A stretch of DNA of 64,000 bases from Eubacteriales bacterium (GTDB lineage Bacteria > Bacillota > Clostridia > Oscillospirales > CAG-272), in assembly GCA_045659245.1 (NCBI GenBank), contig JAZOWN010000037.1, positions 10,655-74,654 of the forward strand, read 5' to 3'. The position numbers were made by a program, and so were the translations under genes. The notes beneath the pieces were generated by a model. It ran no database searches and was not told the origin of the DNA. It saw nothing but the letters and a program-made list of their open reading frames with translations. Positions 1-64,000 of this stretch are shown piece after piece. The number at the start of each line of letters is the position of its first letter. Positions within the stretch are counted from its first letter, which is position 1.

Positions 1-134
1 ATAGGATAGTGGGATCGCTTGAGAATACCGACAGAGTTATGAGAGACACCTTTTGGGTGGGGGTATATCCGGGCTTGACCGATGAAATGATAGATCACAT
101 GGCCAAAACGATAATCAAGGCCGTATACCGTTAA
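1..134 (+). CDS. rfbH: 3' end of RfbH/DdhC-like CDP-4-keto-6-deoxyglucose 3-dehydrase (partial)
   Basis: Manual translation gives RIVGSLENTDRVMRDTFWVGVYPGLTDEMIDHMAKTIIKAVYR*, resembling the RfbH C-terminus (NTDxIMxxTFWIGxYPGL). Confidence 0.75.
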   Translation, partial: RIVGSLENTDRVMRDTFWVGVYPGLTDEMIDHMAKTIIKAVYR

Positions 135-177
135 GCGCTTTGCGCAAAAGGATAGATCAAAAAAGGAATATTGCGTT

Positions 178-1995
178 ATGAAAATACGTCTTGCTGACTT
201 CGTTGCGGACTTCTTGGTGAACAATGGAATTACCGAGTGCTTTACCGTTACGGGGGGCGGCGCTATGCATCTTAACGACGCGCTCGGTCACAAGGACGGT
301 CTGAATTGCCTTTATAATCATCACGAGCAGGCATCTGCCATCGCGGCGGAGGCTTATGCGAGAATAAATAACAAAATAGCAGCGGTCTGCGTTACGACGG
401 GCCCCGGCGGAACGAACGCCTTGACGGGAGTGCTTGGCGGTTGGCTTGACTCCGTTCCCATGCTTATAATCTCGGGGCAGGTCCGCTACGACACCACAAG
501 GCGAGGCATGGGGTTGGATATAAGAGCCGGGGGAGATCAGGAATTTGATATAACCCTTGCAGTTCGGTGTATGACCAAATACTGCGAAATGATAGAGGAC
601 CCCCGTAGGATAAGATATGCGCTTGAAAAGGCGCTGTATCTTGCCAAGAACGGCAGGCCCGGACCTTGCTGGATAGATATACCCGTGGACTTTCAGGGGT
701 GCATGATCGAAACCGACGAGCTTTTTGGCTTTTGTCCAGACGAGGAAGAATGCGGTATAGCGCCCGCGACAGACGTTGCGGCGACAGATGCGGTAATTGA
801 AAGAATAAGGAGCGCCGAGCGGCCCGTGCTTTATGCGGGAAACGGAGTTCGCCTCTCTGGTGGCTTTGAGTCTTTTGAGAAAGCCATAAGACGGCTTAAT
901 ATCCCCGTTGTAACGGGTTGGGATAACATTGACATGATGGCTGACGACGACGAGCTTTACGTCGGGCGCGGCGGTATTATGGGAGACAGAGCGGGAAATT
1001 TTGCGGTGCAGAATGCCGATCTCATTCTCGCCGTGGGTAACCGCCTTTCGATCCGCCAGGTAGGATATAGCTTTAAGACATGGGCAAGAGAGGCATTCGT
1101 TATCATGGTGGACGTTGACAGAGAGGAGCTTAAAAAGCCCACTCTGCACGTCGAGATGCCCATTCACGCCGATGCAAAGGACTTTCTTGATACGCTGCTT
1201 TCAAGACTTCCCGACGGTAAGCTTTTCGCAGAGAACGGTTGGCAAGAGGCCTGTCGCGAGTGGAAGAAGAATTATCCCGTAGTGCTCCCGAAGCACTATC
1301 TTTGGGAAGGACTTACCAACCCTTATGCATTCGTCAAAAAGCTTTCGGACAGACTCCCCGAGGGGTATACCACGGTTGTCGGTAACGGTACGGCTTGCGT
1401 TGTCGGAAGTCACGCCTATACCATAAAAAAGGGACAGCGCTTTATAATAAACTCCGCCGTTGCTTCTATGGGCTACGACCTGCCCGCGGCGATCGGAGCT
1501 TGTGTTGCTCTTGGCAGACGTGAGGTCGTTTGCCTTACGGGTGACGGAAGTATTCAGATGAATCTTCAGGAGCTCGAGACGATCCTTACTAACAGATTGC
1601 CGATCAAGATATTCGTTATAAATAACGACGGATACCACTCTATAAGACAGACACAGACTAATATTTTTGGGGAGCATACCAAGGTCGGTATCGGCCCCGA
1701 AAGCGGTGACTTATCGTTCCCGTCGCTTGAAAAATTGGCGTGGGCTTACGGATACCCTTATGCTGCGTGCAATACAAACGGCGAGATCGACGCGCTTCTT
1801 GACAGAGCGTTTTCCACTGACGGCGCGTTTATCGGCGAGGTTTTCACGGATCCCGCACAGATATTTGAGCCTAAGAGCGCGACGCGGAGATTGCCCGACG
1901 GCATGCTCGTAAGTCCGCCTCTTGAGGATTTGGCACCATTTCTTGAGCGCGAGGAGCTTGAGAAAATTATGAAGATACCAATGGTAAAAGAATAA
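178..1995 (+). CDS. ThDP-dependent acetolactate-synthase-like enzyme (YerE-like)
   Basis: 605 aa with HHEQ, TTGPGGTN and GDGS...NN ThDP motifs; directly follows rfbH and has no adjacent ilvN/ilvC. Confidence 0.85.
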   Translation: MKIRLADFVADFLVNNGITECFTVTGGGAMHLNDALGHKDGLNCLYNHHEQASAIAAEAYARINNKIAAVCVTTGPGGTNALTGVLGGWLDSVPMLIISGQVRYDTTRRGMGLDIRAGGDQEFDITLAVRCMTKYCEMIEDPRRIRYALEKALYLAKNGRPGPCWIDIPVDFQGCMIETDELFGFCPDEEECGIAPATDVAATDAVIERIRSAERPVLYAGNGVRLSGGFESFEKAIRRLNIPVVTGWDNIDMMADDDELYVGRGGIMGDRAGNFAVQNADLILAVGNRLSIRQVGYSFKTWAREAFVIMVDVDREELKKPTLHVEMPIHADAKDFLDTLLSRLPDGKLFAENGWQEACREWKKNYPVVLPKHYLWEGLTNPYAFVKKLSDRLPEGYTTVVGNGTACVVGSHAYTIKKGQRFIINSAVASMGYDLPAAIGACVALGRREVVCLTGDGSIQMNLQELETILTNRLPIKIFVINNDGYHSIRQTQTNIFGEHTKVGIGPESGDLSFPSLEKLAWAYGYPYAACNTNGEIDALLDRAFSTDGAFIGEVFTDPAQIFEPKSATRRLPDGMLVSPPLEDLAPFLEREELEKIMKIPMVKE

Positions 1996-2023
1996 ATATA
2001 TACAAGAAACAAAGGAGAAAGAC

Positions 2024-2629
2024 ATGAACATTTCAGAAAAGGTCAAGGAGCTTAAAATAGTTCCCGTTGTAGTTATTAAGGACATCGCCGATGCAGAGCC
2101 TACTCTTAAGGCACTTTGCGAGGGCGGCTTGCCCGTTGCGGAGATCACCTTCCGTACCGCTTGCGCCGCAGACGCAATAAAGCTCGGCTGTGAAAAGTTC
2201 CCCGATATGCTTATAGGCGCGGGAACGGTTATAAATGCCGAGCAGTGCAACAAGGCTATTGACTGCGGAGCTAAATTTATCGTAGGTCCCGGCTTTGCCG
2301 CTGAGGTTGCAGAGGTTTGCCGCGAAAGAGGTATTCTCTACCTGCCCGGTTGCGTAACCCCCACCGAGATAATTACTGCTATTTCTTACGGCATTGAGGT
2401 CGTAAAATTCTTCCCCTGCTCGAACTTTGGCGGTCTTGGAACGCTCAAGGCACTTTCTGCCGCATTCCCCACGCTCAAGTTTATGCCCACGGGCGGTATT
2501 TCCGAGGACAACGTGCTTGAATATCTTGCATTCGATAAGATAATCGCATGCGGCGGAAGCTGGATGATGAAGGGAACTCCCGACGAGATCAGAGAGAAGA
2601 CTGCAAGAGCAGTAGCGCTTGTAAAATAA
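2024..2629 (+). CDS. eda: KDPG/KHG aldolase
   Basis: EITFRT, GAGTV, KFFP, PTGGI and GGSW motifs. Confidence 0.93.
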   Translation: MNISEKVKELKIVPVVVIKDIADAEPTLKALCEGGLPVAEITFRTACAADAIKLGCEKFPDMLIGAGTVINAEQCNKAIDCGAKFIVGPGFAAEVAEVCRERGILYLPGCVTPTEIITAISYGIEVVKFFPCSNFGGLGTLKALSAAFPTLKFMPTGGISEDNVLEYLAFDKIIACGGSWMMKGTPDEIREKTARAVALVK

Positions 2630-2735
2630 TAGCTTCAATAACAACTGATACATAGTCTGCGACTGAAGCGGAAGCGTACAGAGATTTTTAGTATTTTCGT
2701 TTTCTTTTGCTTTTTCACACACAACAGGTAGAGTG

Positions 2736-2890
2736 TTTAATTTTTCGTTTTCTTTTGCTTACTTTTCCGTAAAAGAAAAGTAAGGAGTTTTCTTTTGCTT
2801 TGTTTCGTTTTTACGAAATGATGAACAGAGGAAATATTTAATTTTTCGTTTTCTTTTGCTTACTTTTCTTTTTCGTAAAAGAAAAGTAAG
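2736..2890. repeat. Two copies of an AT-rich REP-like palindromic unit
   Basis: TTTAATTTTTCGTTTTCTTTTGCTTACTTTTC...CGTAAAAGAAAAGTAAGG occurs at about 2736-2785 and 2837-2891; partial copies at about 2694 and 2788; inverted copy at 25648-25688. Confidence 0.75.
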
Positions 2891-2915
2891 GGAAAAACAA
2901 AAAAGAGGTAAAGAT

Positions 2916-5012
2916 ATGACCAAGAATGTTCCGGCAATTTTCGGATGTATGGTATTTAACGACGACGTAATGCGTGAAAGACTTCCCAAGGACGTTTATA
3001 AATCGCTTGCCAAGACGATAGACACAGGCAGACCTATTGATGCGTCTATTGCGGATATAGTTGCAACTGCTATGAAGGACTGGGCGATAGAGAAGGGCGC
3101 TACCCACTACACGCACTGGTTCCAGCCCTTGACGGGTGTCACCGCGGAGAAGCACGACTCCTTTATCTCTCCTGTTGGAAGCTGCAACATAGTTATGGAG
3201 TTTTCAGGCAAGGAGCTTATAAAGGGCGAGTCCGACGCGTCTTCTTTCCCGACGGGTGGCTTGCGCGCGACCTTTGAGGCAAGAGGATATACCGCGTGGG
3301 ATCCTGCGTCGTATGCCTTTGTCAAGGACGGTACGCTTTATATTCCTACTGCGTTTTGCTCTTATACGGGAGAGGCGCTTGACACAAAAACACCCCTTTT
3401 GCGTTCAATGGACGCTATAAGCACACAGGGACTTCGTATTTTGCGCCTTTTCGGTGATACGAGCTGTAAGCGACTCAACAACACGGTTGGCGCAGAGCAG
3501 GAGTATTTCATAATCGATAAGGAAATGTACGACAAGCGCAAGGACCTTTTGTATACGGGAAGAACGCTTTTCGGTGCGCCCGCACCCAAGGGGCAGGAGC
3601 TTGAGGACCATTACTTCGGTCCGCTCAAGACCCGAATCAGCGCTTACATGGCAGACCTTGACGAGGAGCTTTGGAAGCTCGGTATAAACGCAAAGACCAA
3701 GCATAACGAGGCAGCTCCCGCACAGCACGAGCTTGCTCCTATATATGAAACCACCAATATGGCGGTCGACCATAATCTTTTGATTATGGAGTACATGAAG
3801 AAGATTGCGGAAAAGCACGGACTCGTATGCTTGCTTCACGAGAAGCCCTACAAGGGAGTAAACGGCTCGGGTAAGCACGACAACTGGTCTATTTCCACAG
3901 ACTCGGGCAAGAATCTGCTTGACCCCGGTAAGACTCCCGCAGAGAACGTAAAGTTCTTGCTTATACTTGCGGCTGTTGTTAAGGCGGTTGACGATTATCA
4001 GGATCTTTTGCGTATTTCCGTTGCTCACGCGGGCAACGATCACCGTCTTGGCGCACACGAGGCGCCCCCCGCTATCGTTTCGATATTCGTCGGCGAGGAG
4101 CTTGATAATATCATAAATTCGATAATCGACGGAAAGACGTATCAGGGCGCAAAGGCAGGAATTATGGACTTGGGTGTTCCTACCGTTCCTACGTTCCGCA
4201 AGGACACCACAGACAGAAACAGAACCTCTCCTCTTGCGTTTACGGGTAACAAGTTTGAGTTCAGAATGCTCGGCTCATCGCAGAACATAGCTATGCCTAA
4301 CATAGTTCTTAACACCGCTGTTGCTGAGAGCTTCAGACAGTTTGCGGATATTCTTGAGAATGCCGAGGACTTTGACGCGGCTGTATCAAAGCTCTTGAAG
4401 GACACCTTTACCGAGCATAAGAGAATAATTTTCGACGGCAACGGATATTCAAAGGAGTGGGAAGAGGAAGCGGCAAGACGCGGACTTCTCAACCTTAAGA
4501 CCTCTGTTGATGCATATAAGTGCTTCAACCTTGAAAAGAATGTCAATCTCTTTACGGAGCACGGTGTTATGAGTGAGGTTGAGATAAATTCCAGAGAGGA
4601 AATCTATTTCGAGAATTACGCGAAGATAGTAAACATCGAAGCGCTTACAATGATCGAGATGGCGGCGAGAGATATTATTCCCGCAGTCAACAACTACGTT
4701 GCGGACCTCGCGGATACGGCAGGCGCAAAGCTCTCTGTGCTTCCCGACGTTGATTGCACGGTAGAGAAGGACCTTATCAAGAAGCTTTCTGCTCTTAACG
4801 CAGAGGCTTATAAAAATGTTGCCGCGCTTCAGGCTGCTGAACGCAAGGCATCGGTTATTGCCGACGCTGTTGCACGCGCAGAGGCATACTGCTACGAGGT
4901 TATTCCCGCAATGGAAAAGCTTCGCGCGGTCGTTGACACAATGGAGCCCTTGACGGCATCCGACTACTGGCCTTATCCCTCTTACGGTGATATGATGTTT
5001 AAAGGAATTTAA
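2916..5012 (+). CDS. glnA: Glutamine synthetase type III
   Basis: HYTHWFQPLTG, AEKHDSF, NGSGKH, DRNRTSP and NKFEFR motifs; ATG at 2916 follows a GAGG RBS. Confidence 0.95.
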   Translation: MTKNVPAIFGCMVFNDDVMRERLPKDVYKSLAKTIDTGRPIDASIADIVATAMKDWAIEKGATHYTHWFQPLTGVTAEKHDSFISPVGSCNIVMEFSGKELIKGESDASSFPTGGLRATFEARGYTAWDPASYAFVKDGTLYIPTAFCSYTGEALDTKTPLLRSMDAISTQGLRILRLFGDTSCKRLNNTVGAEQEYFIIDKEMYDKRKDLLYTGRTLFGAPAPKGQELEDHYFGPLKTRISAYMADLDEELWKLGINAKTKHNEAAPAQHELAPIYETTNMAVDHNLLIMEYMKKIAEKHGLVCLLHEKPYKGVNGSGKHDNWSISTDSGKNLLDPGKTPAENVKFLLILAAVVKAVDDYQDLLRISVAHAGNDHRLGAHEAPPAIVSIFVGEELDNIINSIIDGKTYQGAKAGIMDLGVPTVPTFRKDTTDRNRTSPLAFTGNKFEFRMLGSSQNIAMPNIVLNTAVAESFRQFADILENAEDFDAAVSKLLKDTFTEHKRIIFDGNGYSKEWEEEAARRGLLNLKTSVDAYKCFNLEKNVNLFTEHGVMSEVEINSREEIYFENYAKIVNIEALTMIEMAARDIIPAVNNYVADLADTAGAKLSVLPDVDCTVEKDLIKKLSALNAEAYKNVAALQAAERKASVIADAVARAEAYCYEVIPAMEKLRAVVDTMEPLTASDYWPYPSYGDMMFKGI

Positions 5013-5103
5013 GGAACTGTAAAAACACAACTGAATGAAATAAAGAACCGCTTTTGCTATCAGCTTTGATAGCAAAATCGTTTCTTTTCTTTACTTCTTT
5101 AAT

Positions 5104-5973
5104 TTATGCTCGGGAATCTTGAACTTTTAATGTCTCTCCCGGCTTTATCGTATAGAGCGTGCCGTCAATATCAAACCAGATCGTATAGAGTGTAGGGTTA
5201 TAAATGGTATTGCCGTCCGCGCTGTATATGAGAGAATTGTATGCCGTTACGTAGTTGTAAATTTCAATGTTGGTAGCGTACCATATCTCCTCCTTGCCGG
5301 AGATGCGCTCACATATCTCGACGAGCAGATCCCAGTTGTTATCCTTTTCAAACTCGTGGCTGTGTCCCCACATATAAAAGAGTCGCGGCTGTCTTGCTGC
5401 GCAGTAGGTTTTAGTTGATGTATCAATGCTCAAGAAACGATCTATATACTCAAAAACCTGTTCATTCTTGTGCTTTACGCTGGGCATCCATCTGTACCAA
5501 TCGGTGGGAAGCTCAAAGCTGTCGTTGTCACCTGCGAGCGTTCTTGCGTAAGCTATATCAAGCTCCTTGAGATACTGTCTTATGCTCTCATAGCTTGCGC
5601 CGTTTGCGAATCTGGTAATACCGCTGTCGGGATATGCCATACCGCGTATTATCATATCATATTTTTTCTCAAGCTCGAGTCGGCAGCAAAGAACGTCCTG
5701 TATGCCCTCGATGGGGCGGAGCGTTCCCTCGGCTCTGTGCATATAGCCATGAACTGCTATTTCGTGTCCGCGGTCAAGGAACTTTTCCTTTACGTCTGAG
5801 ACAGTCAATGCCTTTGCGCCTCTGTTCTCGTCGCTCGTCATATTGAACGTACACTTAAGTCCGTACGGGGATATGATATCGGAAAATTTCAGGTCATGGC
5901 GGCTTCCGTCGTCGTAGCTGAGAGTAACTGCCTTCGCCTTGCCCTCGGGAAATCTTAAATATCTGTATTTCAT
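5104..5973 (-). CDS. Polysaccharide deacetylase family protein
   Basis: TLSYDDG, HEIAVHGYMH and GMAYP NodB-type motifs. Confidence 0.85.
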   Translation of the reverse strand: MKYRYLRFPEGKAKAVTLSYDDGSRHDLKFSDIISPYGLKCTFNMTSDENRGAKALTVSDVKEKFLDRGHEIAVHGYMHRAEGTLRPIEGIQDVLCCRLELEKKYDMIIRGMAYPDSGITRFANGASYESIRQYLKELDIAYARTLAGDNDSFELPTDWYRWMPSVKHKNEQVFEYIDRFLSIDTSTKTYCAARQPRLFYMWGHSHEFEKDNNWDLLVEICERISGKEEIWYATNIEIYNYVTAYNSLIYSADGNTIYNPTLYTIWFDIDGTLYTIKPGETLKVQDSRA

Positions 5974-5986
5974 AGATTTTCTCTCT

Positions 5987-6739
5987 TTATTTGTTGCATT
6001 TTTGATCTCTGAGCTTTACTGCTATATCGGGATAGTTCGTTATGATAGCGTCAACGCCCAAGTCAAGCATTTGCTGAATGTTCTCCTCGGTATTTACCGT
6101 CCAAGTGTGAACGCGAATGCCCTTGTCGTGACAGTGCTTTACGTAATCTTCCGACAGCGGTATCTGCAAGTACTTGGGGTGTATTGCTTTCGCGTCAAGA
6201 TCGCTACATATGTTCCAAGGTTTTACCAGGTCTACTTTGTAAAGAGGAGCTACGAAAGTATCGGGATACATATCCTTCATGCGTCTTACCTGGAAATGGT
6301 CAAAGGAAGAATATATAACGTTTTCAAGCATGCCGTGGCGCTTTGCTGCTTCGTAGCACGCAGGAAGAATCTCGGGGTACGAGGGCTTTATCTCTACGTT
6401 GATAGTCAGCCCGAGCGGCTTGGCAAGCTCGTAAACCTCGTCAAGCGTGGGGATCTTTATGCCCTTGCGCTGACCGTTATAAAAGTGGTATCCGAAGTCC
6501 ATTGCACGGAGTTCTGCGAACGTGTATTCGGGAATGATGCCCTGTCCGTTTGAGGTTCTGTCGATTTTTTCGTCGTGGCAAATTACTATCTGTCCGTCTG
6601 ATGTCAGATGTACGTCAAGCTCAAAGCCGTCAGCACCCATTTTTGCAGCAAGCTCGAATGCTTCCATTGTGTTTTCGGGGGCATAGCCGCTTGCACCGCG
6701 GTGACCGAGAATAAGAGTTTTTTCAATAAGAGGCTTCAT
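5987..6739 (-). CDS. Glycerophosphodiester phosphodiesterase
   Basis: GHRGA...PENT, ELDV, HD, NVEIK, WTVN and IITNYP motifs. Confidence 0.93.
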   Translation of the reverse strand: MKPLIEKTLILGHRGASGYAPENTMEAFELAAKMGADGFELDVHLTSDGQIVICHDEKIDRTSNGQGIIPEYTFAELRAMDFGYHFYNGQRKGIKIPTLDEVYELAKPLGLTINVEIKPSYPEILPACYEAAKRHGMLENVIYSSFDHFQVRRMKDMYPDTFVAPLYKVDLVKPWNICSDLDAKAIHPKYLQIPLSEDYVKHCHDKGIRVHTWTVNTEENIQQMLDLGVDAIITNYPDIAVKLRDQKCNK

Positions 6740-6855
6740 TGTTTTTTACCTTTCTTTTAATATGTAATCTGTAAGGGTATTATAGCATATCATTGCATAA
6801 GTTGCAATATAATACAAAAAATAATTATAGAGACGTGTATTGCGGAGGGAAAGCT

Positions 6856-7746
6856 ATGAAAAGAATAAGCAGTGTGCTAAATGCGGTGCCTTGGCTATCA
6901 TATTTGATAATGGCGCTTTTGGCGGTGCTGGACTCATGCGTATCGATAGCACTCATATATCCAAACGACTTCGCTCCCGTAGGAATACAGGGCTTTGCGG
7001 TCATGATCCAGCATCTATTTGGGATAAGCGTGGGCTACCTTTATATTTTAATAAATGCGCCTATGCTGCTTGCGGCATTTTTTCTCTTAAAAAAAAGCTA
7101 TTCGTTCAAAAGCCTTACCTATATACTGAGCTTTTCGGTAATGACGGTGATATTCCAGAGAATAACGTCGCATTTCGATCTGAGCTTTCTTGAATACAGG
7201 GCGCAAAACGAGGAGCAGGCGCTTTTGGCGGCGGTTGGTTATGGAGCGTTTTTTGGCGTTTTATATCCGCTCGCCGTATGGCTTGGCGGCTCTACCGGCG
7301 GAACGGATATTTTAGCGGCGCTCATAAACCGAGTCAAGCCGTATTTTAACACCGTATGGGTGCTGTTTTCAATAAATGCAACTGTGGCAGCCATGTCGTA
7401 TTTCGTCTACGGCAGGCGCGCGCTTCCCGTTATATTGAGTATTCTCTCGTCGCTCGTTTCAGGCTTTGTAAGCGACTATCTGCTAAAGGGAGCGGCGTCC
7501 GCCTTGAAATTTGAGATCGTAACGTCAAGACCTCGTGAGATGGCGGCGGAAATAATGGAAAGGCTTGACAGAGGCTGTACCGAAATTCCCGCACGCGGAA
7601 TGTATTCGGGAGCAGAGAGCTACGTGCTTGTGTGTATCGTAGGTAAAAAGCAAAGAATTGAAATGGAGAAAATAATCTCCAAATATGAGGGTAGCTTTGG
7701 GTTCTGCTCGCCCGTCAAATCGACCTACGGATCGTTCCGACGGTGA
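6856..7746 (+). CDS. YitT family membrane protein
   Basis: Multiple transmembrane segments, GGSTGGTDI motif and a C-terminal RGxT...GMYS domain. Confidence 0.88.
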   Translation: MKRISSVLNAVPWLSYLIMALLAVLDSCVSIALIYPNDFAPVGIQGFAVMIQHLFGISVGYLYILINAPMLLAAFFLLKKSYSFKSLTYILSFSVMTVIFQRITSHFDLSFLEYRAQNEEQALLAAVGYGAFFGVLYPLAVWLGGSTGGTDILAALINRVKPYFNTVWVLFSINATVAAMSYFVYGRRALPVILSILSSLVSGFVSDYLLKGAASALKFEIVTSRPREMAAEIMERLDRGCTEIPARGMYSGAESYVLVCIVGKKQRIEMEKIISKYEGSFGFCSPVKSTYGSFRR

Positions 7747-7758
7747 GGGAGTGCGCCC

Positions 7759-8544
7759 TTAAAGCTTATGGAAGATCGGCTGTCTGTCCTCAAAGGTGCA
7801 AACGTAGCCGAATATTTCTTTGAGATGTTCAAGCACCTCGCCGCAGTACTGTCCGACGCGGACGGCATCGTGAGCATCTGAGCCGACGGTGATTATTTCT
7901 CCGCCAAGCTCGCGGAAGCGGCGGATGTAGTCCATGGACGGAATGAGGCCGACACCCTTGTCAACACCGCTGGTATTTACCTCCATGCCCTTGCCGCCTC
8001 GGATAAGTGCCTTCATTATTTCGTCCGCGATCTCGCGGCATTCGTCGTATCGAATTTGAGTATGGAATGGGTTTGGGGGAGTTTTGCAGACGTATGTAAG
8101 ATGTCCGAGCACATCAAAGTCCTTGTGTAGCTGTATGCATTTAAGCTCCTGCTCGAGATATCTTCTGTACGCGACCTCGGCAGTCTTGCCCTCCCAATAT
8201 TCCGGATAGTAGGGGTCGTATCCGTCGGCATAATGCACCGATCCTATTACGAAGTCAAAGCTGCGAGCCGCCAAAACTTTTTGGCATTCGTCCATATTCC
8301 AATCGTTGAGTCCGAGCTCTATTCCTTGGCGTATCTTCAGGTCCTCGACCTCTAAATTATCGTACGTGTGGGAGTAGTTATCAAGGGAGAAAAGGTCGTG
8401 CTTGTCGGTTGGGCGGGGAAGATAATCCCAGTGGTCGGTAAAGCAGATCTCGCGAAGTCCCTTTTGCTTTGCTGCGAGGGCTATGTCCCTTGCGGGAGTA
8501 TCGCTGTCAAAGGAAAGCGAGGAGTGGATATGAAAATCAAACAT
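7759..8544 (-). CDS. PHP-domain phosphatase (HisJ/histidinol-phosphatase family)
   Basis: DFHIHS, FTDH, GSVH, EVNTSG and GSDAH motifs. Confidence 0.88.
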   Translation of the reverse strand: MFDFHIHSSLSFDSDTPARDIALAAKQKGLREICFTDHWDYLPRPTDKHDLFSLDNYSHTYDNLEVEDLKIRQGIELGLNDWNMDECQKVLAARSFDFVIGSVHYADGYDPYYPEYWEGKTAEVAYRRYLEQELKCIQLHKDFDVLGHLTYVCKTPPNPFHTQIRYDECREIADEIMKALIRGGKGMEVNTSGVDKGVGLIPSMDYIRRFRELGGEIITVGSDAHDAVRVGQYCGEVLEHLKEIFGYVCTFEDRQPIFHKL

Positions 8545-8596
8545 GGGAGAAGTCTCCTTTTTTCTTTTTAGTCAAGGCGTGACGTTAGTAATGTAC

Positions 8597-9394
8597 TTAC
8601 GCGCCGCGTGCCTCGTCCATTACTTTTTTGAAAGAGTCAAGCGCCGTACGCATGTCGGGCAGCTCGGGGTGCCATTTTCTTTCCCATTCAAGGGAGAATG
8701 CCCCGTCGTAGCCGTCCCTCAAAAGCTGTTTTGTTATCGGAATTATCGGCACGTCGCCATCGCCCGTGAGAACGAGCTGATCTTTGCCTGCGCGGTCCTT
8801 TATATGGACGTGCTTTACATACGGACGGATAAAGCGGTAGAACTCGATCCAGTTCTCTCCGTAGGTGTCTTGTGTATGTTCTATATCCCATATGATCCCG
8901 AAATTTTCTATATCCGAAAGTCCGTCGATCACGGGGGCGAGCGCCGCTTGTGTATTGAAGCCTCCGTGGACCTCTAAAAGGACGGAGATGCTTTTTGCGT
9001 TCTCGCAAAGCGTTTTTATTCCGTTAATCACGCGCTCCGTACAACCGGCCTCGTCATCCTCGTATAGCTTGTCGCCAAACACGCGGATATAGGGAATGCC
9101 AAGACGCTCGGCTGCTTTTATTGCCTCAAGCCCCTCCGCTATCGCACCGTCGAGTCGTTCCTTGTTGTGGAACATGCAGGACGTTCCGAGGACTATCGGC
9201 AAGACACCGCTTTTTTGGAAGGCGGTCTTCGTTTTATCTGTATTTTCAGCAGAAAGCTCGGGTATTTTTGCGTTGTCGAGCACGCCGCCGATACCTCTTA
9301 TTTCGACTGCGGAAACGCCGAAGTCGGAGCAAAGAGAGAATATTTCCTCAAGGCTCATTTCAGAGCATCCGAGGGTAGAAAAGCAAAGCTTCAT
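8597..9394 (-). CDS. Sugar phosphate isomerase/epimerase (TIM barrel, AP-endonuclease-2-like)
   Basis: LLEVHG, WDIEH, HVHIKD and SLEWE motifs. Confidence 0.85.
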   Translation of the reverse strand: MKLCFSTLGCSEMSLEEIFSLCSDFGVSAVEIRGIGGVLDNAKIPELSAENTDKTKTAFQKSGVLPIVLGTSCMFHNKERLDGAIAEGLEAIKAAERLGIPYIRVFGDKLYEDDEAGCTERVINGIKTLCENAKSISVLLEVHGGFNTQAALAPVIDGLSDIENFGIIWDIEHTQDTYGENWIEFYRFIRPYVKHVHIKDRAGKDQLVLTGDGDVPIIPITKQLLRDGYDGAFSLEWERKWHPELPDMRTALDSFKKVMDEARGA

Positions 9395-9630
9395 TTTTGA
9401 TACCTCCGTGGTGGTACGTTACTGTAAACATTATAACACCGATCTTCCGAATTTTCAATATGGAATTAGCCGCCTTTGCGGCTTTTTTTACGATATTTGA
9501 GAAATCGGCAATATTTTTTGCCTTTTTGAATTAAAGATATAAAAATCGATAATATTTAATAATATTTATTGAAAAAATTTTTTGTGTATGATATAATTAA
9601 AATATAGATATAAACTCATGGAGAGCCGTT

Positions 9631-10638
9631 ATGAAATCACTTATATCCGTATCAAGGGGAGAGACCTTTAAGACATTTTTTAATAAGGAAAATATCGAGC
9701 TTGCCGAAAGCCTTGGCGGCGCGGTCTGGAACGAAAAGGAGCACCGCATGACTCCCTCAGAGGTGGCGGAGCGCATAGGAGACTGCGAGAATTACGTAAC
9801 TCTTTGGGGCTCGCCGCGCCTTGATGCGGAAATACTGAAAAATGCGCCCAACCTTAAAATATTAACTCACCTTGGCGGCACAGTCGTGCCTTTTGTGAGC
9901 GACGAGATGTGGGAGCGCGGTATTAAGGTCATTTCCGCAAACGATTATTTTGCGGAGTCGGTCGCAGAGGGAACGCTCGCTTACATTTTGTGCGCTCTGC
10001 GCGATATTCCCAAATATTCCTCGGAGCTTAAGGTCGAGAAGAAGTGGCGTCCCGAGCCTTGGTATACGGCAGGACTTATGGGTAAGAAGATAGGTATCGT
10101 AAGCTACGGCACTATCGCCAGAAAGCTTGTTAAAATACTCGCGCAGTTCAAGGTATCCATGCTTGTCTACGACATAAAGCCCCTGCCAGAGGAGGACGTG
10201 GAGAAATATGGACTTGAGGCAGCATCGCTTGAGCGCATATTCGAGGAATGTGACATAATCAGCTTGCACACTCCGCTTTTCGACGCGACCTACCATATGG
10301 TAGATACGCCTCTGCTTAGCCGCATAAAGGACGGCGCGCTGTTTGTAAACACCTCGCGCGGCGGAGTGGTAAATCAACGGTCTCTCGAAGCTGAGCTTGC
10401 AAAGGGACGCTTCCGCGCGGTGCTTGACGTTTTTGAGGAAGAGCCGCCGAAGGATGATTGCGCGCTTTACGGACTTGATAACGTTATGATGATACCTCAC
10501 ATGGCAGGTCCTACGATAGACATGAGAACCTACATAACGCGCTCGCTTTTGCTTGAAGCGAGTGGATACGTTGATCTTGGTAAGACGCTTGAGCATGAGA
10601 TAACCCGCAAGCAGGCGGCGACCATGTCAAAGAGCTAA
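9631..10638 (+). CDS. D-isomer-specific 2-hydroxyacid dehydrogenase
   Basis: SVAE, SLHTP, NTSRG, LDVFEEEP and PHMAG motifs. Confidence 0.9.
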   Translation: MKSLISVSRGETFKTFFNKENIELAESLGGAVWNEKEHRMTPSEVAERIGDCENYVTLWGSPRLDAEILKNAPNLKILTHLGGTVVPFVSDEMWERGIKVISANDYFAESVAEGTLAYILCALRDIPKYSSELKVEKKWRPEPWYTAGLMGKKIGIVSYGTIARKLVKILAQFKVSMLVYDIKPLPEEDVEKYGLEAASLERIFEECDIISLHTPLFDATYHMVDTPLLSRIKDGALFVNTSRGGVVNQRSLEAELAKGRFRAVLDVFEEEPPKDDCALYGLDNVMMIPHMAGPTIDMRTYITRSLLLEASGYVDLGKTLEHEITRKQAATMSKS

Positions 10639-10647
10639 GGAGCTGTT

Positions 10648-11373
10648 ATGAAAATTACATTTGTAGGCACATCTCACGGAGTTCCGGTGAAAAACAGATT
10701 TTGCGCTTGCATGATGCTCGAGTCGGGCGGCGCCGTATATTTTATCGACGCAGGAGCGCCGATGATAGATTTTATGCTCAAAAACGACAAGAGCATAAAT
10801 GATCTGAGGGCGGTATTTACTACTCACGTCCATAGCGATCATACCATTGGCATAGTACATCTTGCCGACCTTATGAATTGGTACTATAAGGACTCAAGGG
10901 CTGAATTTTTCATTACCGAGCAGGAGCATATTGACGCGACCGCAAGGTGGATATATACGTCGGGAGACGGACATATCGACACGGAGCGCCTGAAGTTCAA
11001 GATACCCGAGGCGGGCGTCGTTTACAGTGACGAAAACATAAGCGTCGAATATATACCCGTCGGCCACATGAAAAACTCTTATGCGATACTTGTCAGAGAG
11101 GGAGAGAAGCGCGTGCTTTTCGGCGGAGACATGTCTCACGGGCTCAGAAAGGGCGATATGCCAAGCGTGATCAAGGAGGATATAGACGGATTTGTCTCGG
11201 AGCTTGCTCATTTTACCATGGACGAGCTTCGTCCGCATCTTGATACGTGTCGGGCAAAGAGAGTGTTCTTTATACACGTAAAGCCTGCGCGCTACGCCGA
11301 TATTGAGAGCGTAAAGGGAAAGTATCCCTTTGAAATACTGACACCCGACGACGGCGACAGCTTTGAAATTTAA
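10648..11373 (+). CDS. MBL-fold metallo-hydrolase (RNase Z-like)
   Basis: GTSHGVP, IDAG and THVHSDH motifs. Confidence 0.85.
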   Translation: MKITFVGTSHGVPVKNRFCACMMLESGGAVYFIDAGAPMIDFMLKNDKSINDLRAVFTTHVHSDHTIGIVHLADLMNWYYKDSRAEFFITEQEHIDATARWIYTSGDGHIDTERLKFKIPEAGVVYSDENISVEYIPVGHMKNSYAILVREGEKRVLFGGDMSHGLRKGDMPSVIKEDIDGFVSELAHFTMDELRPHLDTCRAKRVFFIHVKPARYADIESVKGKYPFEILTPDDGDSFEI

Positions 11374-11374
11374 A

Positions 11375-12190
11375 TTACCGTACCTCTTTTCTGTACCGAC
11401 TCGGTGAGATCCCCTTTGCTTCCTTGAATACCTTGCAAAAATAAGGAGTGGAGTTAAATCCGCACCGAACGGCTATCTGCGAAAGCGGAAGATTGCTCGT
11501 TCTTAGCAGCTCACACGCCGCACGTATTTTTATGGTGTTCAGGTAAGAGATAAACGAGACTTCCATGTGCTCCTTGAAAAGGTGGCACAGATAGTATTTT
11601 GAAATGTAGAATTTACTTGCTATCTCGTCCATGCTCGAGATGTACTGATAATTTTCGTTTACGTATTTTATTATCATTGACATTCGGTTGTCCTCGGGAA
11701 TGGCAGGTCTGTATATGTTTTGCGAGGTATAGAGCAAAAAGAGTATCTGGAGAAGATATTTTACGAGCAAGAGCTCGTCTGCGTACTGAGGCTGCTTTTG
11801 CTGTCTTAGGTATTCCGAATGAAGCTTGTTAAACAGCTCGCTGAGCTGTGCGTCGGTGCTTGCGTCTCCGTGGAAAACGAGCGGAGCTTTTCCAAGCAGC
11901 TTGTCGCGCATAAGCGGCTGAATGTATTTGTTTATAAACGACGGCTTAAAATATATGAGAAATCGCGAGGCGCGTTTTCTGTCGGTGCGGTGAACGGCAT
12001 CGACGGGGATAAATACAAGGTCGGATTTCGATATTTTGTAAAAAGTATCTCCTATGAGATAGTCGTGCTCGCCCTCGATCGCATAGCAAAGCTGATATGC
12101 ATGGTGATAGTGCATGTCCGTTTGCAGAACTGCCAAGGGGGAGAGCTCTATTTTAAAATCTGCCGTTGGTGTGTAAAGTGCGTTTGACAT
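11375..12190 (-). CDS. AraC family transcriptional regulator
   Basis: N-terminal cupin (MHYHH) and C-terminal double HTH (CGFNSTPYFCKVFK...GISP). Confidence 0.93.
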   Translation of the reverse strand: MSNALYTPTADFKIELSPLAVLQTDMHYHHAYQLCYAIEGEHDYLIGDTFYKISKSDLVFIPVDAVHRTDRKRASRFLIYFKPSFINKYIQPLMRDKLLGKAPLVFHGDASTDAQLSELFNKLHSEYLRQQKQPQYADELLLVKYLLQILFLLYTSQNIYRPAIPEDNRMSMIIKYVNENYQYISSMDEIASKFYISKYYLCHLFKEHMEVSFISYLNTIKIRAACELLRTSNLPLSQIAVRCGFNSTPYFCKVFKEAKGISPSRYRKEVR

Positions 12191-12461
12191 TATTACCTCC
12201 GTCTTGCGTTATGTAAGTATTATACACTGAATTTAAAAATATTGCAATACATCGCGGCTCAAAATATTAAATTTCTGTGAAAAACCCTAAAAATAGGCAA
12301 AAACAGAGCAATATATTTAAATTTTGTGCGATTTTCGTAAAAAATTGAAAACGCCCAAAAACAGCAATATATTATAACAAATCTGCGCAATACGGCAATA
12401 AAATTAAACTATTTTGTAAAAAAATATGGTAGAATATATTTTAGTTGAAGGGAGGATAACT

Positions 12462-12563
12462 ATGGAAGGTAAGACTTATTCCGCGCCCGAACTAACGATT
12501 GAGATGAACGAGCATGCGATGTTTTTGAGAAGCTCGGACGACAATTGGACGGGATATTATTGA
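12462..12563 (+). CDS. Small 33-aa peptide MEGKTYSAPELTIEMNEHAMFLRSSDDNWTGYY
   Basis: Strong GGGAGG RBS upstream; fills the gap before the OYE gene; absent from the ORF track. Confidence 0.6.
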   Translation: MEGKTYSAPELTIEMNEHAMFLRSSDDNWTGYY

Positions 12564-12577
12564 TTGGTGGTGAAGAA

Positions 12578-13783
12578 ATGTTAGAAAAAGAGTATTTACT
12601 TAACGGAAGAACTATTGCAAACAGAGTTGTGTTTCAGCCTATGGAGGGATGTGACTGCAATCCCGACGGCTCGCCGAGCGAGCTGACCATAGCAAAATAC
12701 AAGAAGGCGGCTGCATCGGGAGCCGGTATCGTTTGGTTTGAGGCGAATGCGGTCTGCCCCGAGGGCAGGACTAATGCAGGTCAGATGCGTCTTACCAAGG
12801 AAAACATGGACGCGTTCAAGGCGCTTCTTGGTGAAATGAGAGAGATCGCAGAGAGAGAGACGGGCATTCGCCAGTTTTTCGTGCTCCAGCTTACCCATTC
12901 GGGTAGACAGAGCATCGTTCCGATGATCGCTTACCGTAACTCGGTTTATGAGGAAAAGCGCCCTGTCACTGATGAAAACATCGTAAGTGACGAGTATCTT
13001 GATACTCTCCCCGCACTTTTCGCAAACAGTGCGCTTCTTGCAATTGAAGCGGGCTTTGACGCGGTTGACGTCAAGGCGTGTCACGGCTATCTTATGGCTG
13101 AGATGCTTTCCGCGTTTAACCGAGAGGGAAGATACGGCGGCAGCTTTGAGAACAGAACGAGACTTTATTTCAACTGCGCAAGAGAGGTCAAGAAGGCGAT
13201 CGGAGACAAAATTGCTATGGTTGCAAGAGTCGGACTTTCGGATATGGTCGCAAAGCCCAACGGCTTCGGAACGACCGAGCAGAACGAGCTTGACCTTACC
13301 GAGAGCGATATGCTGGTAGAGGGACTTATTGATTGTGGCATAGAGATGCTGAACGTTACAATAGGTAATCCCTATTACAATCCCCATATCAACAGGCCGT
13401 TTAAGCGCGGAGCTTATACTCCCCCCGAAGCTCCCGAGGTGGGACTTGCTCGCTTTGTTGCCGTGCAAAAGCACCTCAAGGAAAAGTTCCCCTCACTTCC
13501 CGTTGTCGGCAGCGGACTTTCCTACTACCGCAAGGAGCTTATGGACGTGTCCGAGGCTTGGGTAAGGGACGGTGTTTGTGACTTCGTAGGCTACGGACGA
13601 GTTTCTCTTGCATACCCCGAGCTTTACAGAGATTACGCAGACGGAAAATTCGATTATAAAAAGTGCTGTGTGGCTTGCTCTAAGTGCACCGAGCTTATGA
13701 GAGCAAAGTGCGTATCGGGCTGCGCTGTATTCAACTCTTATTATAAAAAACTTTACGAGGAGAAGGTATTATGCAAAAAATAG
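12578..13783 (+). CDS. NADH:flavin oxidoreductase (Old Yellow Enzyme family) with C-terminal Cys cluster
   Basis: QPMEG, QLTHSGR, CHGYL, YGGSFENR and CVACSKC motifs. Confidence 0.88.
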   Translation: MLEKEYLLNGRTIANRVVFQPMEGCDCNPDGSPSELTIAKYKKAAASGAGIVWFEANAVCPEGRTNAGQMRLTKENMDAFKALLGEMREIAERETGIRQFFVLQLTHSGRQSIVPMIAYRNSVYEEKRPVTDENIVSDEYLDTLPALFANSALLAIEAGFDAVDVKACHGYLMAEMLSAFNREGRYGGSFENRTRLYFNCAREVKKAIGDKIAMVARVGLSDMVAKPNGFGTTEQNELDLTESDMLVEGLIDCGIEMLNVTIGNPYYNPHINRPFKRGAYTPPEAPEVGLARFVAVQKHLKEKFPSLPVVGSGLSYYRKELMDVSEAWVRDGVCDFVGYGRVSLAYPELYRDYADGKFDYKKCCVACSKCTELMRAKCVSGCAVFNSYYKKLYEEKVLCKK

Positions 13784-14505
13784 CATTGGTTACAGGTTCA
13801 TATCAGGGAATAGGAAACGGTATTGCCGTAGCTCTTGAAAAGGTAGGATATACGGTTATTTATTCCGACGTATTTCCGAGCATGGACGTAGAGAATTATT
13901 GCAGATGTGACATATCAAAGGCAGAGGACAGAGAGGCGCTTGCTGCATACATAGACGAAAAGTTCGGCAGACTCGATCTGCTTGTCAACAATGCAGGTGT
14001 TGCATGCAAGGTAAGACTTGATATACTCGAGACCACCGAGGAGAGCTTTGACAGGGTTGTCGGCATAAACACCAAGGGAACGTTCTTTATGTGCCAGACC
14101 TTTGCAAATCTTATGATCAAATATCTTGATAAGGGAATGGAAAATTATATTCCCCGCATTGTCAACATTGCTTCGAACTCGAGCTATACCTCGAGCGTTT
14201 CTCGCGGTGAATACTGCATTTCCAAGGCGGGTGTTTCTATGATCACCACCCTCTTTGCTGACAAGCTTGCCGAGTACGGCATTCCCGTTTTTGAGGTTCG
14301 CCCCGGCATTATCAAGACACCCATGACCGAGGTCGTAACGGCAAAGTACGACAAGCTCATCGCAGAGGGCATTACTCCCATTAAGCGTTGGGGTACTCCC
14401 GAGGACGTTGCAAACTGCGTAATTGCGGCTGCAAGCGGACTGCTTGATTTCGGTACGGGAACTGTTCTCAACGCAGACGGCGGATTCCATATTCGCAGAC
14501 TCTGA
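13771..14505 (+). CDS. Short-chain dehydrogenase/reductase (3-ketoacyl-ACP reductase-like)
   Basis: TGxxxGIG, NNAG and YCISK motifs. Confidence 0.9.
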   Translation: MQKIALVTGSYQGIGNGIAVALEKVGYTVIYSDVFPSMDVENYCRCDISKAEDREALAAYIDEKFGRLDLLVNNAGVACKVRLDILETTEESFDRVVGINTKGTFFMCQTFANLMIKYLDKGMENYIPRIVNIASNSSYTSSVSRGEYCISKAGVSMITTLFADKLAEYGIPVFEVRPGIIKTPMTEVVTAKYDKLIAEGITPIKRWGTPEDVANCVIAAASGLLDFGTGTVLNADGGFHIRRL

Positions 14506-14530
14506 TAGGATCCGAAAGAAAAGGAAAAAT

Positions 14531-16408
14531 ATGAAAACATACGATTTTGATGCGGTCGTAATAGGTACGGGCTGTGCGGGCTATAACTGCGCGGACTGGC
14601 TTTACGACCTCGGATACAAAAATATTGCGATCATGACCGAGCGCAAAAATGCGGGAACGTCGAGAAATACGGGAAGCGACAAGCAGACCTATTATAAGCT
14701 TTCGCTCGCGGGCGACGAGGGTGACAGCGTTATGAATATGGCAGAAACGCTTTTCGGCGGCGGAGCTATGGACGGCGACGTTGCTCTTTGCGAGGCGGCA
14801 AACTCGGCAAAGTGCTTTATGAAGCTTGCAAACCTCGGCGTACAGTTTCCTACCAACGACTACGGCGAGTACGTCGGCTACAAGACCGACCACGATCCTT
14901 ATTGCAGAGCGACCTCGATAGGACCTTACACCTCAAAGAAGATGACAGAGGTGCTTGAGGAGTCCGTTTTGAAAAAGGGAATTACTATCCTTGACAACGC
15001 ACAGGCAATAAGCATACTTACCGATAACGGAGCTGTTACGGGCGTTCTTGCTATCAATAACCGAATGAAGGACGGCGTTGAGTATCTCGCGGTTCGTGCG
15101 CCTCACGTCGTGCTTGCGACAGGTGGCCCTGCGGCTATTTATGCCGACAACGTATACCCTCTCTCTCATACGGGAAACTCCTCTCTTGCTCTTGAAGCGG
15201 GAGCGGATTTCTCTAACCTTTCGGAGTGGCAGTACGGACTTGCGTCTACCGATTTCCGTTGGAACGTATCGGGCACGTATCAGCAGGTATTGCCCAAGTA
15301 CATTTCCATCGACAAGGACGGGGTAGAGAGAGAATTCTTGAAAGACTATTTTGAAAACCCCTCGGATATGCTCAAAAACATATTCCTCAAAGGATACGAG
15401 TGGCCCTTTGACGTTCGTAAGATACACGGCTCGTCCTATATAGATCTGCTCGTTTATCGCGAGAGCGCGATACTTGGCAGAGATGTTTATATGGACTTCA
15501 GATACGAGCCTTGGGGACTTGAGAACGGCTTTGACGTTCTTGACGAGGTGTCCTACAACTACCTCAAGAACTCCGATGCTCTGCTTCCTTTGCCTATCGA
15601 AAGACTTCGCAAGATGAATCCGAGAGCCATCTCGCTTTATCTTGACCACGGAATCGATATAACCAAGGAGCCCTTGAAGGTTGCCGTTTGCGCTCAGCAC
15701 AACAACGGTGGCGTGCGCATTGACTCCAATTGGCAGACTAACGTAACGGGACTTTACACCGCAGGTGAGGCTGCGGGAAGCCTCGGTATCTTCCGTCCGG
15801 GCGGAAGCGCACTCAACTCCTGCCAGGTCGGCAGCATGAGAGCGGCTGAGCATATCGTATATCAGAGCAAAAATACCGTGTCCGAGAATTTCGACGCTAT
15901 CGTAAAGGCAACGGTCGACACGGCGAACGAGCTTATCGAGAAGACTAAGTCAGATACCTCGACTCTTAAGGCTATGCGTAACCGCTACGGCAAGAGAATG
16001 AGCCGTGACTTTGCTTTCCTTCGCGACATTTCGGTAATGAGCGCTTCGATAGAGGAAATAGGCTCGGATATAGACAGCTTCACCGAGGATAACCTTTGGA
16101 AGGAATATTCCGAGATCCCCGCGCTGTTTAAGAACCTCGATATAATCCGTATGCAGGAGGCGGTTGCGGCAACTATTCTTTATACCGCCAAGGAGTTCGG
16201 CTCTCGCGGATCGGGATACGTGCTTGACGGCACTGACTTTATGGATAGACTCCCCGTTGCGGAAAACACGGACGGCAGAGGCAAGATCGTTACGGTCAAC
16301 AAGAGTGAGGGCATAAGCGCTCGCTGCGTTCCCGTAAGACCTATCCCTACGGATAGAGACCTGTGGTTTGAGCGAGTCTGGAATAAGTACATCTCGATAA
16401 GAGGATAA
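14531..16408 (+). CDS. FAD-binding oxidoreductase (SdhA/NadB flavoprotein-like)
   Basis: VVIGTGCAG, LATGG, HNNGG and GLYTAGE motifs. Confidence 0.8.
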   Translation: MKTYDFDAVVIGTGCAGYNCADWLYDLGYKNIAIMTERKNAGTSRNTGSDKQTYYKLSLAGDEGDSVMNMAETLFGGGAMDGDVALCEAANSAKCFMKLANLGVQFPTNDYGEYVGYKTDHDPYCRATSIGPYTSKKMTEVLEESVLKKGITILDNAQAISILTDNGAVTGVLAINNRMKDGVEYLAVRAPHVVLATGGPAAIYADNVYPLSHTGNSSLALEAGADFSNLSEWQYGLASTDFRWNVSGTYQQVLPKYISIDKDGVEREFLKDYFENPSDMLKNIFLKGYEWPFDVRKIHGSSYIDLLVYRESAILGRDVYMDFRYEPWGLENGFDVLDEVSYNYLKNSDALLPLPIERLRKMNPRAISLYLDHGIDITKEPLKVAVCAQHNNGGVRIDSNWQTNVTGLYTAGEAAGSLGIFRPGGSALNSCQVGSMRAAEHIVYQSKNTVSENFDAIVKATVDTANELIEKTKSDTSTLKAMRNRYGKRMSRDFAFLRDISVMSASIEEIGSDIDSFTEDNLWKEYSEIPALFKNLDIIRMQEAVAATILYTAKEFGSRGSGYVLDGTDFMDRLPVAENTDGRGKIVTVNKSEGISARCVPVRPIPTDRDLWFERVWNKYISIRG

Positions 16409-16483
16409 TTTCTCATTTAACAAGATATATACTGTTGAAAGCCCACGTCCCTCGGGACGTGGGTATCACAGAATGGAGGTAAA

Positions 16484-18388
16484 ATGCTGACTTCTCCCTA
16501 TAAAAAGCCGTATATAACGCCCCCCTCTGAGCACCCGAGGCTAATGGTAAGGCGAGCAGATATAAAAAGAATAAGAGAGAATTTTGAACGCGAGGAGTGC
16601 CGAGAGGCAGTTGCTCTTTGGCGCGAGCTTTGCGAGATGGAGGTGCTTTGTAAGGGGGCTGACCCCGAATACGGCACGTACGATCTCGTCGAATATCTCG
16701 CGGTTGAGGCGAAGGCGCTAAAAGCCCTTTTGTCGGGCGAGGAGAGGGACGCGAGAGCGGCGATCGACGACGCGGTGCTTCTGCTTAAGAATTCCGAATT
16801 TGACAAGGGCATTATGAAGGCGCGCTGGAGCGGACATCTTATATTCGTTTGCTCCGAGGTCTACGACTGGTGCTACTCTTACCTTACGGACGAGGAAAAG
16901 GAGCTTATAGTTACAAGATGCGAGGCTATGGCAGAGAAGTATTTCGAGATGGGATACCCCCCTGCACAGCAGGCGGCTATAAGCGGACACGGCGGTGAGG
17001 CGCAGCTTTTGCGCGACTTGCTTTCTCTTGGTATCGCCACATACGACGAGCGCCCCGATATTTACGATTTCTGTGCGGGAAGAATTATAGACGAGTACGT
17101 TCCGTCCTACGACTTTATGTTCTCGGGCGGCTATCACCATCAAGGTCCTGCGTACGGCTCGTACAGATACACCTGCCTTTTGTGGGGAGAGCTTTTGCTT
17201 TACTCCATGAGCGGCAAAAAGGTATTTACCGATAAGCTCGGCGAGCTTGCACAGAGCTTTTTGTACCTTACCCGTTCCGACAGAGAGGCGGTAAGAATAG
17301 GTGACGATTTCTTTGAAACCAAGGCGCCTTACACGAGAAAGGCTCCCTTTGCGATGCCTATGTTCTTTGCGTGGGCTTACACGGGAGAGGAGAGATACAA
17401 GAACGTCTTCCTTAAGGGCCTTGACAGAGAATATCTCGTTCCCACTCACAGAGGAATAGATTACTATATAGGCGGCTCTTACGGTGAGGGGCTTTTCTCG
17501 CCTGCGGTTTACCTCATATGGAACGCTCTTACACCGATGAAAAAGGAAAAGCCTCTGCCTCCTTACAAGTATTTCGGCTCTCCTAACGGTATTACCGTCT
17601 GGAACGACGGAGAGCGAGTTGTGCTTATGAAGATGGGCGAGCTTTGGGGCTCTAACCACGATCACCTTGATACGGGCTGCTTCCAGGTATACTGCGGCGG
17701 CGCGCTTGCGAGCGATTCTGGTGTTTATGATAGTTACGGTACATTTCATAGAAGAGATTATACGACAAGAACGGTGGCGCACAACTGCTTGACTGTGTTT
17801 GATCCCGAAAAGCCTCTCAATGGAGAATGGCGCGTGGACGCGCCGTACGACGGCGGAACAAGACGTCCGCGCAGCGCAAAAGAGCCCAGTACACTTGCAG
17901 AGTGGCAGGCAGATTACAAAATGGCAACAGTGCTGTCTCACATCGAGAGCGAGGAGCTTTGCGAGATAGTTGGTGATATGAGCGAGGCTTATTGCCACAC
18001 CTGCGATAAGGTAGTAAGAAGCATGCGCTGGGAGCCTACGCGCGGTGACTACGGTATTCTGACGGTCCACGATTATGTCAGCGCAAAATCCGAGGATTTT
18101 ACAAAGACGTTTAATATACACTCGCTTACCGAGCCGAGACTCATTGATAACGGCGTGGTTATCGAAAACGAAGATTACGCGCTTGTTTGCCGAGTTCTTG
18201 CGCCCCTGAATGCGAAGATCGAGCTTGTGGGCGGCGAGGGACGTGAGTTCTTCATTGACGGCGCAAATCGCGATACCAAAGCAAAGAAAGACACCGAGTG
18301 TGGCTGGGGCAGAGTTTGCGTGATCGATCAAAGCAAGAGCAAAGAGACGGAATTTACCGTTGAGATGGAAATCGTCAAAAAGAAATAA
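16484..18388 (+). CDS. Heparinase II/III-like polysaccharide lyase
   Basis: GHGGE, HQGxxYxxYR, NHDHLDxGxF and AHN motifs typical of heparinase II. Confidence 0.8.
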   Translation: MLTSPYKKPYITPPSEHPRLMVRRADIKRIRENFEREECREAVALWRELCEMEVLCKGADPEYGTYDLVEYLAVEAKALKALLSGEERDARAAIDDAVLLLKNSEFDKGIMKARWSGHLIFVCSEVYDWCYSYLTDEEKELIVTRCEAMAEKYFEMGYPPAQQAAISGHGGEAQLLRDLLSLGIATYDERPDIYDFCAGRIIDEYVPSYDFMFSGGYHHQGPAYGSYRYTCLLWGELLLYSMSGKKVFTDKLGELAQSFLYLTRSDREAVRIGDDFFETKAPYTRKAPFAMPMFFAWAYTGEERYKNVFLKGLDREYLVPTHRGIDYYIGGSYGEGLFSPAVYLIWNALTPMKKEKPLPPYKYFGSPNGITVWNDGERVVLMKMGELWGSNHDHLDTGCFQVYCGGALASDSGVYDSYGTFHRRDYTTRTVAHNCLTVFDPEKPLNGEWRVDAPYDGGTRRPRSAKEPSTLAEWQADYKMATVLSHIESEELCEIVGDMSEAYCHTCDKVVRSMRWEPTRGDYGILTVHDYVSAKSEDFTKTFNIHSLTEPRLIDNGVVIENEDYALVCRVLAPLNAKIELVGGEGREFFIDGANRDTKAKKDTECGWGRVCVIDQSKSKETEFTVEMEIVKKK

Positions 18389-18403
18389 CAAAGGGAGACT
18401 CTT

Positions 18404-19054
18404 ATGAGAATACTTTTTATAGGTGACAGCATCACAGATGCCGATCGTGACAGAAGAAATTATCATGATCTTGGACGCGGGTATGCCGTTCGCGCCGCAA
18501 AGCTGCTGACGGATGAGATGCCTGAGCGTGATTTTGAATTTATAAATATGGGTATCAGCGCAAACCGAACGGGACAGCTTTTTGACAGACTTTATGCTGA
18601 TGCGATAGCCTTTCAGCCCGACGTTGTCGTTTTGCTTATCGGTATAAACGACATCGGCAGACGCTATAAGAAGGGAGACAAGCATATCGAGACCTCGGAC
18701 GAGCAGCTCGAGCTTAACTACCGCTCGATACTTACACAGCTTCGTAAGCATACAAAGGCAAAGATCCTTATGATGTCTCCGTTTATTCTCGATGCCGATA
18801 TAAGCAAGCTTTTCCCCTTGGCGGACGAGTGTGGAGAGCCTATGCGAACCGACGTGGCAAGGATAGTTCCCACTATCAAGGGACTCTCTGGCGAATATGC
18901 GGACGGATATATTCCGCTTAAAGCGCTGTTTGACGAGGCAATGAAAACACAGCCCGAGCCCTGCTACTATTCTGCTGACGGTATTCACCCCAATGCAAAC
19001 GGAGCAGATTTTATAGCAAGACTGTGCGCTGATAAGCTTAAAACCATAATATAA
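18404..19054 (+). CDS. SGNH/GDSL hydrolase
   Basis: GDSITD, GIND and DGIHP motifs. Confidence 0.92.
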   Translation: MRILFIGDSITDADRDRRNYHDLGRGYAVRAAKLLTDEMPERDFEFINMGISANRTGQLFDRLYADAIAFQPDVVVLLIGINDIGRRYKKGDKHIETSDEQLELNYRSILTQLRKHTKAKILMMSPFILDADISKLFPLADECGEPMRTDVARIVPTIKGLSGEYADGYIPLKALFDEAMKTQPEPCYYSADGIHPNANGADFIARLCADKLKTII

Positions 19055-19203
19055 ATCTTAAAACGGAGATCAAAATGAATGCTTTAAGAATAAACATGCG
19101 TTCCCATGTCCTTCCAGCGTCACACCTTCGAGAATGACGGTGAGCAGAAGATCTGCTATACCGTAGGGGCGGGACAGACGCTTTGCTTCGATTAAGTAAA
19201 TAA

Positions 19204-19238
19204 TAAAAAAACGAGTAGACAGATCTACTCGTTTTTTT
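19204..19238. terminator. Bidirectional intrinsic terminator
   Basis: A-run, CGAGTAGA stem, TCTACTCG, T-run; lies between convergent genes. Confidence 0.8.
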
Positions 19239-19240
19239 AT

Positions 19241-20332
19241 TTAAATCCTGTTTATCTTCTCAAATGCCGCAAGTATTACCTTATCCATGTCGTAATAGCG
19301 GTATTCTCCAAGGCGGCCGCCGAAAATAACGGTTTTCTCATTCTCCGCAAGCTTGCGGTATTTTTCGTAGAGCTTGCCGTTCTTTTGGTCGTTTACGGGA
19401 TAGTATGGCTCGTCGCCCCTCGTCCATTCCGCTGAATATTCTCGGCTTATAACGGTTTTTTGCTGCTTGCCAAAGGCAAAATGCTTGTGCTCAATTATAC
19501 GGGTGTAGGGCGTTTCACTATCTGTATAGTTGACAACGGCGTTGCCCTGATAGTTCTCTGTATCAAGAATTTCGTTCTCAAATCTTACGTTTCTGTATTC
19601 GAGATTTCCGTAGCAGTATTCAAAATAGGAGTCGATAGTGCCGGTATAAACCACAGCTTTCGCAAGCCTTGAAAGATTTTTCCTGCTTTCAAGATAATCA
19701 ACCCCAAGCTTTACTTCAACACCGTCGAGCATACGCTCTACCATAGCGGTGTATCCGCCGACGGGGATACCTTGATAAAGGTCGTCAAAATAGTTGTTGT
19801 CGTAATTAAAGCGGACGGGCAAGCGCTTGATTATAAAGGGCGGCAGGTCTGTGCAGGGCCTGCCCCACTGCTTTTCGGTGTAGCCTTTTATGAGTCTTTC
19901 ATAAATATCCGTGCCGACAAGATTTATTGCTTGCTCCTCGAGATTTTGAGGCTCGTCAACTCTGTGCAACGCCCTTTGCTCATCTATCTTCGCCCGTGCC
20001 TCGGCGGGGGTTATGACTCCCCACATTTTATTAAAGGTGTTCATGTTAAAAGGAAGATTATATATCTCTCCTTTGTAGTTGGCTATGGGAGCGTTTGTGA
20101 ATCTATGGAATTTCGAAAATCGGTTTACGTAATTCCATACATCCTCGTTTGAGGTGTGGAAAATATGAGCGCCGTATACGTGGACGTCGATGTCCTCGAT
20201 CCTTTTTGTATAAATATTGCCAGCAATATGGTCGCGCTTATCGATAACAAGGCATTTTTTGCCCCGCTCGGTCAATATTTGCGCGATCGTTGCGCCGTAA
20301 AGCCCCGCGCCGACTATAAGATGATCGTACAT
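19241..20332 (-). CDS. glf: UDP-galactopyranose mutase
   Basis: VGAGLYG, YGAHIFHT, GYTEKQWG and GRLGEYRYYDMD motifs. Confidence 0.95.
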   Translation of the reverse strand: MYDHLIVGAGLYGATIAQILTERGKKCLVIDKRDHIAGNIYTKRIEDIDVHVYGAHIFHTSNEDVWNYVNRFSKFHRFTNAPIANYKGEIYNLPFNMNTFNKMWGVITPAEARAKIDEQRALHRVDEPQNLEEQAINLVGTDIYERLIKGYTEKQWGRPCTDLPPFIIKRLPVRFNYDNNYFDDLYQGIPVGGYTAMVERMLDGVEVKLGVDYLESRKNLSRLAKAVVYTGTIDSYFEYCYGNLEYRNVRFENEILDTENYQGNAVVNYTDSETPYTRIIEHKHFAFGKQQKTVISREYSAEWTRGDEPYYPVNDQKNGKLYEKYRKLAENEKTVIFGGRLGEYRYYDMDKVILAAFEKINRI

Positions 20333-20345
20333 TGTGTTTCCTCTG

Positions 20346-21260
20346 CTATTTCTTTTGATCCCAGCCGGGGCGATATATAGGATGTACTCCCGTAATGCCC
20401 CTCTTGGCATCTCTTATTGCGGTGTTTATTATCTTTATTTTAAAAGGATTCATTGAACGAATGGCAGTAAATCTTCTCAAGGCCGCTCTGCGGAATGCGG
20501 CGAACGCACCAAAATGCTCGCGATACATTATAAGTGCGTTTCTCGTAGCGTAGTAGTCGCGCCAGCTTGCCGTACGGGAGTAAGGATTATTATCAGCATG
20601 ACGGAGCACGGCAGAGGGAATACAGAGGATTTTTCCGTGCTTGCCGAGTCGCAGAGCGTGCTCAAAGTCATCGCTGTAAATGAAGAACTCCTTTCTCGGT
20701 AGTCCCGCCTTTTTTAGCGCCGAGCTTCGTATACAGGCTCCGATGTATGAGAAAAAGTCGACTTCAAAAAAGTCCTTTTCGTATTCTTCGGGATCAACGG
20801 GCTTGTCGAGCATGCCGACAATGCTTTTTTTATTTATTCTTGCTCGGTGACCGACTGCAAAATGTCCACCTGCATCTACCGCGCAGCAAAGAGCCGCACA
20901 TTCTGCGACAAGCTCTTGGTGCTTTTTTGCAAAATCGGATATTATTTCAAGCGTGTCAAGTCTTGGAAAGGCATCGTCGTCGGACACGAATATCCACTCG
21001 TAATCAAGTCCCTGTGCATACTTCATGCCTGCGTAAAATCCCCCACTGCCGCCGACGTTTTCGGGCATGGAAATTACTGTGTGCATAATATCACCCCGAG
21101 AGCAAGACCACCTCTCGAGCATCTTTTTTGTGCCGTCGGTGCTGTGGTTATCAACGACTATGATCGACTTTGGCTTGTGCGTTTGATTTTCGTAGAGCGA
21201 GAGCGTTTTTTTAAGGTCCTCTTTTCTGTTGAACGTTACGAGCAAAACGCAAATATCCAT
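20346..21260 (-). CDS. GT2 glycosyltransferase (galactofuranosyltransferase-like)
   Basis: VTFNR, VDNHSTDGT, NVGGSGGF, SDDD and FFIYSDD motifs; adjacent to glf. Confidence 0.88.
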   Translation of the reverse strand: MDICVLLVTFNRKEDLKKTLSLYENQTHKPKSIIVVDNHSTDGTKKMLERWSCSRGDIMHTVISMPENVGGSGGFYAGMKYAQGLDYEWIFVSDDDAFPRLDTLEIISDFAKKHQELVAECAALCCAVDAGGHFAVGHRARINKKSIVGMLDKPVDPEEYEKDFFEVDFFSYIGACIRSSALKKAGLPRKEFFIYSDDFEHALRLGKHGKILCIPSAVLRHADNNPYSRTASWRDYYATRNALIMYREHFGAFAAFRRAALRRFTAIRSMNPFKIKIINTAIRDAKRGITGVHPIYRPGWDQKK

Positions 21261-21272
21261 AATTTCGTCTCC

Positions 21273-22964
21273 TTATTTTGCCAAATAGCGGAAGAAAAAA
21301 GTGCTCTCATAGCTTTCTGCAATAAAATTTCTGTCGAGATATAGCTCCTCGCCGACAAAGATGCGGTCAAAAGTGTACGTCGTGTCGTTGACAAGGACGA
21401 TCCTTTTGTTTTTTATGACCTCGTCGATCCCGCGCTTGAATTCAACAAACGGAGTGAGCGCGCCGACGGTGATGCACCCTATGAGCGCCCAGCAGGATAT
21501 CTTCGCCAAAAGAAGCGAGCGATTTTTACTTGCATGCGAAAATATTTTTGCTCCATGGCTATAAAGGTATTTTAAGCACAGCGCCATTAGCACGAATATT
21601 GCAGGTATTGAAGCTCTCATGCAAAAATCAGCCGCCGTGCCGATGCGCACGGTAGGGGAGAGCATTATAAGAAACAAGGTGGTGTGGAAAATTGGAGTGC
21701 GCCGATACTCACTCCATAGGGGAATGAGAAAAATGATCCCCTCAAGAAAGATCGCGAAAACGTAGTTTATGCGAATTGACGTATCGCAGATTGTCGCGAC
21801 GAGAAAGACAGCGGTCATTATAGATAATATCAGCCATTCGCCCCACGGACTTTTTTTCTTTGCAAAAGCAAAAGCGGTTATAGAGACGGCGAAAAATACA
21901 CCCGCAAGAATTATTACAGCTCCTATATCCACCTCCCGTCTTACGCTTTGAATTTCCCGTCCGACGTTTACGGGGAGGTTTGTTTTGTAGAATGCGAGAT
22001 ATATTGGGAGCAAGGTAAATACGGGAATTAAATTTTGAGGGGTTAGCACGTCGAGCCAAAAGAGCGCGCCTTTTTTTGCGCGCAGCGCCAAATACAGCTT
22101 ATAGGAGGCAAATCCGAGCATATAAACTGCAATTCCCACGCAGGGAATAGGCGCGCTTGCGGCAGAGAGTACGACGAGAAAGGCATAGCTTCTCGTGCTT
22201 TTTTCGTTTATGAAGCATGCAACGGTGAGCCACGTCATGATCGCTTGGTTGAAGACCCAAAAGAGCAGGGTAGTCATTGAGCTGAACTGATAATAGGTGG
22301 ACCACCATTCTATATGCGAGCCGATGCTTATATTTTTAAAGAAAAAGTTATATAAAGCGCCTACTATATCAAGACCGCTGAAAAGTATAAATACAGCGAG
22401 CGCTAAAAAAAGCCTTTTTTTGGTGTTTGCGTTTATAAACAGCGCCGTCAAAATAAAGGCTATCAAAATACAAAATGCAGACCAGAGCCACAGACATATA
22501 TTCCCCACGAAAAAGGCGACTTCAAGGTTGCCGTGCATTAAGAAAATCAATTTTCCTATGAGCGCGGGGGGAAGCCAAAATCCAATATAATATACGAGCG
22601 CAACGTTCTTTGAGCTGTAAATTACGGGCCACGCGTGCGAAATAAGATCACGAAAGATCGCGTTTCTCGCAGACCAGTCGTCGCTCTGATACCAAAGGTT
22701 TCCAAGTCCCCCAAAGTAGCACCATACAAAAGTTACTCCGAAAACCGCCAAGAGGCACCAAAAGGGCATGGAGAGCATTTTTTCTTCGTGAGGCGGGACA
22801 TTTTCTCTTTTTATATCACGCAATGTGAATATATAAGCGACCGCTATTAAAAGCGCGACGGGAATGCCGATATACCATCTCAGAAATCCCAACGAAAAAA
22901 TTAAGGAGGGAAGCGCTAACGCGAAAAAGGCGATTCCTTTTATTTTGCTGTACGTTATTTTCAC
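21273..22964 (-). CDS. Polytopic membrane protein (possible GT-C-type glycan modification enzyme)
   Basis: About 12 hydrophobic segments and a DWxxRNAIFxDL...YY loop; located in the glycan cluster; GTG start inferred. Confidence 0.6.
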   Translation of the reverse strand: MKITYSKIKGIAFFALALPSLIFSLGFLRWYIGIPVALLIAVAYIFTLRDIKRENVPPHEEKMLSMPFWCLLAVFGVTFVWCYFGGLGNLWYQSDDWSARNAIFRDLISHAWPVIYSSKNVALVYYIGFWLPPALIGKLIFLMHGNLEVAFFVGNICLWLWSAFCILIAFILTALFINANTKKRLFLALAVFILFSGLDIVGALYNFFFKNISIGSHIEWWSTYYQFSSMTTLLFWVFNQAIMTWLTVACFINEKSTRSYAFLVVLSAASAPIPCVGIAVYMLGFASYKLYLALRAKKGALFWLDVLTPQNLIPVFTLLPIYLAFYKTNLPVNVGREIQSVRREVDIGAVIILAGVFFAVSITAFAFAKKKSPWGEWLILSIMTAVFLVATICDTSIRINYVFAIFLEGIIFLIPLWSEYRRTPIFHTTLFLIMLSPTVRIGTAADFCMRASIPAIFVLMALCLKYLYSHGAKIFSHASKNRSLLLAKISCWALIGCITVGALTPFVEFKRGIDEVIKNKRIVLVNDTTYTFDRIFVGEELYLDRNFIAESYESTFFFRYLAK

Positions 22965-23110
22965 GCTCTCACCACCTTTAAAACAAAACGGTTGCAAAAT
23001 TTGAGTAAATATACGAGGATAGCACATATAATATGTATTATTGTTTTGCCGAGATGGCAATAATTATTCGTAAAAAGTGATCTCTGATGTTACTTTGGGA
23101 GGACGTTTTC

Positions 23111-24139
23111 TTGAAAAAGACCTTGTACGTGCTTTATACCTGTGACGAAAATTATGCTCCGTACGCGGGTATATCTATGAATTCCTTGTTTGAAAATAAC
23201 CGCGAGCTTGAGCGCATATGCGTGTATCTTGTAGTGGACGGCGTTTCCGAGAAAAACAAAAAGCGATTTTTGGAGCAAGCGAAAAAATACGAAAGGGAGC
23301 TTATATTGGTAGACGCATCTATGATAGTCGAGCGGATAAGGAGTCTTGGGATTCCGACGTACCGAGGCTCGTATACGGCAAATTGCCGTCTGTTTTTTGA
23401 ATACTTTATACGCGATGACGTAGATAGGCTTTTATATCTTGACTGCGATACCTTGGTAGTCTCCTCTCTTGGAGCGCTTAGCGAAGCTGACATGAACGGT
23501 AAGGCAGTCGGAGCTGTACGCGACTCACTAACCGACGAGTATAAGACCTTGATCGGACTTTCTGAGACGGACGACTACTTTAATTCGGGAGTGCTCCTGA
23601 TTGACGTTAAACGGTGGAAAAATCAGAATATTACTCAGATGCTCTTTGATCATGCAAAAAACGTTCGCTCGGAATTTTGCAATCCCGATCAGGATCTACT
23701 CAATATTGTTCTCAAGGATAAAAAATATATTCTCCCGCCCGAGTACAATTTCCAGCCCTCGCACAGAGTGTTTTCGGACAGAGCATATTTTGGGGCTTAT
23801 AAGCATGCCGTATATTATTCGCGCTCGGAGCTTATGAGGGCGAGGAAAAACCCAAAGATACTTCATTCTTACCGCTTTCTTGGAGATTTTCCGTGGAACA
23901 CGGGCAATTTGCATCCAGATACAGAGATATTCGATAGATTTATGAAAAATTCCTTGTGGTGTGACTACGTAAAAAAACCGTCGGGGCGAGGACTCGTTTT
24001 TGCAATCGAAAAGCTCTTGTACCGCTTTTTGCCAAGGGCGCTGTTCCTCAGAATATTCGCTATCCTGACTCTGAACTCCTTTCGCAGGCGAAACGCAGAA
24101 TTGATCGATAGCAAATTCAAAAAGCCAGGTAAAACATAG
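23111..24139 (+). CDS. GT8 glycosyltransferase
   Basis: DENY, YLDCD, YFNSGVLL and DQDLLN motifs. Confidence 0.92.
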   Translation: MKKTLYVLYTCDENYAPYAGISMNSLFENNRELERICVYLVVDGVSEKNKKRFLEQAKKYERELILVDASMIVERIRSLGIPTYRGSYTANCRLFFEYFIRDDVDRLLYLDCDTLVVSSLGALSEADMNGKAVGAVRDSLTDEYKTLIGLSETDDYFNSGVLLIDVKRWKNQNITQMLFDHAKNVRSEFCNPDQDLLNIVLKDKKYILPPEYNFQPSHRVFSDRAYFGAYKHAVYYSRSELMRARKNPKILHSYRFLGDFPWNTGNLHPDTEIFDRFMKNSLWCDYVKKPSGRGLVFAIEKLLYRFLPRALFLRIFAILTLNSFRRRNAELIDSKFKKPGKT

Positions 24140-24234
24140 GTAAAATGAGAAGAAAAAATCATTTAAGTGTTGTATTTCGGCAAAAAAAGTGATATAATTT
24201 GTATATTAAGCTTGTTAGTCTCTGGAGGAACAAA

Positions 24235-25647
24235 ATGAGAAAGACTAAAATCGTATGTACAATAGGCCCCGCGAGTGAGAGCGAAGAGGTAATGATAGGA
24301 CTTTGCCGCGCCGGAATGAACGTCGCGCGAATGAATTTCTCTCACAGCACGCACGAGGAGCATAAAAGAAGAATAGATCTTGTAAAAAAGGTGCGCAAGG
24401 ATCTGGGCTTGCCGATCGCTATAATGCTTGATACCAAGGGCCCCGAGTACCGCATTAAGACCTTTGAGAACGGCAATATATCCCTTTGCGAGGGAGAGAC
24501 GTTTACGTTTACGACCGAGGACGTAATTGGAGACACCTCGCGAGTTTCCGTAAGCTACGCGGGACTTGCAAGCGAGCTTTCCGTGGGAGACACCATTCTT
24601 CTTAACAACGGACTTCTTTCGTTCTGTGTCGAGGAGATCAAGGATGCAGATATCGTATGTAAGGTCGTCTGCGGCGGCGTTTTGTCGGACAGAAAGAGCA
24701 TGAGCTTCCCCGGTAAGGTCATGAAGCAGAAGTATCTTTCCGAGCAAGACAAGGACGATATCGCTTTCGGTGTTAAAAACGGAGTTGACTATATTGCTTG
24801 CTCCTTTGTTTCATGCAGGCAGGATATGATCGACGTTCAGGAATATCTTAAGGAGATAGGCGCTCGGGATATAGAGCTTATCGCAAAGATAGAAAACCAG
24901 TCGGGCTTTGATAATATAGAGGAGATCTGCGCTCACTGCGACGGTATTATGATCGCGCGAGGCGACATGGGCGTTGAGGTGCCCTTTGAGATGCTTCCCG
25001 CAATGCAGAAAAAGCTTATAACCAAGTGCCGACTTCTCGGCAAGCGCGTTATTACCGCGACCGAAATGTTAGAGTCTATGATATACAATCCGAGACCTAC
25101 GAGAGCGGAGATCTCCGACGTTGCGAACGCGGTATACGACGGCACGAGTGCTATAATGCTCTCTGGTGAGACGGCGGCAGGGAAATATCCGATACTTGCC
25201 GTAGAGACTATGGCGAAGATCGCGGAAACGACCGAGAAAAATATTGATTACAAGACGAGATTTTATGCATCCGAGTTTAAGATAAAGAACTCCGTGGACG
25301 CTATCTCTCACTCGTCCTGCGTTATGGCTATGGATCTTGAGGCAAAGGCGGTGGTTGCCTGCTCGCTTTCGGGAATGACGGCAAGACTCGTTTCGCGCTT
25401 TCGTCCGTCCGTGCCGATAATCGGACTTACAACCAACGAAAACACCTGGAGAAGGCTGGCTCTTTCATGGGGTGTTATTCCCGCGCTTTGCGAGCAGTTC
25501 GCATCGACGGACGTTCTCTTTTACATGGCTAAGAATATTTCGAGAGAGACGCTGTCGCTCTCGCGAGGCGATAAGATCGTAATTACGGGCGGTGATACGT
25601 CCGGTCAATCGGGCAAGACCAGCCTTATCAAGGTAGAAGAAATATAA
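24235..25647 (+). CDS. pyk: Pyruvate kinase
   Basis: RKTKIVCTIGP, LDTKGPE, MIARGD and PTRAE motifs. Confidence 0.97.
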   Translation: MRKTKIVCTIGPASESEEVMIGLCRAGMNVARMNFSHSTHEEHKRRIDLVKKVRKDLGLPIAIMLDTKGPEYRIKTFENGNISLCEGETFTFTTEDVIGDTSRVSVSYAGLASELSVGDTILLNNGLLSFCVEEIKDADIVCKVVCGGVLSDRKSMSFPGKVMKQKYLSEQDKDDIAFGVKNGVDYIACSFVSCRQDMIDVQEYLKEIGARDIELIAKIENQSGFDNIEEICAHCDGIMIARGDMGVEVPFEMLPAMQKKLITKCRLLGKRVITATEMLESMIYNPRPTRAEISDVANAVYDGTSAIMLSGETAAGKYPILAVETMAKIAETTEKNIDYKTRFYASEFKIKNSVDAISHSSCVMAMDLEAKAVVACSLSGMTARLVSRFRPSVPIIGLTTNENTWRRLALSWGVIPALCEQFASTDVLFYMAKNISRETLSLSRGDKIVITGGDTSGQSGKTSLIKVEEI

Positions 25648-25688
25648 CTTACTTTTCTTTTGGGAAAAAGAAAGGTAAGCAAAAGAAA
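25648..25688. repeat. REP-like palindromic unit (inverted copy of the 2.7-2.9 kb repeat)
   Basis: CTTACTTTTCTTTTGGGAAAAAGAAAGGTAAGCAAAAGAAA; its reverse complement matches 2849-2890 with few mismatches. Confidence 0.7.
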
Positions 25689-25701
25689 GGGGGGGAGCGA
25701 G

Positions 25702-26898
25702 ATGACCTATCCCGAAAACGTAAGAGTCATAATAGATAGGCTTGAGGCGAGTGGCGAGAGCGCCTATATCGTTGGCGGAAGTCTACGGGATATGCTTCTC
25801 GGAATTGCTCCCCACGATTACGACGTAACGACGTCGGCGCTTCCCGAAAAAACGCTCTCGGTATTCTCGGATATGAGAGTGATCGAGACGGGGATCAAGC
25901 ACGGCACGGTCACGGTAATTTCGGGTGGCGAGCCCATCGAGGTAACGACCTTCCGTGTAGACGGAGAGTATACCGATTCAAGGCGCCCCGACAGCGTAAG
26001 CTTTACGTCGAGCATAGAGGAGGATCACGCTCGCAGAGATTTTACCGTCAACGCTATGGCGTACAGCCAAAGTCGCGGACTTATAGACCCGTTTGGCGGC
26101 GCGGCTGACGTTAAGCGTGGAATTATTCGCGCGGTGGGAGAGCCGAGGGAGAGATTCGGTGAGGACGCGCTACGCATTATGCGCGCGTTTCGCTTTTCCG
26201 CCCAACTTGGCTTTGAGATAGAGAAGCGCACGCTTGAGGGCGCTGTGGAATGCGCCGCGGGACTTGGAAAAATCGCAAGGGAAAGAATAGGAGCGGAGTT
26301 TATAAAGCTCCTTACCTCTCCCCACTCTGAAAAGGCGCTTGCGCTTATGGTGGAGACGGGGGTTATAAAATATGCCGTCGGCGAGTGTGCCATCTCAGAC
26401 GACTTAATACGAATTATTCGCGAGATGCAAGCGACGGATGCGGCAAGGCTCGGTGCGCTTTTGTGCCGAAACGACGCCGACGTGGCGCGCGACGTGCTTC
26501 ACGGTCTGCGATGCTCGACAAAGCAGACGAGGGGAGCGCTTGCGGTCGCGCTCGGAGCGCATATATCAGTTCGCTCAGCGGAGGACGCGCGCAGACTGAT
26601 AGCCCGCACGGGGATCTACGCGCCGTATGCGGCAAGGCTTTCCGAAAAGCTCGGTATCTCGGATGCGGGCGCGGAGCAGCTGACGGTAAAGCAGCAGAAC
26701 ACACCGTGCACTGTGCAGCAGCTTGCCATAAACGGCAAGGTGCTTGCGGGACTTGGCGCGCGAGGAAAGAGCATAGGTAAGACGCTTGAGCTTTTGCTCG
26801 ATGCGGTTATAGAGAACCCTGAGCTTAACGAGGAGGATTCGCTCGTTATCCTTGCGAAGAAAATACTTAATGAAATGAAGGATGGGGAAAATGTTTGA
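25702..26898 (+). CDS. cca: CCA tRNA nucleotidyltransferase
   Basis: VGGSLRD, DYD, RRDFTVNA and EDALRIMR motifs. Confidence 0.92.
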   Translation: MTYPENVRVIIDRLEASGESAYIVGGSLRDMLLGIAPHDYDVTTSALPEKTLSVFSDMRVIETGIKHGTVTVISGGEPIEVTTFRVDGEYTDSRRPDSVSFTSSIEEDHARRDFTVNAMAYSQSRGLIDPFGGAADVKRGIIRAVGEPRERFGEDALRIMRAFRFSAQLGFEIEKRTLEGAVECAAGLGKIARERIGAEFIKLLTSPHSEKALALMVETGVIKYAVGECAISDDLIRIIREMQATDAARLGALLCRNDADVARDVLHGLRCSTKQTRGALAVALGAHISVRSAEDARRLIARTGIYAPYAARLSEKLGISDAGAEQLTVKQQNTPCTVQQLAINGKVLAGLGARGKSIGKTLELLLDAVIENPELNEEDSLVILAKKILNEMKDGENV

Positions 26899-27355
26899 GG
26901 TTGATGAGCTTGTCGCGGTGAAGGAGACTCAGGGAAAAATAATGGGAGTCGATTTTGGCGACGTGCGCACGGGGCTTGCCGTGTCGGACGCGTCAAGACT
27001 TATTGCGTCGGGCATAGGATACATATCCCCGGGCGGTATAGAAAAAACGGCAGATGCCGTTGCGGAGGCTGTAAAGCGTGAGGGCGCTGTGGCAGTCGTC
27101 GTCGGTATGCCCGTAAACATGGACGGGAGCCACGGCTCGCGCGCGCAGAGATGCACGAAGTTTGCCGCTCTCTTAAAGGAGCGCCTCGACGGTGTGCCGG
27201 TTGCGATGTTTGACGAGCGCATGACCACAATGACGGCATCGCGATATCTCAATGAAACGGGAACTCACGGAAAAAAGAGAAAGCAGGTTATAGATACGCT
27301 GTCCGCTCAGATAATTTTGCAAAATTGTCTTGATAGGCTTAAATATATGACTTAA
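26891..27355 (+). CDS. ruvX: Holliday junction resolvase RuvX/YqgF
   Basis: GVDFGDVRTG, VVGMP, DERMTT and IDxxSAxxIL motifs. Confidence 0.92.
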   Translation: MFEVDELVAVKETQGKIMGVDFGDVRTGLAVSDASRLIASGIGYISPGGIEKTADAVAEAVKREGAVAVVVGMPVNMDGSHGSRAQRCTKFAALLKERLDGVPVAMFDERMTTMTASRYLNETGTHGKKRKQVIDTLSAQIILQNCLDRLKYMT

Positions 27356-27368
27356 GGGAACAATAGGT

Positions 27369-27545
27369 ATGGAAAGTAAGTGCGAAAGCTGTGAATTTTA
27401 CGATTACGACGAGGAGTACGAGGAATATATCTGCAACGCGCGTCTTGACCAGGACGAGATGTCGAATTTTCTCGGTGGTAGGACAAAGGGTTGCCCGTAC
27501 TACCGATTCTACGACGAATATAAAAGCGTTCACAAGCAAATTTAA
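27369..27545 (+). CDS. Small Cys-containing conserved protein (DUF6472-like)
   Basis: Manual translation MESKCESCEFYDYDEEYEEYICNARLDQDE...CPYYRFYDEYKSVHKQI; absent from the ORF track. Confidence 0.75.
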   Translation: MESKCESCEFYDYDEEYEEYICNARLDQDEMSNFLGGRTKGCPYYRFYDEYKSVHKQI

Positions 27546-27557
27546 GGAGGCAACTTT

Positions 27558-28643
27558 ATGGGCACGGTGTTCGATTATATTGAATGGAGGGGGGATCTGC
27601 CCTTTTCTCAGGTGCCGATAGGAGAGGTCGACAATCTTATTTTTTCAATGATAGCGTATCTTGACTTCAAGAAAATGGTACACACCTCGCCAAAGGCGAA
27701 GCCTGTGTCCTTTTTGCTTGCAGCGAAGCGGTATATGCAGGCGAGAAAAAACGACCCGTCGCAGACGCTCGGGGTTTTGTTTTCTCCCGAATTTATCACG
27801 CTTATGACCAAGGCGGCAAGGTCGGTACGCTTTGGAAGCGTATATATGGTAGGCTACGTCAACAGAATATCACTGAGCGAGCAGAAGCAGTTTTGCGCCG
27901 TTACCTTTCTTATAGGAGAGGACGATGCGTTCGTCGCCTTTCGCGGTACGGACGATACCATAGTGGGCTGGAAGGAAAGCTTTAATATGAGCCTGCTCGG
28001 AAGCGTCCCCTCGCAGAGAGAGGCGGCTAAATACCTTGACAGTATAGCCGAAGCATTCCCAAACAGAAAAATCCACGTCGGCGGACACAGCAAGGGCGGA
28101 AACTTAGCCGTGTGGGCATCGGTCAAGTGCTCGGCAGAGACGAGAGAGCGTATTGTCACGGTTTACAGCAACGACGGTCCGGGATTTACAAGAGATTTCG
28201 TGTCCCTACCCGAATATAAGCAAATGAGACCGAAAATGCGTATACTTGTTCCGCAATCATCATTTGTGGGCATGGTGCTTGAGCATGCGGAGGGGCACGA
28301 CGTAATTCAAAGCACGCAAACGGGGCTTTTGCAGCACGACGCGCTTTCGTGGCGCATAGTCGGCGGTAGCTTTATACACCTTGAGGGTTTGACCGACGAA
28401 GCCAGACGAATTGAAAGAACGCTGAAAAGGTGGATGCGGGAAATGCCGCCAGACGAGAGAGAGCGGGTACTCGATTCTATTTACGAGGTGCTTTGTGCCA
28501 ACGGAAGAACGCTGACGGATTTCAGTAACGATAAGACGCGACTTATAAGAGCGTGGAATACCTTTGATCCCGAAACGCGCAAGCTTATAAGAAAATTCAT
28601 TCGCCTTGTCGTTAATAACACCAAGAAAAATAAGGTGAAATGA
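27558..28643 (+). CDS. DUF2974/Mbeg1-like alpha/beta hydrolase
   Basis: AFRGTDDT.VGWKE, GHSKGG and DGPGF motifs. Confidence 0.85.
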   Translation: MGTVFDYIEWRGDLPFSQVPIGEVDNLIFSMIAYLDFKKMVHTSPKAKPVSFLLAAKRYMQARKNDPSQTLGVLFSPEFITLMTKAARSVRFGSVYMVGYVNRISLSEQKQFCAVTFLIGEDDAFVAFRGTDDTIVGWKESFNMSLLGSVPSQREAAKYLDSIAEAFPNRKIHVGGHSKGGNLAVWASVKCSAETRERIVTVYSNDGPGFTRDFVSLPEYKQMRPKMRILVPQSSFVGMVLEHAEGHDVIQSTQTGLLQHDALSWRIVGGSFIHLEGLTDEARRIERTLKRWMREMPPDERERVLDSIYEVLCANGRTLTDFSNDKTRLIRAWNTFDPETRKLIRKFIRLVVNNTKKNKVK

Positions 28644-28660
28644 TTTAAATAGAAAAAAAA

Positions 28661-28710
28661 CCAAGCCAATGGCGTGATACTCTTAACGTAGTATCACGCC
28701 ATTGGCTTGG
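28661..28710. terminator. Long perfect hairpin / terminator
   Basis: CCAAGCCAATGGCGTGATACT pairs with AGTATCACGCCATTGGCTTGG (21-bp stem), flanked by A- and T-rich runs. Confidence 0.75.
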
Positions 28711-28795
28711 GTCTTTCTTTATAACTAAAAAAGCTTTCGACCATTACACTGTGGTGTCATTCACTACCGCGTCGCCTTCGAATCCCTCCCACACG

Positions 28796-28832
28796 AAAAA
28801 AAGACAGATGCAAATGCATCTGTCTTTTTTTT
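28796..28832 (-). terminator. Terminator downstream of tRNA-Arg
   Basis: A-run, GACAGATGCA stem, TGCATCTGTC, T-run. Confidence 0.8.
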
Positions 28833-28908
28833 GGCACGGCGTAAGGGATTCGAACCCCCGACCTTTTGGTTCGTAGCCAAACACTCTATCCAGCTGAGCT
28901 AACGCCGC
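28832..28908 (-). tRNA. tRNA-Arg (ACG)
   Basis: Reverse complement GCGGCGTTAGCTCAGCTGGATAGAGTGTTTGGCT-ACG-AACCAAAAGGTCGGGGGTTCGAATCCCTTACGCCGTGCCA folds as a cloverleaf and ends in CCA. Confidence 0.97.
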
Positions 28909-29022
28909 ATAGCACAAAGCAAACTATTGCTCGCCTCATGCGTACCCGTATATAATAACACAGTTTATTTCTTTTGTCAATACTTTTTTTATATTTTTTA
29001 GAAAAATTCGCTCTTTAAAAAA

Positions 29023-30057
29023 CTATATCCACCCCAAAATTTCGGAGGATAGGAGTACCGAGGCGTAAATCTCCTTAGGAGCAATCCGTTCCAAAAAATC
29101 GGGGGGCACGGAGCCCTCAAGCTTCAAGGCTATATCCGCGGGCGAGACCTTTTTCTTTGATTCAAGCAGGTATTTTTCAATAAGGCGAGGCTCGCGAGAG
29201 CGGCCGCCCGAAAAGCTCTCGGAGAGTGAGGACACGTCAAGGCAAAAGAAATCGAGAGAGCGCGCTCGTGGGGGATCAAGAAGCAGAATGGGTGTATCAA
29301 TACAAATTCCTTTGGGAATAAAACCGTTGAATTCTCTGTTTTCCGAGTCGAGTCGGCAGAACGCGGAATGAATAAGAGAGATGCAGTCGAGGGCGCGTTC
29401 GGGAGTTTTTATATCCGTGCAAAGCAGGGAGAATCGTCCCCACACCCCTGCTCGGTAGAGCGCCTTTACGCGAGATGAAAAAACCTCCGTATTCTCACCA
29501 AAAGGAATGCTTGCAACCAGCTTTATCCCCGTATGCTTGTCCGCTATCTCACAAAGGTATTCGTATGCGCTCTCCTCGTCGGTAAATTTCTCAAGCTCCT
29601 TGCCGATAACAAGACCGTCACAGCCCTCGGGCGCTGGCTCGGCGGTCGAGAGCACGGAGAGCTTTTTCTTTATTCCGTGAGGGAGTGAGCAGAGAAAGGA
29701 GCGGACCGTTTCTACGTCGGGGTTTACGAAAAGCTTTCCCTCGACGGGAGAAAGAATGGCGACGTCGCAGTGTGAGGGGGCGCTTGCAGGCAAGAGGGGG
29801 CAGGACAGATATATTGCGGGGAGATGACAAAACTCGGCAAGCTGTGCGGCGAAGTGTCTTTGCTCAGGAGTGAGAAATTCGGGCAAAACGATGCCGACCG
29901 CTCCGTCAAGCAATTCTGCGCACAAGTTAGAGTTTCCGTCCCATATAATAATGGCTGCGGCGTCGGCTTTTTTAGAAGAAAGACTTTTTGAGTCGAGCAG
30001 CTTGCCCGTGACGGCGTCTCTTGCGGTGCTTACTCTTTTTCCCGAGTATTCGATCAT
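29023..30057 (-). CDS. Degenerate PEP-utilising enzyme I-like protein
   Basis: RHFAAQLAEFCHLPA, LFVNPD, GICIDTP and LDFFCLD weakly parallel PtsI segments SHTAILARSLGIPA, VxxNP, GxMxExP and VDFFSIGTND. Confidence 0.55.
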   Translation of the reverse strand: MIEYSGKRVSTARDAVTGKLLDSKSLSSKKADAAAIIIWDGNSNLCAELLDGAVGIVLPEFLTPEQRHFAAQLAEFCHLPAIYLSCPLLPASAPSHCDVAILSPVEGKLFVNPDVETVRSFLCSLPHGIKKKLSVLSTAEPAPEGCDGLVIGKELEKFTDEESAYEYLCEIADKHTGIKLVASIPFGENTEVFSSRVKALYRAGVWGRFSLLCTDIKTPERALDCISLIHSAFCRLDSENREFNGFIPKGICIDTPILLLDPPRARSLDFFCLDVSSLSESFSGGRSREPRLIEKYLLESKKKVSPADIALKLEGSVPPDFLERIAPKEIYASVLLSSEILGWI

Positions 30058-30229
30058 AAAACTATCCTCCAATGGGCTTTAAAGCATAGTTTGGTACGAT
30101 CCGGAGCTGTTTATTCGTCGGGTATGATTTCTTTTCACATATGATAAAAACTCAAAAATCCTATTGATTTTAAAAAAGAACTGTGGTATAATCTATAATA
30201 GTATAATATGGCTAAAATAGGAGAGCAAA

Positions 30230-31342
30230 ATGATAATTGCACTTGAAGACGCAAAATATAAGTTGATAGGAATGAGAGCGGATATAGAAGACCTCGGCTC
30301 TGCTTTGCGCATAGATGAGCTTAAGGCTCTTGCAGAGGAGCTTGATGCACAGACGCTTGATCCCGATTTCTGGTCAAATCAGGAGAATTCATCAAAGATA
30401 CTTCAGAAGGTCAAGCAGACTAAGGACACCATTGAGTCCTACGAGGAGCTCAAGGGTCGTCTTGAGGACGCTATCACTCTTGCCGAGATGGCGATAGAGG
30501 AGAATGACGAGGCGTACGTCGAGGAGGTTCAGAGCGAGCTTGCTGAAATCTCTAAAACGGCAGAGAACAAAAGAATAGAAATACTCCTTTCGGGTGAGTA
30601 CGATAAGAATAATGCGATAGTTTCATTCCACCCCGGCGCGGGCGGAACAGAGGCTCAGGACTGGGCGCAGATGCTTTACCGCATGATAACCCGTTGGGCA
30701 GAGCGTCATAACTACAAGTACAAGCTTATAGACTGGCTTGACGGAGACGCGGCGGGAATAAAGAGCGCGACCATTATGGTTGAGGGACTCAACGCATACG
30801 GCTATCTTAAAGCAGAGAACGGCGTACACAGACTTGTCCGTGTATCTCCCTTTGATGCGGCAGGCCGCAGACAGACCTCGTTTGCATCTATCGAGGTCAT
30901 GCCCGAGTTTGATAACATTGACAAGGTCGAGATACGCGACGAGGATATAGAGGTTACTGCGCACCGTTCGAGTGGTGCGGGCGGTCAGCACATCAACAAG
31001 ACCGACTCTGCTATCCGTATCCTGCACAAGCCGACGGGTATCGTCGTAGGCTGTCAGACGGAGCGCTCGCAGCTTCAGAACAAGGAGACAGCGATGAAGA
31101 TGCTCAAGGCAAAGCTTATGGAAATAAAGCTTCGCGAAAGACTTGACACAATTGAGGATATTCAGGGCAACAAGACTAACATCGAGTGGGGCTCGCAGAT
31201 ATGCTCCTACGTGTTCATGCCTTACACATTGGCAAAGGACACGAGAACCGGACACGAGGACGGAAACATTTCCGCTGTCATGGACGGTGAGATAGACGAG
31301 TTTATCAATGCGTACCTTAAAATGAACGCGAAGGCGAACTAA
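30230..31342 (+). CDS. prfB: Peptide chain release factor 2
   Basis: SPF anticodon-mimic, GGQ and GAGGTEAQDW motifs; continuous ORF with no frameshift site. Confidence 0.96.
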   Translation: MIIALEDAKYKLIGMRADIEDLGSALRIDELKALAEELDAQTLDPDFWSNQENSSKILQKVKQTKDTIESYEELKGRLEDAITLAEMAIEENDEAYVEEVQSELAEISKTAENKRIEILLSGEYDKNNAIVSFHPGAGGTEAQDWAQMLYRMITRWAERHNYKYKLIDWLDGDAAGIKSATIMVEGLNAYGYLKAENGVHRLVRVSPFDAAGRRQTSFASIEVMPEFDNIDKVEIRDEDIEVTAHRSSGAGGQHINKTDSAIRILHKPTGIVVGCQTERSQLQNKETAMKMLKAKLMEIKLRERLDTIEDIQGNKTNIEWGSQICSYVFMPYTLAKDTRTGHEDGNISAVMDGEIDEFINAYLKMNAKAN

Positions 31343-31344
31343 CA

Positions 31345-31378
31345 AAAAGCTCGACTGCTATATGGCAGTCGAGCTTTT
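31345..31378 (+). terminator. prfB terminator
   Basis: AAAAGCTCGACTGC-TATATG-GCAGTCGAGCTTTT hairpin. Confidence 0.85.
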
Positions 31379-31546
31379 CTGTATCCTGAACTTCCCAAAA
31401 AGTGGCGGGATTCTAAAAAGGGGAACCAATGAGCAGAAAGCAAGAAATAAATATCGAAGCAATAGAAGATATAGATTCAATTGGCTACCGCAAAAATCAA
31501 GGAAAGTGCAAATTTAAAATTACAGTTAAAGGCTCTTGTAACAAAA

Positions 31547-31688
31547 AGCCTTCCCCAGCGGGGGAAGGTGGCATTGACGAGCCGCGTGCGAGTCAATGAC
31601 GGATGAGGTGTTAAAGAATGAATTGAATATACGACACCTCATCCGTCACTCGCAAAGCTCGTGACACCTTCCCCCACTGGGGAAGGCT
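31547..31688. repeat. 142-bp nested palindromic REP/MITE-like element
   Basis: 24-bp terminal inverted repeats (AGCCTTCCCCAGCGGGGGAAGGTG, 1 mismatch) and an inner 15-bp inverted repeat TGACGGATGAGGTGT/ACACCTCATCCGTCA. Confidence 0.8.
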
Positions 31689-31801
31689 CACGCTGACGGA
31701 GCGCTCTACATAGTCTATATTATCCTATGCCCGAAAATGAAATACCACCCGCATTTGTGGTGCATATCACATTTGCGGGTGGATTTTTAATATTAGTTTT
31801 A

Positions 31802-33010
31802 TTAGTATTTATCGCTCTCGTCTTCGGGGATTACTTCCTTAAATGCGGTTATCGCGCATTCTATCATGTCGTCGTCGGGCTCGAGAACGGTTATTCTCTG
31901 AAGCCACATTCCGGGCGCGGAAATAATTCTCGTAAAGAGATTATTGTGTCTGCCCGCGAGCTTTATGAGCTCGTAGCCGACGCCCATCGTAAGGGGAAGC
32001 AGGACGATCTTTATGAGAGTGCGGATAGCGGTGTGCGGTATTTCTCCGAAGATCGCTATGCACAAGGGGTCTATAAAGAACGAAATGATTATGCCCACAA
32101 GCAGCATGAGTATAAGGAATGACGTTCCGCATCTGGGATGGAAGCGGCGCTGCGCGCGAACGTTCTCGACTGTTAGCTCAAGCCCGTTTTCGTAGCAGAA
32201 AATAGTCTTATGCTCCGCGCCGTGATACATAAACGTGCGTCTTATATCCTTCATAAGGCGGACTGCAAGCATATATACGACGAGAACTATTATTCGGAGC
32301 ACTCCCTCGAATACCGACTTTACGAGCGAATGGAGAAGCTCGTTTTCGGGAGCAAGGAAGGGAAGCGGCTTTGAGAGCAGGTTGTAAAGGAACGTTGGCA
32401 GCATGATAAACAGCAGCACAGCAAGAGCTACTCCAAGCACGGTCGCTACAAGCATAACTCCCGTCATAAGCGCGGAGTCGGACTTTTCTTTCTTACCGCT
32501 CTTTTCTTTTGTCACTTCCGCTTCTTCCGCTTCTTCCGTTTCTTCTGTTTCTTCTGTTTCTTCTTCTATTTCTTCACTCACGTCGATCACGGTGGATTCA
32601 TCAAGAGGTGCATCGCATGCTTCGACGGTATCACTCTCAACAGTAGTCTTGGCAAGGTTTTCCTCTGCAAGCGGCTGTTCGTCTGATGTTGTCACAGTCT
32701 CCGCGTTCTTTTTTGACTTTTTGGGTTCTTCGTCCTCAAGACCCGCGATCTCCGCTGAGCGCATGAGCGACTTGTAGCCCATGGTCATTGAGTCGATAAA
32801 GTTAAAAATACCGCGTACAAACGGCATCTTAAATAGCTTTGCTCGCCTTGGAGCGCTCGTTTGCCATTTTTCGAGCACGAGCTTGCCCTCGGGATCTCTT
32901 ACCGCCATGGCGGTAACCTTTGGACCTCGCATCATTATTCCCTCAATAAGCGCCTGACCGCCTATTGAGGTCTTTTTATTACATGTATTATTACAGTTCT
33001 TTTTGTTCAA
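31802..33010 (-). CDS. DUF1385 (YqhQ-like) membrane protein with acidic low-complexity insert
   Basis: GGQALIEGIMM, YHGAEHK and HPRCGTSF motifs. Confidence 0.9.
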   Translation of the reverse strand: MNKKNCNNTCNKKTSIGGQALIEGIMMRGPKVTAMAVRDPEGKLVLEKWQTSAPRRAKLFKMPFVRGIFNFIDSMTMGYKSLMRSAEIAGLEDEEPKKSKKNAETVTTSDEQPLAEENLAKTTVESDTVEACDAPLDESTVIDVSEEIEEETEETEETEEAEEAEVTKEKSGKKEKSDSALMTGVMLVATVLGVALAVLLFIMLPTFLYNLLSKPLPFLAPENELLHSLVKSVFEGVLRIIVLVVYMLAVRLMKDIRRTFMYHGAEHKTIFCYENGLELTVENVRAQRRFHPRCGTSFLILMLLVGIIISFFIDPLCIAIFGEIPHTAIRTLIKIVLLPLTMGVGYELIKLAGRHNNLFTRIISAPGMWLQRITVLEPDDDMIECAITAFKEVIPEDESDKY

Positions 33011-33031
33011 GATAAACCTCCAAAGAAAACT

Positions 33032-34006
33032 TTACTTCCAAAGCTTTATTTTTCCGTTGTCGTCGTAATGCCAGAAATTGCCCTCGCCCGTGGGCTTGTC
33101 CTTGGAATAGAAAAGGCGCGTCGCCTCTGTCAGCGGAGTGTTCGACGAGTCAATGATCATGCTCGCAAACTGCTCCTGTGTGCCGTGATAATATACGGCT
33201 GACAAAGCGGTACAGCCGGCGAATGCGTTGTTCTCAACGGCCGATGTGCTTGAATGAATGATAAGATACGCCAAGGACGAGCAGTCCTCGAACGCATTTT
33301 CACTTATGAGAGTGAGAGAGGCGGGCAAAATTACGGAACTAAGAGACGAGCAGCCCTTGAAAGCATTAAAGGGAATATTGTCAAGCTCGTTGCCGAATTT
33401 TACCACAGCAAGACCGTTGCAGTTCTCAAACGCGCTCTCGCCGACAAGCGTTAGTGCTCCGTTTACCTCTATTTCAATGTCGGAGCAATCCTTGAATGCG
33501 TTGTTGCCGATAGCGCTTACGCTTTCGGGAAGAACTATTTTTCTCACCGTCTCCTTGTCGATGCTCGCAAAAGCACTATCACCGATGCCGACTACGGGAA
33601 TACCGTTGTTTGAGGACGGAACTACCATTGTTTCAAAGTATTGCTTACAGGTGGTGACGTATCCGTTTTCTATAACGTACACGGCATCTGCCCTCTCCCA
33701 GCTTGCGACCAGGGTCATGCCCCCGGTTACCTTGCGCGAAAAGTTCCAATTGCTTCCGTTATATTGCCACTCCTTGAATACGTATCCGTTTCGCGTTGGG
33801 GACTCGGGGCGGGTCGCATTTTCTCCCTCAAGCACTCTTTGTTCGGGAACGTCGCTTCCGTATGAGGAATTGAACGTGACCTTATAATATTTTGCTTCGG
33901 TCTCGGCTCCTTCGTCCGAGCCGTTGTCGCAGGAGCATATACTAAGAGCTATAAATAGACACAAAAGTGCCGCTAACACCGATCTTAAAACATTCTGTTT
34001 TTTCAT
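33032..34006 (-). CDS. Lipoprotein with InlB B-repeat and BspA-type leucine-rich repeats
   Basis: Signal peptide ending LSICSC; PTRNGYVFKEW B-repeat; repeated IgxxAFxxCxxL units. Confidence 0.85.
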   Translation of the reverse strand: MKKQNVLRSVLAALLCLFIALSICSCDNGSDEGAETEAKYYKVTFNSSYGSDVPEQRVLEGENATRPESPTRNGYVFKEWQYNGSNWNFSRKVTGGMTLVASWERADAVYVIENGYVTTCKQYFETMVVPSSNNGIPVVGIGDSAFASIDKETVRKIVLPESVSAIGNNAFKDCSDIEIEVNGALTLVGESAFENCNGLAVVKFGNELDNIPFNAFKGCSSLSSVILPASLTLISENAFEDCSSLAYLIIHSSTSAVENNAFAGCTALSAVYYHGTQEQFASMIIDSSNTPLTEATRLFYSKDKPTGEGNFWHYDDNGKIKLWK

Positions 34007-34139
34007 TTTTACCTCCGTACATAGAAGCTTACAACAATTATTATATATTTTTTGCGGGTATTTGTCAACAGTACGGAGGTATTTGTAACACGATTTATTA
34101 AATTATTTACTTAAAATTCATTTTAAGAGTCCGCGTGTA

Positions 34140-35918
34140 TTAAAATCCCTGCTTTTTACCGATAAGTCTCCATATAAGTCTGCGTAAAAGGTCAACGGGA
34201 AATACACAGAGGGATATTAAAAATACGCGCCCAAGCTCTACCACGGTAAGGGGAGACGTACGCAAGACGCTTCCGCCGAGATAGACAAAGGCGATCTGAA
34301 CGGCGAGAATAAGTATCATGATCGCGATAAAGGCGGGATTTTTTGAAATTCCCGAAAGCATTTTAAGCCTGTCACAGCGGCAGTTAAAGCAATTGAATAC
34401 GGAGGTAAATATAAACAACGCAAAAAATGCAGTGAGGAGTATAAGCTTGTCGCTTGAATACCTGAAAAGGAGGCAGACGTCGGGAGAGGTCAAAAAGAAA
34501 ATGCAAAGCGCAACGGTAAAGCCTCCGAGCACCAATATCTGATTTATCATGTAGCCGTTTAAAATAGGCTCGTCGCGGCGCTTTGGCTTCTCTTTCATGC
34601 AAAGCACAGATGCCGCCTCTCCTGCAAACGCAAGTCCGCCGAGCGTATCCATAATTATGTTTATCCAAAGCATCTGGACGACGGTGACGGGCGCTTCTAT
34701 ACCTATGAACGGCCCTATCATGGAAACGCCGACGGCGCAAAAATTCATGGTCAGCTGAAGCGTTATAAATTTTCTTATGCTCTTGAAAATATTTCTGCCG
34801 TAGAGTACAGCCTTTACTATTGAGGCAAGGTCGTTGTCGAGTATTATGATATCTCCCGCGTCGCGAGCCACGTCATTTCCGCTGCCCATGGAAAATCCGA
34901 TATCCGCCGCTTTCAGGGCGGGCGCGTCGTTTATTCCGTCGCCCGTCATTCCGACGACAAGATCAAGGGATTGCGCTATGCGGACAAGTCGGCTTTTGTC
35001 TGTCGGCAGGGCGCGTGCTATCACGGCAAGTCGGGGCAGAGCCTTCGCGATCTCTGCGTCACTCATGCGTGTAAGATCAATGCCTTCAAGCACGAGCGTT
35101 CTTTCTCCGTGTATTATTCCCGACTTTCGGGCGATAGCCGAAGCGGTTTCCTTTCCGTCACCCGTTATCATAACAACTCCGATGCCCGCGGTGTGAAGCT
35201 CCGACACGGAGCGGCGCGCTTGCGGACGTAAGGGATCGGCAAGAGATACGGCGCAAACGAGCGTGAGTGGGCACATTCCCCTCGCTGTCGGCATTGCGTC
35301 GGCTCTGGCGATCAACAGCACGCGCTTGCCGTCAGCGCCGAGAGCCGCAAGCTTTTCTTCGAAACGTCTGCGATATGGGGAAAAATCAGAGATAGTGCCG
35401 TCGGGGAGTATGCAGCCTGCGACGTGCGGCAAAAGACGCTCTGGGGCACCCTTTACCAGCACGTAGCGCTCCGCGCGCCCTCGTACCTCTGCCGCCGACA
35501 TTTTTATGTTGCTGTCAAAGGGTAGCTTCGCGCAAACGGTAAGCCTTTCAGCTTCGCGCATGGAAAGCACCGAGGAAAGAAGCGCTCTGTCGGTGGCGTT
35601 GCCGCCGACTACCTGCGAGCGCGTCGCCTCTGACATGGTGTTATAGCGGCAGGAGCTTTCGTAAAGAGCGCCGAGCGTCGGTGAGCGCGAAAAGAGCGCG
35701 GCGGGAGAGATTACCGAGGTGGCATCGGGCATTACTATGCAGTCAAGGCGCATTTTTCCCTCTGTAAGGGTTCCCGTTTTGTCCGTAAAGAGAAGGTTCA
35801 TGCTGCCTGCGGCTTCGATGCCCACGGGCTTGCGGACGAGCACGTTGTCGCGCACCATTCGCTTGATATTTGACGATAAGACCACCGCGATCATCATTGG
35901 TAGCCCCTCGGGAGCGAT
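34140..35918 (-). pseudogene. 3' half of a P-type (Ca2+-transporting, type II) ATPase interrupted by the prophage
   Basis: Reads (IA)PEGLP-MMIAVV...DKTGTLT, KGAPE, MITGD, TGDGIND and QMLWINIIMD; lacks the N-terminal A-domain and TM1-3; upstream in-frame codons are TAA TAG at the integrase end. Confidence 0.9.
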
Positions 35919-35950
35919 CTATTATAACTGATTAAGCGATGCTATTAAGT
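35905..35950. other. Prophage attachment junction (att)
   Basis: ATPase homology breaks immediately upstream of the PEGL codons and abuts the integrase stop; exact crossover is unknown. Confidence 0.7.
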
Positions 35951-37301
35951 CACCTGTCTCGGTGACTACTACTTTCTTAATGACTCGTGACCAAAATGCT
36001 TTTTTAGCTTCGGCATCAAGCGTTATATACGTTTCACGAAATCCCTTGAGGAAGCTTGTATCTATTGGCTTTTGTTCTTCTACTCTTTCGTCGAGCTCTG
36101 CTTCTTTAAGAAGCGAAGAGAGGGCCGTATAGTCTCTCTCGTACATCTCGCGAGTGAGCAGATCGTTTAAGTATAGATCCTTAAGCTTCTCTATTTTTGC
36201 AATGATTTTCGGCACGTCGATGCTTTTTTTAATACCGCGCTTTTGTTTGGACTTTAACGAGATATTATATTCCTCAACGATAGTCTTTAAATTCTCACAG
36301 ATCCATTCCTCTAAAGTATCCTGATTTATTTGCCTTGACATATCGCACGTTCTCATTGTGTGTGCCGGACAGCGGTAATATATGTATGTATGTTTTTCAC
36401 CGTTTGGTTTGGAATTAGTGCAAGCATACGTTGTCATTCTTCTTCCGCAGCACCCACAGAAAACTAAGCCTGTGAAAAGATATACTCTGTCTGATCGAGT
36501 CCCATCATATCGAGCGGACCGAACGTCGATTATCTGGTTTGCGAGGTCAAACACATTTTTGTCTATAATTTTCGGGCACCAATCCTTAATACCGTAAGCT
36601 TCTCCAATATACCACGTGTTTGAAAGCATACGCTTCATGGACTTAACGTCTATATTTCGTTTATGCTTTTCAAGGATATACCGGGACGTAGCTTTCATAG
36701 ATCTACAATCTATATACTTATCAAACATGCTCCGAACTATCTCTGCATCAGACTCGTTTATTACCACGCGCTTGTTTTCGATTCTGTAACCCAACGTAGT
36801 GCTGCCGGAAATAACTCGCCCTTCTTTGACCATGTTCTGAAATACAAATTTAATTCTCTCCGAGGTTCGGTCGGATTCGTCCTGGGCGATTGCCAGCTTG
36901 ATGTTAAGGGCAAGCCTGCCGTTCGCTGTCGTTGTATCGTAATCCTCCTCGGTGGCTATCCACTGTACTCTGTATTTGTCAAGGATAGCTTGTACCTCAT
37001 AGTAATCAGCAATGTTTCTGAACCATCTATCGAGCTTGATAAACAGCACCACGTCTATTTTCTTTGCTTTTACGTCCTCAAGCATTCTCATGAATGCCGC
37101 TCGGCGGGTATAGCGCTTACGCGCGGAGATACCCTCGTCAACGTATATATCTACTATGCTTAAGCCGTTCTCAGTGGCGTACTGTATTAGCCGCTCCTTT
37201 TGCGCGTCCAAAGAAACGCCGTGCATGGCTTGTTCCTCGGTAGATACGCGGGCGTACAGCGCGGCCCGTTTTATACCGTTATCAATTCGTTTGGTTTGCA
37301 T
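35922..37301 (-). CDS. Large serine recombinase (integrase)
   Basis: YARVSTEEQ, DEGISA, KLDRWFR, ESDRTSERI motifs and a zinc ribbon (CGCCG...YYRC). Confidence 0.95.
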   Translation of the reverse strand: MQTKRIDNGIKRAALYARVSTEEQAMHGVSLDAQKERLIQYATENGLSIVDIYVDEGISARKRYTRRAAFMRMLEDVKAKKIDVVLFIKLDRWFRNIADYYEVQAILDKYRVQWIATEEDYDTTTANGRLALNIKLAIAQDESDRTSERIKFVFQNMVKEGRVISGSTTLGYRIENKRVVINESDAEIVRSMFDKYIDCRSMKATSRYILEKHKRNIDVKSMKRMLSNTWYIGEAYGIKDWCPKIIDKNVFDLANQIIDVRSARYDGTRSDRVYLFTGLVFCGCCGRRMTTYACTNSKPNGEKHTYIYYRCPAHTMRTCDMSRQINQDTLEEWICENLKTIVEEYNISLKSKQKRGIKKSIDVPKIIAKIEKLKDLYLNDLLTREMYERDYTALSSLLKEAELDERVEEQKPIDTSFLKGFRETYITLDAEAKKAFWSRVIKKVVVTETGDLIASLNQL

Positions 37302-38815
37302 TTATCCTCCGTAACGTTTGTCTGCCCGAGCAAGTGGGTGCTTACTCGGAGTTGCTCCGTGTCTTTAAATTCATACTCATCAGAAGATGTGTCTAATTTG
37401 CTATCTTCAAAAAGCTGTTTTGTTTCAGGATATTTAATATGTATATAATTAAGCTTATACTCTAATACACTTTTTTGTTCGTGTATTTGATTTGTTTCTC
37501 TACGTAGCTCGTCTATTCTGCGGGCTTCTTTTATGGCGGGTCTTGCCTTTTTTCGTAAGTACTTAGATGCTTGTACATAATAAAGCGTTTTTAAGTCGGA
37601 CACTGTTCCGGCAAGATATGGATACGCGGCGCACTTTTCTTCTATCATTTTTTCTACATAGGTGTTTAGATTGTCTAAAGATTGCTGGTGGGCTTTTTCT
37701 TTGGCACAAATCTTGCTTAGTGAGTCCTTTTCATTTTCAATTCTTTTATCTAACTCTACTTTGTCCCGGTAAAGTTCAGAAAGTCTTTCAACGGTGTCTT
37801 TAGTATAGCTATTGCATTCTGCTTCATTGAACTGTAGTAATCCTAACGAATAGGCGAGAAACAGAATATGCTTACAAGGTAATTTATCCGGACCTTTTTG
37901 AAATATGAAATCTTCACAGCTACAGTGTGTAAGCGATGTATTCTCATATTTTTTTGCTCCTGAATATATATCTGCTGAAAACCGGAGATTGCTTATTAAT
38001 AGTTTTGATTCAAAAGCATAGTTGAGACGGTTTGATGTTATGCTGTCAAAAAATTTGTTGATTTTATATTCATTGCGGAATGTCTGACGGATTGCGCGAG
38101 ACATTCTGCTTGAATTTTTGTGAAACAATATAAGCTGAGAAAGATGTGTTTGGCCGTCTGCAATTCGTTGGTTGAGTGCTGATAATTCATCGCTACGCTC
38201 TTTGATCACTTCTGTAAAGGTTCTGTTTTTTTTATGAAAATGGGGATCATCAAACGCGGGGAGTTCATTCGCTAACTCCGGATGCTTGATAACGCAAAAC
38301 TCTAATGCTTTTTGATATTCTGCGACTGATGACTTTGATTTGTTTAAATCAAATTTAAGTTGATTGATTTTTGAGTCGTATTCGTCGCGTACATACTCTT
38401 TTGACGTAATAGGAGGTCTTTCTCTTAGCTTTTTGCGGAGTTCTTCGTTTTCTGCTTGTAAATTATCTATCTCGCACATTAGCTTTCTTTCTTCTTCGTG
38501 ACTCTTAGAAAGCTTATTTTGCAAATCTTTTATCTGTTCAAGTAAATATTTCTTTCTCATATATGGATTATAGCTGTCCTTTATCTGAATTATAGTAACA
38601 ATGATTTCCCAAATGGCAAGTGGGAATAGCAACCAAAGAACGGTAATAGTCGCAGATGCGATTCCGATTGTAATAGTTATTGCAACCAAGATACCGCACA
38701 CAATATGATTTGTCACAAATTCATGTTCTCTACGGAAATCAGAAAATAAAAATATAGAAAAGAAAATGGCAAATGCAAAGCAAGCAAGGATAAAAGCAAA
38801 TCCAACTATAATCAT
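37271..38815 (-). CDS. Membrane-anchored coiled-coil protein with SWIM-type zinc finger
   Basis: Three N-terminal hydrophobic segments; CSCEDF...PCKH motif; AT-rich; lies between repressor and integrase. Confidence 0.7.
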   Translation of the reverse strand: MIIVGFAFILACFAFAIFFSIFLFSDFRREHEFVTNHIVCGILVAITITIGIASATITVLWLLFPLAIWEIIVTIIQIKDSYNPYMRKKYLLEQIKDLQNKLSKSHEEERKLMCEIDNLQAENEELRKKLRERPPITSKEYVRDEYDSKINQLKFDLNKSKSSVAEYQKALEFCVIKHPELANELPAFDDPHFHKKNRTFTEVIKERSDELSALNQRIADGQTHLSQLILFHKNSSRMSRAIRQTFRNEYKINKFFDSITSNRLNYAFESKLLISNLRFSADIYSGAKKYENTSLTHCSCEDFIFQKGPDKLPCKHILFLAYSLGLLQFNEAECNSYTKDTVERLSELYRDKVELDKRIENEKDSLSKICAKEKAHQQSLDNLNTYVEKMIEEKCAAYPYLAGTVSDLKTLYYVQASKYLRKKARPAIKEARRIDELRRETNQIHEQKSVLEYKLNYIHIKYPETKQLFEDSKLDTSSDEYEFKDTEQLRVSTHLLGQTNVTEDKCKPNELITV

Positions 38816-38898
38816 AAGAAAAAGCCTTTATTTAAATAATCGATTTTATATAAAACGCAGAGGATTTTTAGTTTATTTGTAGTTATATGAATAAAAAT

Positions 38899-39372
38899 TT
38901 ACATAAGATCTTCGTCGGTTTCGGGGGCATTCTGTATCTTTGCAAACGCCTCTTTATCCATCTTTATATACGCATCACGCGTTTTGTTGTTGGAATGAGC
39001 TGCGGTATACAAATATACTTGTCCGTCTTCTTCTACTCCGAGAAGATGACATACGGCAGGTTGAAATTCAGGGTGGGAACGGTATGCATCAATAACAGAT
39101 AGCTCATGCTCCGTAAGTTTTGGAGCGTTGACGGTATTATTTTCATTTACTGTTATTCCAAAAAAATATCCTATTGGAACATTACAAGCAGAGGCAATTT
39201 TTATTAATGTGGATACTTTTACCTGTGTTGGCTTACCGGTGCGAAAATCAAAGCCTTTTTCTATGTTATCAATCGTAGTATGGCTAACATCGCATTTAAT
39301 TGCAAATTCTCTCAAAGACAGATTTGCCCTCAATTGTTTAACTTTTAAACCAATATACTCTTCTAAATTCAT
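38899..39372 (-). CDS. CI-like phage repressor (XRE HTH)
   Basis: LSLREFAIKCDVSHTTIDNIEKG HTH; divergent from cro. Confidence 0.85.
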   Translation of the reverse strand: MNLEEYIGLKVKQLRANLSLREFAIKCDVSHTTIDNIEKGFDFRTGKPTQVKVSTLIKIASACNVPIGYFFGITVNENNTVNAPKLTEHELSVIDAYRSHPEFQPAVCHLLGVEEDGQVYLYTAAHSNNKTRDAYIKMDKEAFAKIQNAPETDEDLM

Positions 39373-39404
39373 AAACTTCTCCAAATGTAGTGTTGACTAA
39401 ACAT

Positions 39405-39433
39405 ATTGTATCATATAAACAACTAACAGTCAA
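39405..39433 (-). promoter_or_regulatory. Leftward sigma-A promoter for the repressor
   Basis: TTGACT-17 nt-TACAAT with extended TG on the minus strand. Confidence 0.7.
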
Positions 39434-39465
39434 GAATTTTGTTAAAATTCACGTGTTGTTTATGC

Positions 39466-39494
39466 TTGACAGGCTCAATGCGATGTGATATAAT
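39466..39494 (+). promoter_or_regulatory. Rightward sigma-A promoter for cro and the early operon
   Basis: Perfect TTGACA-17 nt-TATAAT with extended TG. Confidence 0.85.
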
Positions 39495-39528
39495 TTAGTA
39501 AACCAAAAACAACGAAGGAGGATAGGTG

Positions 39529-39729
39529 ATGAAAAACTGTATTAAAATTCTTAGAGCTGAGAGAAGTCTGACGCAGGAGGAATTAGCCAAAAAGGCTGGA
39601 ATTTCTCGTCCAACTCTTGCTATGATAGAAAATGAGAGAGCTGAACCGGACGGAAAAACAATAGCATCTTTGGTTAAAGCGTTAAATGTCCCTGCAACGC
39701 AAATTTTTTTTGATTTAGATGTAGTTTAA
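39529..39729 (+). CDS. Cro-like XRE HTH protein
   Basis: LTQEELAKKAGISRPTLAMIEN; AAGGAGG RBS. Confidence 0.88.
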   Translation: MKNCIKILRAERSLTQEELAKKAGISRPTLAMIENERAEPDGKTIASLVKALNVPATQIFFDLDVV

Positions 39730-39760
39730 AAACAACAAAGAAAGAGAGGAAAAAAGAAAA

Positions 39761-40288
39761 ATGAAGAAAATCAAAAAAATCAACGAGGAAGTATTCAAAA
39801 TAGGCAAGTATAAGTTCATCAAATTTACAGGTGACGACGGAAACATTATAGGCGTTCTTAAGGATAGTCTTTGCGACATGCGTTTTGGCGATAACAACGA
39901 TTTTTCCAAGAGTGATATCCTCAAGAAACTTAACGAGGAATTTTTGCCCGAAATTGAGAGCATTGTGGGCGCTGAAAATGTTCTTGAATTTGAAACAGAT
40001 TTGATATCACTCGACGGCTCAAAGAAACACGGCACAATGAAATCCAAAGTTTCTCTGCCTACATTCGATTTTTACAGAGCCAACAGAGCAATATTTGCAA
40101 AGTACAAGCTTCAAGATTGGTGGTGGCTGGTTACTCCTTATTCTACAAGCGAGTATGTAAATGATTGGTGGGTATGTTGCGTCTCGCCGCGCGGTGATAT
40201 CTGCTACTACAGCTGCAGCAATGACTACTTCGGCGTTCGCCCGTTTTTACACTTTTCATCTTCTATCTTTGACTCTTTGGAGATGTAA
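39761..40288 (+). CDS. DGR target protein 1 (DUF6273-like / CLec-like C-terminus)
   Basis: WWWLVTP...CCVSPRG...GVRP; contains VR1. Confidence 0.88.
   Translation: MKKIKKINEEVFKIGKYKFIKFTGDDGNIIGVLKDSLCDMRFGDNNDFSKSDILKKLNEEFLPEIESIVGAENVLEFETDLISLDGSKKHGTMKSKVSLPTFDFYRANRAIFAKYKLQDWWWLVTPYSTSEYVNDWWVCCVSPRGDICYYSCSNDYFGVRPFLHFSSSIFDSLEM
40177..40247 (+). repeat. DGR variable repeat VR1
   Basis: 71-nt ungapped match to TR 44644-44714 with 12 mismatches, all opposite TR adenines. Confidence 0.95.
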
Positions 40289-40364
40289 TGACGAGTGCCG
40301 CGTTGAAGAAGAAAACATTGAGCTAAAATAAAAATCAACAAATAACACATAAAAGGAGGAAAAA

Positions 40365-40559
40365 ATGATTAACGGAGAACTTATCAAAATACTTATGAGG
40401 TCAAAGGGGATAACGGCACGACAGCTTGCCGCTAAGGTGGGAGTCAGCGAACCCATGATGTCGAATATCCTGGGAGGCTTGAGAGAGCCGAACGTACACA
40501 CGCTGGTCCGCATCGCCAAAGAACTCGGCTACACCGTGGACGAGCTTATCGCAAAGTGA
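40365..40559 (+). CDS. XRE HTH protein
   Basis: ITARQLAAKVGVSEPMMSNILGG...TVDEL. Confidence 0.85.
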   Translation: MINGELIKILMRSKGITARQLAAKVGVSEPMMSNILGGLREPNVHTLVRIAKELGYTVDELIAK

Positions 40560-40560
40560 G

Positions 40561-41136
40561 GTGAGAGGTATGAGATTAACGTGCTTATGTATTATCACGC
40601 TCGCAGTAAATATAATACTGCTGTCGTTGCTTTATGTAATTATATACGTAAGACTGCTATCAATCAGCAAAAAACTAAATTCAGATCCGCCTGAATTCTT
40701 CGTGCCAATAAGCCGCAAGGATTTTCTCATTCGCCTTAAGGGACAGGAGAATGATTTCCCCTCGACGGATGAGGATCTAATTCGTACCTTGGCGTGGCTT
40801 GCCGCAGACAACCGTGACGGAGGTGATAGTTTTACCTCCGAGGCGTGTGACAAGGCTGCTGCCAGATTACGTGAGCTGACAGATCCTTGCGGAGGATGGA
40901 TCTCTACCGAGTGGGAGATGCCTCCGGAGGATGACACTGTTCTTGCGGTAGTGAACGGTAAGCTTGGTAACATTAAGTTTATAAATTCTATTGAGACGGC
41001 ACAGTGGTGCGATGACGAAGGCTGGTTGCTCTGTTTTAACGTTGAAGCCGGAAGCAATGATCATATAGAAATTAAATGGTGGCGACCTCTGCCCGAGGCA
41101 CCGGAGAAAATCAATGCTGATAAGAATGATAAATAA
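40561..41136 (+). CDS. Phage protein with N-terminal TM segment and DUF551-like C-terminus
   Basis: WISTEWEMP...WWRPLPEAP pattern. Confidence 0.65.
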   Translation: MRGMRLTCLCIITLAVNIILLSLLYVIIYVRLLSISKKLNSDPPEFFVPISRKDFLIRLKGQENDFPSTDEDLIRTLAWLAADNRDGGDSFTSEACDKAAARLRELTDPCGGWISTEWEMPPEDDTVLAVVNGKLGNIKFINSIETAQWCDDEGWLLCFNVEAGSNDHIEIKWWRPLPEAPEKINADKNDK

Positions 41137-41209
41137 TCAGGTATTTGGACAAGCTCACGGATACATATTATTTAATACGTTCAATTTTGTACGAAAGGGG
41201 CTTGATTAA

Positions 41210-41383
41210 ATGAACAAGGGAAAAGTAATATTTACGAATGAGGTAAACGTTCGCTACATATTTGAGGTAATGTGTGATCTGCTGACAAGGCAAAGCGGCG
41301 GAGAACTCATATATGAAATAGCGGAATTTAGCAAAAAGGAAGTAAAAAATGAAAAAAACGAAGCAACTGAAAAATCAATGTGA
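41210..41383 (+). CDS. Small hypothetical phage protein
   Basis: 57-aa ORF (MNKGKVIFTNEV...) with AAGGGG RBS. Confidence 0.5.
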   Translation: MNKGKVIFTNEVNVRYIFEVMCDLLTRQSGGELIYEIAEFSKKEVKNEKNEATEKSM

Positions 41384-41663
41384 AAATATAGTCACTGATC
41401 TTCAAGAATCAGGCATTTCTTCTTCTGATGCCGAGCGTGCGGCGCCGGTACTTATAGATAAGGGCTGGCGCAGAGTTTTAAATGGCACGTGGATAAAAGA
41501 CGAGACCTACAAGGGTACAAATAAAGTTGTTTACCGTTGTTCCGTGTGCGGGCATTGGCAGACACAAAAGAAGTGGAATACGAACGATGGACGGTTTCAT
41601 ATGAACTATTGCCCGTTTTGTGGTAGCACTATGAAAACCGCCTCTGAGCGCAAGGAAAAATAA
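41349..41663 (+). CDS. Phage zinc-ribbon protein
   Basis: GTWI...CSVCG...YCPFCG. Confidence 0.7.
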   Translation: MKKTKQLKNQCENIVTDLQESGISSSDAERAAPVLIDKGWRRVLNGTWIKDETYKGTNKVVYRCSVCGHWQTQKKWNTNDGRFHMNYCPFCGSTMKTASERKEK

Positions 41664-41682
41664 AAAAAAGAGGGACATTAAA

Positions 41683-41829
41683 ATGATAAAACTGCTTATC
41701 CGAATACTTTTGGGCCTATTAGTCCTCGCTTGGCTTTTCGCTGCGGTACATAATCTTTGGGATATAGGAAAAAAAGAAGGAATAGTTAAAGGAAATTACG
41801 AAGATACGGAGGAAGAAGAAAATGAATAA
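41683..41829 (+). CDS. Small membrane peptide
   Basis: 48-aa ORF MIKLLIRILLGLLVLAWLFAAV... with RBS; overlaps the parB start. Confidence 0.5.
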   Translation: MIKLLIRILLGLLVLAWLFAAVHNLWDIGKKEGIVKGNYEDTEEEENE

Positions 41830-43372
41830 TGCAAATGCTCAAAAAGAGCTGGTTTACATAAGCGTGGACAAGCTTTTGCCGCACCCCAACAATCCAAGAA
41901 AGGAGCTTGGAGACCTTACGGAGCTATCCGAGAGTATTAAGGCGAAGGGAGTCATGCAGAACCTTACCGTTGTTCCCGCAGAGGGCGGATGCTTTACTAT
42001 AATCATCGGACACCGCCGCTGCGCCGCTGCGATACTTGCGGGAGTGGACAAGCTGCCCTGCGTAGTAGTAGAGATGTCAGAGAAGGAGCAGCTTTCTACT
42101 ATGCTCCTGGAGAATATTCAACGCTCCGACCTAACCTTATATGAGCAGGCAAAAGGCTTTCAGCTGATGATGGAGCTGGGGGAGAGTATATCGGGGTTGA
42201 CCGAAAAGACCGGCTTTTCCGAAACTACTATTCGCCGCCGTCTCAAGATGGCAGAGCTTGACGGTAAAAGACTTAAGAAGCTTTCAGAAGAACGTCAGCT
42301 CTCCATTGGGGATTTTGACAAGCTCGCCAGTATAGAGGACGTTAAGAAGCGTAATGAGCTTCTTGAAGTGATGGGAACTAATAACTTTGAATATCGCCTT
42401 AAGGTGGCTCTTGCAGAACAGGCGAGGGCTAAGGTAAAGCCTTTGCTCATGAAGATACTCGCTGAAATTGGTGCCAAAGAGATGAAAAACTCATCTGACC
42501 GTTGGAACGGAAAGTATGAATGTATAGAGACGCTACATCTTTTGAAGCTTACTCCTGAGAAAAAGGTAAAGATACCCAAAAAATACAGTGGCAAGAAGCT
42601 GCTTTACTACGAGATCGCGCATAACAGTACGTGTGAAATATGGGGAGAGACCGAAAAGGAGAAAAAGAAGAAGCGCCCTCAAGCTGAGATAGACAGAGAT
42701 AAATATATAGCGGATACAAGAGCAGAGCTTGAGGCGAGCACACGTCTGGCGTATATTCTTAGATACAATTTCGTTACCTCTCTTAATCTTACCAAAGCAA
42801 ACGCCTCTGCGGTGCTTGAAGGCGCTATGCTGGCGCTCATGGCGAGGCAGACGGGAGCTTCCAGACCTCCGTTAGGGAATAATTTCTATTCCAATCACTT
42901 AGATATACCGGCTACGGATTTTGAAGGTGAAGCTAACCGCCTTGACGTTATACGCAAAGGGTACGATAGGTGCGTGAATGAGAAAATCGGCGCGCCGCAG
43001 ATCATGATTTTATACGGCGCATTTGCTGACGACGAAAAGAATAGCTTTTACAGCGATTACTCCGGAATGTTTCCGCGCCACAAGAGAAATCAGATGCTGG
43101 AATACCTCTATGAGTGGCTTGTTTCTATGGGCTATGAGATGTCTGACGATGAGAAAATGCTGCTTGACGGCACGCATCATTTGTTCATAGATAAGGATGC
43201 GAAAAAAATGAGTAACTATTTTTATAAAATAACGGAGAAGGCAAGCGGAGACGTATTCTACGTTGAGACGGACGCGGATCACGAGCCAGCGCAGCTGCTA
43301 TCTGTTCTCGGCTTTGACGACGCATACGTGGCGCGGCGAACCTCAAGAGAAGAAATTGAGAGGGAGTTGTGA
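41822..43372 (+). CDS. ParB/RepB/Spo0J-family protein
   Basis: PHPNNPR, ELSESIKAKGVMQNL, GHRR, ENIQRSDL motifs and HTH. Confidence 0.88.
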   Translation: MNNANAQKELVYISVDKLLPHPNNPRKELGDLTELSESIKAKGVMQNLTVVPAEGGCFTIIIGHRRCAAAILAGVDKLPCVVVEMSEKEQLSTMLLENIQRSDLTLYEQAKGFQLMMELGESISGLTEKTGFSETTIRRRLKMAELDGKRLKKLSEERQLSIGDFDKLASIEDVKKRNELLEVMGTNNFEYRLKVALAEQARAKVKPLLMKILAEIGAKEMKNSSDRWNGKYECIETLHLLKLTPEKKVKIPKKYSGKKLLYYEIAHNSTCEIWGETEKEKKKKRPQAEIDRDKYIADTRAELEASTRLAYILRYNFVTSLNLTKANASAVLEGAMLALMARQTGASRPPLGNNFYSNHLDIPATDFEGEANRLDVIRKGYDRCVNEKIGAPQIMILYGAFADDEKNSFYSDYSGMFPRHKRNQMLEYLYEWLVSMGYEMSDDEKMLLDGTHHLFIDKDAKKMSNYFYKITEKASGDVFYVETDADHEPAQLLSVLGFDDAYVARRTSREEIEREL

Positions 43373-43373
43373 T

Positions 43374-43628
43374 ATGTTTAAGGGAAAAAAGCAAGAAAAA
43401 ATAATAACGCTTGGTCAAAGTATTCGCGCTATCAGAAAGAAACGGGGACTTACACAGCAACAGCTGGCAGAAAAAACGGGCTTGCAGCAATCCTTGATAG
43501 CTCGTTGGGAAAGTGATTCTCATACTCCGACTACGGCACTCCTCGTATGTGTTGCAGATGCGCTTGAGGTTAGCCTGGATGAGCTGGTAGGACGGAAGAT
43601 ATTATCAAAAAAATTTTCGGAGGAATAA
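43374..43628 (+). CDS. XRE HTH protein
   Basis: RKKRGLTQQQLAEKTGLQQSLIARWE...SLDELVG. Confidence 0.88.
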   Translation: MFKGKKQEKIITLGQSIRAIRKKRGLTQQQLAEKTGLQQSLIARWESDSHTPTTALLVCVADALEVSLDELVGRKILSKKFSEE

Positions 43629-43631
43629 AAT

Positions 43632-44246
43632 ATGAATGACAATTACTTATGCATAGGTGGGCTGAGGCTCCCACTTACAGAAGAACAGATTACCCTAATA
43701 AGAAGCAGCTTGCCGCAGATAAAGCTTGCGGATGTGAGGGTGGGAGAAGCCTTTAAAATAGGTGAATACGAGTTTATAGTTCTTGAGCACGAGGAGGGCT
43801 TTACAAAGGTGCTGCTTAAGGACATACTTTGTAAGTCCGCTTTCAGTGAAAAAGACTGTGATTTCAAGAACAGTAAAGTGCTCAGGATTTTGCAGGATTT
43901 TGAAAACAAAATATCTGATATTGTAGGAGCGGAGAACATACTCGCTCATACTATTGATCTTACATCAAATGATGGTCTTAAGGACTACGGTCACACCGTT
44001 GGAAAGGTTTCTTTGCTCTCCTGCGATATGGTGCGAAAGTACGTTGATATCCTGGATAAATACAAAGTGGAGTCGTATTGGTGGCTTGTGACGCCATGGA
44101 GTACGCCTGCACACGGATATAATGAATACGTTTGTTGCGTCTCGCCGCGCGGTTTTATCAACTACGGCGACTACAACATTGACGACGGCGGCGTTCGCCC
44201 GTTTTTTCACTTTTCATCTTCTATCTTTGTCTCTTTGGAAACGTAA
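43632..44246 (+). CDS. DGR target protein 2 (paralogue of target 1)
   Basis: YWWLVTP...CCVSPRG...GVRP; contains VR2; its TAA overlaps the avd ATG. Confidence 0.9.
   Translation: MNDNYLCIGGLRLPLTEEQITLIRSSLPQIKLADVRVGEAFKIGEYEFIVLEHEEGFTKVLLKDILCKSAFSEKDCDFKNSKVLRILQDFENKISDIVGAENILAHTIDLTSNDGLKDYGHTVGKVSLLSCDMVRKYVDILDKYKVESYWWLVTPWSTPAHGYNEYVCCVSPRGFINYGDYNIDDGGVRPFFHFSSSIFVSLET
44135..44205 (+). repeat. DGR variable repeat VR2
   Basis: 71-nt ungapped match to TR with 11 mismatches, all opposite TR adenines. Confidence 0.95.
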
Positions 44247-44614
44247 TGGCGGATAATGATATGAAAGTGATCGTCAAGGCAAAAGAATTGGCGATACACT
44301 CATTTAAGCTTACCTCTAACAACAATAGATATCCAAAAAAATATAGGCATTCACTGGCTGATAGAATCCAATTGAAAGCGCTCGATATATATGATACGTT
44401 ACTTGAAGCGAATAGGATCAACAATGCTGCTTTCCCCGCCATGCGTAGAGAAACTATTTCAAGAGCAGTATTGTATTGTGATCAGATGTTGTTTTACATA
44501 GAACTTTCTATGGGTCTTACTGATCAGAGCATGGAGTCGATACAGTATTGGAGCAAAATGGTTACAGATGTTAAATATCTATCGCTTGCATGGAGAAAAA
44601 AAGAAACCAAATAA
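44246..44614 (+). CDS. avd: DGR accessory variability determinant (Avd-like four-helix bundle)
   Basis: 122 aa, basic, YPKKYRHSLADRI...EAN...W pattern; located between target and TR. Confidence 0.85.
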   Translation: MADNDMKVIVKAKELAIHSFKLTSNNNRYPKKYRHSLADRIQLKALDIYDTLLEANRINNAAFPAMRRETISRAVLYCDQMLFYIELSMGLTDQSMESIQYWSKMVTDVKYLSLAWRKKETK

Positions 44615-44620
44615 AAAATC

Positions 44621-44781
44621 GGGTCATGCGTTGTATTTTTTCTTTGCGTCTCGCCGCGCGGTAATATCAACAACAACAACTACAACAATGACAACAACGG
44701 CGTTCGCCCGTATTGGTGGAATGTCAGACAGAGTAGGCATAAGCCGAAATCAGCACCCCACATCAAAAGAACGCATGACCC
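44621..44781 (+). ncRNA. Putative DGR template RNA (TR plus flanks)
   Basis: Bounded by a 12-bp perfect inverted repeat GGGTCATGCGTT / AACGCATGACCC. Confidence 0.65.
44644..44714 (+). repeat. DGR template repeat (TR)
   Basis: TTGCGTCTCGCCGCGCGGT-AATATCAACAACAACAACTACAACAATGACAACAAC-GGCGTTCGCCCGTATT; AAC-rich and intergenic between avd and RT. Confidence 0.95.
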
Positions 44782-44818
44782 TTCTCTGAAAGAGATAAAC
44801 AAAAGGAGGCTATGCAGC

Positions 44819-45856
44819 ATGACCGACTTTGAAAAGGTGATAGCTTTTGAAAATATGTACCGTGCGTACCGCAAAGCAAAATGCGGAAAGGGATATAAGA
44901 AAAGCGCGGCACGTTTTAATATAATGGCTCTTGAGGGTATAAACAGGCTTGTTGAGCAGTTGGAATCCAAAGAGTACAGGGTATCGGAGTATAACGAGTT
45001 TAAGGTATACGAGCCCAAAGAGCGCATAATACAAACTGCATCGTTCAAGGACAAGGTGGTGCAGCATAGCCTATGTGATAACGTGATACTTCCTCGCTTG
45101 AGCGAAGTGTTTATATACGACAACTGCGCGGGGCAGAAAGGTAAGGGGACGCTTTTCGGACTTCAACGTCTCGAAGAACATATGACGACCTTCTGGCAAA
45201 AACATAGACTTGAAGGATATATCCTTAAATGTGATATATCAAAATTTTTCTACAATATTTCTCATGAACAATTAAAGGACATAGTTGAATATCATTTTTC
45301 GTATGATACAGATATCTGTTGGCTTTGCAGTATTTTCATTGATAGCACGGCCGGAAAAGGGATCCCACTTGGTAATCAGATAAATCAAGGCTTTGCGCTA
45401 ATGTATCTTGACGGTATGGACAAGCTCATTACAGGAGAATTGGGAATCGAGTATTACGGCAGATACATGGACGACTTTTATTTAATGCACCCCGACAAAG
45501 ATTATTTGAAATATTGTTTGGAGGTAATCACCGCATATTTAGATACCCTTGAGCTTACTCTGAACGGTAAAACACAAATCTTTCCAATCAAGAATGGTGT
45601 GAGCTATCTTGGTTTCCACTCATACATAACTGAAAATGGTAAGGTGATTCGCAAGCTGGACAATAAGAAAAAGAGGGCTGCACAGCGCAAATACCGCCGT
45701 ATGGCGAAGCTGGTTTCAGAAGGAAAATTATCATCCGAGAAGCTCCGAGATTCTTTTTATGCTTGGAAAAATCATGCATCGCATGGAAATTGCAAGAAAA
45801 TTTCCGAAAGAATGGAGAGTATGATAAAAGAAATCTTGAATCGAGGTAAAATATGA
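44819..45856 (+). CDS. DGR reverse transcriptase
   Basis: 345 aa; EPKER, FKDKVVQ, KGKGT, LKCDISKFF, GIPLGNQINQ, RYMDD and YLGF motifs; no maturase or endonuclease domain. Confidence 0.95.
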   Translation: MTDFEKVIAFENMYRAYRKAKCGKGYKKSAARFNIMALEGINRLVEQLESKEYRVSEYNEFKVYEPKERIIQTASFKDKVVQHSLCDNVILPRLSEVFIYDNCAGQKGKGTLFGLQRLEEHMTTFWQKHRLEGYILKCDISKFFYNISHEQLKDIVEYHFSYDTDICWLCSIFIDSTAGKGIPLGNQINQGFALMYLDGMDKLITGELGIEYYGRYMDDFYLMHPDKDYLKYCLEVITAYLDTLELTLNGKTQIFPIKNGVSYLGFHSYITENGKVIRKLDNKKKRAAQRKYRRMAKLVSEGKLSSEKLRDSFYAWKNHASHGNCKKISERMESMIKEILNRGKI

Positions 45857-45930
45857 CAAATATTGAATTAAAGCCGAGTCCGTTTTGCGGCGGCGAAGCA
45901 GAAGCGAAGATGAAAGGCGGTGCGGAATGA
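45853..45930 (+). pseudogene. Truncated Lar-like (restriction alleviation) remnant
   Basis: MTNIELKPSPFCGGEAEAKMKGGAE* resembles the LKPCPFCGGEA start with the first Cys lost. Confidence 0.5.
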
Positions 45931-46148
45931 GAGTATCACAGTTAATTCACGCTATGGATAAGAACGATATTATAGTCATTGATGATTATGACGCACCTAT
46001 CGACAAAATGACAATATACCAAGGAACTGTAAGAGGGATAAAGCGAGATAACCCTGTTAACCAAATGCACGTTTCAAGTATATGTGCTAAAGACGATACG
46101 ATTTTAGTACTTGCTGAAAATCCGAGGAAGAAAGGAGAGCAGGAATGA
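45927..46148 (+). CDS. Hypothetical phage protein
   Basis: ORF MRVSQLIHAMDK... coupled to its neighbours by ATGA overlaps. Confidence 0.6.
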   Translation: MRVSQLIHAMDKNDIIVIDDYDAPIDKMTIYQGTVRGIKRDNPVNQMHVSSICAKDDTILVLAENPRKKGEQE

Positions 46149-46289
46149 CAACAGCCATAGTATTAACAGGTGCTAACAATAGTTATAATAGCGAGGTGAT
46201 ATTATGAAGATTATCTTATTGATATTTATAGGTGTATTCGCTGTCTGGGATATATTTTCAAAATAATACATAGGAAAGGAAACATTGCG

Positions 46290-46490
46290 ATGAAATTTAA
46301 GCACGACGGTTATTTTGGCGATGGAAGTGCCTGTATATACGGCTACGACGATAATGGTGTTAAGGTAGCAATTTTCCGAGGATACGTCAATTTACGGCGA
46401 GACACTGTTACGCTGTACCCCAAGAGGCTGCTTGTGCCGACGAGAGAGGATGTCGGCAAGCAGACAATTTCCATCAGAATGCTAAAATAA
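46290..46490 (+). CDS. Hypothetical phage protein
   Basis: 66-aa ORF with RBS, followed by a GGGCGGA/TCCGCCC hairpin. Confidence 0.55.
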   Translation: MKFKHDGYFGDGSACIYGYDDNGVKVAIFRGYVNLRRDTVTLYPKRLLVPTREDVGKQTISIRMLK

Positions 46491-46646
46491 AAGGGCGGAC
46501 AAGCTCCGCCCTCCAAAACGAAAATTTAATGGGCGAGAGGGCGCCCTTTAGTTCCTCGTACTCATATCTTAAAATAACGACGATATAGGGTACGGGAACT
46601 CATGAAAATACGAGAAAGTAAAAAAATCACTCGGGAGGAAAATCAG

Positions 46647-47030
46647 ATGTCAGGAGTCGTAAGTCAAAGTCAAGTCAAGTCCTTCTCGGAAATTTTATCC
46701 GAGGTAAGAGAAAGAGTAGAAATAGAGTGCTTTGAAAAAAGAGAGAGAGCAGTAGCGGAGGAGCTTTGTTTGATAATTGCGGAAGTGGAGTGGCTCCCCA
46801 GTGAAGCAGTGGCCCGAATCGGTGGCAACGATTTGCCGGCAGCATACGTTTCTGAAATATATCGCCGCATAGACAATGGCCGTCTCGCTGCCGTGATTTT
46901 TAAATACTCGGAGGCGAGATACCCCATAAAGCACAAAAAGACTTATTTACGAACCGCGCTCTATAACGAGGTATTTGAGCATGAGAGTGGCGAGCTAAAT
47001 GATTTTAACACAAGCTTCGGAGGATTTTGA
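46647..47030 (+). CDS. Hypothetical protein resembling a replication-initiator C-terminal domain (DUF6017-like)
   Basis: IKHKKTYLRTALYN motif; GGAGG RBS. Confidence 0.5.
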   Translation: MSGVVSQSQVKSFSEILSEVRERVEIECFEKRERAVAEELCLIIAEVEWLPSEAVARIGGNDLPAAYVSEIYRRIDNGRLAAVIFKYSEARYPIKHKKTYLRTALYNEVFEHESGELNDFNTSFGGF

Positions 47031-47914
47031 TGGTACGCGAGAAAAAAATAAAATCAGGTCGTCTTCTTGAGGTAGACTACTATCCGATTTGGAATGACGG
47101 AAGAAGGTTGCCGACCAGAGCTCCGAAGACGAAGCCCACGAGCGAGGAGCAGAAGAAGTACAACAAGAAGCGCGCTATATTGCACTTTACGCGAATGATA
47201 AACGCCAATTACGACACGGGAGATATCTTTCTTCACGTGACATACTCACCCGAGAACGCCCCAAACACCATTGAGCAGGTAGAGAAGGATTTTTATAATT
47301 ACATAAGGCGAATTAAAACGCGTCGCGCGCCCGAGCTTAAGAAAGCGAGGGCGCTTTTGGCGTCCTCTCCCGGCGATCACGAGCTCGCAAAGAGGGTAAA
47401 GAAGCTCGCAGAGCCGTTTAAGTACTACGAAGTTATCGAGGAGAATACATACAAGACGGGAAAGCACAAGGGGCGTACCGTCTGGCATTTGCACGTGTTT
47501 ATGACGGGAGGTATTGACAGAGACGTTGTAGAGGATACATGGGAGCTTGGTGCGCGTGTAAACGCCGATCGCTATCAGCCGGAGCGCTTTGGGCCAGAGG
47601 CGGCAGCCAGATATTGCTCCAAAAATCCAAGCGGTAAAAAACGGTTTCGTTGTTCTCGCAATCATAAAAAGCCGATAGAGCCTAAGCCCCGCGACGGAAA
47701 GATCAGTTCGAGGGGCGTTGAGAAGCTTGCGCGTGAGAGAGTTGACGATAAGGCATACTGGGAGCGTAAGTATCGCGGCTACCGTTTTGTGCGTTGTGTA
47801 GCAAAGTATAATAGCTGGAACTCCTCATGGTATCTGTCCGTAATTATGTATAAGTGCGCGACCTCTGCTGATATTCCACCGTGGGGTTCTGTTGACGATG
47901 AGATCTTGTGGTGA
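47030..47914 (+). CDS. HUH (rolling-circle Rep-like) protein
   Basis: FLHVTY (motif 1), WHLHVFM (HUH) and ARYCSK (YxxK). Confidence 0.7.
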   Translation: MVREKKIKSGRLLEVDYYPIWNDGRRLPTRAPKTKPTSEEQKKYNKKRAILHFTRMINANYDTGDIFLHVTYSPENAPNTIEQVEKDFYNYIRRIKTRRAPELKKARALLASSPGDHELAKRVKKLAEPFKYYEVIEENTYKTGKHKGRTVWHLHVFMTGGIDRDVVEDTWELGARVNADRYQPERFGPEAAARYCSKNPSGKKRFRCSRNHKKPIEPKPRDGKISSRGVEKLARERVDDKAYWERKYRGYRFVRCVAKYNSWNSSWYLSVIMYKCATSADIPPWGSVDDEILW

Positions 47915-47993
47915 TAAATAGGGTTACATCGGCAAGATGCGCGGCGGCGCAGGCGCGCACACGCATTGATTTTAATATAATCCCGTAGATGTT

Positions 47994-48018
47994 GGGCTGC
48001 AAAAACGCAGCCCTTTTT
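47994..48018 (+). terminator. Intrinsic terminator ending the early/replication region
   Basis: GGGCTGC-AAAAAC-GCAGCCC-TTTTT. Confidence 0.75.
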
Positions 48019-48082
48019 GTGCGTGGTTTTTAACGAAAATATCCAAATTTTACATAAAAATATTCGAGTTTGATATATTCGT

Positions 48083-48111
48083 TTGACTTTTAAAAAAACA
48101 AGTGATATACT
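48083..48111 (+). promoter_or_regulatory. Putative late-operon promoter
   Basis: TTGACT-17 nt-TATACT with extended TG, upstream of terS. Confidence 0.6.
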
Positions 48112-48196
48112 GAAAAAAACAAGACGGAGTACTGCTATATGTACCATACATGGCAGCGCTCCGTCATTTTTTTATTCCGAGAGGGAGGTGTGCCGT

Positions 48197-48595
48197 GTGG
48201 CAGAGAAAAAATTCAAAACAGCGGCGCAGCTCGCCGGTGCGTGGCGGAGATATAAAAAATATTGCGACGAATATACGGTGACGCGGCGTACTGAGGAGGA
48301 CGGGCGTGTTCGGGTTACGGTTATTTCCAGCCCCCTGACCTACACGATTGACGGATTTTGTGTCTTTGAGGGGATAACCCGCCAAGTGTTTTACCGAAAT
48401 TACTCAAAGGTTGAGCCGTTTTGTCACGTTTTTGAGCGTATGCGCGACGAATGTGAGGTTGATGCCCGCGTTAAATTTGAAACGGGGCGCATTCCTTCAA
48501 AGCTTGCGCCGCTCTGGATGGGGCGATATGGATATTCAAGCAAGCCCTTAGAGGCAGAGCAGGACACGGATATAGTTCGCTTTGAGGACTTATGA
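48197..48595 (+). CDS. Terminase small subunit (putative)
   Basis: Directly upstream of TerL; PLTYTIDGFCVFEGI resembles packaging-protein HTH motifs. Confidence 0.7.
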   Translation: MAEKKFKTAAQLAGAWRRYKKYCDEYTVTRRTEEDGRVRVTVISSPLTYTIDGFCVFEGITRQVFYRNYSKVEPFCHVFERMRDECEVDARVKFETGRIPSKLAPLWMGRYGYSSKPLEAEQDTDIVRFEDL

Positions 48596-50394
48596 CAGTA
48601 TCCGAACTTATTGACAAGCGTCGTGCACGCTGGCGTGAGCTGGAAGACATAGAGTACGACAGGAGGCTTGTTGCCGCTGCTGTGCGGCTTATGCTTTCAG
48701 ATGCCGGTATGCGGAGCGAGGTGGTAGAAAAGCCTTACTTGCTTATTGAACTCTGCTTTGACATAGTTGACAAACGGCAGCGTAGCGTGCCCTTCTTTTT
48801 CAACGACGTTCAAAGTGATTTTATAGAGCAGCTAGAGAAGTACGGCACACACAAGCCATATATCATTCTTAAGGGGCGACAACAAGGTTTTACGACCGTT
48901 ATCACAGCCATACAGCTATCCTTCGCTATAGTTCGCCGCAACTTCTCGGGCTTTACTCTCGCCGACTGCTCTGCTAATACTCAGAGCATATTCAACGACA
49001 AGGCAAGGATGCCATATTCCCGTTTGCCGGGGGAGCTTAAGCCCCGAGAGAAGTTCAATAGTGCCAAAGAGCTGTTTTTCGATAAGCTCAATTCCTCCTG
49101 GCGTACCGCCACCGCCACTAAATATGCAGGACGTTCAAAGACCCTAAACTTCGTTCACCTTTCCGAGGCGGCCTTTTACAGCTGTACCTTATCAGAGCTT
49201 CAGGCATCTATCGCGCCTGCCATGACGGAGGACACCTTCTGCGTTTACGAGTCAACGGCTAACGGCTTTAACGAGTTCTACGAGCTATGGGAGTCGGGAA
49301 GCTGCGTCAATTTATTTTACGGTTGGTGGCGGACGGCGGAATATAGGAGCACTCATTATGAGGCGCTCGAAACGGACGATAAATGGCTTGCCGACCGCAT
49401 AGAGGTGCTTCGTCGCATGGGGCTTGACCGCGAGCAGATCACGTGGTACTGTGAGAGATACGCAGAGTACGTAGACAAGAGTCTCATACGCCAGGAATAT
49501 CCCTGCTCGCCGGAGGAAGCATTCGTTGCATCGGGTGACTGCATCTTCAACAAGGATACGATACAGAACCGTATTATCGAATGCGGCCGCAATAAGGCTC
49601 CCCGCATCGGTAACTTTGAATATACTCGAACGCGAATTCCTATCAAGGATTCAGAGGGACGAGTGGTCGATACTCGCACTGTTATATCCGATGTGCACTT
49701 TGAGGAAAGTCTTGACGGCTGCATAAGACTTCATGAGGATCCGATTGTAAAGCGAGACGGATATGGAAATATTACCGCTCGTGCGCCATACGTAATAGGT
49801 GGAGATACAGCCGGAACGGGTGAGGATTTCTTTGCGGCAAAGGTTATTTGTAACCTCGACGGACATACTGTGGCGACGCTTCATCGCAAGCAGATGGACG
49901 AGGATATTTATGCCGAGCAGCTATATTGCCTCGGCAGATACTACCACAATGCTCTGATAGGTGTCGAGATCAACTACAGCCGGCAGCCTATGAGAATACT
50001 TGCGGAATACGAATATCCAAATCTTTATTTGCGTGAGAAAATAGACAAGATGACGGACAAGCCAGAGATGGTATACGGCTTTGAAACGACGCCGAAAACG
50101 CGCCCGGTTATAGTTGCGGAACTGGTTAAGCTTATGAGAGATCAGCCGGAGCTTGAATGTGACGTGCCTACGCTGAAGGAGATGACGGTGTTCGTCAAGA
50201 AAAGCAACGGACGGCAGGAGGCACAAAGCGGAGCTCACGATGATCTTGTGATTTCACTTGCCATAGCTCATTTTATATCAAGTCAGCAGACGGCATCGTA
50301 TATACCAGAGAAGGATGAAAACGAAGGCTTTGTTGCCCGCAATTTCAATTTTGAGGATAAGGGTGCCGATGAACAAATATGGGAGGATTACTGA
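48592..50394 (+). CDS. Terminase large subunit
   Basis: ILKGRQQGFTT Walker A, HLSEAAF, ESTANG, GGDTAG and HDDLV motifs. Confidence 0.92.
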   Translation: MTVSELIDKRRARWRELEDIEYDRRLVAAAVRLMLSDAGMRSEVVEKPYLLIELCFDIVDKRQRSVPFFFNDVQSDFIEQLEKYGTHKPYIILKGRQQGFTTVITAIQLSFAIVRRNFSGFTLADCSANTQSIFNDKARMPYSRLPGELKPREKFNSAKELFFDKLNSSWRTATATKYAGRSKTLNFVHLSEAAFYSCTLSELQASIAPAMTEDTFCVYESTANGFNEFYELWESGSCVNLFYGWWRTAEYRSTHYEALETDDKWLADRIEVLRRMGLDREQITWYCERYAEYVDKSLIRQEYPCSPEEAFVASGDCIFNKDTIQNRIIECGRNKAPRIGNFEYTRTRIPIKDSEGRVVDTRTVISDVHFEESLDGCIRLHEDPIVKRDGYGNITARAPYVIGGDTAGTGEDFFAAKVICNLDGHTVATLHRKQMDEDIYAEQLYCLGRYYHNALIGVEINYSRQPMRILAEYEYPNLYLREKIDKMTDKPEMVYGFETTPKTRPVIVAELVKLMRDQPELECDVPTLKEMTVFVKKSNGRQEAQSGAHDDLVISLAIAHFISSQQTASYIPEKDENEGFVARNFNFEDKGADEQIWEDY

Positions 50395-50594
50395 TGTTTG
50401 TACGAAAAAAAGATTTTATCAAGCTTTGTATGCGAGTTTTAGCTCTTGAGAAGCGCGTCAAGACTTTGACGGCACCCAAGAAGACTGTGTCGGATCTTAC
50501 TCTTGAGCTTCGACGTGCTGAAGAAGAAAGACAAGCCGCAAACGGTACGTTTAACGAATGGCTGAACGGCGAGGAGGAAGAAGAGAATGGCTGA
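50394..50594 (+). CDS. Hypothetical phage protein
   Basis: Small ORF coupled to TerL and portal. Confidence 0.6.
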   Translation: MFVRKKDFIKLCMRVLALEKRVKTLTAPKKTVSDLTLELRRAEEERQAANGTFNEWLNGEEEEENG

Positions 50595-52521
50595 ACGTGA
50601 CGTCACGTCGCTTTGGCGTGATTATGAGCGCGGTCAGGCATACCAGGCGTCGATCGGACTTACTAAGAATTTACCGCAGTTCGTTCGCTTTTTCGAGGGT
50701 AAGCAATGGCCCGCGCCTACGGAAAAGACAAAGAATCTGCCGCGTCCCGTCGTAAATATCATAAAAATGATATGCCGAAACAAGAAGAGCGCAATACTCT
50801 CAACGCCTGTAAAGCTGGTATATCACACCGAGGACGAGACGGTAGACGTTGACCGCTTCAACAGGTTTGCCGAATATATCCAAAAGGAAATGGGCCAGGA
50901 TGCGCTGGACAAGCGAGCGGTCGACGATGCTGTCAAAAAAGGACCGTACTTTTACCACTATTATTGGGACTCGGAGGCAAAAGGAAAGAGGGGGGATCGT
51001 GACGGAGCTCTCCGCGGCGAGATAATAGATCCTCTGAAGATATTCTTTGCTAATCCGCGAGAGCATGACGAGCAAAAGCAACGGTGGATACTTATAGCCT
51101 CCCGCGAGGATGTTTCCGCTGTCAGAGCTGCTGCGGATAAAGACGTTGATCCCGATACAATAATTTCCGATACCGAGAACGACAAATACGGAACACCCGA
51201 ACAAGAGGGAGACCGTCTTTGTACTGTAGTGACACGTTATTTCCGTAAGAATGGAGAGGTATACTGCGAAAAGGCGACAAAAGGAGTGGTAGTAAACAAG
51301 CCGTTTCCAATTTCGCCCGACGTTAAGGCGGCAAGGCTTGAGATCGACGGAAATGACGAAGAAATAGACGCCCCCAACACCACCCTTCCTGATAGCGGAA
51401 GAGAAGAAAGCAACGTTCCGGAAGGAACGCGGGCTTATCTTTATCCCATAGTTGCAGGAAGCTACGAGAACCGCGAGGATAGCATATACGGCATTGGAGA
51501 GGTTGAAGGCCTGATACCAAATCAAAAGGCGATAAATTTCTTCCTTGCTATGTCCTTGCTTAATGCACAGGAAAATGCGTGGGGAAAATATATAGTACTT
51601 CCAAAGGCACTGCAAGGACAGGTGATAAAAAACGAGCCGGGACAGGTGCTTACGGATCACACGAATACCGGCTCAGGTATACGTAAGATGACCGAGCAAG
51701 GTATGCAGAGTCAACCCCTTCAGCTTGTAGATACATTGACAAATCTTACTCGCGTTGTTACAGGATCGTCGGAGGTTATGACCGGCGAGACCGTTCAATC
51801 CGGAATGTCGGGTGCGGCTATTGCTCAGCTTCAATCGCAGGCTCTATTGCCGACGGAGGAGTTGAAAGCGTCCTTCTGGCTTGTAAAAGAAAAGCAGGGC
51901 AGGGTTATCGCTCAATTCTGCAAGCTCTTTTACAGCGACAAGGAATTTGCCTATGAGGACGATATCCCGGCACTTAACGAGATGGGAGAAATTAAGATGG
52001 ATGCGTCCGGAATGCCCATGATGGAGAGAGGTACCGTAAGAGACGTATTTAACGGTGCTGAATACCGCGACGTATGCTTTGATGTTGTAGTTGAGGCAAC
52101 CAGCGGCACGAAGGCAAGCGCAGCGGGAGACATTAATGCTCTTGATACGCTGCTTGCGGGTAATCGCATAAGCCTCAAGACTTATCTAAACGCCTATCCC
52201 AAGGACGCGCTTTCCAACAGAGAAGAAATACTCAAGGGCGTTCGGGAGGACGAAGAAGGCCAAATAGCTCAGCTTACGGCGCAGGTGCAGCAGCTTACCA
52301 CAGCGCTTGAGAGCGCGGCTGCCGAAAAGGAGAGAAATGCTGAAACGGTAAGCCAAATCACCAAGCTTATAGACGAAAACCAATCTTTGCGTATGTATAT
52401 CGCACGGCATTTCCTTGAATTTAGAGGCAAGATAAACGATGCAAACGCCAAGATTGCAGAAGCGCAGTCAGATGCAACCGCATTTGCGGAGGATATAGCG
52501 TCTACAATAGGACTTACTTGA
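50587..52521 (+). CDS. Portal protein (P22-like)
   Basis: FFEGKQW, SGAAI and C-terminal coiled coil; follows TerL. Confidence 0.85.
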   Translation: MAERDVTSLWRDYERGQAYQASIGLTKNLPQFVRFFEGKQWPAPTEKTKNLPRPVVNIIKMICRNKKSAILSTPVKLVYHTEDETVDVDRFNRFAEYIQKEMGQDALDKRAVDDAVKKGPYFYHYYWDSEAKGKRGDRDGALRGEIIDPLKIFFANPREHDEQKQRWILIASREDVSAVRAAADKDVDPDTIISDTENDKYGTPEQEGDRLCTVVTRYFRKNGEVYCEKATKGVVVNKPFPISPDVKAARLEIDGNDEEIDAPNTTLPDSGREESNVPEGTRAYLYPIVAGSYENREDSIYGIGEVEGLIPNQKAINFFLAMSLLNAQENAWGKYIVLPKALQGQVIKNEPGQVLTDHTNTGSGIRKMTEQGMQSQPLQLVDTLTNLTRVVTGSSEVMTGETVQSGMSGAAIAQLQSQALLPTEELKASFWLVKEKQGRVIAQFCKLFYSDKEFAYEDDIPALNEMGEIKMDASGMPMMERGTVRDVFNGAEYRDVCFDVVVEATSGTKASAAGDINALDTLLAGNRISLKTYLNAYPKDALSNREEILKGVREDEEGQIAQLTAQVQQLTTALESAAAEKERNAETVSQITKLIDENQSLRMYIARHFLEFRGKINDANAKIAEAQSDATAFAEDIASTIGLT

Positions 52522-52596
52522 TAAAAAGGCGAGCTCCGCTATACGTACGTATATACTTACGTATGTTTTACGCAGCGGCGTGCAGTCTGTTTTTAT

Positions 52597-52670
52597 ATCG
52601 CAGGCAAAAGCGTAAAAATCCATCGCAGGCAAAAGCGTAAAAATCCATCGCATGTAACGCGCAAAAATCA
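52597..52670 (+). repeat. Tandem 25-bp direct repeats
   Basis: ATCGCAGGCAAAAGCGTAAAAATCC twice, plus a degenerate third copy. Confidence 0.9.
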
Positions 52671-52685
52671 AAAAGGAGGAGAGTT

Positions 52686-53429
52686 ATGGAGGACGAAAGA
52701 TCCATGACCGAGACGGCTGAGGAGCTGTCCGAAACAGAGACGTCCGATACGGAATTTTCGGGCGAGGGTGCAGAGAGGGAGGACGAGGGCGCCAAGTCTT
52801 CCGAAAAGGGCACTAAAAGCGCCAGATGGGCGCGCAGCAGACGAGCAGCTGAACAAAAGATGCTCGCAGAAACGCGGAACGCTGCCAGCATCGAGGCAAC
52901 GGGAGGCAAGAACCACTTTACGGGGGAGGATATCAAGGACACAAGAGATATTGACGAATATCTTTTGATGAAGGATATTGAAAAACGGGGTGGAGATCCC
53001 GTTATGGACTATGCCAAATACTCAAAGGAAAAGCTCAGAGAGAGTGACGCGGAAACTGAAAAAAACCGTGAAACCGAAGAATTTATAGAGAGGGATAGAC
53101 AAGCTTTTATAGCCAAATATCCCGACGTTGATATTTCTGAGCTTGTAAACGATGAGGGCTTCCGCATATTTGCGGGAGACAGGGCAGGTAAGGTTCCACT
53201 TGGGGAGCTTTACGAGGACTATGAAAAGCTGGGGGCAAAGCTTGAGGAACGCGCAAAGAGGCGCGAGGCGCAGAGAATTGCCAACAGCAGGGCGACTCCC
53301 GGCGCTCTATCGAGCTCTGACGTCGCGGAGCCTTCCTTCTATACACCCGAGCAAGTGAGAGCGATGACTCTGGCTCAGGTGAAAGAGAACTATGATAAAA
53401 TCAGAGCTTCAATGAAAAACTGGAAATAA
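52686..53429 (+). CDS. Capsid scaffolding protein (putative)
   Basis: Acidic N-terminus, helical, located between portal and capsid. Confidence 0.7.
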   Translation: MEDERSMTETAEELSETETSDTEFSGEGAEREDEGAKSSEKGTKSARWARSRRAAEQKMLAETRNAASIEATGGKNHFTGEDIKDTRDIDEYLLMKDIEKRGGDPVMDYAKYSKEKLRESDAETEKNRETEEFIERDRQAFIAKYPDVDISELVNDEGFRIFAGDRAGKVPLGELYEDYEKLGAKLEERAKRREAQRIANSRATPGALSSSDVAEPSFYTPEQVRAMTLAQVKENYDKIRASMKNWK

Positions 53430-53449
53430 GACATAGGAGGAAATAAGAA

Positions 53450-54313
53450 ATGTCATTTGCAAATTTTATCCCTACCGTCTGGGCGGAGGGAATACAGCGT
53501 GACCTTGAGCGCTCCTGCGTATTCGTAGAGGACTGTAATCGCGAGTATGAGGGAGACGTCAAGGAAAAGGGCGAGAGCGTCAAGATACTCGGCGTAGGAA
53601 AGCCCACCATAAGAACTCTTGATAAGAGCAACAGAAACGGCAATATCGAGTCGGCAGAGGAGATCGAGGATACTTCCGTTATCATGTATATCAACCAGAT
53701 AAGATATTTCAATTATATGGTTGGTGACATAGACAAGGCGCAGGCTTCCGGAAAGATCATGGACGCTCTTTCCAAGGAGACTACGGAAGGTCTGGCAAAC
53801 GCGCAGGACAAGTACATAGCTGATATGGCGCAGGATAAGACCGTTAAAAAGCTCTACAATGCCGCAAAGCTCGTTACGAGCGGTGCTTCCGATGCAAGCG
53901 CAAAGAACGTGCTTTACGTCCTTGACGAGGCGCTTGAGAGACTTTACGAGAACGACGTCAACTCCAATACGGAAATAGTCGTTACCGTTTCTCCCCGCTT
54001 TTATACGCTTTTTAAGCAGGCGTATATTACCCGCGACACTGATAATTCGGACATTCTCAAAAACGGTCGCGTCGGCCGCTACGGAAACGTTACCGTAAAG
54101 ATGTCTAACAACGTTTCACGCTCCGCTGACAAGTCGGAGGACCACATTATGATCAGAACTAAGAGGGCAATTGCCTTTGCTTGCCCCTTCGTTCATACGG
54201 AGGCGTACCGTCCCGAAAGCAAGTTCGCGGACGCAGTAAAGGGACTTATACTCTTTGACGGTAAGATTGTTCGTCCGAAGGAAATGATCGATATTAACGT
54301 CAAGTATCAGTAA
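53450..54313 (+). CDS. Major capsid protein (P22-coat-like)
   Basis: NFIPTVWA, NREYEGD...GESVKI, FADAVKGL..FDGKIVRP. Confidence 0.88.
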   Translation: MSFANFIPTVWAEGIQRDLERSCVFVEDCNREYEGDVKEKGESVKILGVGKPTIRTLDKSNRNGNIESAEEIEDTSVIMYINQIRYFNYMVGDIDKAQASGKIMDALSKETTEGLANAQDKYIADMAQDKTVKKLYNAAKLVTSGASDASAKNVLYVLDEALERLYENDVNSNTEIVVTVSPRFYTLFKQAYITRDTDNSDILKNGRVGRYGNVTVKMSNNVSRSADKSEDHIMIRTKRAIAFACPFVHTEAYRPESKFADAVKGLILFDGKIVRPKEMIDINVKYQ

Positions 54314-54337
54314 GCTTGAAGGGAAAGGAGAAAGAAT

Positions 54338-54661
54338 ATGAACGTAATTCAGAGAAATACTCCCGCGCTCGTTTCGCTGACCGCGCTTACGGCAAGCACC
54401 GACACTCCCATCACTTGGGATGAGAGCGACGAAAAGATAGTTATGGTTATCGTTTCATCGTCTACGTCGGATACCACTCTTACCGTTAAGGCAGGCAACG
54501 GCATTCAGGGCGTTGCCGATCTTACCGTTACCGTATCCAAGGGAACGTCCTTGCTGAAGCTTGAGAGCGGTTTCTACAAGAACGTCAGCGGTGCCAATAA
54601 GGGCAAGATCGTTATTAACTCGCCTACGGCTCTTTCTGTTGGCGTTTGCGCAATGATATAA
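54338..54661 (+). CDS. Putative capsid decoration protein
   Basis: Small beta-rich ORF right after the capsid gene. Confidence 0.5.
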   Translation: MNVIQRNTPALVSLTALTASTDTPITWDESDEKIVMVIVSSSTSDTTLTVKAGNGIQGVADLTVTVSKGTSLLKLESGFYKNVSGANKGKIVINSPTALSVGVCAMI

Positions 54662-54671
54662 AAAACAAAAC

Positions 54672-54700
54672 GGCATGGCCACTGTGCCATGCCTTTTTTT
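54672..54700 (+). terminator. Terminator after the capsid genes
   Basis: GGCATGGC-CACTGT-GCCATGCC-T7. Confidence 0.8.
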
Positions 54701-54718
54701 GATAAGAAAGGAGTTATT

Positions 54719-55381
54719 ATGAAGCTCGGAGAAATTAAATTACAGACTCTGCTTATGATGAACGCCAACGGAATGGATGATATCAGAGCAGGGGCTGGAA
54801 TAACGGCGGCTAGCATTGGAGAGCATATTTCTTCTTTGATGCAAATGGAGGCTTACTCAGACTATCTGATAGCAATGCCGGGCGCGATAAACCGCTGCTT
54901 CGGTGAGCTTGAGAACAGACGGGTATTGGCTGCCTTGCCGCTTATGAGTGTTACTCTTCCTATTGTGACACAGACAGTGGGAGTCAGCCGTTATTCGATA
55001 AGCGAAAATGCACCAAACTTATACGAGATAGAAAGAGTGGCTTATTCAAATGCCGCGGGAATATACGTACGTAGCGCTGACTTTATACGAGAGGGAGATA
55101 CGCTTATACTTCCAGCTATTGATCCCTCGCGCGAGAGCTACACTCTCGTATATAGACGACGCATAAATAAGATAGGCGCGTACAGCGCGGACGGAGAAGA
55201 GCTTGACGTGCCCGAGAGCATTGCGGAATTTATACCGTATTACTTAAAGGCTGAGCTTTACCGCGAGGACGAGGTGAATGAAGCGCAGGCGGCGCGGGCT
55301 ATATGGGAGCAGACGGTATCCTCTCTGCTGTCCTTGACGGGAGACGTGCTCCGAGAGAGTGCTTATACTTTGGAGGTTTGA
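54719..55381 (+). CDS. Putative head-tail adaptor
   Basis: Position; MKLGEIK start and IPYYLKAELY pattern seen in podovirus adaptors. Confidence 0.55.
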   Translation: MKLGEIKLQTLLMMNANGMDDIRAGAGITAASIGEHISSLMQMEAYSDYLIAMPGAINRCFGELENRRVLAALPLMSVTLPIVTQTVGVSRYSISENAPNLYEIERVAYSNAAGIYVRSADFIREGDTLILPAIDPSRESYTLVYRRRINKIGAYSADGEELDVPESIAEFIPYYLKAELYREDEVNEAQAARAIWEQTVSSLLSLTGDVLRESAYTLEV

Positions 55382-55382
55382 T

Positions 55383-57839
55383 ATGGGAATAGCTAACGTA
55401 CAGCTTAAGGAAAGAAAAACGCTGACACTAAGCGATTTCCGCGGGGTGGATTTCTCGTCCTCACTGTTTTCCGTTGCTCCTAACCGAGCTGTTGACATGG
55501 AAAACTTAATGATCTCCAATGGAAGAATCTGCAAGCGCCCTGGGTGGGAGGTTATATCTCGAGTAAATACAAATGAAGCCATAAAAGGTATTCACTATTA
55601 TGATGACGGGAAAAAAAACGGGTATCTTGTTGCTTCGGGTAAAAAACTTTATAACTATTACAGTAAAGATGCTTTTTTAAAAGGAGATGTAAGTGATAGT
55701 TATAATATAACAACAACCTCGGGGGAATATCCTGCCGCATTCTATCCCATAAAACAAGACAAGATAATAATATTTTATGGGGGGCTATTTGTTTGCGAAT
55801 ACAATTTTTTATCAAAAGCGAATCACAAAAATAACGTTTATATCCCGACAACGAGTGTTAGTTATGCTTGCTCTGAGGGAGAAGGAAGGTTAGTCACAAA
55901 AGAAAAAATCAATATGCTGACTCGTTGGCGAAAAAATCAATTGATAAAAACGATAGAAATAGATGAGATTGAGATTGATAATACAGAAACGGAAGAAGAG
56001 GAAGAATCTTCTCCCCCACCGCAAAGAAAGCACTTCGTATTAGATGCATTTTGGAGTTCAAAATATCAAATGAGTGCGCTATTTCCCGAGGTTTATTGCG
56101 AAGAGGATGTGTTGTATGAGGAACAAACGCTTACATCGGCAAAGTGGGAAGATCTTAAAAATGTAAACAAGCCAGAAGATTTGGATGTGTATAGTAATAC
56201 TTATGTCTTAATTGGATGTGATCCGTATACAAAAGAAACAACAGTATTTGCAACAATTACAAAAGACGATGTGTTTTTAAATACAACAAGTCTTAGATTT
56301 TCTCAAGACGCGATGGATTATTTAGGTGGAAGACAGATTATTGTTGAATATTATGCCGACGGTGAGGATCAATCGGAAATATTAAATGGTTGTAGCCGCA
56401 GTATTCTGTTTGGCTGCAACGGAAACGCTAACTGCTTATTGCTTACTGGAAACATCGAGCATAAAAACACGGTCTATTTCTCGCAGATAGATAATTATTT
56501 ATATTTTCCCGATACTAATTATTTTACTGTCGGCTCTGAGGATAGTTGCATTAGCGGCTTCTTAAGGCTTGAGGATGGTACGTTGGTTGCTTTTAAGGAC
56601 GGAGAGGGCGGAGACAGTAGGATATATTATATTAAAGGCTCGGAGTTCTCGGAATACGATTCTGACGGAGCGCTGAAATGGTATACTCTAAAATGCACCG
56701 TGTCGGCAGGAGGTATAGGGGAGCGGCTTATAGCGCCTAGTTCGATTGCAACGCTCGCAGGTGACAAGCTGATACTATCTGACAACGGAGTAAAGGGAAT
56801 TGTTATGAGTGACAATTCATTCACTACAGCAAGGTACGCTAAGGATAGAAGCTATAATATCAATGCAAGGCTGTGCAACGAAGAGAATCTATCAGAGGCG
56901 GTTGGTATTGTTTACAAGAACAGATACTATCTTGCCGTTAACGACGTATGCTACGTTGCGGATCCTGATTATCGCTTTTATCGGGATACTGACAAGGACC
57001 AGTCATTTAATTACGAATGGTGGTATTGGACTAACATTCCGGCATGTTGCTTTGCGGAGATAGAGGGAGAGCTGTGGTTCGGAACAAAGAGGGGAGCAAT
57101 CTGCCGTTTTAAAAAGGATTCCTACACAGATGACAAACGATACGAGCTACCTGATGCATGGACAAAGCTTACAGAGGATGTTGAGAAGGATCGTCTTGTG
57201 TATGGTGGTAAATCCGTTATTGAAGGTCAAGAAGAGGAAATAGTTTTTTATCCTTCCAAAAATGGAGAAGAAACCGTCATCAAAGGGGACACCGTCATCA
57301 GAGGGGAAACTAACCTCACGGGAGTGCCGCTTTTCATGGTGATGGGAAGCTACACGGAGGACGGTAAAACTTTTCCTTATATCAAACTCAAACTTCACGA
57401 AAATGATGAAAATACGATAGATATAAAAGAGTTTACCCCCGGAGAATTTCGAGCGATGCTGATAACAAGAACTCCCGTAGTGGCACGATGGGTGTCGCCT
57501 TATTTTGATATGGGAAGCAACGTATATCTCAAAACGCTTTTGCGACTGACGGTCAGCGCAGATTCGGCTGTGGGAGAGAAGCTGCGGTTCGGATATCAGA
57601 CAAAGCAGGGTAGCGCTACCCACGAGCTGCAAGGTCACAGCTATATGGACTTTGAGGATATGAGCTTTTGCGATTTCAGCTTTGATACAAAATTTGCCGA
57701 CAGCTACACGAAAAAGCTCAACGTTCGCAATTTTAATTATATCCAATTCCGTTTTGCGGCAGACGGAAAAGAAAACGTCGCCATAAACGATCTTACGGCA
57801 ACGTATAAAATCAACAAATTAAGTAGAGGTGTCAGATAA
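55383..57839 (+). CDS. Putative tail tubular / nozzle protein
   Basis: DFRGVD, NL...G.I.KRPG start and YFPD; about 820 aa, beta-rich. Confidence 0.6.
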   Translation: MGIANVQLKERKTLTLSDFRGVDFSSSLFSVAPNRAVDMENLMISNGRICKRPGWEVISRVNTNEAIKGIHYYDDGKKNGYLVASGKKLYNYYSKDAFLKGDVSDSYNITTTSGEYPAAFYPIKQDKIIIFYGGLFVCEYNFLSKANHKNNVYIPTTSVSYACSEGEGRLVTKEKINMLTRWRKNQLIKTIEIDEIEIDNTETEEEEESSPPPQRKHFVLDAFWSSKYQMSALFPEVYCEEDVLYEEQTLTSAKWEDLKNVNKPEDLDVYSNTYVLIGCDPYTKETTVFATITKDDVFLNTTSLRFSQDAMDYLGGRQIIVEYYADGEDQSEILNGCSRSILFGCNGNANCLLLTGNIEHKNTVYFSQIDNYLYFPDTNYFTVGSEDSCISGFLRLEDGTLVAFKDGEGGDSRIYYIKGSEFSEYDSDGALKWYTLKCTVSAGGIGERLIAPSSIATLAGDKLILSDNGVKGIVMSDNSFTTARYAKDRSYNINARLCNEENLSEAVGIVYKNRYYLAVNDVCYVADPDYRFYRDTDKDQSFNYEWWYWTNIPACCFAEIEGELWFGTKRGAICRFKKDSYTDDKRYELPDAWTKLTEDVEKDRLVYGGKSVIEGQEEEIVFYPSKNGEETVIKGDTVIRGETNLTGVPLFMVMGSYTEDGKTFPYIKLKLHENDENTIDIKEFTPGEFRAMLITRTPVVARWVSPYFDMGSNVYLKTLLRLTVSADSAVGEKLRFGYQTKQGSATHELQGHSYMDFEDMSFCDFSFDTKFADSYTKKLNVRNFNYIQFRFAADGKENVAINDLTATYKINKLSRGVR

Positions 57840-60343
57840 TGAGTGAAAAAAGATCGATAAATCAAATATCCGAGCCTGCTCTTAAAGCAATCAAGAGCAA
57901 GAGCCCGGAAGCCCTTCCTCTTCGTCCATCAGAATCCGGAATGTCCTCCGCGGATATACGTGATAAGTTTTATAAATTCGTTACAGATGATAAGTCTTCC
58001 ATAGTTGGGGAGATAAAAAGAATAGTAGATGAGCAGAACGATATCAACGATGTTCTGTTTGATTTTAAAGACGCTGTTACGGGAAAAGAAGAATATAAAA
58101 CAGAATCTAAGAATATCGTAGGAGCCGTCAATGAAATACATGATGAAACCGACGCCCTTAAGCAAAAGCTGTTCGGAGGTAGTGGGAGCATTCTTTCTTC
58201 AGACGTTTTGCCCTCGTACGTAGACGACGTTTTAGAATTTAACGGCTTTGAAAAATTTCCCGCTACCGGTGCTACAGGGATTATATACGTTGATACCGTT
58301 AAAAATGAAACTTACCGCTGGGGTGGCTCTGCTTATATTTTAATCGGTAAAGACGTTCCTATCGCAAAAGGTACCGGCAAAGGTAGCATCGTCATAAACG
58401 AGGGAGAAGCAAGCGGAGATAGCTCTATCGCGGGCGGCACTACTGATACAGAGTTGATTAAGTCCGTTCTCGGTGGTGGATATGCAGAGCTTATAGAGAA
58501 GTACGGCGATATATCAAAGATGTCGGATACCGTTTTAAATATTCTTTTGAGTGCGGCTGATGTAGGATATACTCTTGAAGAATTTAAACGAATACTCACC
58601 ATATCCCCCTCAACAGCAGAAGGACTATTGGCTATATCTCTCGGCGCAAGCAACAAGGCACAAACGGCGGGGGCTATATCACTTGGCTTTGGCAATATAA
58701 GTGGTGCAAAGGGCTACTATATATCAGAAATAGGCACTACCGATAAGACTATAACTCTTTCAACAGCGCAAGACCGACACGAAGGTACGAGTGGCGTGAA
58801 GTGGAAAGCAGGTGACCGCTTATCCATTGTGAACGGGGATAGATACTTTGCAGAGATAGAAATGGTAAAGCAAACGAGCCCTAGTATGACAATAGTAACC
58901 CTTAAGGATATGCCGTTCACAGAGTTGGCAGAACTTAAAACAGTAACAATTCCCCTTGATAAAACATACAACATCACCAATCCCTCCGAGCGTTCGGTTA
59001 TAAACCTTGACAAGCCTGAAAGCGGAGCGGTTGATTTCGGCTGGGGCGCTATCGCTTTAGGAGCGTTAAACACGGTACTCGGTAGTAACGCTTTTGGTGT
59101 AGGCTATAAGCATCTTATTGCAGGAGATTTCGGTGCAAGTTTTGGTATGGAAAATACGGTCGGATATTCCGCAGGTGCGATAGGTATTTTAATTCAAGCT
59201 CTTGCAAAGGCTACATTCGGAGCGGGTTGTGGCATTCTCTTAACGGAAAACTATCAAGCAGGATTTGGTAAGTGGAACGAAGAAAACAAAAACGCTTTGT
59301 TAATGGTCGGTAATGGTAGTGAGAACAAGCGTTCAAATGCTTTCGAGGTTTTAAATGATGGAACTATTCAAATGCGTAAGCTTATAGCAGGTAAAGGTTG
59401 TACTGCAGAGGGTGACTATGCGAGTTCAAGAGGTTATGAAACTCACTCTGATGGTTGGGCTGCTTCGTCTGAAGGACAAGGTACTCAAGCTAATGGCGAC
59501 CGTGCTCACTCAGGTGGTCATTATTCATACGCTGACCACGAGGATAGCTTTGTTCACGGAAAGAGCCTAAAGACATCAAGACATCGTCAAGCAATTTTTG
59601 GGGAATACAATAAAGATAACTCAAACGCCGTATTTATTCTTGGCAACGGTACAGCTAGCGGACGTTCAAACGCTTTTGAAGTCATTTCAAAAAACGGAGT
59701 ATGTTCTATCAAAGTAGGAAATACAGAGCTTACAGAGGAACAATTACAGCAAGTAATAGAACAAGACTGGCAAGAAATCACCAATTATATTGATGCAGAA
59801 ATCGCGGAATTTGATTTTGTCAAGGTCGTTGACGAGCTTCCCAAAGAAGGCTTACCTAACCGTGAATATTTTGTACGCAAAGCAAGTCCCGACACAAACG
59901 ATTTATTCGAGGAATACGCGTGGGTAAACACAGGAACGGAAGAAGAACCAAATTGGGGTTGGGAATTTAAGGGTACAAAAACACTTGAAATTGATTTGTC
60001 TGATTATGTGAAGAAAACCGATTATGCAACAACTGACAACGAAGGTATAGTTAGAGTTGGAGAGGGCTTAACTATATCTACATCTACTCACAAATTGAAC
60101 ATTTTAAATGCTCAATACGAACATATAGATGCAAAACTATCAAATTATCGTCCTGTCACTCCAGCGAATCTTGACTATGCCGTAAAAGTAGGACTTACCA
60201 CTAACGCCATAACACTTACTGACGAAGAAAAGGCTGCGGCACAAACTTGGCTTGGTATTGATAACCTAATCGGTGATATTTCTGCCGCACTTGACGAACT
60301 TCACAACTACGCACAAAATCTTGTGAACGGAGGTGCTTCGTAA
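57839..60343 (+). CDS. Tail fibre/spike with YadA/Hep_Hag-like repeats
   Basis: LPSYVDDVLE segment, Gly-Ala-rich repeats and two GNG...RSNAFEV neck motifs. Confidence 0.7.
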   Translation: MSEKRSINQISEPALKAIKSKSPEALPLRPSESGMSSADIRDKFYKFVTDDKSSIVGEIKRIVDEQNDINDVLFDFKDAVTGKEEYKTESKNIVGAVNEIHDETDALKQKLFGGSGSILSSDVLPSYVDDVLEFNGFEKFPATGATGIIYVDTVKNETYRWGGSAYILIGKDVPIAKGTGKGSIVINEGEASGDSSIAGGTTDTELIKSVLGGGYAELIEKYGDISKMSDTVLNILLSAADVGYTLEEFKRILTISPSTAEGLLAISLGASNKAQTAGAISLGFGNISGAKGYYISEIGTTDKTITLSTAQDRHEGTSGVKWKAGDRLSIVNGDRYFAEIEMVKQTSPSMTIVTLKDMPFTELAELKTVTIPLDKTYNITNPSERSVINLDKPESGAVDFGWGAIALGALNTVLGSNAFGVGYKHLIAGDFGASFGMENTVGYSAGAIGILIQALAKATFGAGCGILLTENYQAGFGKWNEENKNALLMVGNGSENKRSNAFEVLNDGTIQMRKLIAGKGCTAEGDYASSRGYETHSDGWAASSEGQGTQANGDRAHSGGHYSYADHEDSFVHGKSLKTSRHRQAIFGEYNKDNSNAVFILGNGTASGRSNAFEVISKNGVCSIKVGNTELTEEQLQQVIEQDWQEITNYIDAEIAEFDFVKVVDELPKEGLPNREYFVRKASPDTNDLFEEYAWVNTGTEEEPNWGWEFKGTKTLEIDLSDYVKKTDYATTDNEGIVRVGEGLTISTSTHKLNILNAQYEHIDAKLSNYRPVTPANLDYAVKVGLTTNAITLTDEEKAAAQTWLGIDNLIGDISAALDELHNYAQNLVNGGAS

Positions 60344-62187
60344 TGACAATAGCTGAACAAATTACAAGAGCAAAAGCCGATTATGATGCAGTTTACACAG
60401 CAGGGTATGAAAAAGGCAAAGCAGAAGAAATCATAAAGCATGCTGAAATTCCAGACTATGTAAAAAAAGAAGCAATAGAAGTTGCAAACAAAGTTAATTC
60501 CGTAAGGACAAAAGACAGTATTGTTTTTCTTGCGATGTCGGACTCTCACTACTACGGAACACAAGGAAACGACTCAGATGGCAAACAAGGTAATACTTGT
60601 AATCTTCACGGAGCTATGGGCGCAAAGATACTTGCATACGCATTAAACCTTGATTTTGTTACGCATTTGGGTGATGCCACATGGGGACATAGTACAACAG
60701 ACTCGGAAATGCTCAACTCACAAATAAATACTTTCTTTGGTATGCTTGACGAGTCACATGCTAACCTCCCACGTTTTTACGCTATTGGAAACCACGATAC
60801 TGGACTTTATTATCATAACGAAATGATTAAGGCGGGTAATACTGGAGTATATACCGAAACTGGTGAAAATCTTTATAATAAGTTTACGGCTCTTTCCGTA
60901 AGTGAAGATACAGTATTTGGCGGCGAAGCATACGGCGGCTATTGTTATCGAGATTTTGTTGATAAAAAACTGCGTGTATTCTTGTTAAACACAAGCGAGT
61001 CACACCTATATAACCAACAAGATGCAAATATGCTCAGTTCACAGCTTGTATGGTTCAAAGAGGCTTTAGTTGACCTTAACGAGAAAGAAGATGCTGACAG
61101 ATGGAGCTATATTGTACTTTGTCATTATCCTGCGGACTACGGTAGTGGTTTATTGAGCAAAACTTTGAAATCTTATATAAATGGCATCGAGGATTTTACA
61201 GGGATAAACAGGGCAAGATTTATCGCACAATTTCACGGACACATTCATAACTTTTTAGCATCCAAGCTTTATGATGCTGATAAAGTTCAGTTTGATGCTT
61301 GGAGAATAGCTGTTCCAAACGGTCAATATAACAGAGAAAATTATTATGACGATTATAAGGAAGACACGAGTTATCCAAAAACTCCAAATACAGCAAACGA
61401 TACTTCTTTTGTCGTAAACGTCATTAACCCAAGCGAAAAAAAGATTTATTCTTTCTGTTATGGCGCTGGATATGACAGAGTTATTGGATATGGGGACGTG
61501 ACATATCACCTTATCAATAGAACGCTCGTAAACACCGCCACGGACGGTACAATCCTCTCTGTGGAGCACGGTAAATCATTCTCTGAAACTATTACGCCAA
61601 ATGAAGACCACGATATGCAAACTGTGTCTGTAACTATGGGTGGGGTAGATATAAGTTCTTCTGCTATAACGATTAACGGTAGTGACTATCACATTTCTAT
61701 CGCAGAGGTTACTGGTGATATTGAAATCTTTGCGAGAGCTGTGGCTCGCGTAAATTACACGAACCAATTGTTAATTTCTACCGATACAGATGGAAGTGTA
61801 TATAATGGCATCGGCTATAAAGCTAATAGTTATTTATCGAGTGGGGCAGTGGGAACAAAAACTGGACTGTATTTGTCTGGCTTTATTCCTGTAAAATATG
61901 GAGATACGCTTTACTTTAAAAACTGCACAATACAGGCAGAACAGGGCTACCATAGATTTGCCGCATACGATAGCAGTAAAGCATTTATTACCGACCATCA
62001 GCATGATACGACAGCAAACAAAATTGTAAAGGTTGGTACTCCGACTTATGGCTCAGATGGAAATATGACGTCGTTGCAAATCACTGGCAACTATTGGGAT
62101 GAGAAGTACGACGTTAAATATATCCGCTTCTGCTGTTCTTATTTAGGGGAAGACTCTATTGTTACAGTTAATGAACCCATCGAATAA
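60343..62187 (+). CDS. Calcineurin-like metallophosphoesterase in the tail module
   Basis: SDSH, LGD, GNHD, CH and GHIH motifs plus C-terminal beta domains. Confidence 0.8.
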   Translation: MTIAEQITRAKADYDAVYTAGYEKGKAEEIIKHAEIPDYVKKEAIEVANKVNSVRTKDSIVFLAMSDSHYYGTQGNDSDGKQGNTCNLHGAMGAKILAYALNLDFVTHLGDATWGHSTTDSEMLNSQINTFFGMLDESHANLPRFYAIGNHDTGLYYHNEMIKAGNTGVYTETGENLYNKFTALSVSEDTVFGGEAYGGYCYRDFVDKKLRVFLLNTSESHLYNQQDANMLSSQLVWFKEALVDLNEKEDADRWSYIVLCHYPADYGSGLLSKTLKSYINGIEDFTGINRARFIAQFHGHIHNFLASKLYDADKVQFDAWRIAVPNGQYNRENYYDDYKEDTSYPKTPNTANDTSFVVNVINPSEKKIYSFCYGAGYDRVIGYGDVTYHLINRTLVNTATDGTILSVEHGKSFSETITPNEDHDMQTVSVTMGGVDISSSAITINGSDYHISIAEVTGDIEIFARAVARVNYTNQLLISTDTDGSVYNGIGYKANSYLSSGAVGTKTGLYLSGFIPVKYGDTLYFKNCTIQAEQGYHRFAAYDSSKAFITDHQHDTTANKIVKVGTPTYGSDGNMTSLQITGNYWDEKYDVKYIRFCCSYLGEDSIVTVNEPIE

Positions 62188-62444
62188 TGCAACCGTTAAT
62201 GATGCGGTAAAGCAGCAGTTGAAATAATTGCTGACGAAAGAAGAATATGGATACGGCATTACTGATAACGATGTTCTCGGTTGCCTAAGCCGCCATCGGT
62301 GTCTTTATCTCTTGGCCTGTGTTTGCAAGATAGAATAAAAAGGATACCGAAAAGGAAGGCGAACCCCGAGGTGTTATAACATTTGATATAGATACTAAAC
62401 TAAAGATGTGAAAGAATAAAAAAGAGAATTGAGGAGGCATCAAA

Positions 62445-63008
62445 ATGAAGGCAGTAAAAATCGTATTACTTATACTGGGAGTGCTATTACTTATCGCGGC
62501 GATCGCGGCGACCGCATATTTTGGAATATCTCGCGGGGAGAGCGGGGAGCTGCTGTTTTTCGGAATGAACAAGGACGAGGTGCAGATCTACGCTAAGGAA
62601 GAAATTCTCCCTATGCTCACCGGGATAGCTACGGCAGTGACTACGCTTTATGTAGCAATTTCCCCGGCGATAAAGAAGATCCGCGCGGCAAGCAGCAATT
62701 TTGAAACAGCGACGGCAGGAGTTAATTCCGCTTCTGCCGACGTTAAGGCAAACAGAGCGCACGTGGCAAAAATAGAGGAAGATCTTCGCAAGGATATGGA
62801 GACGGTAAAAAACGAATATGCTCAGATAGACAGGAAGCTTGACGCGCTTGAGCACGCGATGCTTTTGGCGTTTACCAACTCACGTGAGCACGTTGTGAAC
62901 GGCAGCTCGACGGAGATAGCGCACATTCTTCAGCATAAGGAGGGCAAGGACAATGGAAAAGAAAACGGAAAAGAAGATGGAAAAGAAAACGACGAAGCTA
63001 TACTTTAA
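62445..63008 (+). CDS. Phage membrane protein with coiled coil
   Basis: N-terminal TM segment; GGAGG RBS. Confidence 0.6.
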   Translation: MKAVKIVLLILGVLLLIAAIAATAYFGISRGESGELLFFGMNKDEVQIYAKEEILPMLTGIATAVTTLYVAISPAIKKIRAASSNFETATAGVNSASADVKANRAHVAKIEEDLRKDMETVKNEYAQIDRKLDALEHAMLLAFTNSREHVVNGSSTEIAHILQHKEGKDNGKENGKEDGKENDEAIL

Positions 63009-63432
63009 GCTGATGGCGCTTTATGTCGGAAGCTTTCTTGCGTCTGTGCTTCCCGTTGCAATATTGCTTGCGCTGAATTGGGAAAAATACACCGGCTATA
63101 CGGTCGGAGGAAATATAAGGCTGGGGGCAGGGGCGGCAATCGCCCTTGCCATAGTGGCGCTGAAGCTTCTCGGAAAACTAAAAATGCCGAGAAGAGTGGT
63201 GCTTTTTGCCATAGTGTGCGGGCTTTCATATCTTTTGGCTCCGCTACTTAACGATCTTTTCCTTTTGTCTGCGGCGGCTCTTGTCGGAGAGGTGGCGGGC
63301 TGGGCGTGCTTCCAAACGGGCATTAAGCGGGTACGTGATCAGATAAACGTTGAAAAAAGCTCCGATACCACTGCGGAAAAGATGGAAGAAGTTTTGAAGA
63401 AATATATGCCGGGGGAAGAAGAGCATGAATGA
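62953..63432 (+). CDS. Phage multi-pass membrane protein (holin candidate)
   Basis: About 4 hydrophobic segments and charged termini. Confidence 0.5.
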   Translation: MEKKTEKKMEKKTTKLYFKLMALYVGSFLASVLPVAILLALNWEKYTGYTVGGNIRLGAGAAIALAIVALKLLGKLKMPRRVVLFAIVCGLSYLLAPLLNDLFLLSAAALVGEVAGWACFQTGIKRVRDQINVEKSSDTTAEKMEEVLKKYMPGEEEHE

Positions 63433-64000
63433 TAAGATAAAAGAGATCTTTTCTGGTGGATTTAGGAGCTTTAAAAACAGCACGGGTTATCTGATAGTAT
63501 TCGCTCTTGCCGCCATATATACGCTAACTGCATTTATCACTATCGAGCAGACGGGAAAAAGCGTATGGCAAATAGTAGTAGACGGCATACTTGCTTTCTT
63601 TATAGGAATATTCATAAACCGTGCGTTTGAATTCCAAGGAATAATTAACGGTGACGGAGTGGATATTGTTAAGATCACGGTCGGCCGACATATAGAGATG
63701 GTTGATGCTGTGTCGCCGTACATAGATAAGCTTGAGTCATGGTGCGACAAAAAGAACCACGAGGCGTTACGTACACAGCGAACCCGTATACTTGCGGAAA
63801 AGGGGATGAAGTATTCCGATTATTTTACCGACGAGGGTATGACACGTGATTTTAAAGTCAACGAGGAGGCCCTTAAAAGCATATATACAAGGCAAATAGA
63901 AAAGACACGCATAAAATGCTACTATAAAGCGCTCTCTCTTAAGCTGACTCCGCTTACGGCAAGTGTCCTTACGAGCGAGGGAGGAAAGGCGGGAGATCCT
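63425..64000 (+). CDS. Phage membrane protein (partial, runs off the window)
   Basis: Open frame MNDKIKEIFSGG... with two hydrophobic segments and no stop before 64000. Confidence 0.6.
   Translation, partial: MNDKIKEIFSGGFRSFKNSTGYLIVFALAAIYTLTAFITIEQTGKSVWQIVVDGILAFFIGIFINRAFEFQGIINGDGVDIVKITVGRHIEMVDAVSPYIDKLESWCDKKNHEALRTQRTRILAEKGMKYSDYFTDEGMTRDFKVNEEALKSIYTRQIEKTRIKCYYKALSLKLTPLTASVLTSEGGKAGDP

Follow-up and report, generated by a model that had tools for sequence, protein, structure and literature searches.

The window, that is the whole 64,000-nucleotide stretch of DNA analysed here, very probably contains an active phage DGR in which the final ~20 codons of two paralogues, T1 and T2, are rewritten from the TR by Avd and an RT, with errors specific to adenines. 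With similarly high confidence, the anatomy of the element can be read as a DGR with a two-target A/B cassette, single-domain lectin targets and an early position. As for the site of action, cytoplasm versus virion, we lean slightly towards a free early binder. The parts lie as follows.

39433-39405, divergent: promoter-like site for a CI-like gene
39466-39494, plus strand: early promoter upstream of cro, a sigma-70-type consensus (TTGACA-17-TATAAT with extended TG; 12/12 hexamer match)
39526-39729, plus strand: cro-like XRE-HTH gene heading the early operon (HTH_3, E 1e-16)
39761-40288, plus strand: T1, DGR target 1 (B-type/short, 175 aa), a stand-alone DUF6273/C-type-lectin protein
40177-40247, plus strand: VR1, at the 3' end of T1
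40365-40559, plus strand: second XRE-HTH gene, 3' of T1, a neighbour only (HTH_3, E 7.7e-11)
43374-43628, plus strand: third XRE-HTH gene, directly 5' of T2, a neighbour only (HTH_3, E 1.2e-15)
43632-44246, plus strand: T2, DGR target 2 (A-type/long, 204 aa), a stand-alone DUF6273/C-type-lectin protein with a B-type-like C-terminus
44135-44205, plus strand: VR2, at the 3' end of T2
44246-44614, plus strand: avd, accessory variability determinant (phrog_3206 'Avd protein of DGR', E 8.4e-14)
44644-44714, plus strand: TR, non-coding, between avd and the RT gene, located by repeat comparison with VR1 and VR2
44819-45856, plus strand: DGR RT, 345 aa (RVT_1, E 6.3e-14; YMDD in the translation)

Both ATG 39529 and GTG 39526 are possible starts of the cro-like gene, and because this gene lies directly behind the consensus promoter, T1 comes second in the early operon, as the initial annotation had proposed. 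T2 starts after a 3-nt gap behind the third HTH gene, its stop codon overlaps the start of avd (TAATG), and the RT gene begins 105 nt after the TR.

The TR is 71 nt in length (CVSPRGNINNNNYNNDNNGVRPY) and contains 9 in-frame AAY codons. Over this 71-nt core, 12 of 12 mismatches to VR1 and 11 of 11 to VR2 fall on TR adenines, all 23 when pooled, and 16 of the 22 TR adenines vary in at least one VR. These adenine-only differences, an adjoining RT, avd between target and TR and a VR in the 3' end of a C-type-lectin gene make the element a DGR, and the two ORFs of 175 and 204 aa that had been named as its targets do carry VR1 and VR2. The 18-nt conserved stretch gave three matches in the window against 0.07 expected, namely TR, VR1 and VR2, with no further VR and, in agreement with the initial annotation, none in the tail genes of the window. 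Searching the 1.66-Mb genome with the TR pattern (N at adenines) likewise returned only these three. Avd matched the NCBIfam Avd profile NF033474 below its 80-bit cut-off (E 1.7e-5, 25.1 bits), while the RT, in NCBIfam/PADLOC-type profile searches, gave only generic RT and DRT-type matches below family cut-offs. DGR RTs have a typical motif upstream of YMDD. In BPP-1, a DNA hairpin or cruciform lies just 3' of the VR; folding of 76 nt around each VR end of the window gave z-scores of −0.93 and 0.07, values that do not stand out. Relatives at 90% and 88% identity differ mainly inside the VR2 stretch, indicating that the DGR has been active in this lineage.

The conserved unit among related loci consists of five parts: an A-type target, a B-type target, avd, TR and RT. 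We found avd in 50/80 viral and 70/80 genome loci and RT in 44/80 and 64/80, respectively, with the order A-B-avd in 101/160 loci. Where avd and RT were in order (107 loci), two VRs were present in 96, one in 10 and none in 1, and 2240 of 2346 mismatches across these loci (95.5%) sat at TR adenines. By profile comparison, A and B are plainly paralogous (hhalign probability 100%, E 8.8e-70, 45% identity), with ~30 additional N-terminal residues in the A profile. A second canonical cassette is present in another prophage of the same genome. T1 aligns with the second target of tandem cassettes. The B-type gene of the window has been relocated to its position directly behind cro, and the B-like 3' end of T2 fits recombination between the two VRs. 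Co-folding of the A/B pair gave an ipSAE of 0.38 (runs 0.38, 0.34 and 0.44) against 0.00 for the best control, with partner pLDDT of at least 88 and contact agreement between runs of at least 83%. In the benchmark, 58 of the 80 solved complexes passed the mark, as did 2 of the 110 mismatched pairs; just 7 of those 80, but both mismatches, did so at ipSAE 0.60 or under. The model lends weak support to a predicted A/B pairing of T1 and T2.

There is little doubt that T1 and T2 are soluble single-domain C-type-lectin (DUF6273) proteins of ~20 kDa each. The profile check that had been suggested for them placed T1 above the Pfam DUF6273 (PF19789) gathering cut-off of 23.5 (25.4 bits) and T2 slightly under it (22.2 bits). 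T2 is nevertheless counted in DUF6273 because it matches phrog_9958 (E 6.5e-34; T1 E 2.3e-31), because PF19789 is precomputed on many of its close homologues, and because the A and B profiles align with the hhalign probability given above. Structure prediction, also suggested, returned a C-type-lectin fold for both proteins (AF2 pLDDT 94.6 for T1 and 76.5 for T2). Residues 2-175 of the T1 model form one DUF6273/lectin domain end to end, and beyond this domain T2 has only ~28 N-terminal residues, modelled as two short strands and a helix. The N-terminal beta-prism/beta-sandwich attachment domains of Mtd type are absent from both AF2 models. The DGR-randomised stretch lies just ahead of a conserved GVRPF strand. 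Consistent with the initial annotation, hydropathy alone revealed no signal peptide or TM segment (highest Kyte-Doolittle 19-residue means 0.55 and 0.78). No longer fused forms of the targets were found, a weak negative; no PADLOC defence-system profile assigned a family to T1, T2 or Avd, and a PDB sequence-profile search with the B-type profile (A8) gave nothing meaningful.

The top fold match of both models is 9qa6_A (T1 Z 14.8, rmsd 3.0, 161 aligned; T2 Z 12.0, rmsd 3.1, 165 aligned), and the C-terminal domain of Legionella Lcl (Z 7.7 and 8.4 for the T2 and T1 models), a Bacteroides pilus-tip protein (Z 6.4 and 6.9), Treponema TvpA (Z 5.8 and 7.8) and animal CTLDs also match. All solved structures that resemble the models serve for binding outside the cell or on its surface, and TvpA and the pilus tip are known DGR targets or relatives of such. 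These neighbours speak for a reading in which the A- and B-type targets, alone or paired, attach to tail fibres or capsids, or work once the cell has lysed, as Mtd-like accessories binding host-surface or gut glycans or proteins, the DGR tuning adsorption and host range and the genes lying outside the structural module by chance. In the same direction, T1 and T2 each have a weak match to the Hoc-like head decoration family phrog_10993; tentaclins have their VR in DUF6273, and in the accessible text of PMC10743442 this domain carries the VR in tentaclin/Hoc-like proteins thought to decorate virions; a preprint on Toutatisvirus (10.1101/2024.10.15.618418), in its accessible part, calls both DUF6273 targets likely receptor-binding proteins; and a global survey found viral DGR targets to be mostly tail proteins (PMC8144416). 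The ~30-residue N-terminal beta-hairpin and helix modelled for the A-type might serve for docking as a peptide. In addition, the VR of A-type proteins is flanked by a Cys pair, C169 and C192 (at least 90% conserved in family alignments), that could form a disulfide and would then suit extracellular life; however, the second Cys is missing from T2 of the window and from all B-types. A tail-attachment domain is likewise lacking, the whole of T1 being one lectin domain, and the target genes are consistently found in the early module rather than the tail module, with T1 second in an immediate-early operon. We regard this virion-attached or extracellular reading as a serious, though somewhat doubtful, possibility.

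The genomic setting supports the earlier claims that the targets lie in an early operon and do not resemble tail fibres, each being a stand-alone lectin domain whose early, non-tail position recurs in relatives. In 48 dereplicated viral loci, the flanks hold mostly repressors, antirepressors, integrases, SbcC, RecE/RecT, methylases, helicases, replication initiators and ParB, with terminase and portal downstream of these early-type flanks. Neighbouring genes were called crudely as longest ORFs, and PHROG tallies cover the 25 commonest families only, 150 ORFs on either side. Upstream, these were repressors/regulators (10, 10), SbcC-like (9), recombinase (8), endonuclease (8), antirepressor (7, 5), integrase (6), methylase (5), DnaB (4), RecE (4) and ParB (4); downstream, replication initiator (8), hydrolases (7, 7), methylases (6, 6, 4), RecT (5), helicases (5 each), large terminase (5, 4, 3, 3, 3), DnaD/DnaC loaders (4, 3), DNA polymerase (3) and portal (3, 3). 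Tail families were absent from these top 25 on both sides. The terminases found close to the cassette form at least 4 clusters with no BLAST link between them, so that different virions would need to share one specific docking partner. At least 7 of 43 loci have a large terminase gene no more than 6 kb downstream, which puts their cassette at the early/late boundary, where it could be read with late genes. The position of the cassette may also merely record where a mobile cassette landed.

The initial annotation had gone further and joined each target to the XRE-HTH protein encoded beside it, in a hypervariable module with a regulatory or antirepressor-like role. The three HTH genes are where it placed them, T1 lying between cro and the second and T2 following the third. 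Such a layout of HTH gene and target recalls acr-aca pairs. The synteny survey did not bear the pairing out. HTH_3 was the chosen upstream neighbour in 1/78 viral and 2/73 genome loci, and a further 128 small upstream ORFs from 95 loci yielded one HTH_3 and two HTH_26. XRE-HTH genes stand beside targets in no more than ~5 of 152 related loci. Other DNA-binding folds were also rare (HTH_39 1+3, HTH_17 3, HTH_91 3, Spo0A_C 3+1). The largest upstream neighbour family of any kind was shared by 6/121 loci. In the canonical cassette the targets are followed by avd and not by an HTH gene, and in the other DGR prophage of this genome an exonuclease gene, not an XRE-HTH gene, lies upstream of the targets. 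An HTH-paired, acr-aca-like early module is therefore largely refuted, target-HTH adjacency not being conserved among relatives, and we consider it very improbable that the HTH proteins are partners; judged by this synteny, those of the window are apparently ordinary early-region regulators.

We tentatively favour a proposal in which T1 and T2 would be made alongside the early genes as free binders, possibly acting as an A/B pair, and not as built-in tail parts. They would bind a variable host factor inside the infected cell, leading to counter-defence or host takeover, and a phage whose target variant fits the local host would replicate. The link between genotype and phenotype would be direct, since each incoming genome would express the variant that it encodes. 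Against this proposal stand the extracellular or surface nature of all fold neighbours, the weak Hoc-like match, the A-type Cys pair, the use of DUF6273 in virion-decorating proteins, and possible late-gene readthrough where a terminase is close downstream.

Alternatively, the prophage could express the targets in the lysogen via weak promoters of their own, or spontaneous lysis or vesicles could release them, to the benefit of the host bacterium through, for example, mucus adhesion or IgA/glycan binding. Target-target pairs persist in loci without avd or RT, the top structural match comes from a domain in the IgA protease of a gut bacterium, and a 2026 preprint (10.64898/2026.05.08.723808), in its accessible part, describes a DGR-targeted DUF6273 tentaclin of Mushu-like prophages as expressed and present in the secretome without visible particles. 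This lysogen-side use is nonetheless unlikely: T1 lies behind cro in an operon that the CI-like repressor should silence, the targets have no export signal by hydropathy, promoter-like sites before T2 are no commoner than in shuffles (21 versus 18.8 expected), and the IgA protease keeps its cleavage activity in a construct that lacks the DUF6273 domain, as the accessible text of PMC12402451 has it.

The initial annotation had also put the element forward as a candidate undescribed system, but the protein family is already published as small DUF6273 DGR targets (nd4/nd12 "tgt2", Toutatis and Lelie; PMC10743442, PMC11792537 and preprint 10.1101/2024.10.15.618418), for which the authors of all three, in the portions available, favour a receptor-binding role as a guess. 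Target2 of nd4/nd12 (Baykov et al. 2023, PMC10743442) resembles T1 and T2 in being a stand-alone, single C-type-lectin (DUF6273) domain with the VR at its 3' end, and there too one TR serves two VRs. T2 matched nd4 by tblastn with E 3e-18 (30.8% identity, 87% covered) and nd12 with E 3e-7, and the nd4 tgt2 gene is located among early/replication genes. By contrast, the nd4/nd12 proteins are 234 and 294 aa in length, and their partner target, as described in the accessible text, is a large tentaclin (DUF6273 plus Ig domains), whereas the window has two small paralogues, A and B; an Mtd-like receptor-binding role was proposed there for target2. T2 also matched Toutatis gp24, annotated as a 'DUF6273 domain-containing protein' (E 3e-13), as well as orf58 of Lelie (E 2e-13), at ~31% identity by tblastn; both genes belong to the early region, with methylases or prohibitin on one side and replication initiator plus antiterminator on the other. 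The small target of the Faecalibacterium phages Toutatis, Lelie and CP11 is a core gene at a distance from the TR, as far as the available portions of PMC11792537 and 10.1101/2024.10.15.618418 describe it, and a large Hoc-like target lies beside the RT 17.5 kb away; the window is without a large target.

The closest fold to T1 and T2, the N-terminal DUF6273 domain of the Thomasclavelia ramosa IgA protease (PDB 9qa6), differs in being part of a secreted, cell-wall-anchored multidomain enzyme and, going by the accessible text of PMC12402451, in not being diversified. The Mtd DGR of BPP-1 shares with the window the order target-avd-TR-RT, adenine-specific mutagenesis, a C-terminal C-type-lectin VR and an AAY-filled TR. 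However, Mtd (381 aa) attaches to tail fibres by its N-terminal beta-prism and beta-sandwich and is encoded in the tail module (accessible parts of PMC10743442 and PMC8008677), whereas the window has single-domain proteins, two targets and an early-module position. Mtd did not come up among the top 50 fold matches of the models, which says little either way. The second DGR target of Quimbyvirus (Benler et al. 2021, PMC8008677), likened to T1 and T2 here by description, also has a C-type-lectin domain and lies far from the structural genes, although Quimbyvirus is a Bacteroides phage with its other target in the tail module. In the available part of that paper, this second target is found among methylases and nucleases and was already proposed to be non-structural and associated with phage-host conflict or counter-defence. 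It is a precedent for a non-structural or cytoplasmic C-lectin DGR target, to which STAND-type sensors and cyanobacterial regulators, as far as the sources at hand describe them, add further examples.

The region is part of a temperate prophage that carries a diversity-generating retroelement (DGR), with the following elements in window coordinates.

35922-37301, minus strand: serine recombinase (ORF calling and profile matches)
37271-38815, minus strand: 514-aa ORF with no assigned function, between the recombinase and the repressor
38899-39384, minus strand: CI-like repressor
39466-39494: promoter TTGACA-17-TATAAT with extended TG, a perfect match
39526-39729, plus strand: cro, first gene of the divergent early operon
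39761-40288: target protein T1, 175 aa
40177-40247: variable repeat VR1, in T1
43632-44246: target protein T2, 204 aa
44135-44205: variable repeat VR2, in T2
44246-44614: avd (phrog_3206, E 8.4e-14)
44644-44714: template repeat (TR)
44819-45856: reverse transcriptase, RT (RVT_1, E 6.3e-14)
47027-47914: replication initiator (phrog_3584), reached after about 8.5 kb
48083-50394: small and large terminase
50587-52521: portal
53450-54313: major head protein, followed by large virion proteins

Terminator-like hairpins at 46490-46546 and 47994-48013 enclose a 142-aa ORF and the replication initiator, a two-gene block placed after the DGR and ahead of the small terminase gene, and they likely mark the early/late boundary. 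In the 514-aa ORF the N-terminus is hydrophobic and long stretches resemble coiled coil, and there is a CxC...CxH motif; the ORF returned no PHROG or PADLOC match and a weak SMC-like NCBIfam match (E 3.7e-6), and is a candidate lysogen-expressed gene.

Repeat search and alignment identified a 71-nucleotide repeat in three copies, with the TR between avd and RT and one VR in each target. All 12 differences between TR and VR1 and all 11 between TR and VR2 lie at TR adenines, of which the 71 nucleotides contain 22, with 16 varying in at least one VR. Read in frame, TR is CVSPRGNINNNNYNNDNNGVRPY and has nine AAY codons, which is the classic DGR design. The repeat contains a conserved 18-mer for which 0.07 occurrences were expected and 3 were found. 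A search of all 1.66 Mb of the genome with the TR adenines set to N matched TR, VR1 and VR2 only, and found no tail gene as a DGR target. Given that T2 relatives at 90% and 88% identity differ from it mostly in VR-encoded residues, the element has been active in its lineage. Judged from its sequence, the DGR is genuine and active, and the family of its targets is already known. The folding of DNA hairpins downstream of the VRs was not distinctive. Contigs from four animal-gut DNA runs, compared with 39400-46000, gave short, divergent pieces only (top share of sampled words 0.22). One metagenome contig (run X2) connects 40156 to 44131, with 3974 bases absent and 16 other letters between, and arose either by natural recombination of VR1 with VR2 or as an artefact of assembling across the repeat.

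Both targets match phrog_9958, a family with no assigned function (E 2.3e-31 for T1 and 6.5e-34 for T2). The DUF6273 profile search suggested in the initial annotation placed T1 above the cut-off of 23.5 bits (25.4) and T2 just under it (22.2), and DUF6273 viral clusters were the only returns of an atlas search. AlphaFold2 models reached a mean pLDDT of 94.6 for T1 and 76.5 for T2, the latter with a low VR loop. Foldseek against the PDB gave nothing at E ≤0.001 (best 9qa6, E 0.049), so a VIA wide search of the PDB with the two models was needed to reveal the fold, with the following matches.

9qa6_A, DUF6273 domain of an IgA protease: T1 Z 14.8 over 161 aligned residues; T2 Z 12.0 over 165
Legionella Lcl C-terminal domain: T1 Z 8.4; T2 Z 7.7
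Treponema TvpA: T1 Z 7.8; T2 Z 5.8
Bacteroides pilus-tip protein 4eps: T1 Z 6.9; T2 Z 6.4

Animal C-type lectin domains appear by the dozen lower in both lists, and the models show a lectin fold for the targets. In these models T1 is a single lectin domain throughout, and T2 is the same domain with about 28 additional N-terminal residues. Neither contains a hydrophobic segment (top 19-residue Kyte-Doolittle means of 0.55 and 0.78 for T1 and T2), and their pI values are 5.5 and 5.0, respectively.

The protein search returned 476 homologues, about 200 aa long, whose hypervariable stretch coincides exactly with the VR. A search for longer (fused) homologues found none, which is weak evidence. We examined 160 loci, 80 from the 309 relatives on viral contigs and 80 from the 99 in genomes. 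Record titles of the genome relatives name Eubacteriales, Oscillospiraceae, Oscillibacter, Faecousia, Acutalibacteraceae, Ruminococcus, Congzhengia and a few candidate genera, and all titles but one are Clostridia or groups that we take to fall within Clostridia. The sole other record is a MAG labelled Treponema (L162), with a single-target cassette (target, avd, RT) on a 173-kb contig, which may reflect either faulty binning or presence of the family in a second phylum. We detected avd in 50 of the 80 viral and 70 of the 80 genome loci, and RT in 44 and 64, respectively. The commonest layout is a tandem target pair followed by avd, TR and RT. Among the 107 loci with ordered avd and RT, 96 carry two VRs, 10 carry one and 1 carries none, and 95.5% of 2346 TR/VR mismatches in relatives fall at TR adenines. 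The targets form two distinct paralogue classes, a long A-type (about 202 aa, with an N-terminal extension and the ending ...CILxSNIFVSK) and a short B-type (about 175-184 aa, ending ...SSIFxSxEE), whose profiles match each other by hhalign with a probability of 100% (E 8.8e-70). A PDB search by the B-type sequence profile gave noise only (E ≥0.25). The order A-B-avd was found in 101 of the 160 loci. Tandem A/B pairs also stand without detectable avd or RT on eight viral contigs (L045-L047, L049, L050, L056, L057 and L059), usually with an SbcC-like ATPase of about 640 aa upstream. By sequence comparison, the A/B proteins thus appear to be kept even where the diversifying machinery is absent, and the Toutatisvirus preprint (10.1101/2024.10.15.618418) makes the same observation.

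Against this canonical A-B-avd-TR-RT cassette, the arrangement in the window is derived. T1 is B-type and T2 is A-type; the C-terminus of T2 is nevertheless B-type-like, HFSSSIFVSLET (44190-44251), and the TAATG junction that normally leads into avd is kept in the 3' flank of T1 (40232-40293). Both features fit a rearrangement through the near-identical VRs, and suggest VR1/VR2 recombination with relocation of the B gene behind cro. A second DGR prophage, on another contig (C47, 9927-12728) of the same 1.66-Mb genome, has the canonical cassette.

9927-10547: A-type target
10565-11101: B-type target
11104-11472: avd
11504-11571: TR
to about 12728: RT, 76% identical to the window RT

Its gene order is tyrosine integrase, repressor, primosomal protein, exonuclease, A, B, avd, TR, RT and ParB-like, with the integrase and repressor 5-7 kb upstream of the cassette. 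A large ParB-N-domain protein adjoins the cassette in both prophages, upstream in the window (41822-43372) and downstream in the second prophage (12725-14068); tblastn matched this protein in 5 of 80 genome loci.

The initial annotation had described the lengths and positions of the targets, three HTH_3 genes, the promoter and the absence of other VRs, all of which we reproduced. It had also paired the targets with their neighbouring XRE-HTH genes, naming non-conserved adjacency as an observation that would count against such a module, and this is what the relatives display. When the upstream neighbour was chosen as the longest plus-strand ORF ending within 350 nucleotides upstream, a rule that skipped many small directly upstream ORFs, HTH_3 was the neighbour at 1 viral locus out of 78 (a tally of 3 among 80 members includes two from the window itself) and at 2 of 73 genome loci. 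A second survey compared 128 further plus-strand ORFs of 50-130 aa from 95 loci with Pfam, giving HTH_3 once, HTH_26 twice, HTH_39, HTH_17 and HTH_91 three times each and Spo0A_C once. The other 254 of the 382 extra ORFs (minus strand or other sizes) were screened by a weak local 4-sequence HMM alone, with 2 hits overall at E ≤1. Across 121 loci, the 146 directly adjacent ORFs cluster into families of which none spans more than 6 loci. HTH adjacency is incidental among relatives, the HTH-paired module finds no support, and it is highly improbable that the targets work with the neighbouring XRE-HTH proteins.

The position in the early module is conserved in relatives, as judged from gene content. 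PHROG families were tallied for ORFs within 6 kb in 48 dereplicated viral loci (150 ORFs of at least 160 aa upstream and 150 of at least 180 aa downstream, leaving out 4 of 154 and 2 of 152, all overlapping minus-strand ORFs). Upstream, the commonest were repressors and regulators, SbcC-like endonuclease subunit, recombinase, endonuclease, antirepressors, integrase, methylase, DnaB, RecE, primase and ParB; downstream, they were replication initiator, hydrolases, methylases, RecT, helicases, DnaD and DnaC loaders, DNA polymerase, large terminase and portal. No tail family was among the 25 commonest PHROG families listed on either side in these viral loci. Immediate neighbours in genome loci include SSB, methylases, DUF551, RecT and GIY-YIG. 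Large terminases close to the cassette form four or more clusters that have no BLAST link to one another and match different PHROGs; the cassette therefore travels without being tied to a single virion module. At least 7 of the 43 loci have a terminase within 6 kb, which places the cassette at the early/late border there.

The locus combines retrohoming anatomy, a two-target design and an early position, and carries no export or docking parts. Early position, autonomy from virion modules and the single-domain build lead us to favour, tentatively, A- and B-type targets as free early binders that are probably intracellular, and an early-expressed inhibitor would also have a direct link between genotype and phenotype. 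That the targets are virion or extracellular binders is possible but somewhat doubtful: all fold relatives favour it, the same domain is used in tentaclins (large DUF6273 and Ig-domain DGR targets), the VR of A-types is flanked by a Cys pair, and the base rate among phage DGR targets points the same way. A lysogen-side role seems improbable, and other explanations share the remainder. The conserved A-B tandem suggested a possible A/B pairing. Prediction of a T2-T1 complex from 60-row alignments of each gave it weak support, with an ipSAE of 0.38 (runs of 0.38, 0.34 and 0.44; best control 0.00), partner pLDDT of at least 88 and run agreement of at least 83% of contacts. Of 80 solved complexes, 58 reach the pairing mark used, as do 2 of 110 mismatches, but at 0.60 or lower only 7 of the 80 do so, together with both mismatches. 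We treat the predicted pairing as no more than a lead; a generic dimer mode can also give paralogues a score.

A more specific and rather unlikely proposal is that A- and B-type lectin domains, each with a loop randomised from the same TR, would pair into a composite binding site. Such a two-chain binder would be produced as soon as infection begins. In the cytoplasm it would work as an inhibitor, itself evolvable, of variable host defence or takeover targets. If true, it would be a phage counterpart of adaptive immunity, aimed at bacterial immunity and widespread in Oscillospirales prophages of animal and human guts. Phage DGRs are taught as host-range devices working through tail proteins, and here a whole clade diversifies only two small free lectin-domain proteins encoded among early genes. 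If the targets are not virion parts, phage hypermutation also serves an intracellular or otherwise non-adsorptive task, and the A/B pair would be a compact natural scaffold for evolvable binders; if they are in particles, the finding comes down to an ordinary receptor-binding accessory whose gene is unusually placed.

A tblastn search of deposited phages returned 10 records. Among them are the metagenomic phages nd4 and nd12 and the Faecalibacterium phages Lelie and Toutatis, the latter with gp24 carrying a DUF6273 annotation. Cultured Faecalibacterium phages are among the carriers of the target family. The initial annotation had regarded the system as the best candidate in the window for an undescribed one; small DUF6273 DGR targets are, however, already published. 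The small 'target2' of nd4 and nd12 is a single C-lectin domain diversified alongside a large 'tentaclin' (PMC10743442), Lelie and CP11 each have one large and one small DGR target with no assigned function (PMC11792537), and Toutatisvirus has a small DUF6273 target in its core genome, 17.5 kb from TR (10.1101/2024.10.15.618418); in all three, receptor binding is a proposal only. A global DGR survey describes viral targets as mostly tail proteins (PMC8144416). The idea of a target that is not a tail fibre and may be intracellular has a published precedent; the second DGR target of Quimbyvirus is proposed to be non-structural and conflict-related (PMC8008677). We found no published description of the A/B small-target cassette or its early-module position, though the family may already be present in the tabulated target clusters of PMC8144416 and in the figures supplementing PMC10743442. 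In nd4 and nd12 a small target and a large tentaclin are diversified, whereas the window clade diversifies small A/B paralogues only; what is new here is this architecture variant, with small A/B paralogues as its sole targets and a cassette set within the early module.

Follow-up and report, generated by a model that had tools for sequence, protein, structure and literature searches.

The 64,000-nucleotide stretch of DNA analysed here, referred to below as the window, contains a locus that can very probably be read as a canonical Avd-type diversity-generating retroelement (DGR) in a prophage, in which one template repeat (TR) diversifies two DUF6273 target genes. All features discussed lie on the forward strand. 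Target gene 1 (39761..40288) codes for a type-B small DUF6273 protein of 175 aa with the first variable repeat (VR1) at its C-terminus, while target gene 2 (43632..44246) codes for a 204 aa protein with a type-A body, a type-B-like tail and VR2 at its C-terminus. The accessory gene avd (44246..44614; 122 aa) is situated between target 2 and the TR, and a reverse transcriptase (RT) gene (44819..45856; 345 aa) follows. The order target2(VR2)-avd-TR-RT, with VR1 about 4.4 kb upstream, is that given in an earlier sequence-only reading of this DNA and the distances agree, VR1 and VR2 starting 4467 nt and 509 nt before the TR start, respectively.

The element is located among the early genes of a temperate phage that has integrated into the small genome of a Clostridia member from the ruminant gut, and neither target is near the phage structural genes. 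A promoter-like site (39466..39494; TTGACA-17-TATAAT with a TG) precedes a cro-like HTH gene (39526-39729) and target 1; it agrees with the consensus at 12/12 positions, but the total of such sites in the region does not exceed that of shuffled sequences and it is thus described as a consensus match only. The two targets, which share one TR, lie in an early operon beside the lysis-lysogeny switch. The DGR had been described as belonging to a complete prophage. Its own parts are all present and intact, but a whole prophage is not demonstrable on one contig, as contig C37 breaks off within a phage ORF and the right-hand prophage junction is found on contig C16.

Template and variable repeats

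Repeat searches identified three ungapped 71-nt copies (40177-40247, 44135-44205 and 44644-44714). In this frame, VR1 and VR2 differ from the TR at 12/71 and 11/71 positions, respectively, and all mismatches fall on the 22 TR adenines, as had been claimed (hypergeometric P = 5.1e-8 for VR1 and 2.8e-7 for VR2). The final mismatch, at 44712, is an A to T change in both VRs and lies one base beyond the TR/VR homology, which ends at CCCGT before ATTGG in the TR and before TTTT in the VRs. This reduces the repeat to 68 nt in length (TR, 44644..44711; VR1, 40177..40244; VR2, 44135..44202), and the count of 22 adenines holds for the 71-nt frame, with 21 in the true TR, where nine AAY codons occur together with ATC, TAC and GAC. 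The variable spans extend over 40196-40230 in VR1 and 44154-44188 in VR2, and translation reproduced the variable-segment peptides DICYYSCSNDYF (VR1), FINYGDYNIDDG (VR2) and NINNNNYNNDNN (TR). Within the 65-nt core (44646-44710), eleven adenine sites are changed in VR1 and ten in VR2, as against 0/44 non-adenine sites in each. The adenine substitutions differ between the two VRs, and each has therefore been rewritten separately from the one TR. A repeat-flanking 16-mer is present in three copies in the window (0.01 expected), as is a 12-mer (0.40 expected; three copies reached in 1/100 shuffles), and a search of the whole 1.66-Mb, 66-contig assembly returned exactly the three known copies.

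The GC-rich 3' end GGCGTTCGCCCG is identical in the TR, VR1 and VR2, with divergence starting one base later. Beyond this point the flank of VR1 (40245..40293), which codes for the protein tail, and its counterpart downstream of VR2 (44203..44251) share 91% identity and lack homology to the TR flank. This is the end pattern that distinguishes an IMH from an IMH*, and the VR flanks are thus candidate IMH-type sequences. A search for hairpins downstream of VR1 and VR2 was negative (z-scores +0.83 and -0.85, respectively).

Protein and RNA components

Both targets are small, leaderless, single-domain DUF6273 proteins and paralogues of each other. Target 1 matches Pfam DUF6273 (PF19789) above the cut-off of 23.5 bits (1.5e-5; 25.4 bits), with target 2 just below it (1.4e-4; 22.2 bits), and both match phrog_9958 (2.3e-31 and 6.5e-34, respectively). 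For target 1, 592 homologues were found and no hydrophobic segment was detected, while the body and tail of target 2 were assigned by comparison. A C-type-lectin-like fold has been described for DUF6273 (PMC10743442); neither a profile search of the PDB nor one against Mtd gave a significant match.

The accessory protein matches phrog_3206, annotated as Avd protein of DGR (8.4e-14), and the NCBIfam model DivGenRetAVD at 1.7e-5, with a score of 25 bits that falls short of the cut-off of 80. The latter model matches 12/12 of the Avd orthologues in the family of related loci described below (best 2.2e-11) and Pfam bAvd matches 10/12. For the window protein itself there is no Pfam match at E<=1, no hit in a PDB profile search and no detectable similarity to the Avd of BPP-1 (hhalign probability 0.4).

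The RT contains the YMDD motif, kept in 12/12 family RTs, and matches RVT_1 (6.3e-14) and phrog_1423 (4.5e-103). Its best PDB match is 8ub7_A (1.4e-31), verified by chain identity as the BPP-1 RT Brt, to which it is 28% identical over 330 aa (E 4e-38), compared to 9.3e-11 for a group II RT. Among phage RTs, that of nd12 is the nearest (49% identity). In a tree built without retron, Abi and UG RTs, the window RT falls within a 12-member family clade (support 100/98) with the nd12 DGR RT as sister (100/98), and family and nd12 together lie on the Brt side, apart from three group II RTs (98/94). The RT thus groups with DGR RTs (nd12 and BPP-1 Brt) and apart from those of group II introns. None of the NCBIfam models for retron, Abi and UG RTs comes close to its cut-off (retron model, 37.8 bits against 235). 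The SQ signature, in the RT motif aligned with Brt IGSLTSQ, is a mark of DGR RTs; the window RT reads LGNQINQ here, with the glutamine kept and serine replaced by asparagine, and this asparagine is seen in 12/12 intact family RTs.

The TR is enclosed by a predicted long-range RNA duplex between the strands GGGTCATGCGTT (44621..44632) and AACGCATGACCC (44770-44781). This 12-bp helix shows compensatory changes in five pairs among 13 sequences, a level reached by 0/500 shuffles, with 98.7% of cells paired as opposed to 31-48% in slid controls. The spacer region between the TR and the RT gene (44712..44818) further includes a GGC-AUAA-GCC hairpin (44736-44745), a second hairpin (44783-44795), an A-rich run (44796-44804) and a Shine-Dalgarno site (44805-44809). 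The hairpin adjacent to the duplex, followed by UAAACAAA, is present in 13/13 sequences with three different stems. In BPP-1, a 'cPRT Stop' duplex with a stem-loop and adenosines has been described, and the arrangement was predicted in 207 DGRs; the window element resembles it in that a duplex between upstream-of-TR and spacer sequence is followed by a stem-loop and adenosines (bioRxiv 10.1101/2023.10.23.563531). Likewise, the spacer resembles Rfam RT-2 (RF03077) in its position just upstream of the RT gene and in a common core of AGUAG, a hairpin and GAAAUCAG. The RT-2 match (44719-44840; 31.7 bits) is under the gathering score of 40 and the spacer was not assigned to this family; in 4/8 other sources searched, relatives score 28.4-34.1 bits. 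The RT motifs, located near RT genes, might be parts of retroelements, DGRs included (PMC5737381).

Related loci and known elements

Sixteen loci were compared, comprising the window, C47 and fourteen retrieved with a 20-mer of the spacer, of which thirteen are distinct after removal of three clonal copies. Their 27 ungapped VRs show 285 mismatches at adenine sites and three elsewhere; excluding the clonal copies, 235/451 adenine sites and 3/931 non-adenine sites are changed, the non-adenine counts being biased low since a VR was defined by at most three non-adenine mismatches. Two VRs occur in 12/16 loci, while the scan did not pick up the VR of L010, which exceeds its TR by one codon. At non-adenine columns that vary between lineages the VRs agree with their own TR in 219/220 cases, as opposed to a fraction of 0.58 with the TRs of other lineages, and VRs and TRs thus change together.

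The usual, and ancestral, family layout is targetA-targetB-avd-TR-RT. A B-type target 4.4 kb upstream occurs only in the window and is absent from the other fifteen loci, and the window layout, in which the type-B gene is separated by 3.3 kb of early genes from the A/B-tailed target, avd, TR and RT, is a rearranged derivative. Flanking genes are mosaic between loci, and locus L020 carries a chimera with an upstream part 84.7% identical to the A gene of L017 and a tail 100% identical to its B gene. A second DGR, 71% identical, is present on another contig of the same 1.66-Mb genome. Its TR is of another length, departs from that of the window at several non-adenine core sites and fails to match VR1, and no cross-matching VRs were found between the two elements.

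The adenine-only substitutions and an RT homologous over its full length are shared with the DGR of BPP-1 (mtd-avd-TR-brt). The window element differs from it in its 68-nt TR (134 nt in BPP-1), its two targets instead of one, the lack of a hairpin after the VRs, an Avd that is not detectably similar, and a position among early genes rather than at the tail-fibre end. Its targets, at 175-204 aa and with a single domain, are without the N-terminal domains of Mtd and have no detectable similarity to it. DGRs with two targets and with non-adjacent DUF6273 targets have already been published (PMC5758913, PMC10743442, PMC11792537, bioRxiv 10.1101/2024.10.15.618418), and the window DGR is therefore of a known kind. 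One TR with two DUF6273 targets is reported for nd12 and nd4 (PMC10743442) and for Toutatisvirus and the Faecalibacterium phages Lelie and CP11 (PMC11792537; bioRxiv 10.1101/2024.10.15.618418). As in the window, the second target of these gut phages is described as small and single-domain, with the VR at its C-terminus, and can be distant from the RT, by 17,480 nt in Toutatisvirus. With nd12, spacer motifs are also held in common, and a 12-bp flanking duplex of its own was read by eye. Relatives which lack the DGR and retain both targets are reported among those phages, and are represented here by L024. In contrast, one of their targets is reported to be a large Ig-domain protein ('tentaclin' or Hoc-like), whereas both targets here are small paralogues, one of type A and one of type B, which usually occur as a tandem pair immediately before avd, and target 1 is only 28-33% identical to their small targets.

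The window element leaves the known picture of DGRs unchanged. It provides a clean and completely parsed case of a two-target DGR with a short TR from prophages of ruminant-gut Clostridia. Three points could aid DGR annotation: in the family comparison the small DUF6273 targets are ancestrally paired, VR-VR recombination reshuffles or fuses targets, and the flanking-duplex RNA element covaries, which matches the prediction from the BPP-1 structural work.

Mechanism, activity and alternative explanations

On the model of the BPP-1 DGR, the transcript would extend from the end of avd across the TR and spacer and fold such that the 12-bp duplex closes round the TR. An RT-Avd complex would then make cDNA of the 68-nt TR while misreading its 21 adenines, and this cDNA would substitute for the homologous 3' segment of the two genes, the 3' boundary being set by the common GC-rich end and the differing flank beyond it. 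Each event would rewrite twelve C-terminal codons in one of the two paralogues. Up to about 2.5e12 protein variants are possible per target, and stop codons cannot arise. The targets are most likely a hypervariable ligand-binding protein of the phage. It is rather doubtful that the A and B pair, instead of being a tail receptor-binding protein, forms a hypervariable binder composed of two chains and active in early infection or in the lysogen, where it could, for example, recognise changing components of host defence or of rival phages. Room is left for this reading because the pair is kept despite the rearrangement in the window, A/B chimeras occur elsewhere, and two DGRs coexist which do not write each other's VRs.

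Relatives vary almost exclusively in the VR, to which hypervariability is confined. The 62 close homologues of target 1 show an amino acid identity of 79.4% outside the VR compared with 19.9% within it, with entropies of 0.60 and 2.84 bits, respectively; P0001, 92.6% identical to target 1 outside the VR, matches 3/12 residues inside. In one of four metagenome runs, compared entirely as assembled contigs with a depth of 2-7, a 245-nt contig (run X2; depth 3.6) matches 40230-40440 with two differences, and in a hand alignment its preceding 30 nt differ from the window VR1 at 12 positions and from the TR at eight, all of them TR adenines. This contig could derive from a related phage or be a chimeric assembly. 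Variation between strains and samples confined to the VR was thus seen at the protein level and in one metagenome contig. The sequence-only reading held the system to be active, or recently so, on both targets; separate rewriting of both VRs stands, and recent activity is supported indirectly by VRs that track lineage-specific TR changes, by the VR-limited variation and by the different VR1 elsewhere.

It is unlikely that both targets were diversified in the past and that homing is now absent in the lysogen or takes place in lytic growth only. The sample comparison rests on contigs, and four assemblies of one relative (L008, L009, L011 and L019) agree at 100% over stretches of 2.1-3.1 kb that take in both VRs, and therefore show no change in that lineage between those assemblies. 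Several two-target Faecalibacterium prophages are reported without read-level signal (PMC11792537). Decay has occurred in relatives, with an RT of only 141 aa in L015, an Avd of 66 aa in L021, and, in L024, two targets accompanied by a truncated avd but by neither a TR nor an RT. In the window, however, the RT, Avd, TR and RNA elements are all intact. Furthermore, both VRs equal the TR at 44/44 non-adenine sites, whereas the adjoining sequence has diverged by 15-25% in relatives, and the VR1 of the other sample differs next to a flank that is 99% identical.

It is very unlikely that VR1 was not written by the window TR, target 1 having been recombined in with a VR already diversified by the DGR of another phage. 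The 4.4 kb distance, a layout found in 0/15 other loci, the mosaic flanking genes and the recombination at VRs known from the L020 chimera would all accommodate such an origin. However, VR1 agrees with the window TR at all 44 non-adenine sites, including GCGCGG together with GGCGTTCGCCCG, a combination absent from the TRs of other lineages; the TR of the second resident DGR does not match it, and identity between the tails of VR1 and VR2 reaches 91%. Finally, there is next to no likelihood that ordinary duplications or gene conversion, with an adenine bias due to chance or selection and an unrelated RT (group II intron, retron or defence) nearby, produced the locus: the best NCBIfam RT model is indeed group_II_RT_mat, though at 84.5 bits against a cut-off of 300, but the hypergeometric probabilities are 5e-8 and 3e-7, the pattern recurs in 27 VRs of sixteen loci, and the RT that groups with DGR RTs is accompanied by an avd gene and the TR-flanking RNA duplex.

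Repeats of the window and the cassette family

The element in the window is a real, complete diversity-generating retroelement (DGR), in which one template repeat (TR) writes two genes. A repeat search returned three ungapped copies in a 71-nt frame, namely the TR (44644-44714; 22 A/71) and the variable repeats VR1 (40177-40247) and VR2 (44135-44205) of target genes 1 and 2, and a scripted count placed 100 % of the twelve VR1 and eleven VR2 mismatches on TR adenines (hypergeometric P = 5.1e-8 and 2.8e-7, respectively). The adenine-only, indel-free mismatches described in the sequence-only reading are thus confirmed, and the peptides quoted there for the variable segments agree with the translations. 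Its 71-nt repeat with 22 adenines stands as three ungapped copies, but the last mismatch (44712) falls just past the end of homology, so that the repeat proper spans 68 nt (44644-44711) and includes 21 adenines. Within a 65-nt core, eleven (VR1) and ten (VR2) adenine changes and 0/44 non-adenine changes occur. With the twelve variable codons (nine AAY, ATC, TAC and GAC), each target can take 2.46e12 protein variants, and stop codons are impossible. A flanking 16-mer is present in three copies in the window, versus 0.01 expected, and a 12-mer likewise in three, versus 0.40 expected, a count reached by 1/100 shuffles. With any base allowed at TR adenines, a scan of the whole assembly (66 contigs; 1.66 Mb; 96 % complete) yielded exactly two VRs for the window TR and no further copy. 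The exact VR/TR pattern had no match in the viral contig set, and no post-VR hairpin or cruciform like that of Bordetella phage BPP-1 was evident in four DNA folds (z = +0.83, -0.85, +1.36 and +0.42).

The assembly contains a second cassette, on contig C47 (G000:C47:29333-31697; stretches L005 436-3237 and L023), with 71 % DNA identity to that of the window and 75 % amino acid identity between the reverse transcriptases (RTs). It comprises two tandem targets (types A and B, described below), avd, a 62-nt TR and the RT gene, and belongs to another prophage, one that also encodes a tyrosine integrase and a terminase. Its VRs carry fourteen and ten adenine changes and no non-adenine changes. Several non-adenine positions distinguish the TR of C47 from that of the window, as does a 3-nt difference in length; each VR fits its own TR only, so there is no sign of cross-writing between the two DGRs. 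A 20-mer from the spacer between TR and RT (Sp), identical in both cassettes, retrieved four viral, one metagenome and nine MAG contigs, giving a family of sixteen loci; the MAGs are labelled Clostridia, Oscillospiraceae, Ruminococcus and Acutalibacteraceae, and sheep colon and goat caecum are the sources of some. A search of 60 related genomes for the cassette DNA found none, and no near relative was present in the phage collection, where the eight matching records reach 60-80 % identity and cover no more than 5 % of the query.

Across the sixteen loci, 27 ungapped VRs show 285 adenine and three non-adenine mismatches. Two VRs are present at 12/16 loci, at about -1050 and -510 from the TR, one at three loci and none, by ungapped scan, at the single-target locus L010, whose VR was missed because it is one codon longer than its TR. 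Four loci (L008, L009, L011 and L019) are mutually 100 % identical and were counted once in figures for the thirteen distinct loci, where changes affect 235/451 adenine versus 3/931 other sites, the latter figure being biased low because VRs were defined by at most three non-adenine mismatches. Adenine is replaced by G in 126 cases, by T in 97 and by C in 12. The additional codon in the L010 VR, a 141-aa RT at L015 and a 66-aa Avd at L021 could be signs of decay or slippage, with assembly errors also possible.

Reverse transcriptase, Avd and the DGR RNA

The RT (44819-45856; 345 aa) contains an RVT_1 domain with the YMDD motif. Its closest solved relative is 8ub7_A (1.4e-31), versus only 9.3e-11 for a group II RT, and a search with the annotated brt product identified this chain as Brt, the BPP-1 RT (4.5e-230), with which the window RT shares 28 % identity over 330 residues. 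Among phage RTs it is closest to the one from phage nd12 (49 %), with those of nd4 and Faecalibacterium phages next. A maximum likelihood tree with long branches, comprising twenty rows with retron RTs not among them, places the window RT inside a twelve-member family clade (100/98) with nd12 as sister (100/98), and on the side of Brt (93/88), separated (98/94) from three group II intron RTs encoded by related genomes. Clustering with group II intron RTs, which the sequence-only reading had held would speak against a DGR, is therefore not seen in this retron-free tree, where the RT groups with nd12 and Brt. The NCBIfam models for retron, Drt and Abi RTs all score far under their cut-offs. The Brt motif IGSLTSQ lies opposite LGNQINQ in the window RT, and the Ser-to-Asn exchange is common to 12/12 intact family RTs.

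The accessory gene avd (44246-44614; 122 aa) matches the PHROG 'Avd protein of DGR' (8.4e-14). Its product scores 25 bits against NCBIfam DivGenRetAVD, under the cut-off of 80, and among the Avd orthologues of the family 12/12 match this model (best 2.2e-11) and 10/12 match Pfam bAvd. No similarity of the window Avd was detectable to BPP-1 Avd by profile comparison, or to any PDB chain by profile search.

An alignment of the thirteen distinct sequences, from the end of avd to the start of the RT gene, predicts a long-range 12-bp helix (44621-44632 with 44770-44781), with compensatory changes in five pairs and 98.7 % of cells paired. This covariation was reached by 0/500 shuffles, and slid controls pair at 31-48 %. 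Directly 3' of the downstream strand, 13/13 sequences carry a small hairpin, formed by three different stems and with GNRA loops in four, and then UAAACAAA. The helix, hairpin and UAAACAAA match the avd:Sp 'cPRT Stop' duplex, stem-loop and A-minor adenosines described for the BPP-1 ribonucleoprotein (bioRxiv 10.1101/2023.10.23.563531), features which the same authors predicted in 207 other DGRs (bioRxiv 10.1101/2023.10.23.563531). Phage nd12 has, as read by eye, its own 12-bp duplex around its TR, with a sequence different from that of the family helix. The window spacer scores 31.7 bits against Rfam RT-2, a motif family described near RT genes (PMC5737381), under the threshold of 40, and the fold of the whole TR-Sp of the window alone is unexceptional (z = -1.33). 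The invariant part of the spacer is uninformative on structure, because the loci were retrieved with a 20-mer from it. The duplex predicted from the alignment is the only RNA structure supported in TR-Sp.

Target genes and their recombination

Target 1 (39761-40288; 175 aa) matches Pfam DUF6273 above the cut-off and phrog_9958 at 2.3e-31, while target 2 (43632-44246; 204 aa) falls just under the DUF6273 cut-off and matches phrog_9958 at 6.5e-34; a hydrophobic segment is absent from both. The family targets sort into two types, with type A of about 203 aa, starting MKNYI and with the tail GVRPFCILNSNIFVSR, and type B of about 177 aa, with the tail GVRPFLKFVSSIFVS.E. The commonest order is A-B-avd-TR-RT. 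Target 1 of the window is of type B, and in target 2 a type-A body is joined to a tail that shares 91 % identity with the target 1 tail, while identity over the 150 nt preceding VR1 and VR2 is only 64 %. The single target of L020 (1329-1943) is likewise an A-body/B-tail chimera. Its upstream part is 84.7 % identical to the A gene of L017 versus 66 % to the B gene, and its tail 100 % identical to the B gene versus 71 % to the A gene, which points to the product of a deletion by recombination between two VRs. Given this chimera and the mosaic target 2 of the window, recombination between directly repeated VRs therefore appears to fuse or reshuffle targets. The window layout, with the B gene 3.3 kb upstream and HTH, DUF551 and ParB-like genes intervening, is found at 0/15 other loci and is evidently a rearranged derivative. 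No synteny of flanking genes was seen across the loci, except for ParB-like genes near two cassettes.

A profile of the target family found nothing significant against the BPP-1 target Mtd or against the PDB, where the best matches were not credible. A weak match (E 0.17) to residues 213-260 of an IgA protease (9qa6_A) covers a WLxTP ... GVRP-like stretch and may represent a solved DUF6273-like domain. The ESM Atlas has no entry for the window target protein, and a stored homologue gave DUF6273 clusters only, with no structure.

The one-TR, two-target DUF6273 DGR is a published type, to which the window adds another example. Wu et al. reported two targets in 50/372 DGRs and non-adjacent targets in 45/372, among them phage DGRs whose targets lie within the prophage itself (PMC5758913). 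In nd4 and nd12, DUF6273 is described as a C-type-lectin-like DGR target and the DGRs as writing two DUF6273 proteins (PMC10743442), with two-target DUF6273 DGRs likewise described for the Faecalibacterium prophages Lelie and CP11 (PMC11792537). Toutatisvirus also has such a DGR, with 17,480 nt between the TR and the second target, and there are relatives that keep the targets without a DGR (bioRxiv 10.1101/2024.10.15.618418). The latter are resembled by L024 (2049-3420; IMG/VR contig), a decayed relic relative, which retains tandem A and B targets and an avd cut after about 45 codons, with TR and RT absent. Unlike these published DGRs, the family has two small tandem paralogues as targets, with no Ig-domain partner, a short TR and a cassette among early genes. 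No description of the tandem A/B arrangement was found in the passages of the DUF6273-DGR literature compared, and members of the family may already be listed in the supplementary tables of PMC5758913 or bioRxiv 10.1101/2023.10.23.563531.

Activity and prophage setting

The window DGR has probably been active recently, as four kinds of indirect evidence suggest recent homing into both targets. The substitutions in VR1 and VR2 differ from each other. At TR columns that vary between lineages, VRs match their own TR in 219/220 cases, versus a fraction of 0.58 for the TRs of other lineages, despite family cassettes being just 75-85 % identical, and TR and VRs therefore evolve in concert. The sequence-only reading had looked to between-strain variation as a mark of activity, and such variation is evident among 62 of the first 63 protein homologues of target 1 (P0052 was removed by a length filter), with identity of 79.4 % outside and 19.9 % inside the twelve VR residues (entropy 0.60 versus 2.84 bits). 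In P0001, for example, identity is 92.6 % beyond the VR, and 3/12 residues agree within it. The VR of P0022, also a homologue of target 1, reads NINNNNYNNSN and is nearly what the template would encode unmutated, as though adenines had hardly been misread in writing it.

Four metagenome runs from ruminant or animal gut were compared as assembled contigs, mostly of relatives at 85-95 % identity. A 245-nt contig from run X2 shows two differences from 40230-40440, a stretch reaching from the end of target 1 into the HTH gene that follows, while by hand alignment the preceding 30 nt have twelve differences from the window VR1 and eight from the TR, all eight at TR adenines. Where the window has G at 44169, within VR2 and opposite an adenine of the TR, X2 and X3 both have A. 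The depth of the X2 contig (3.6) and the identical VRs in the four clonal assemblies of one relative (L008, L009, L011 and L019) count against activity.

The prophage starts at about 35.9 kb, beside a serine recombinase gene (35922-37301) at the left junction, where its insertion splits a host P-type cation ATPase gene at the conserved PEGLP motif, between PEG and LP. The C-terminal half lies in the window (34140-35897, minus strand), and the N-terminal half on contig C16 (G000:C16:24541-25518, plus strand) as a 325-aa open frame with an E1-E2_ATPase domain, followed by other sequence. As this half is on C16 and the window's contig, C37, breaks off within a 1128-aa phage ORF, the prophage is at least 37 kb and split over contigs; the complete prophage claimed from sequence alone is thus plausible, but not contained in this contig. 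Terminase, portal and major head genes lie downstream of the DGR. The 1128-aa ORF (L022 1980-5363; 76.0-79.4 kb of C37, beyond the window) matches LPD3, MuF_C and Toxofilin-like domains and has the appearance of a polyvalent phage protein.

Upstream of target 1, a divergent pair of promoter-like sites (39405-39494, both strands; consensus matches only) separates a repressor-like HTH gene (38899-39384, minus strand) from a cro-like HTH gene (39526-39729, plus strand), directly followed by target 1. The plus-strand site (39466-39494), again a consensus match only, agrees at 12/12 positions (TTGACA-17-TATAAT with TG), and target 1 is the second gene after it. The host part of the window also encodes a BspA-type leucine-rich-repeat protein (33032-34006, minus strand) and a tRNA-Arg(ACG) (28832-28908, minus strand).
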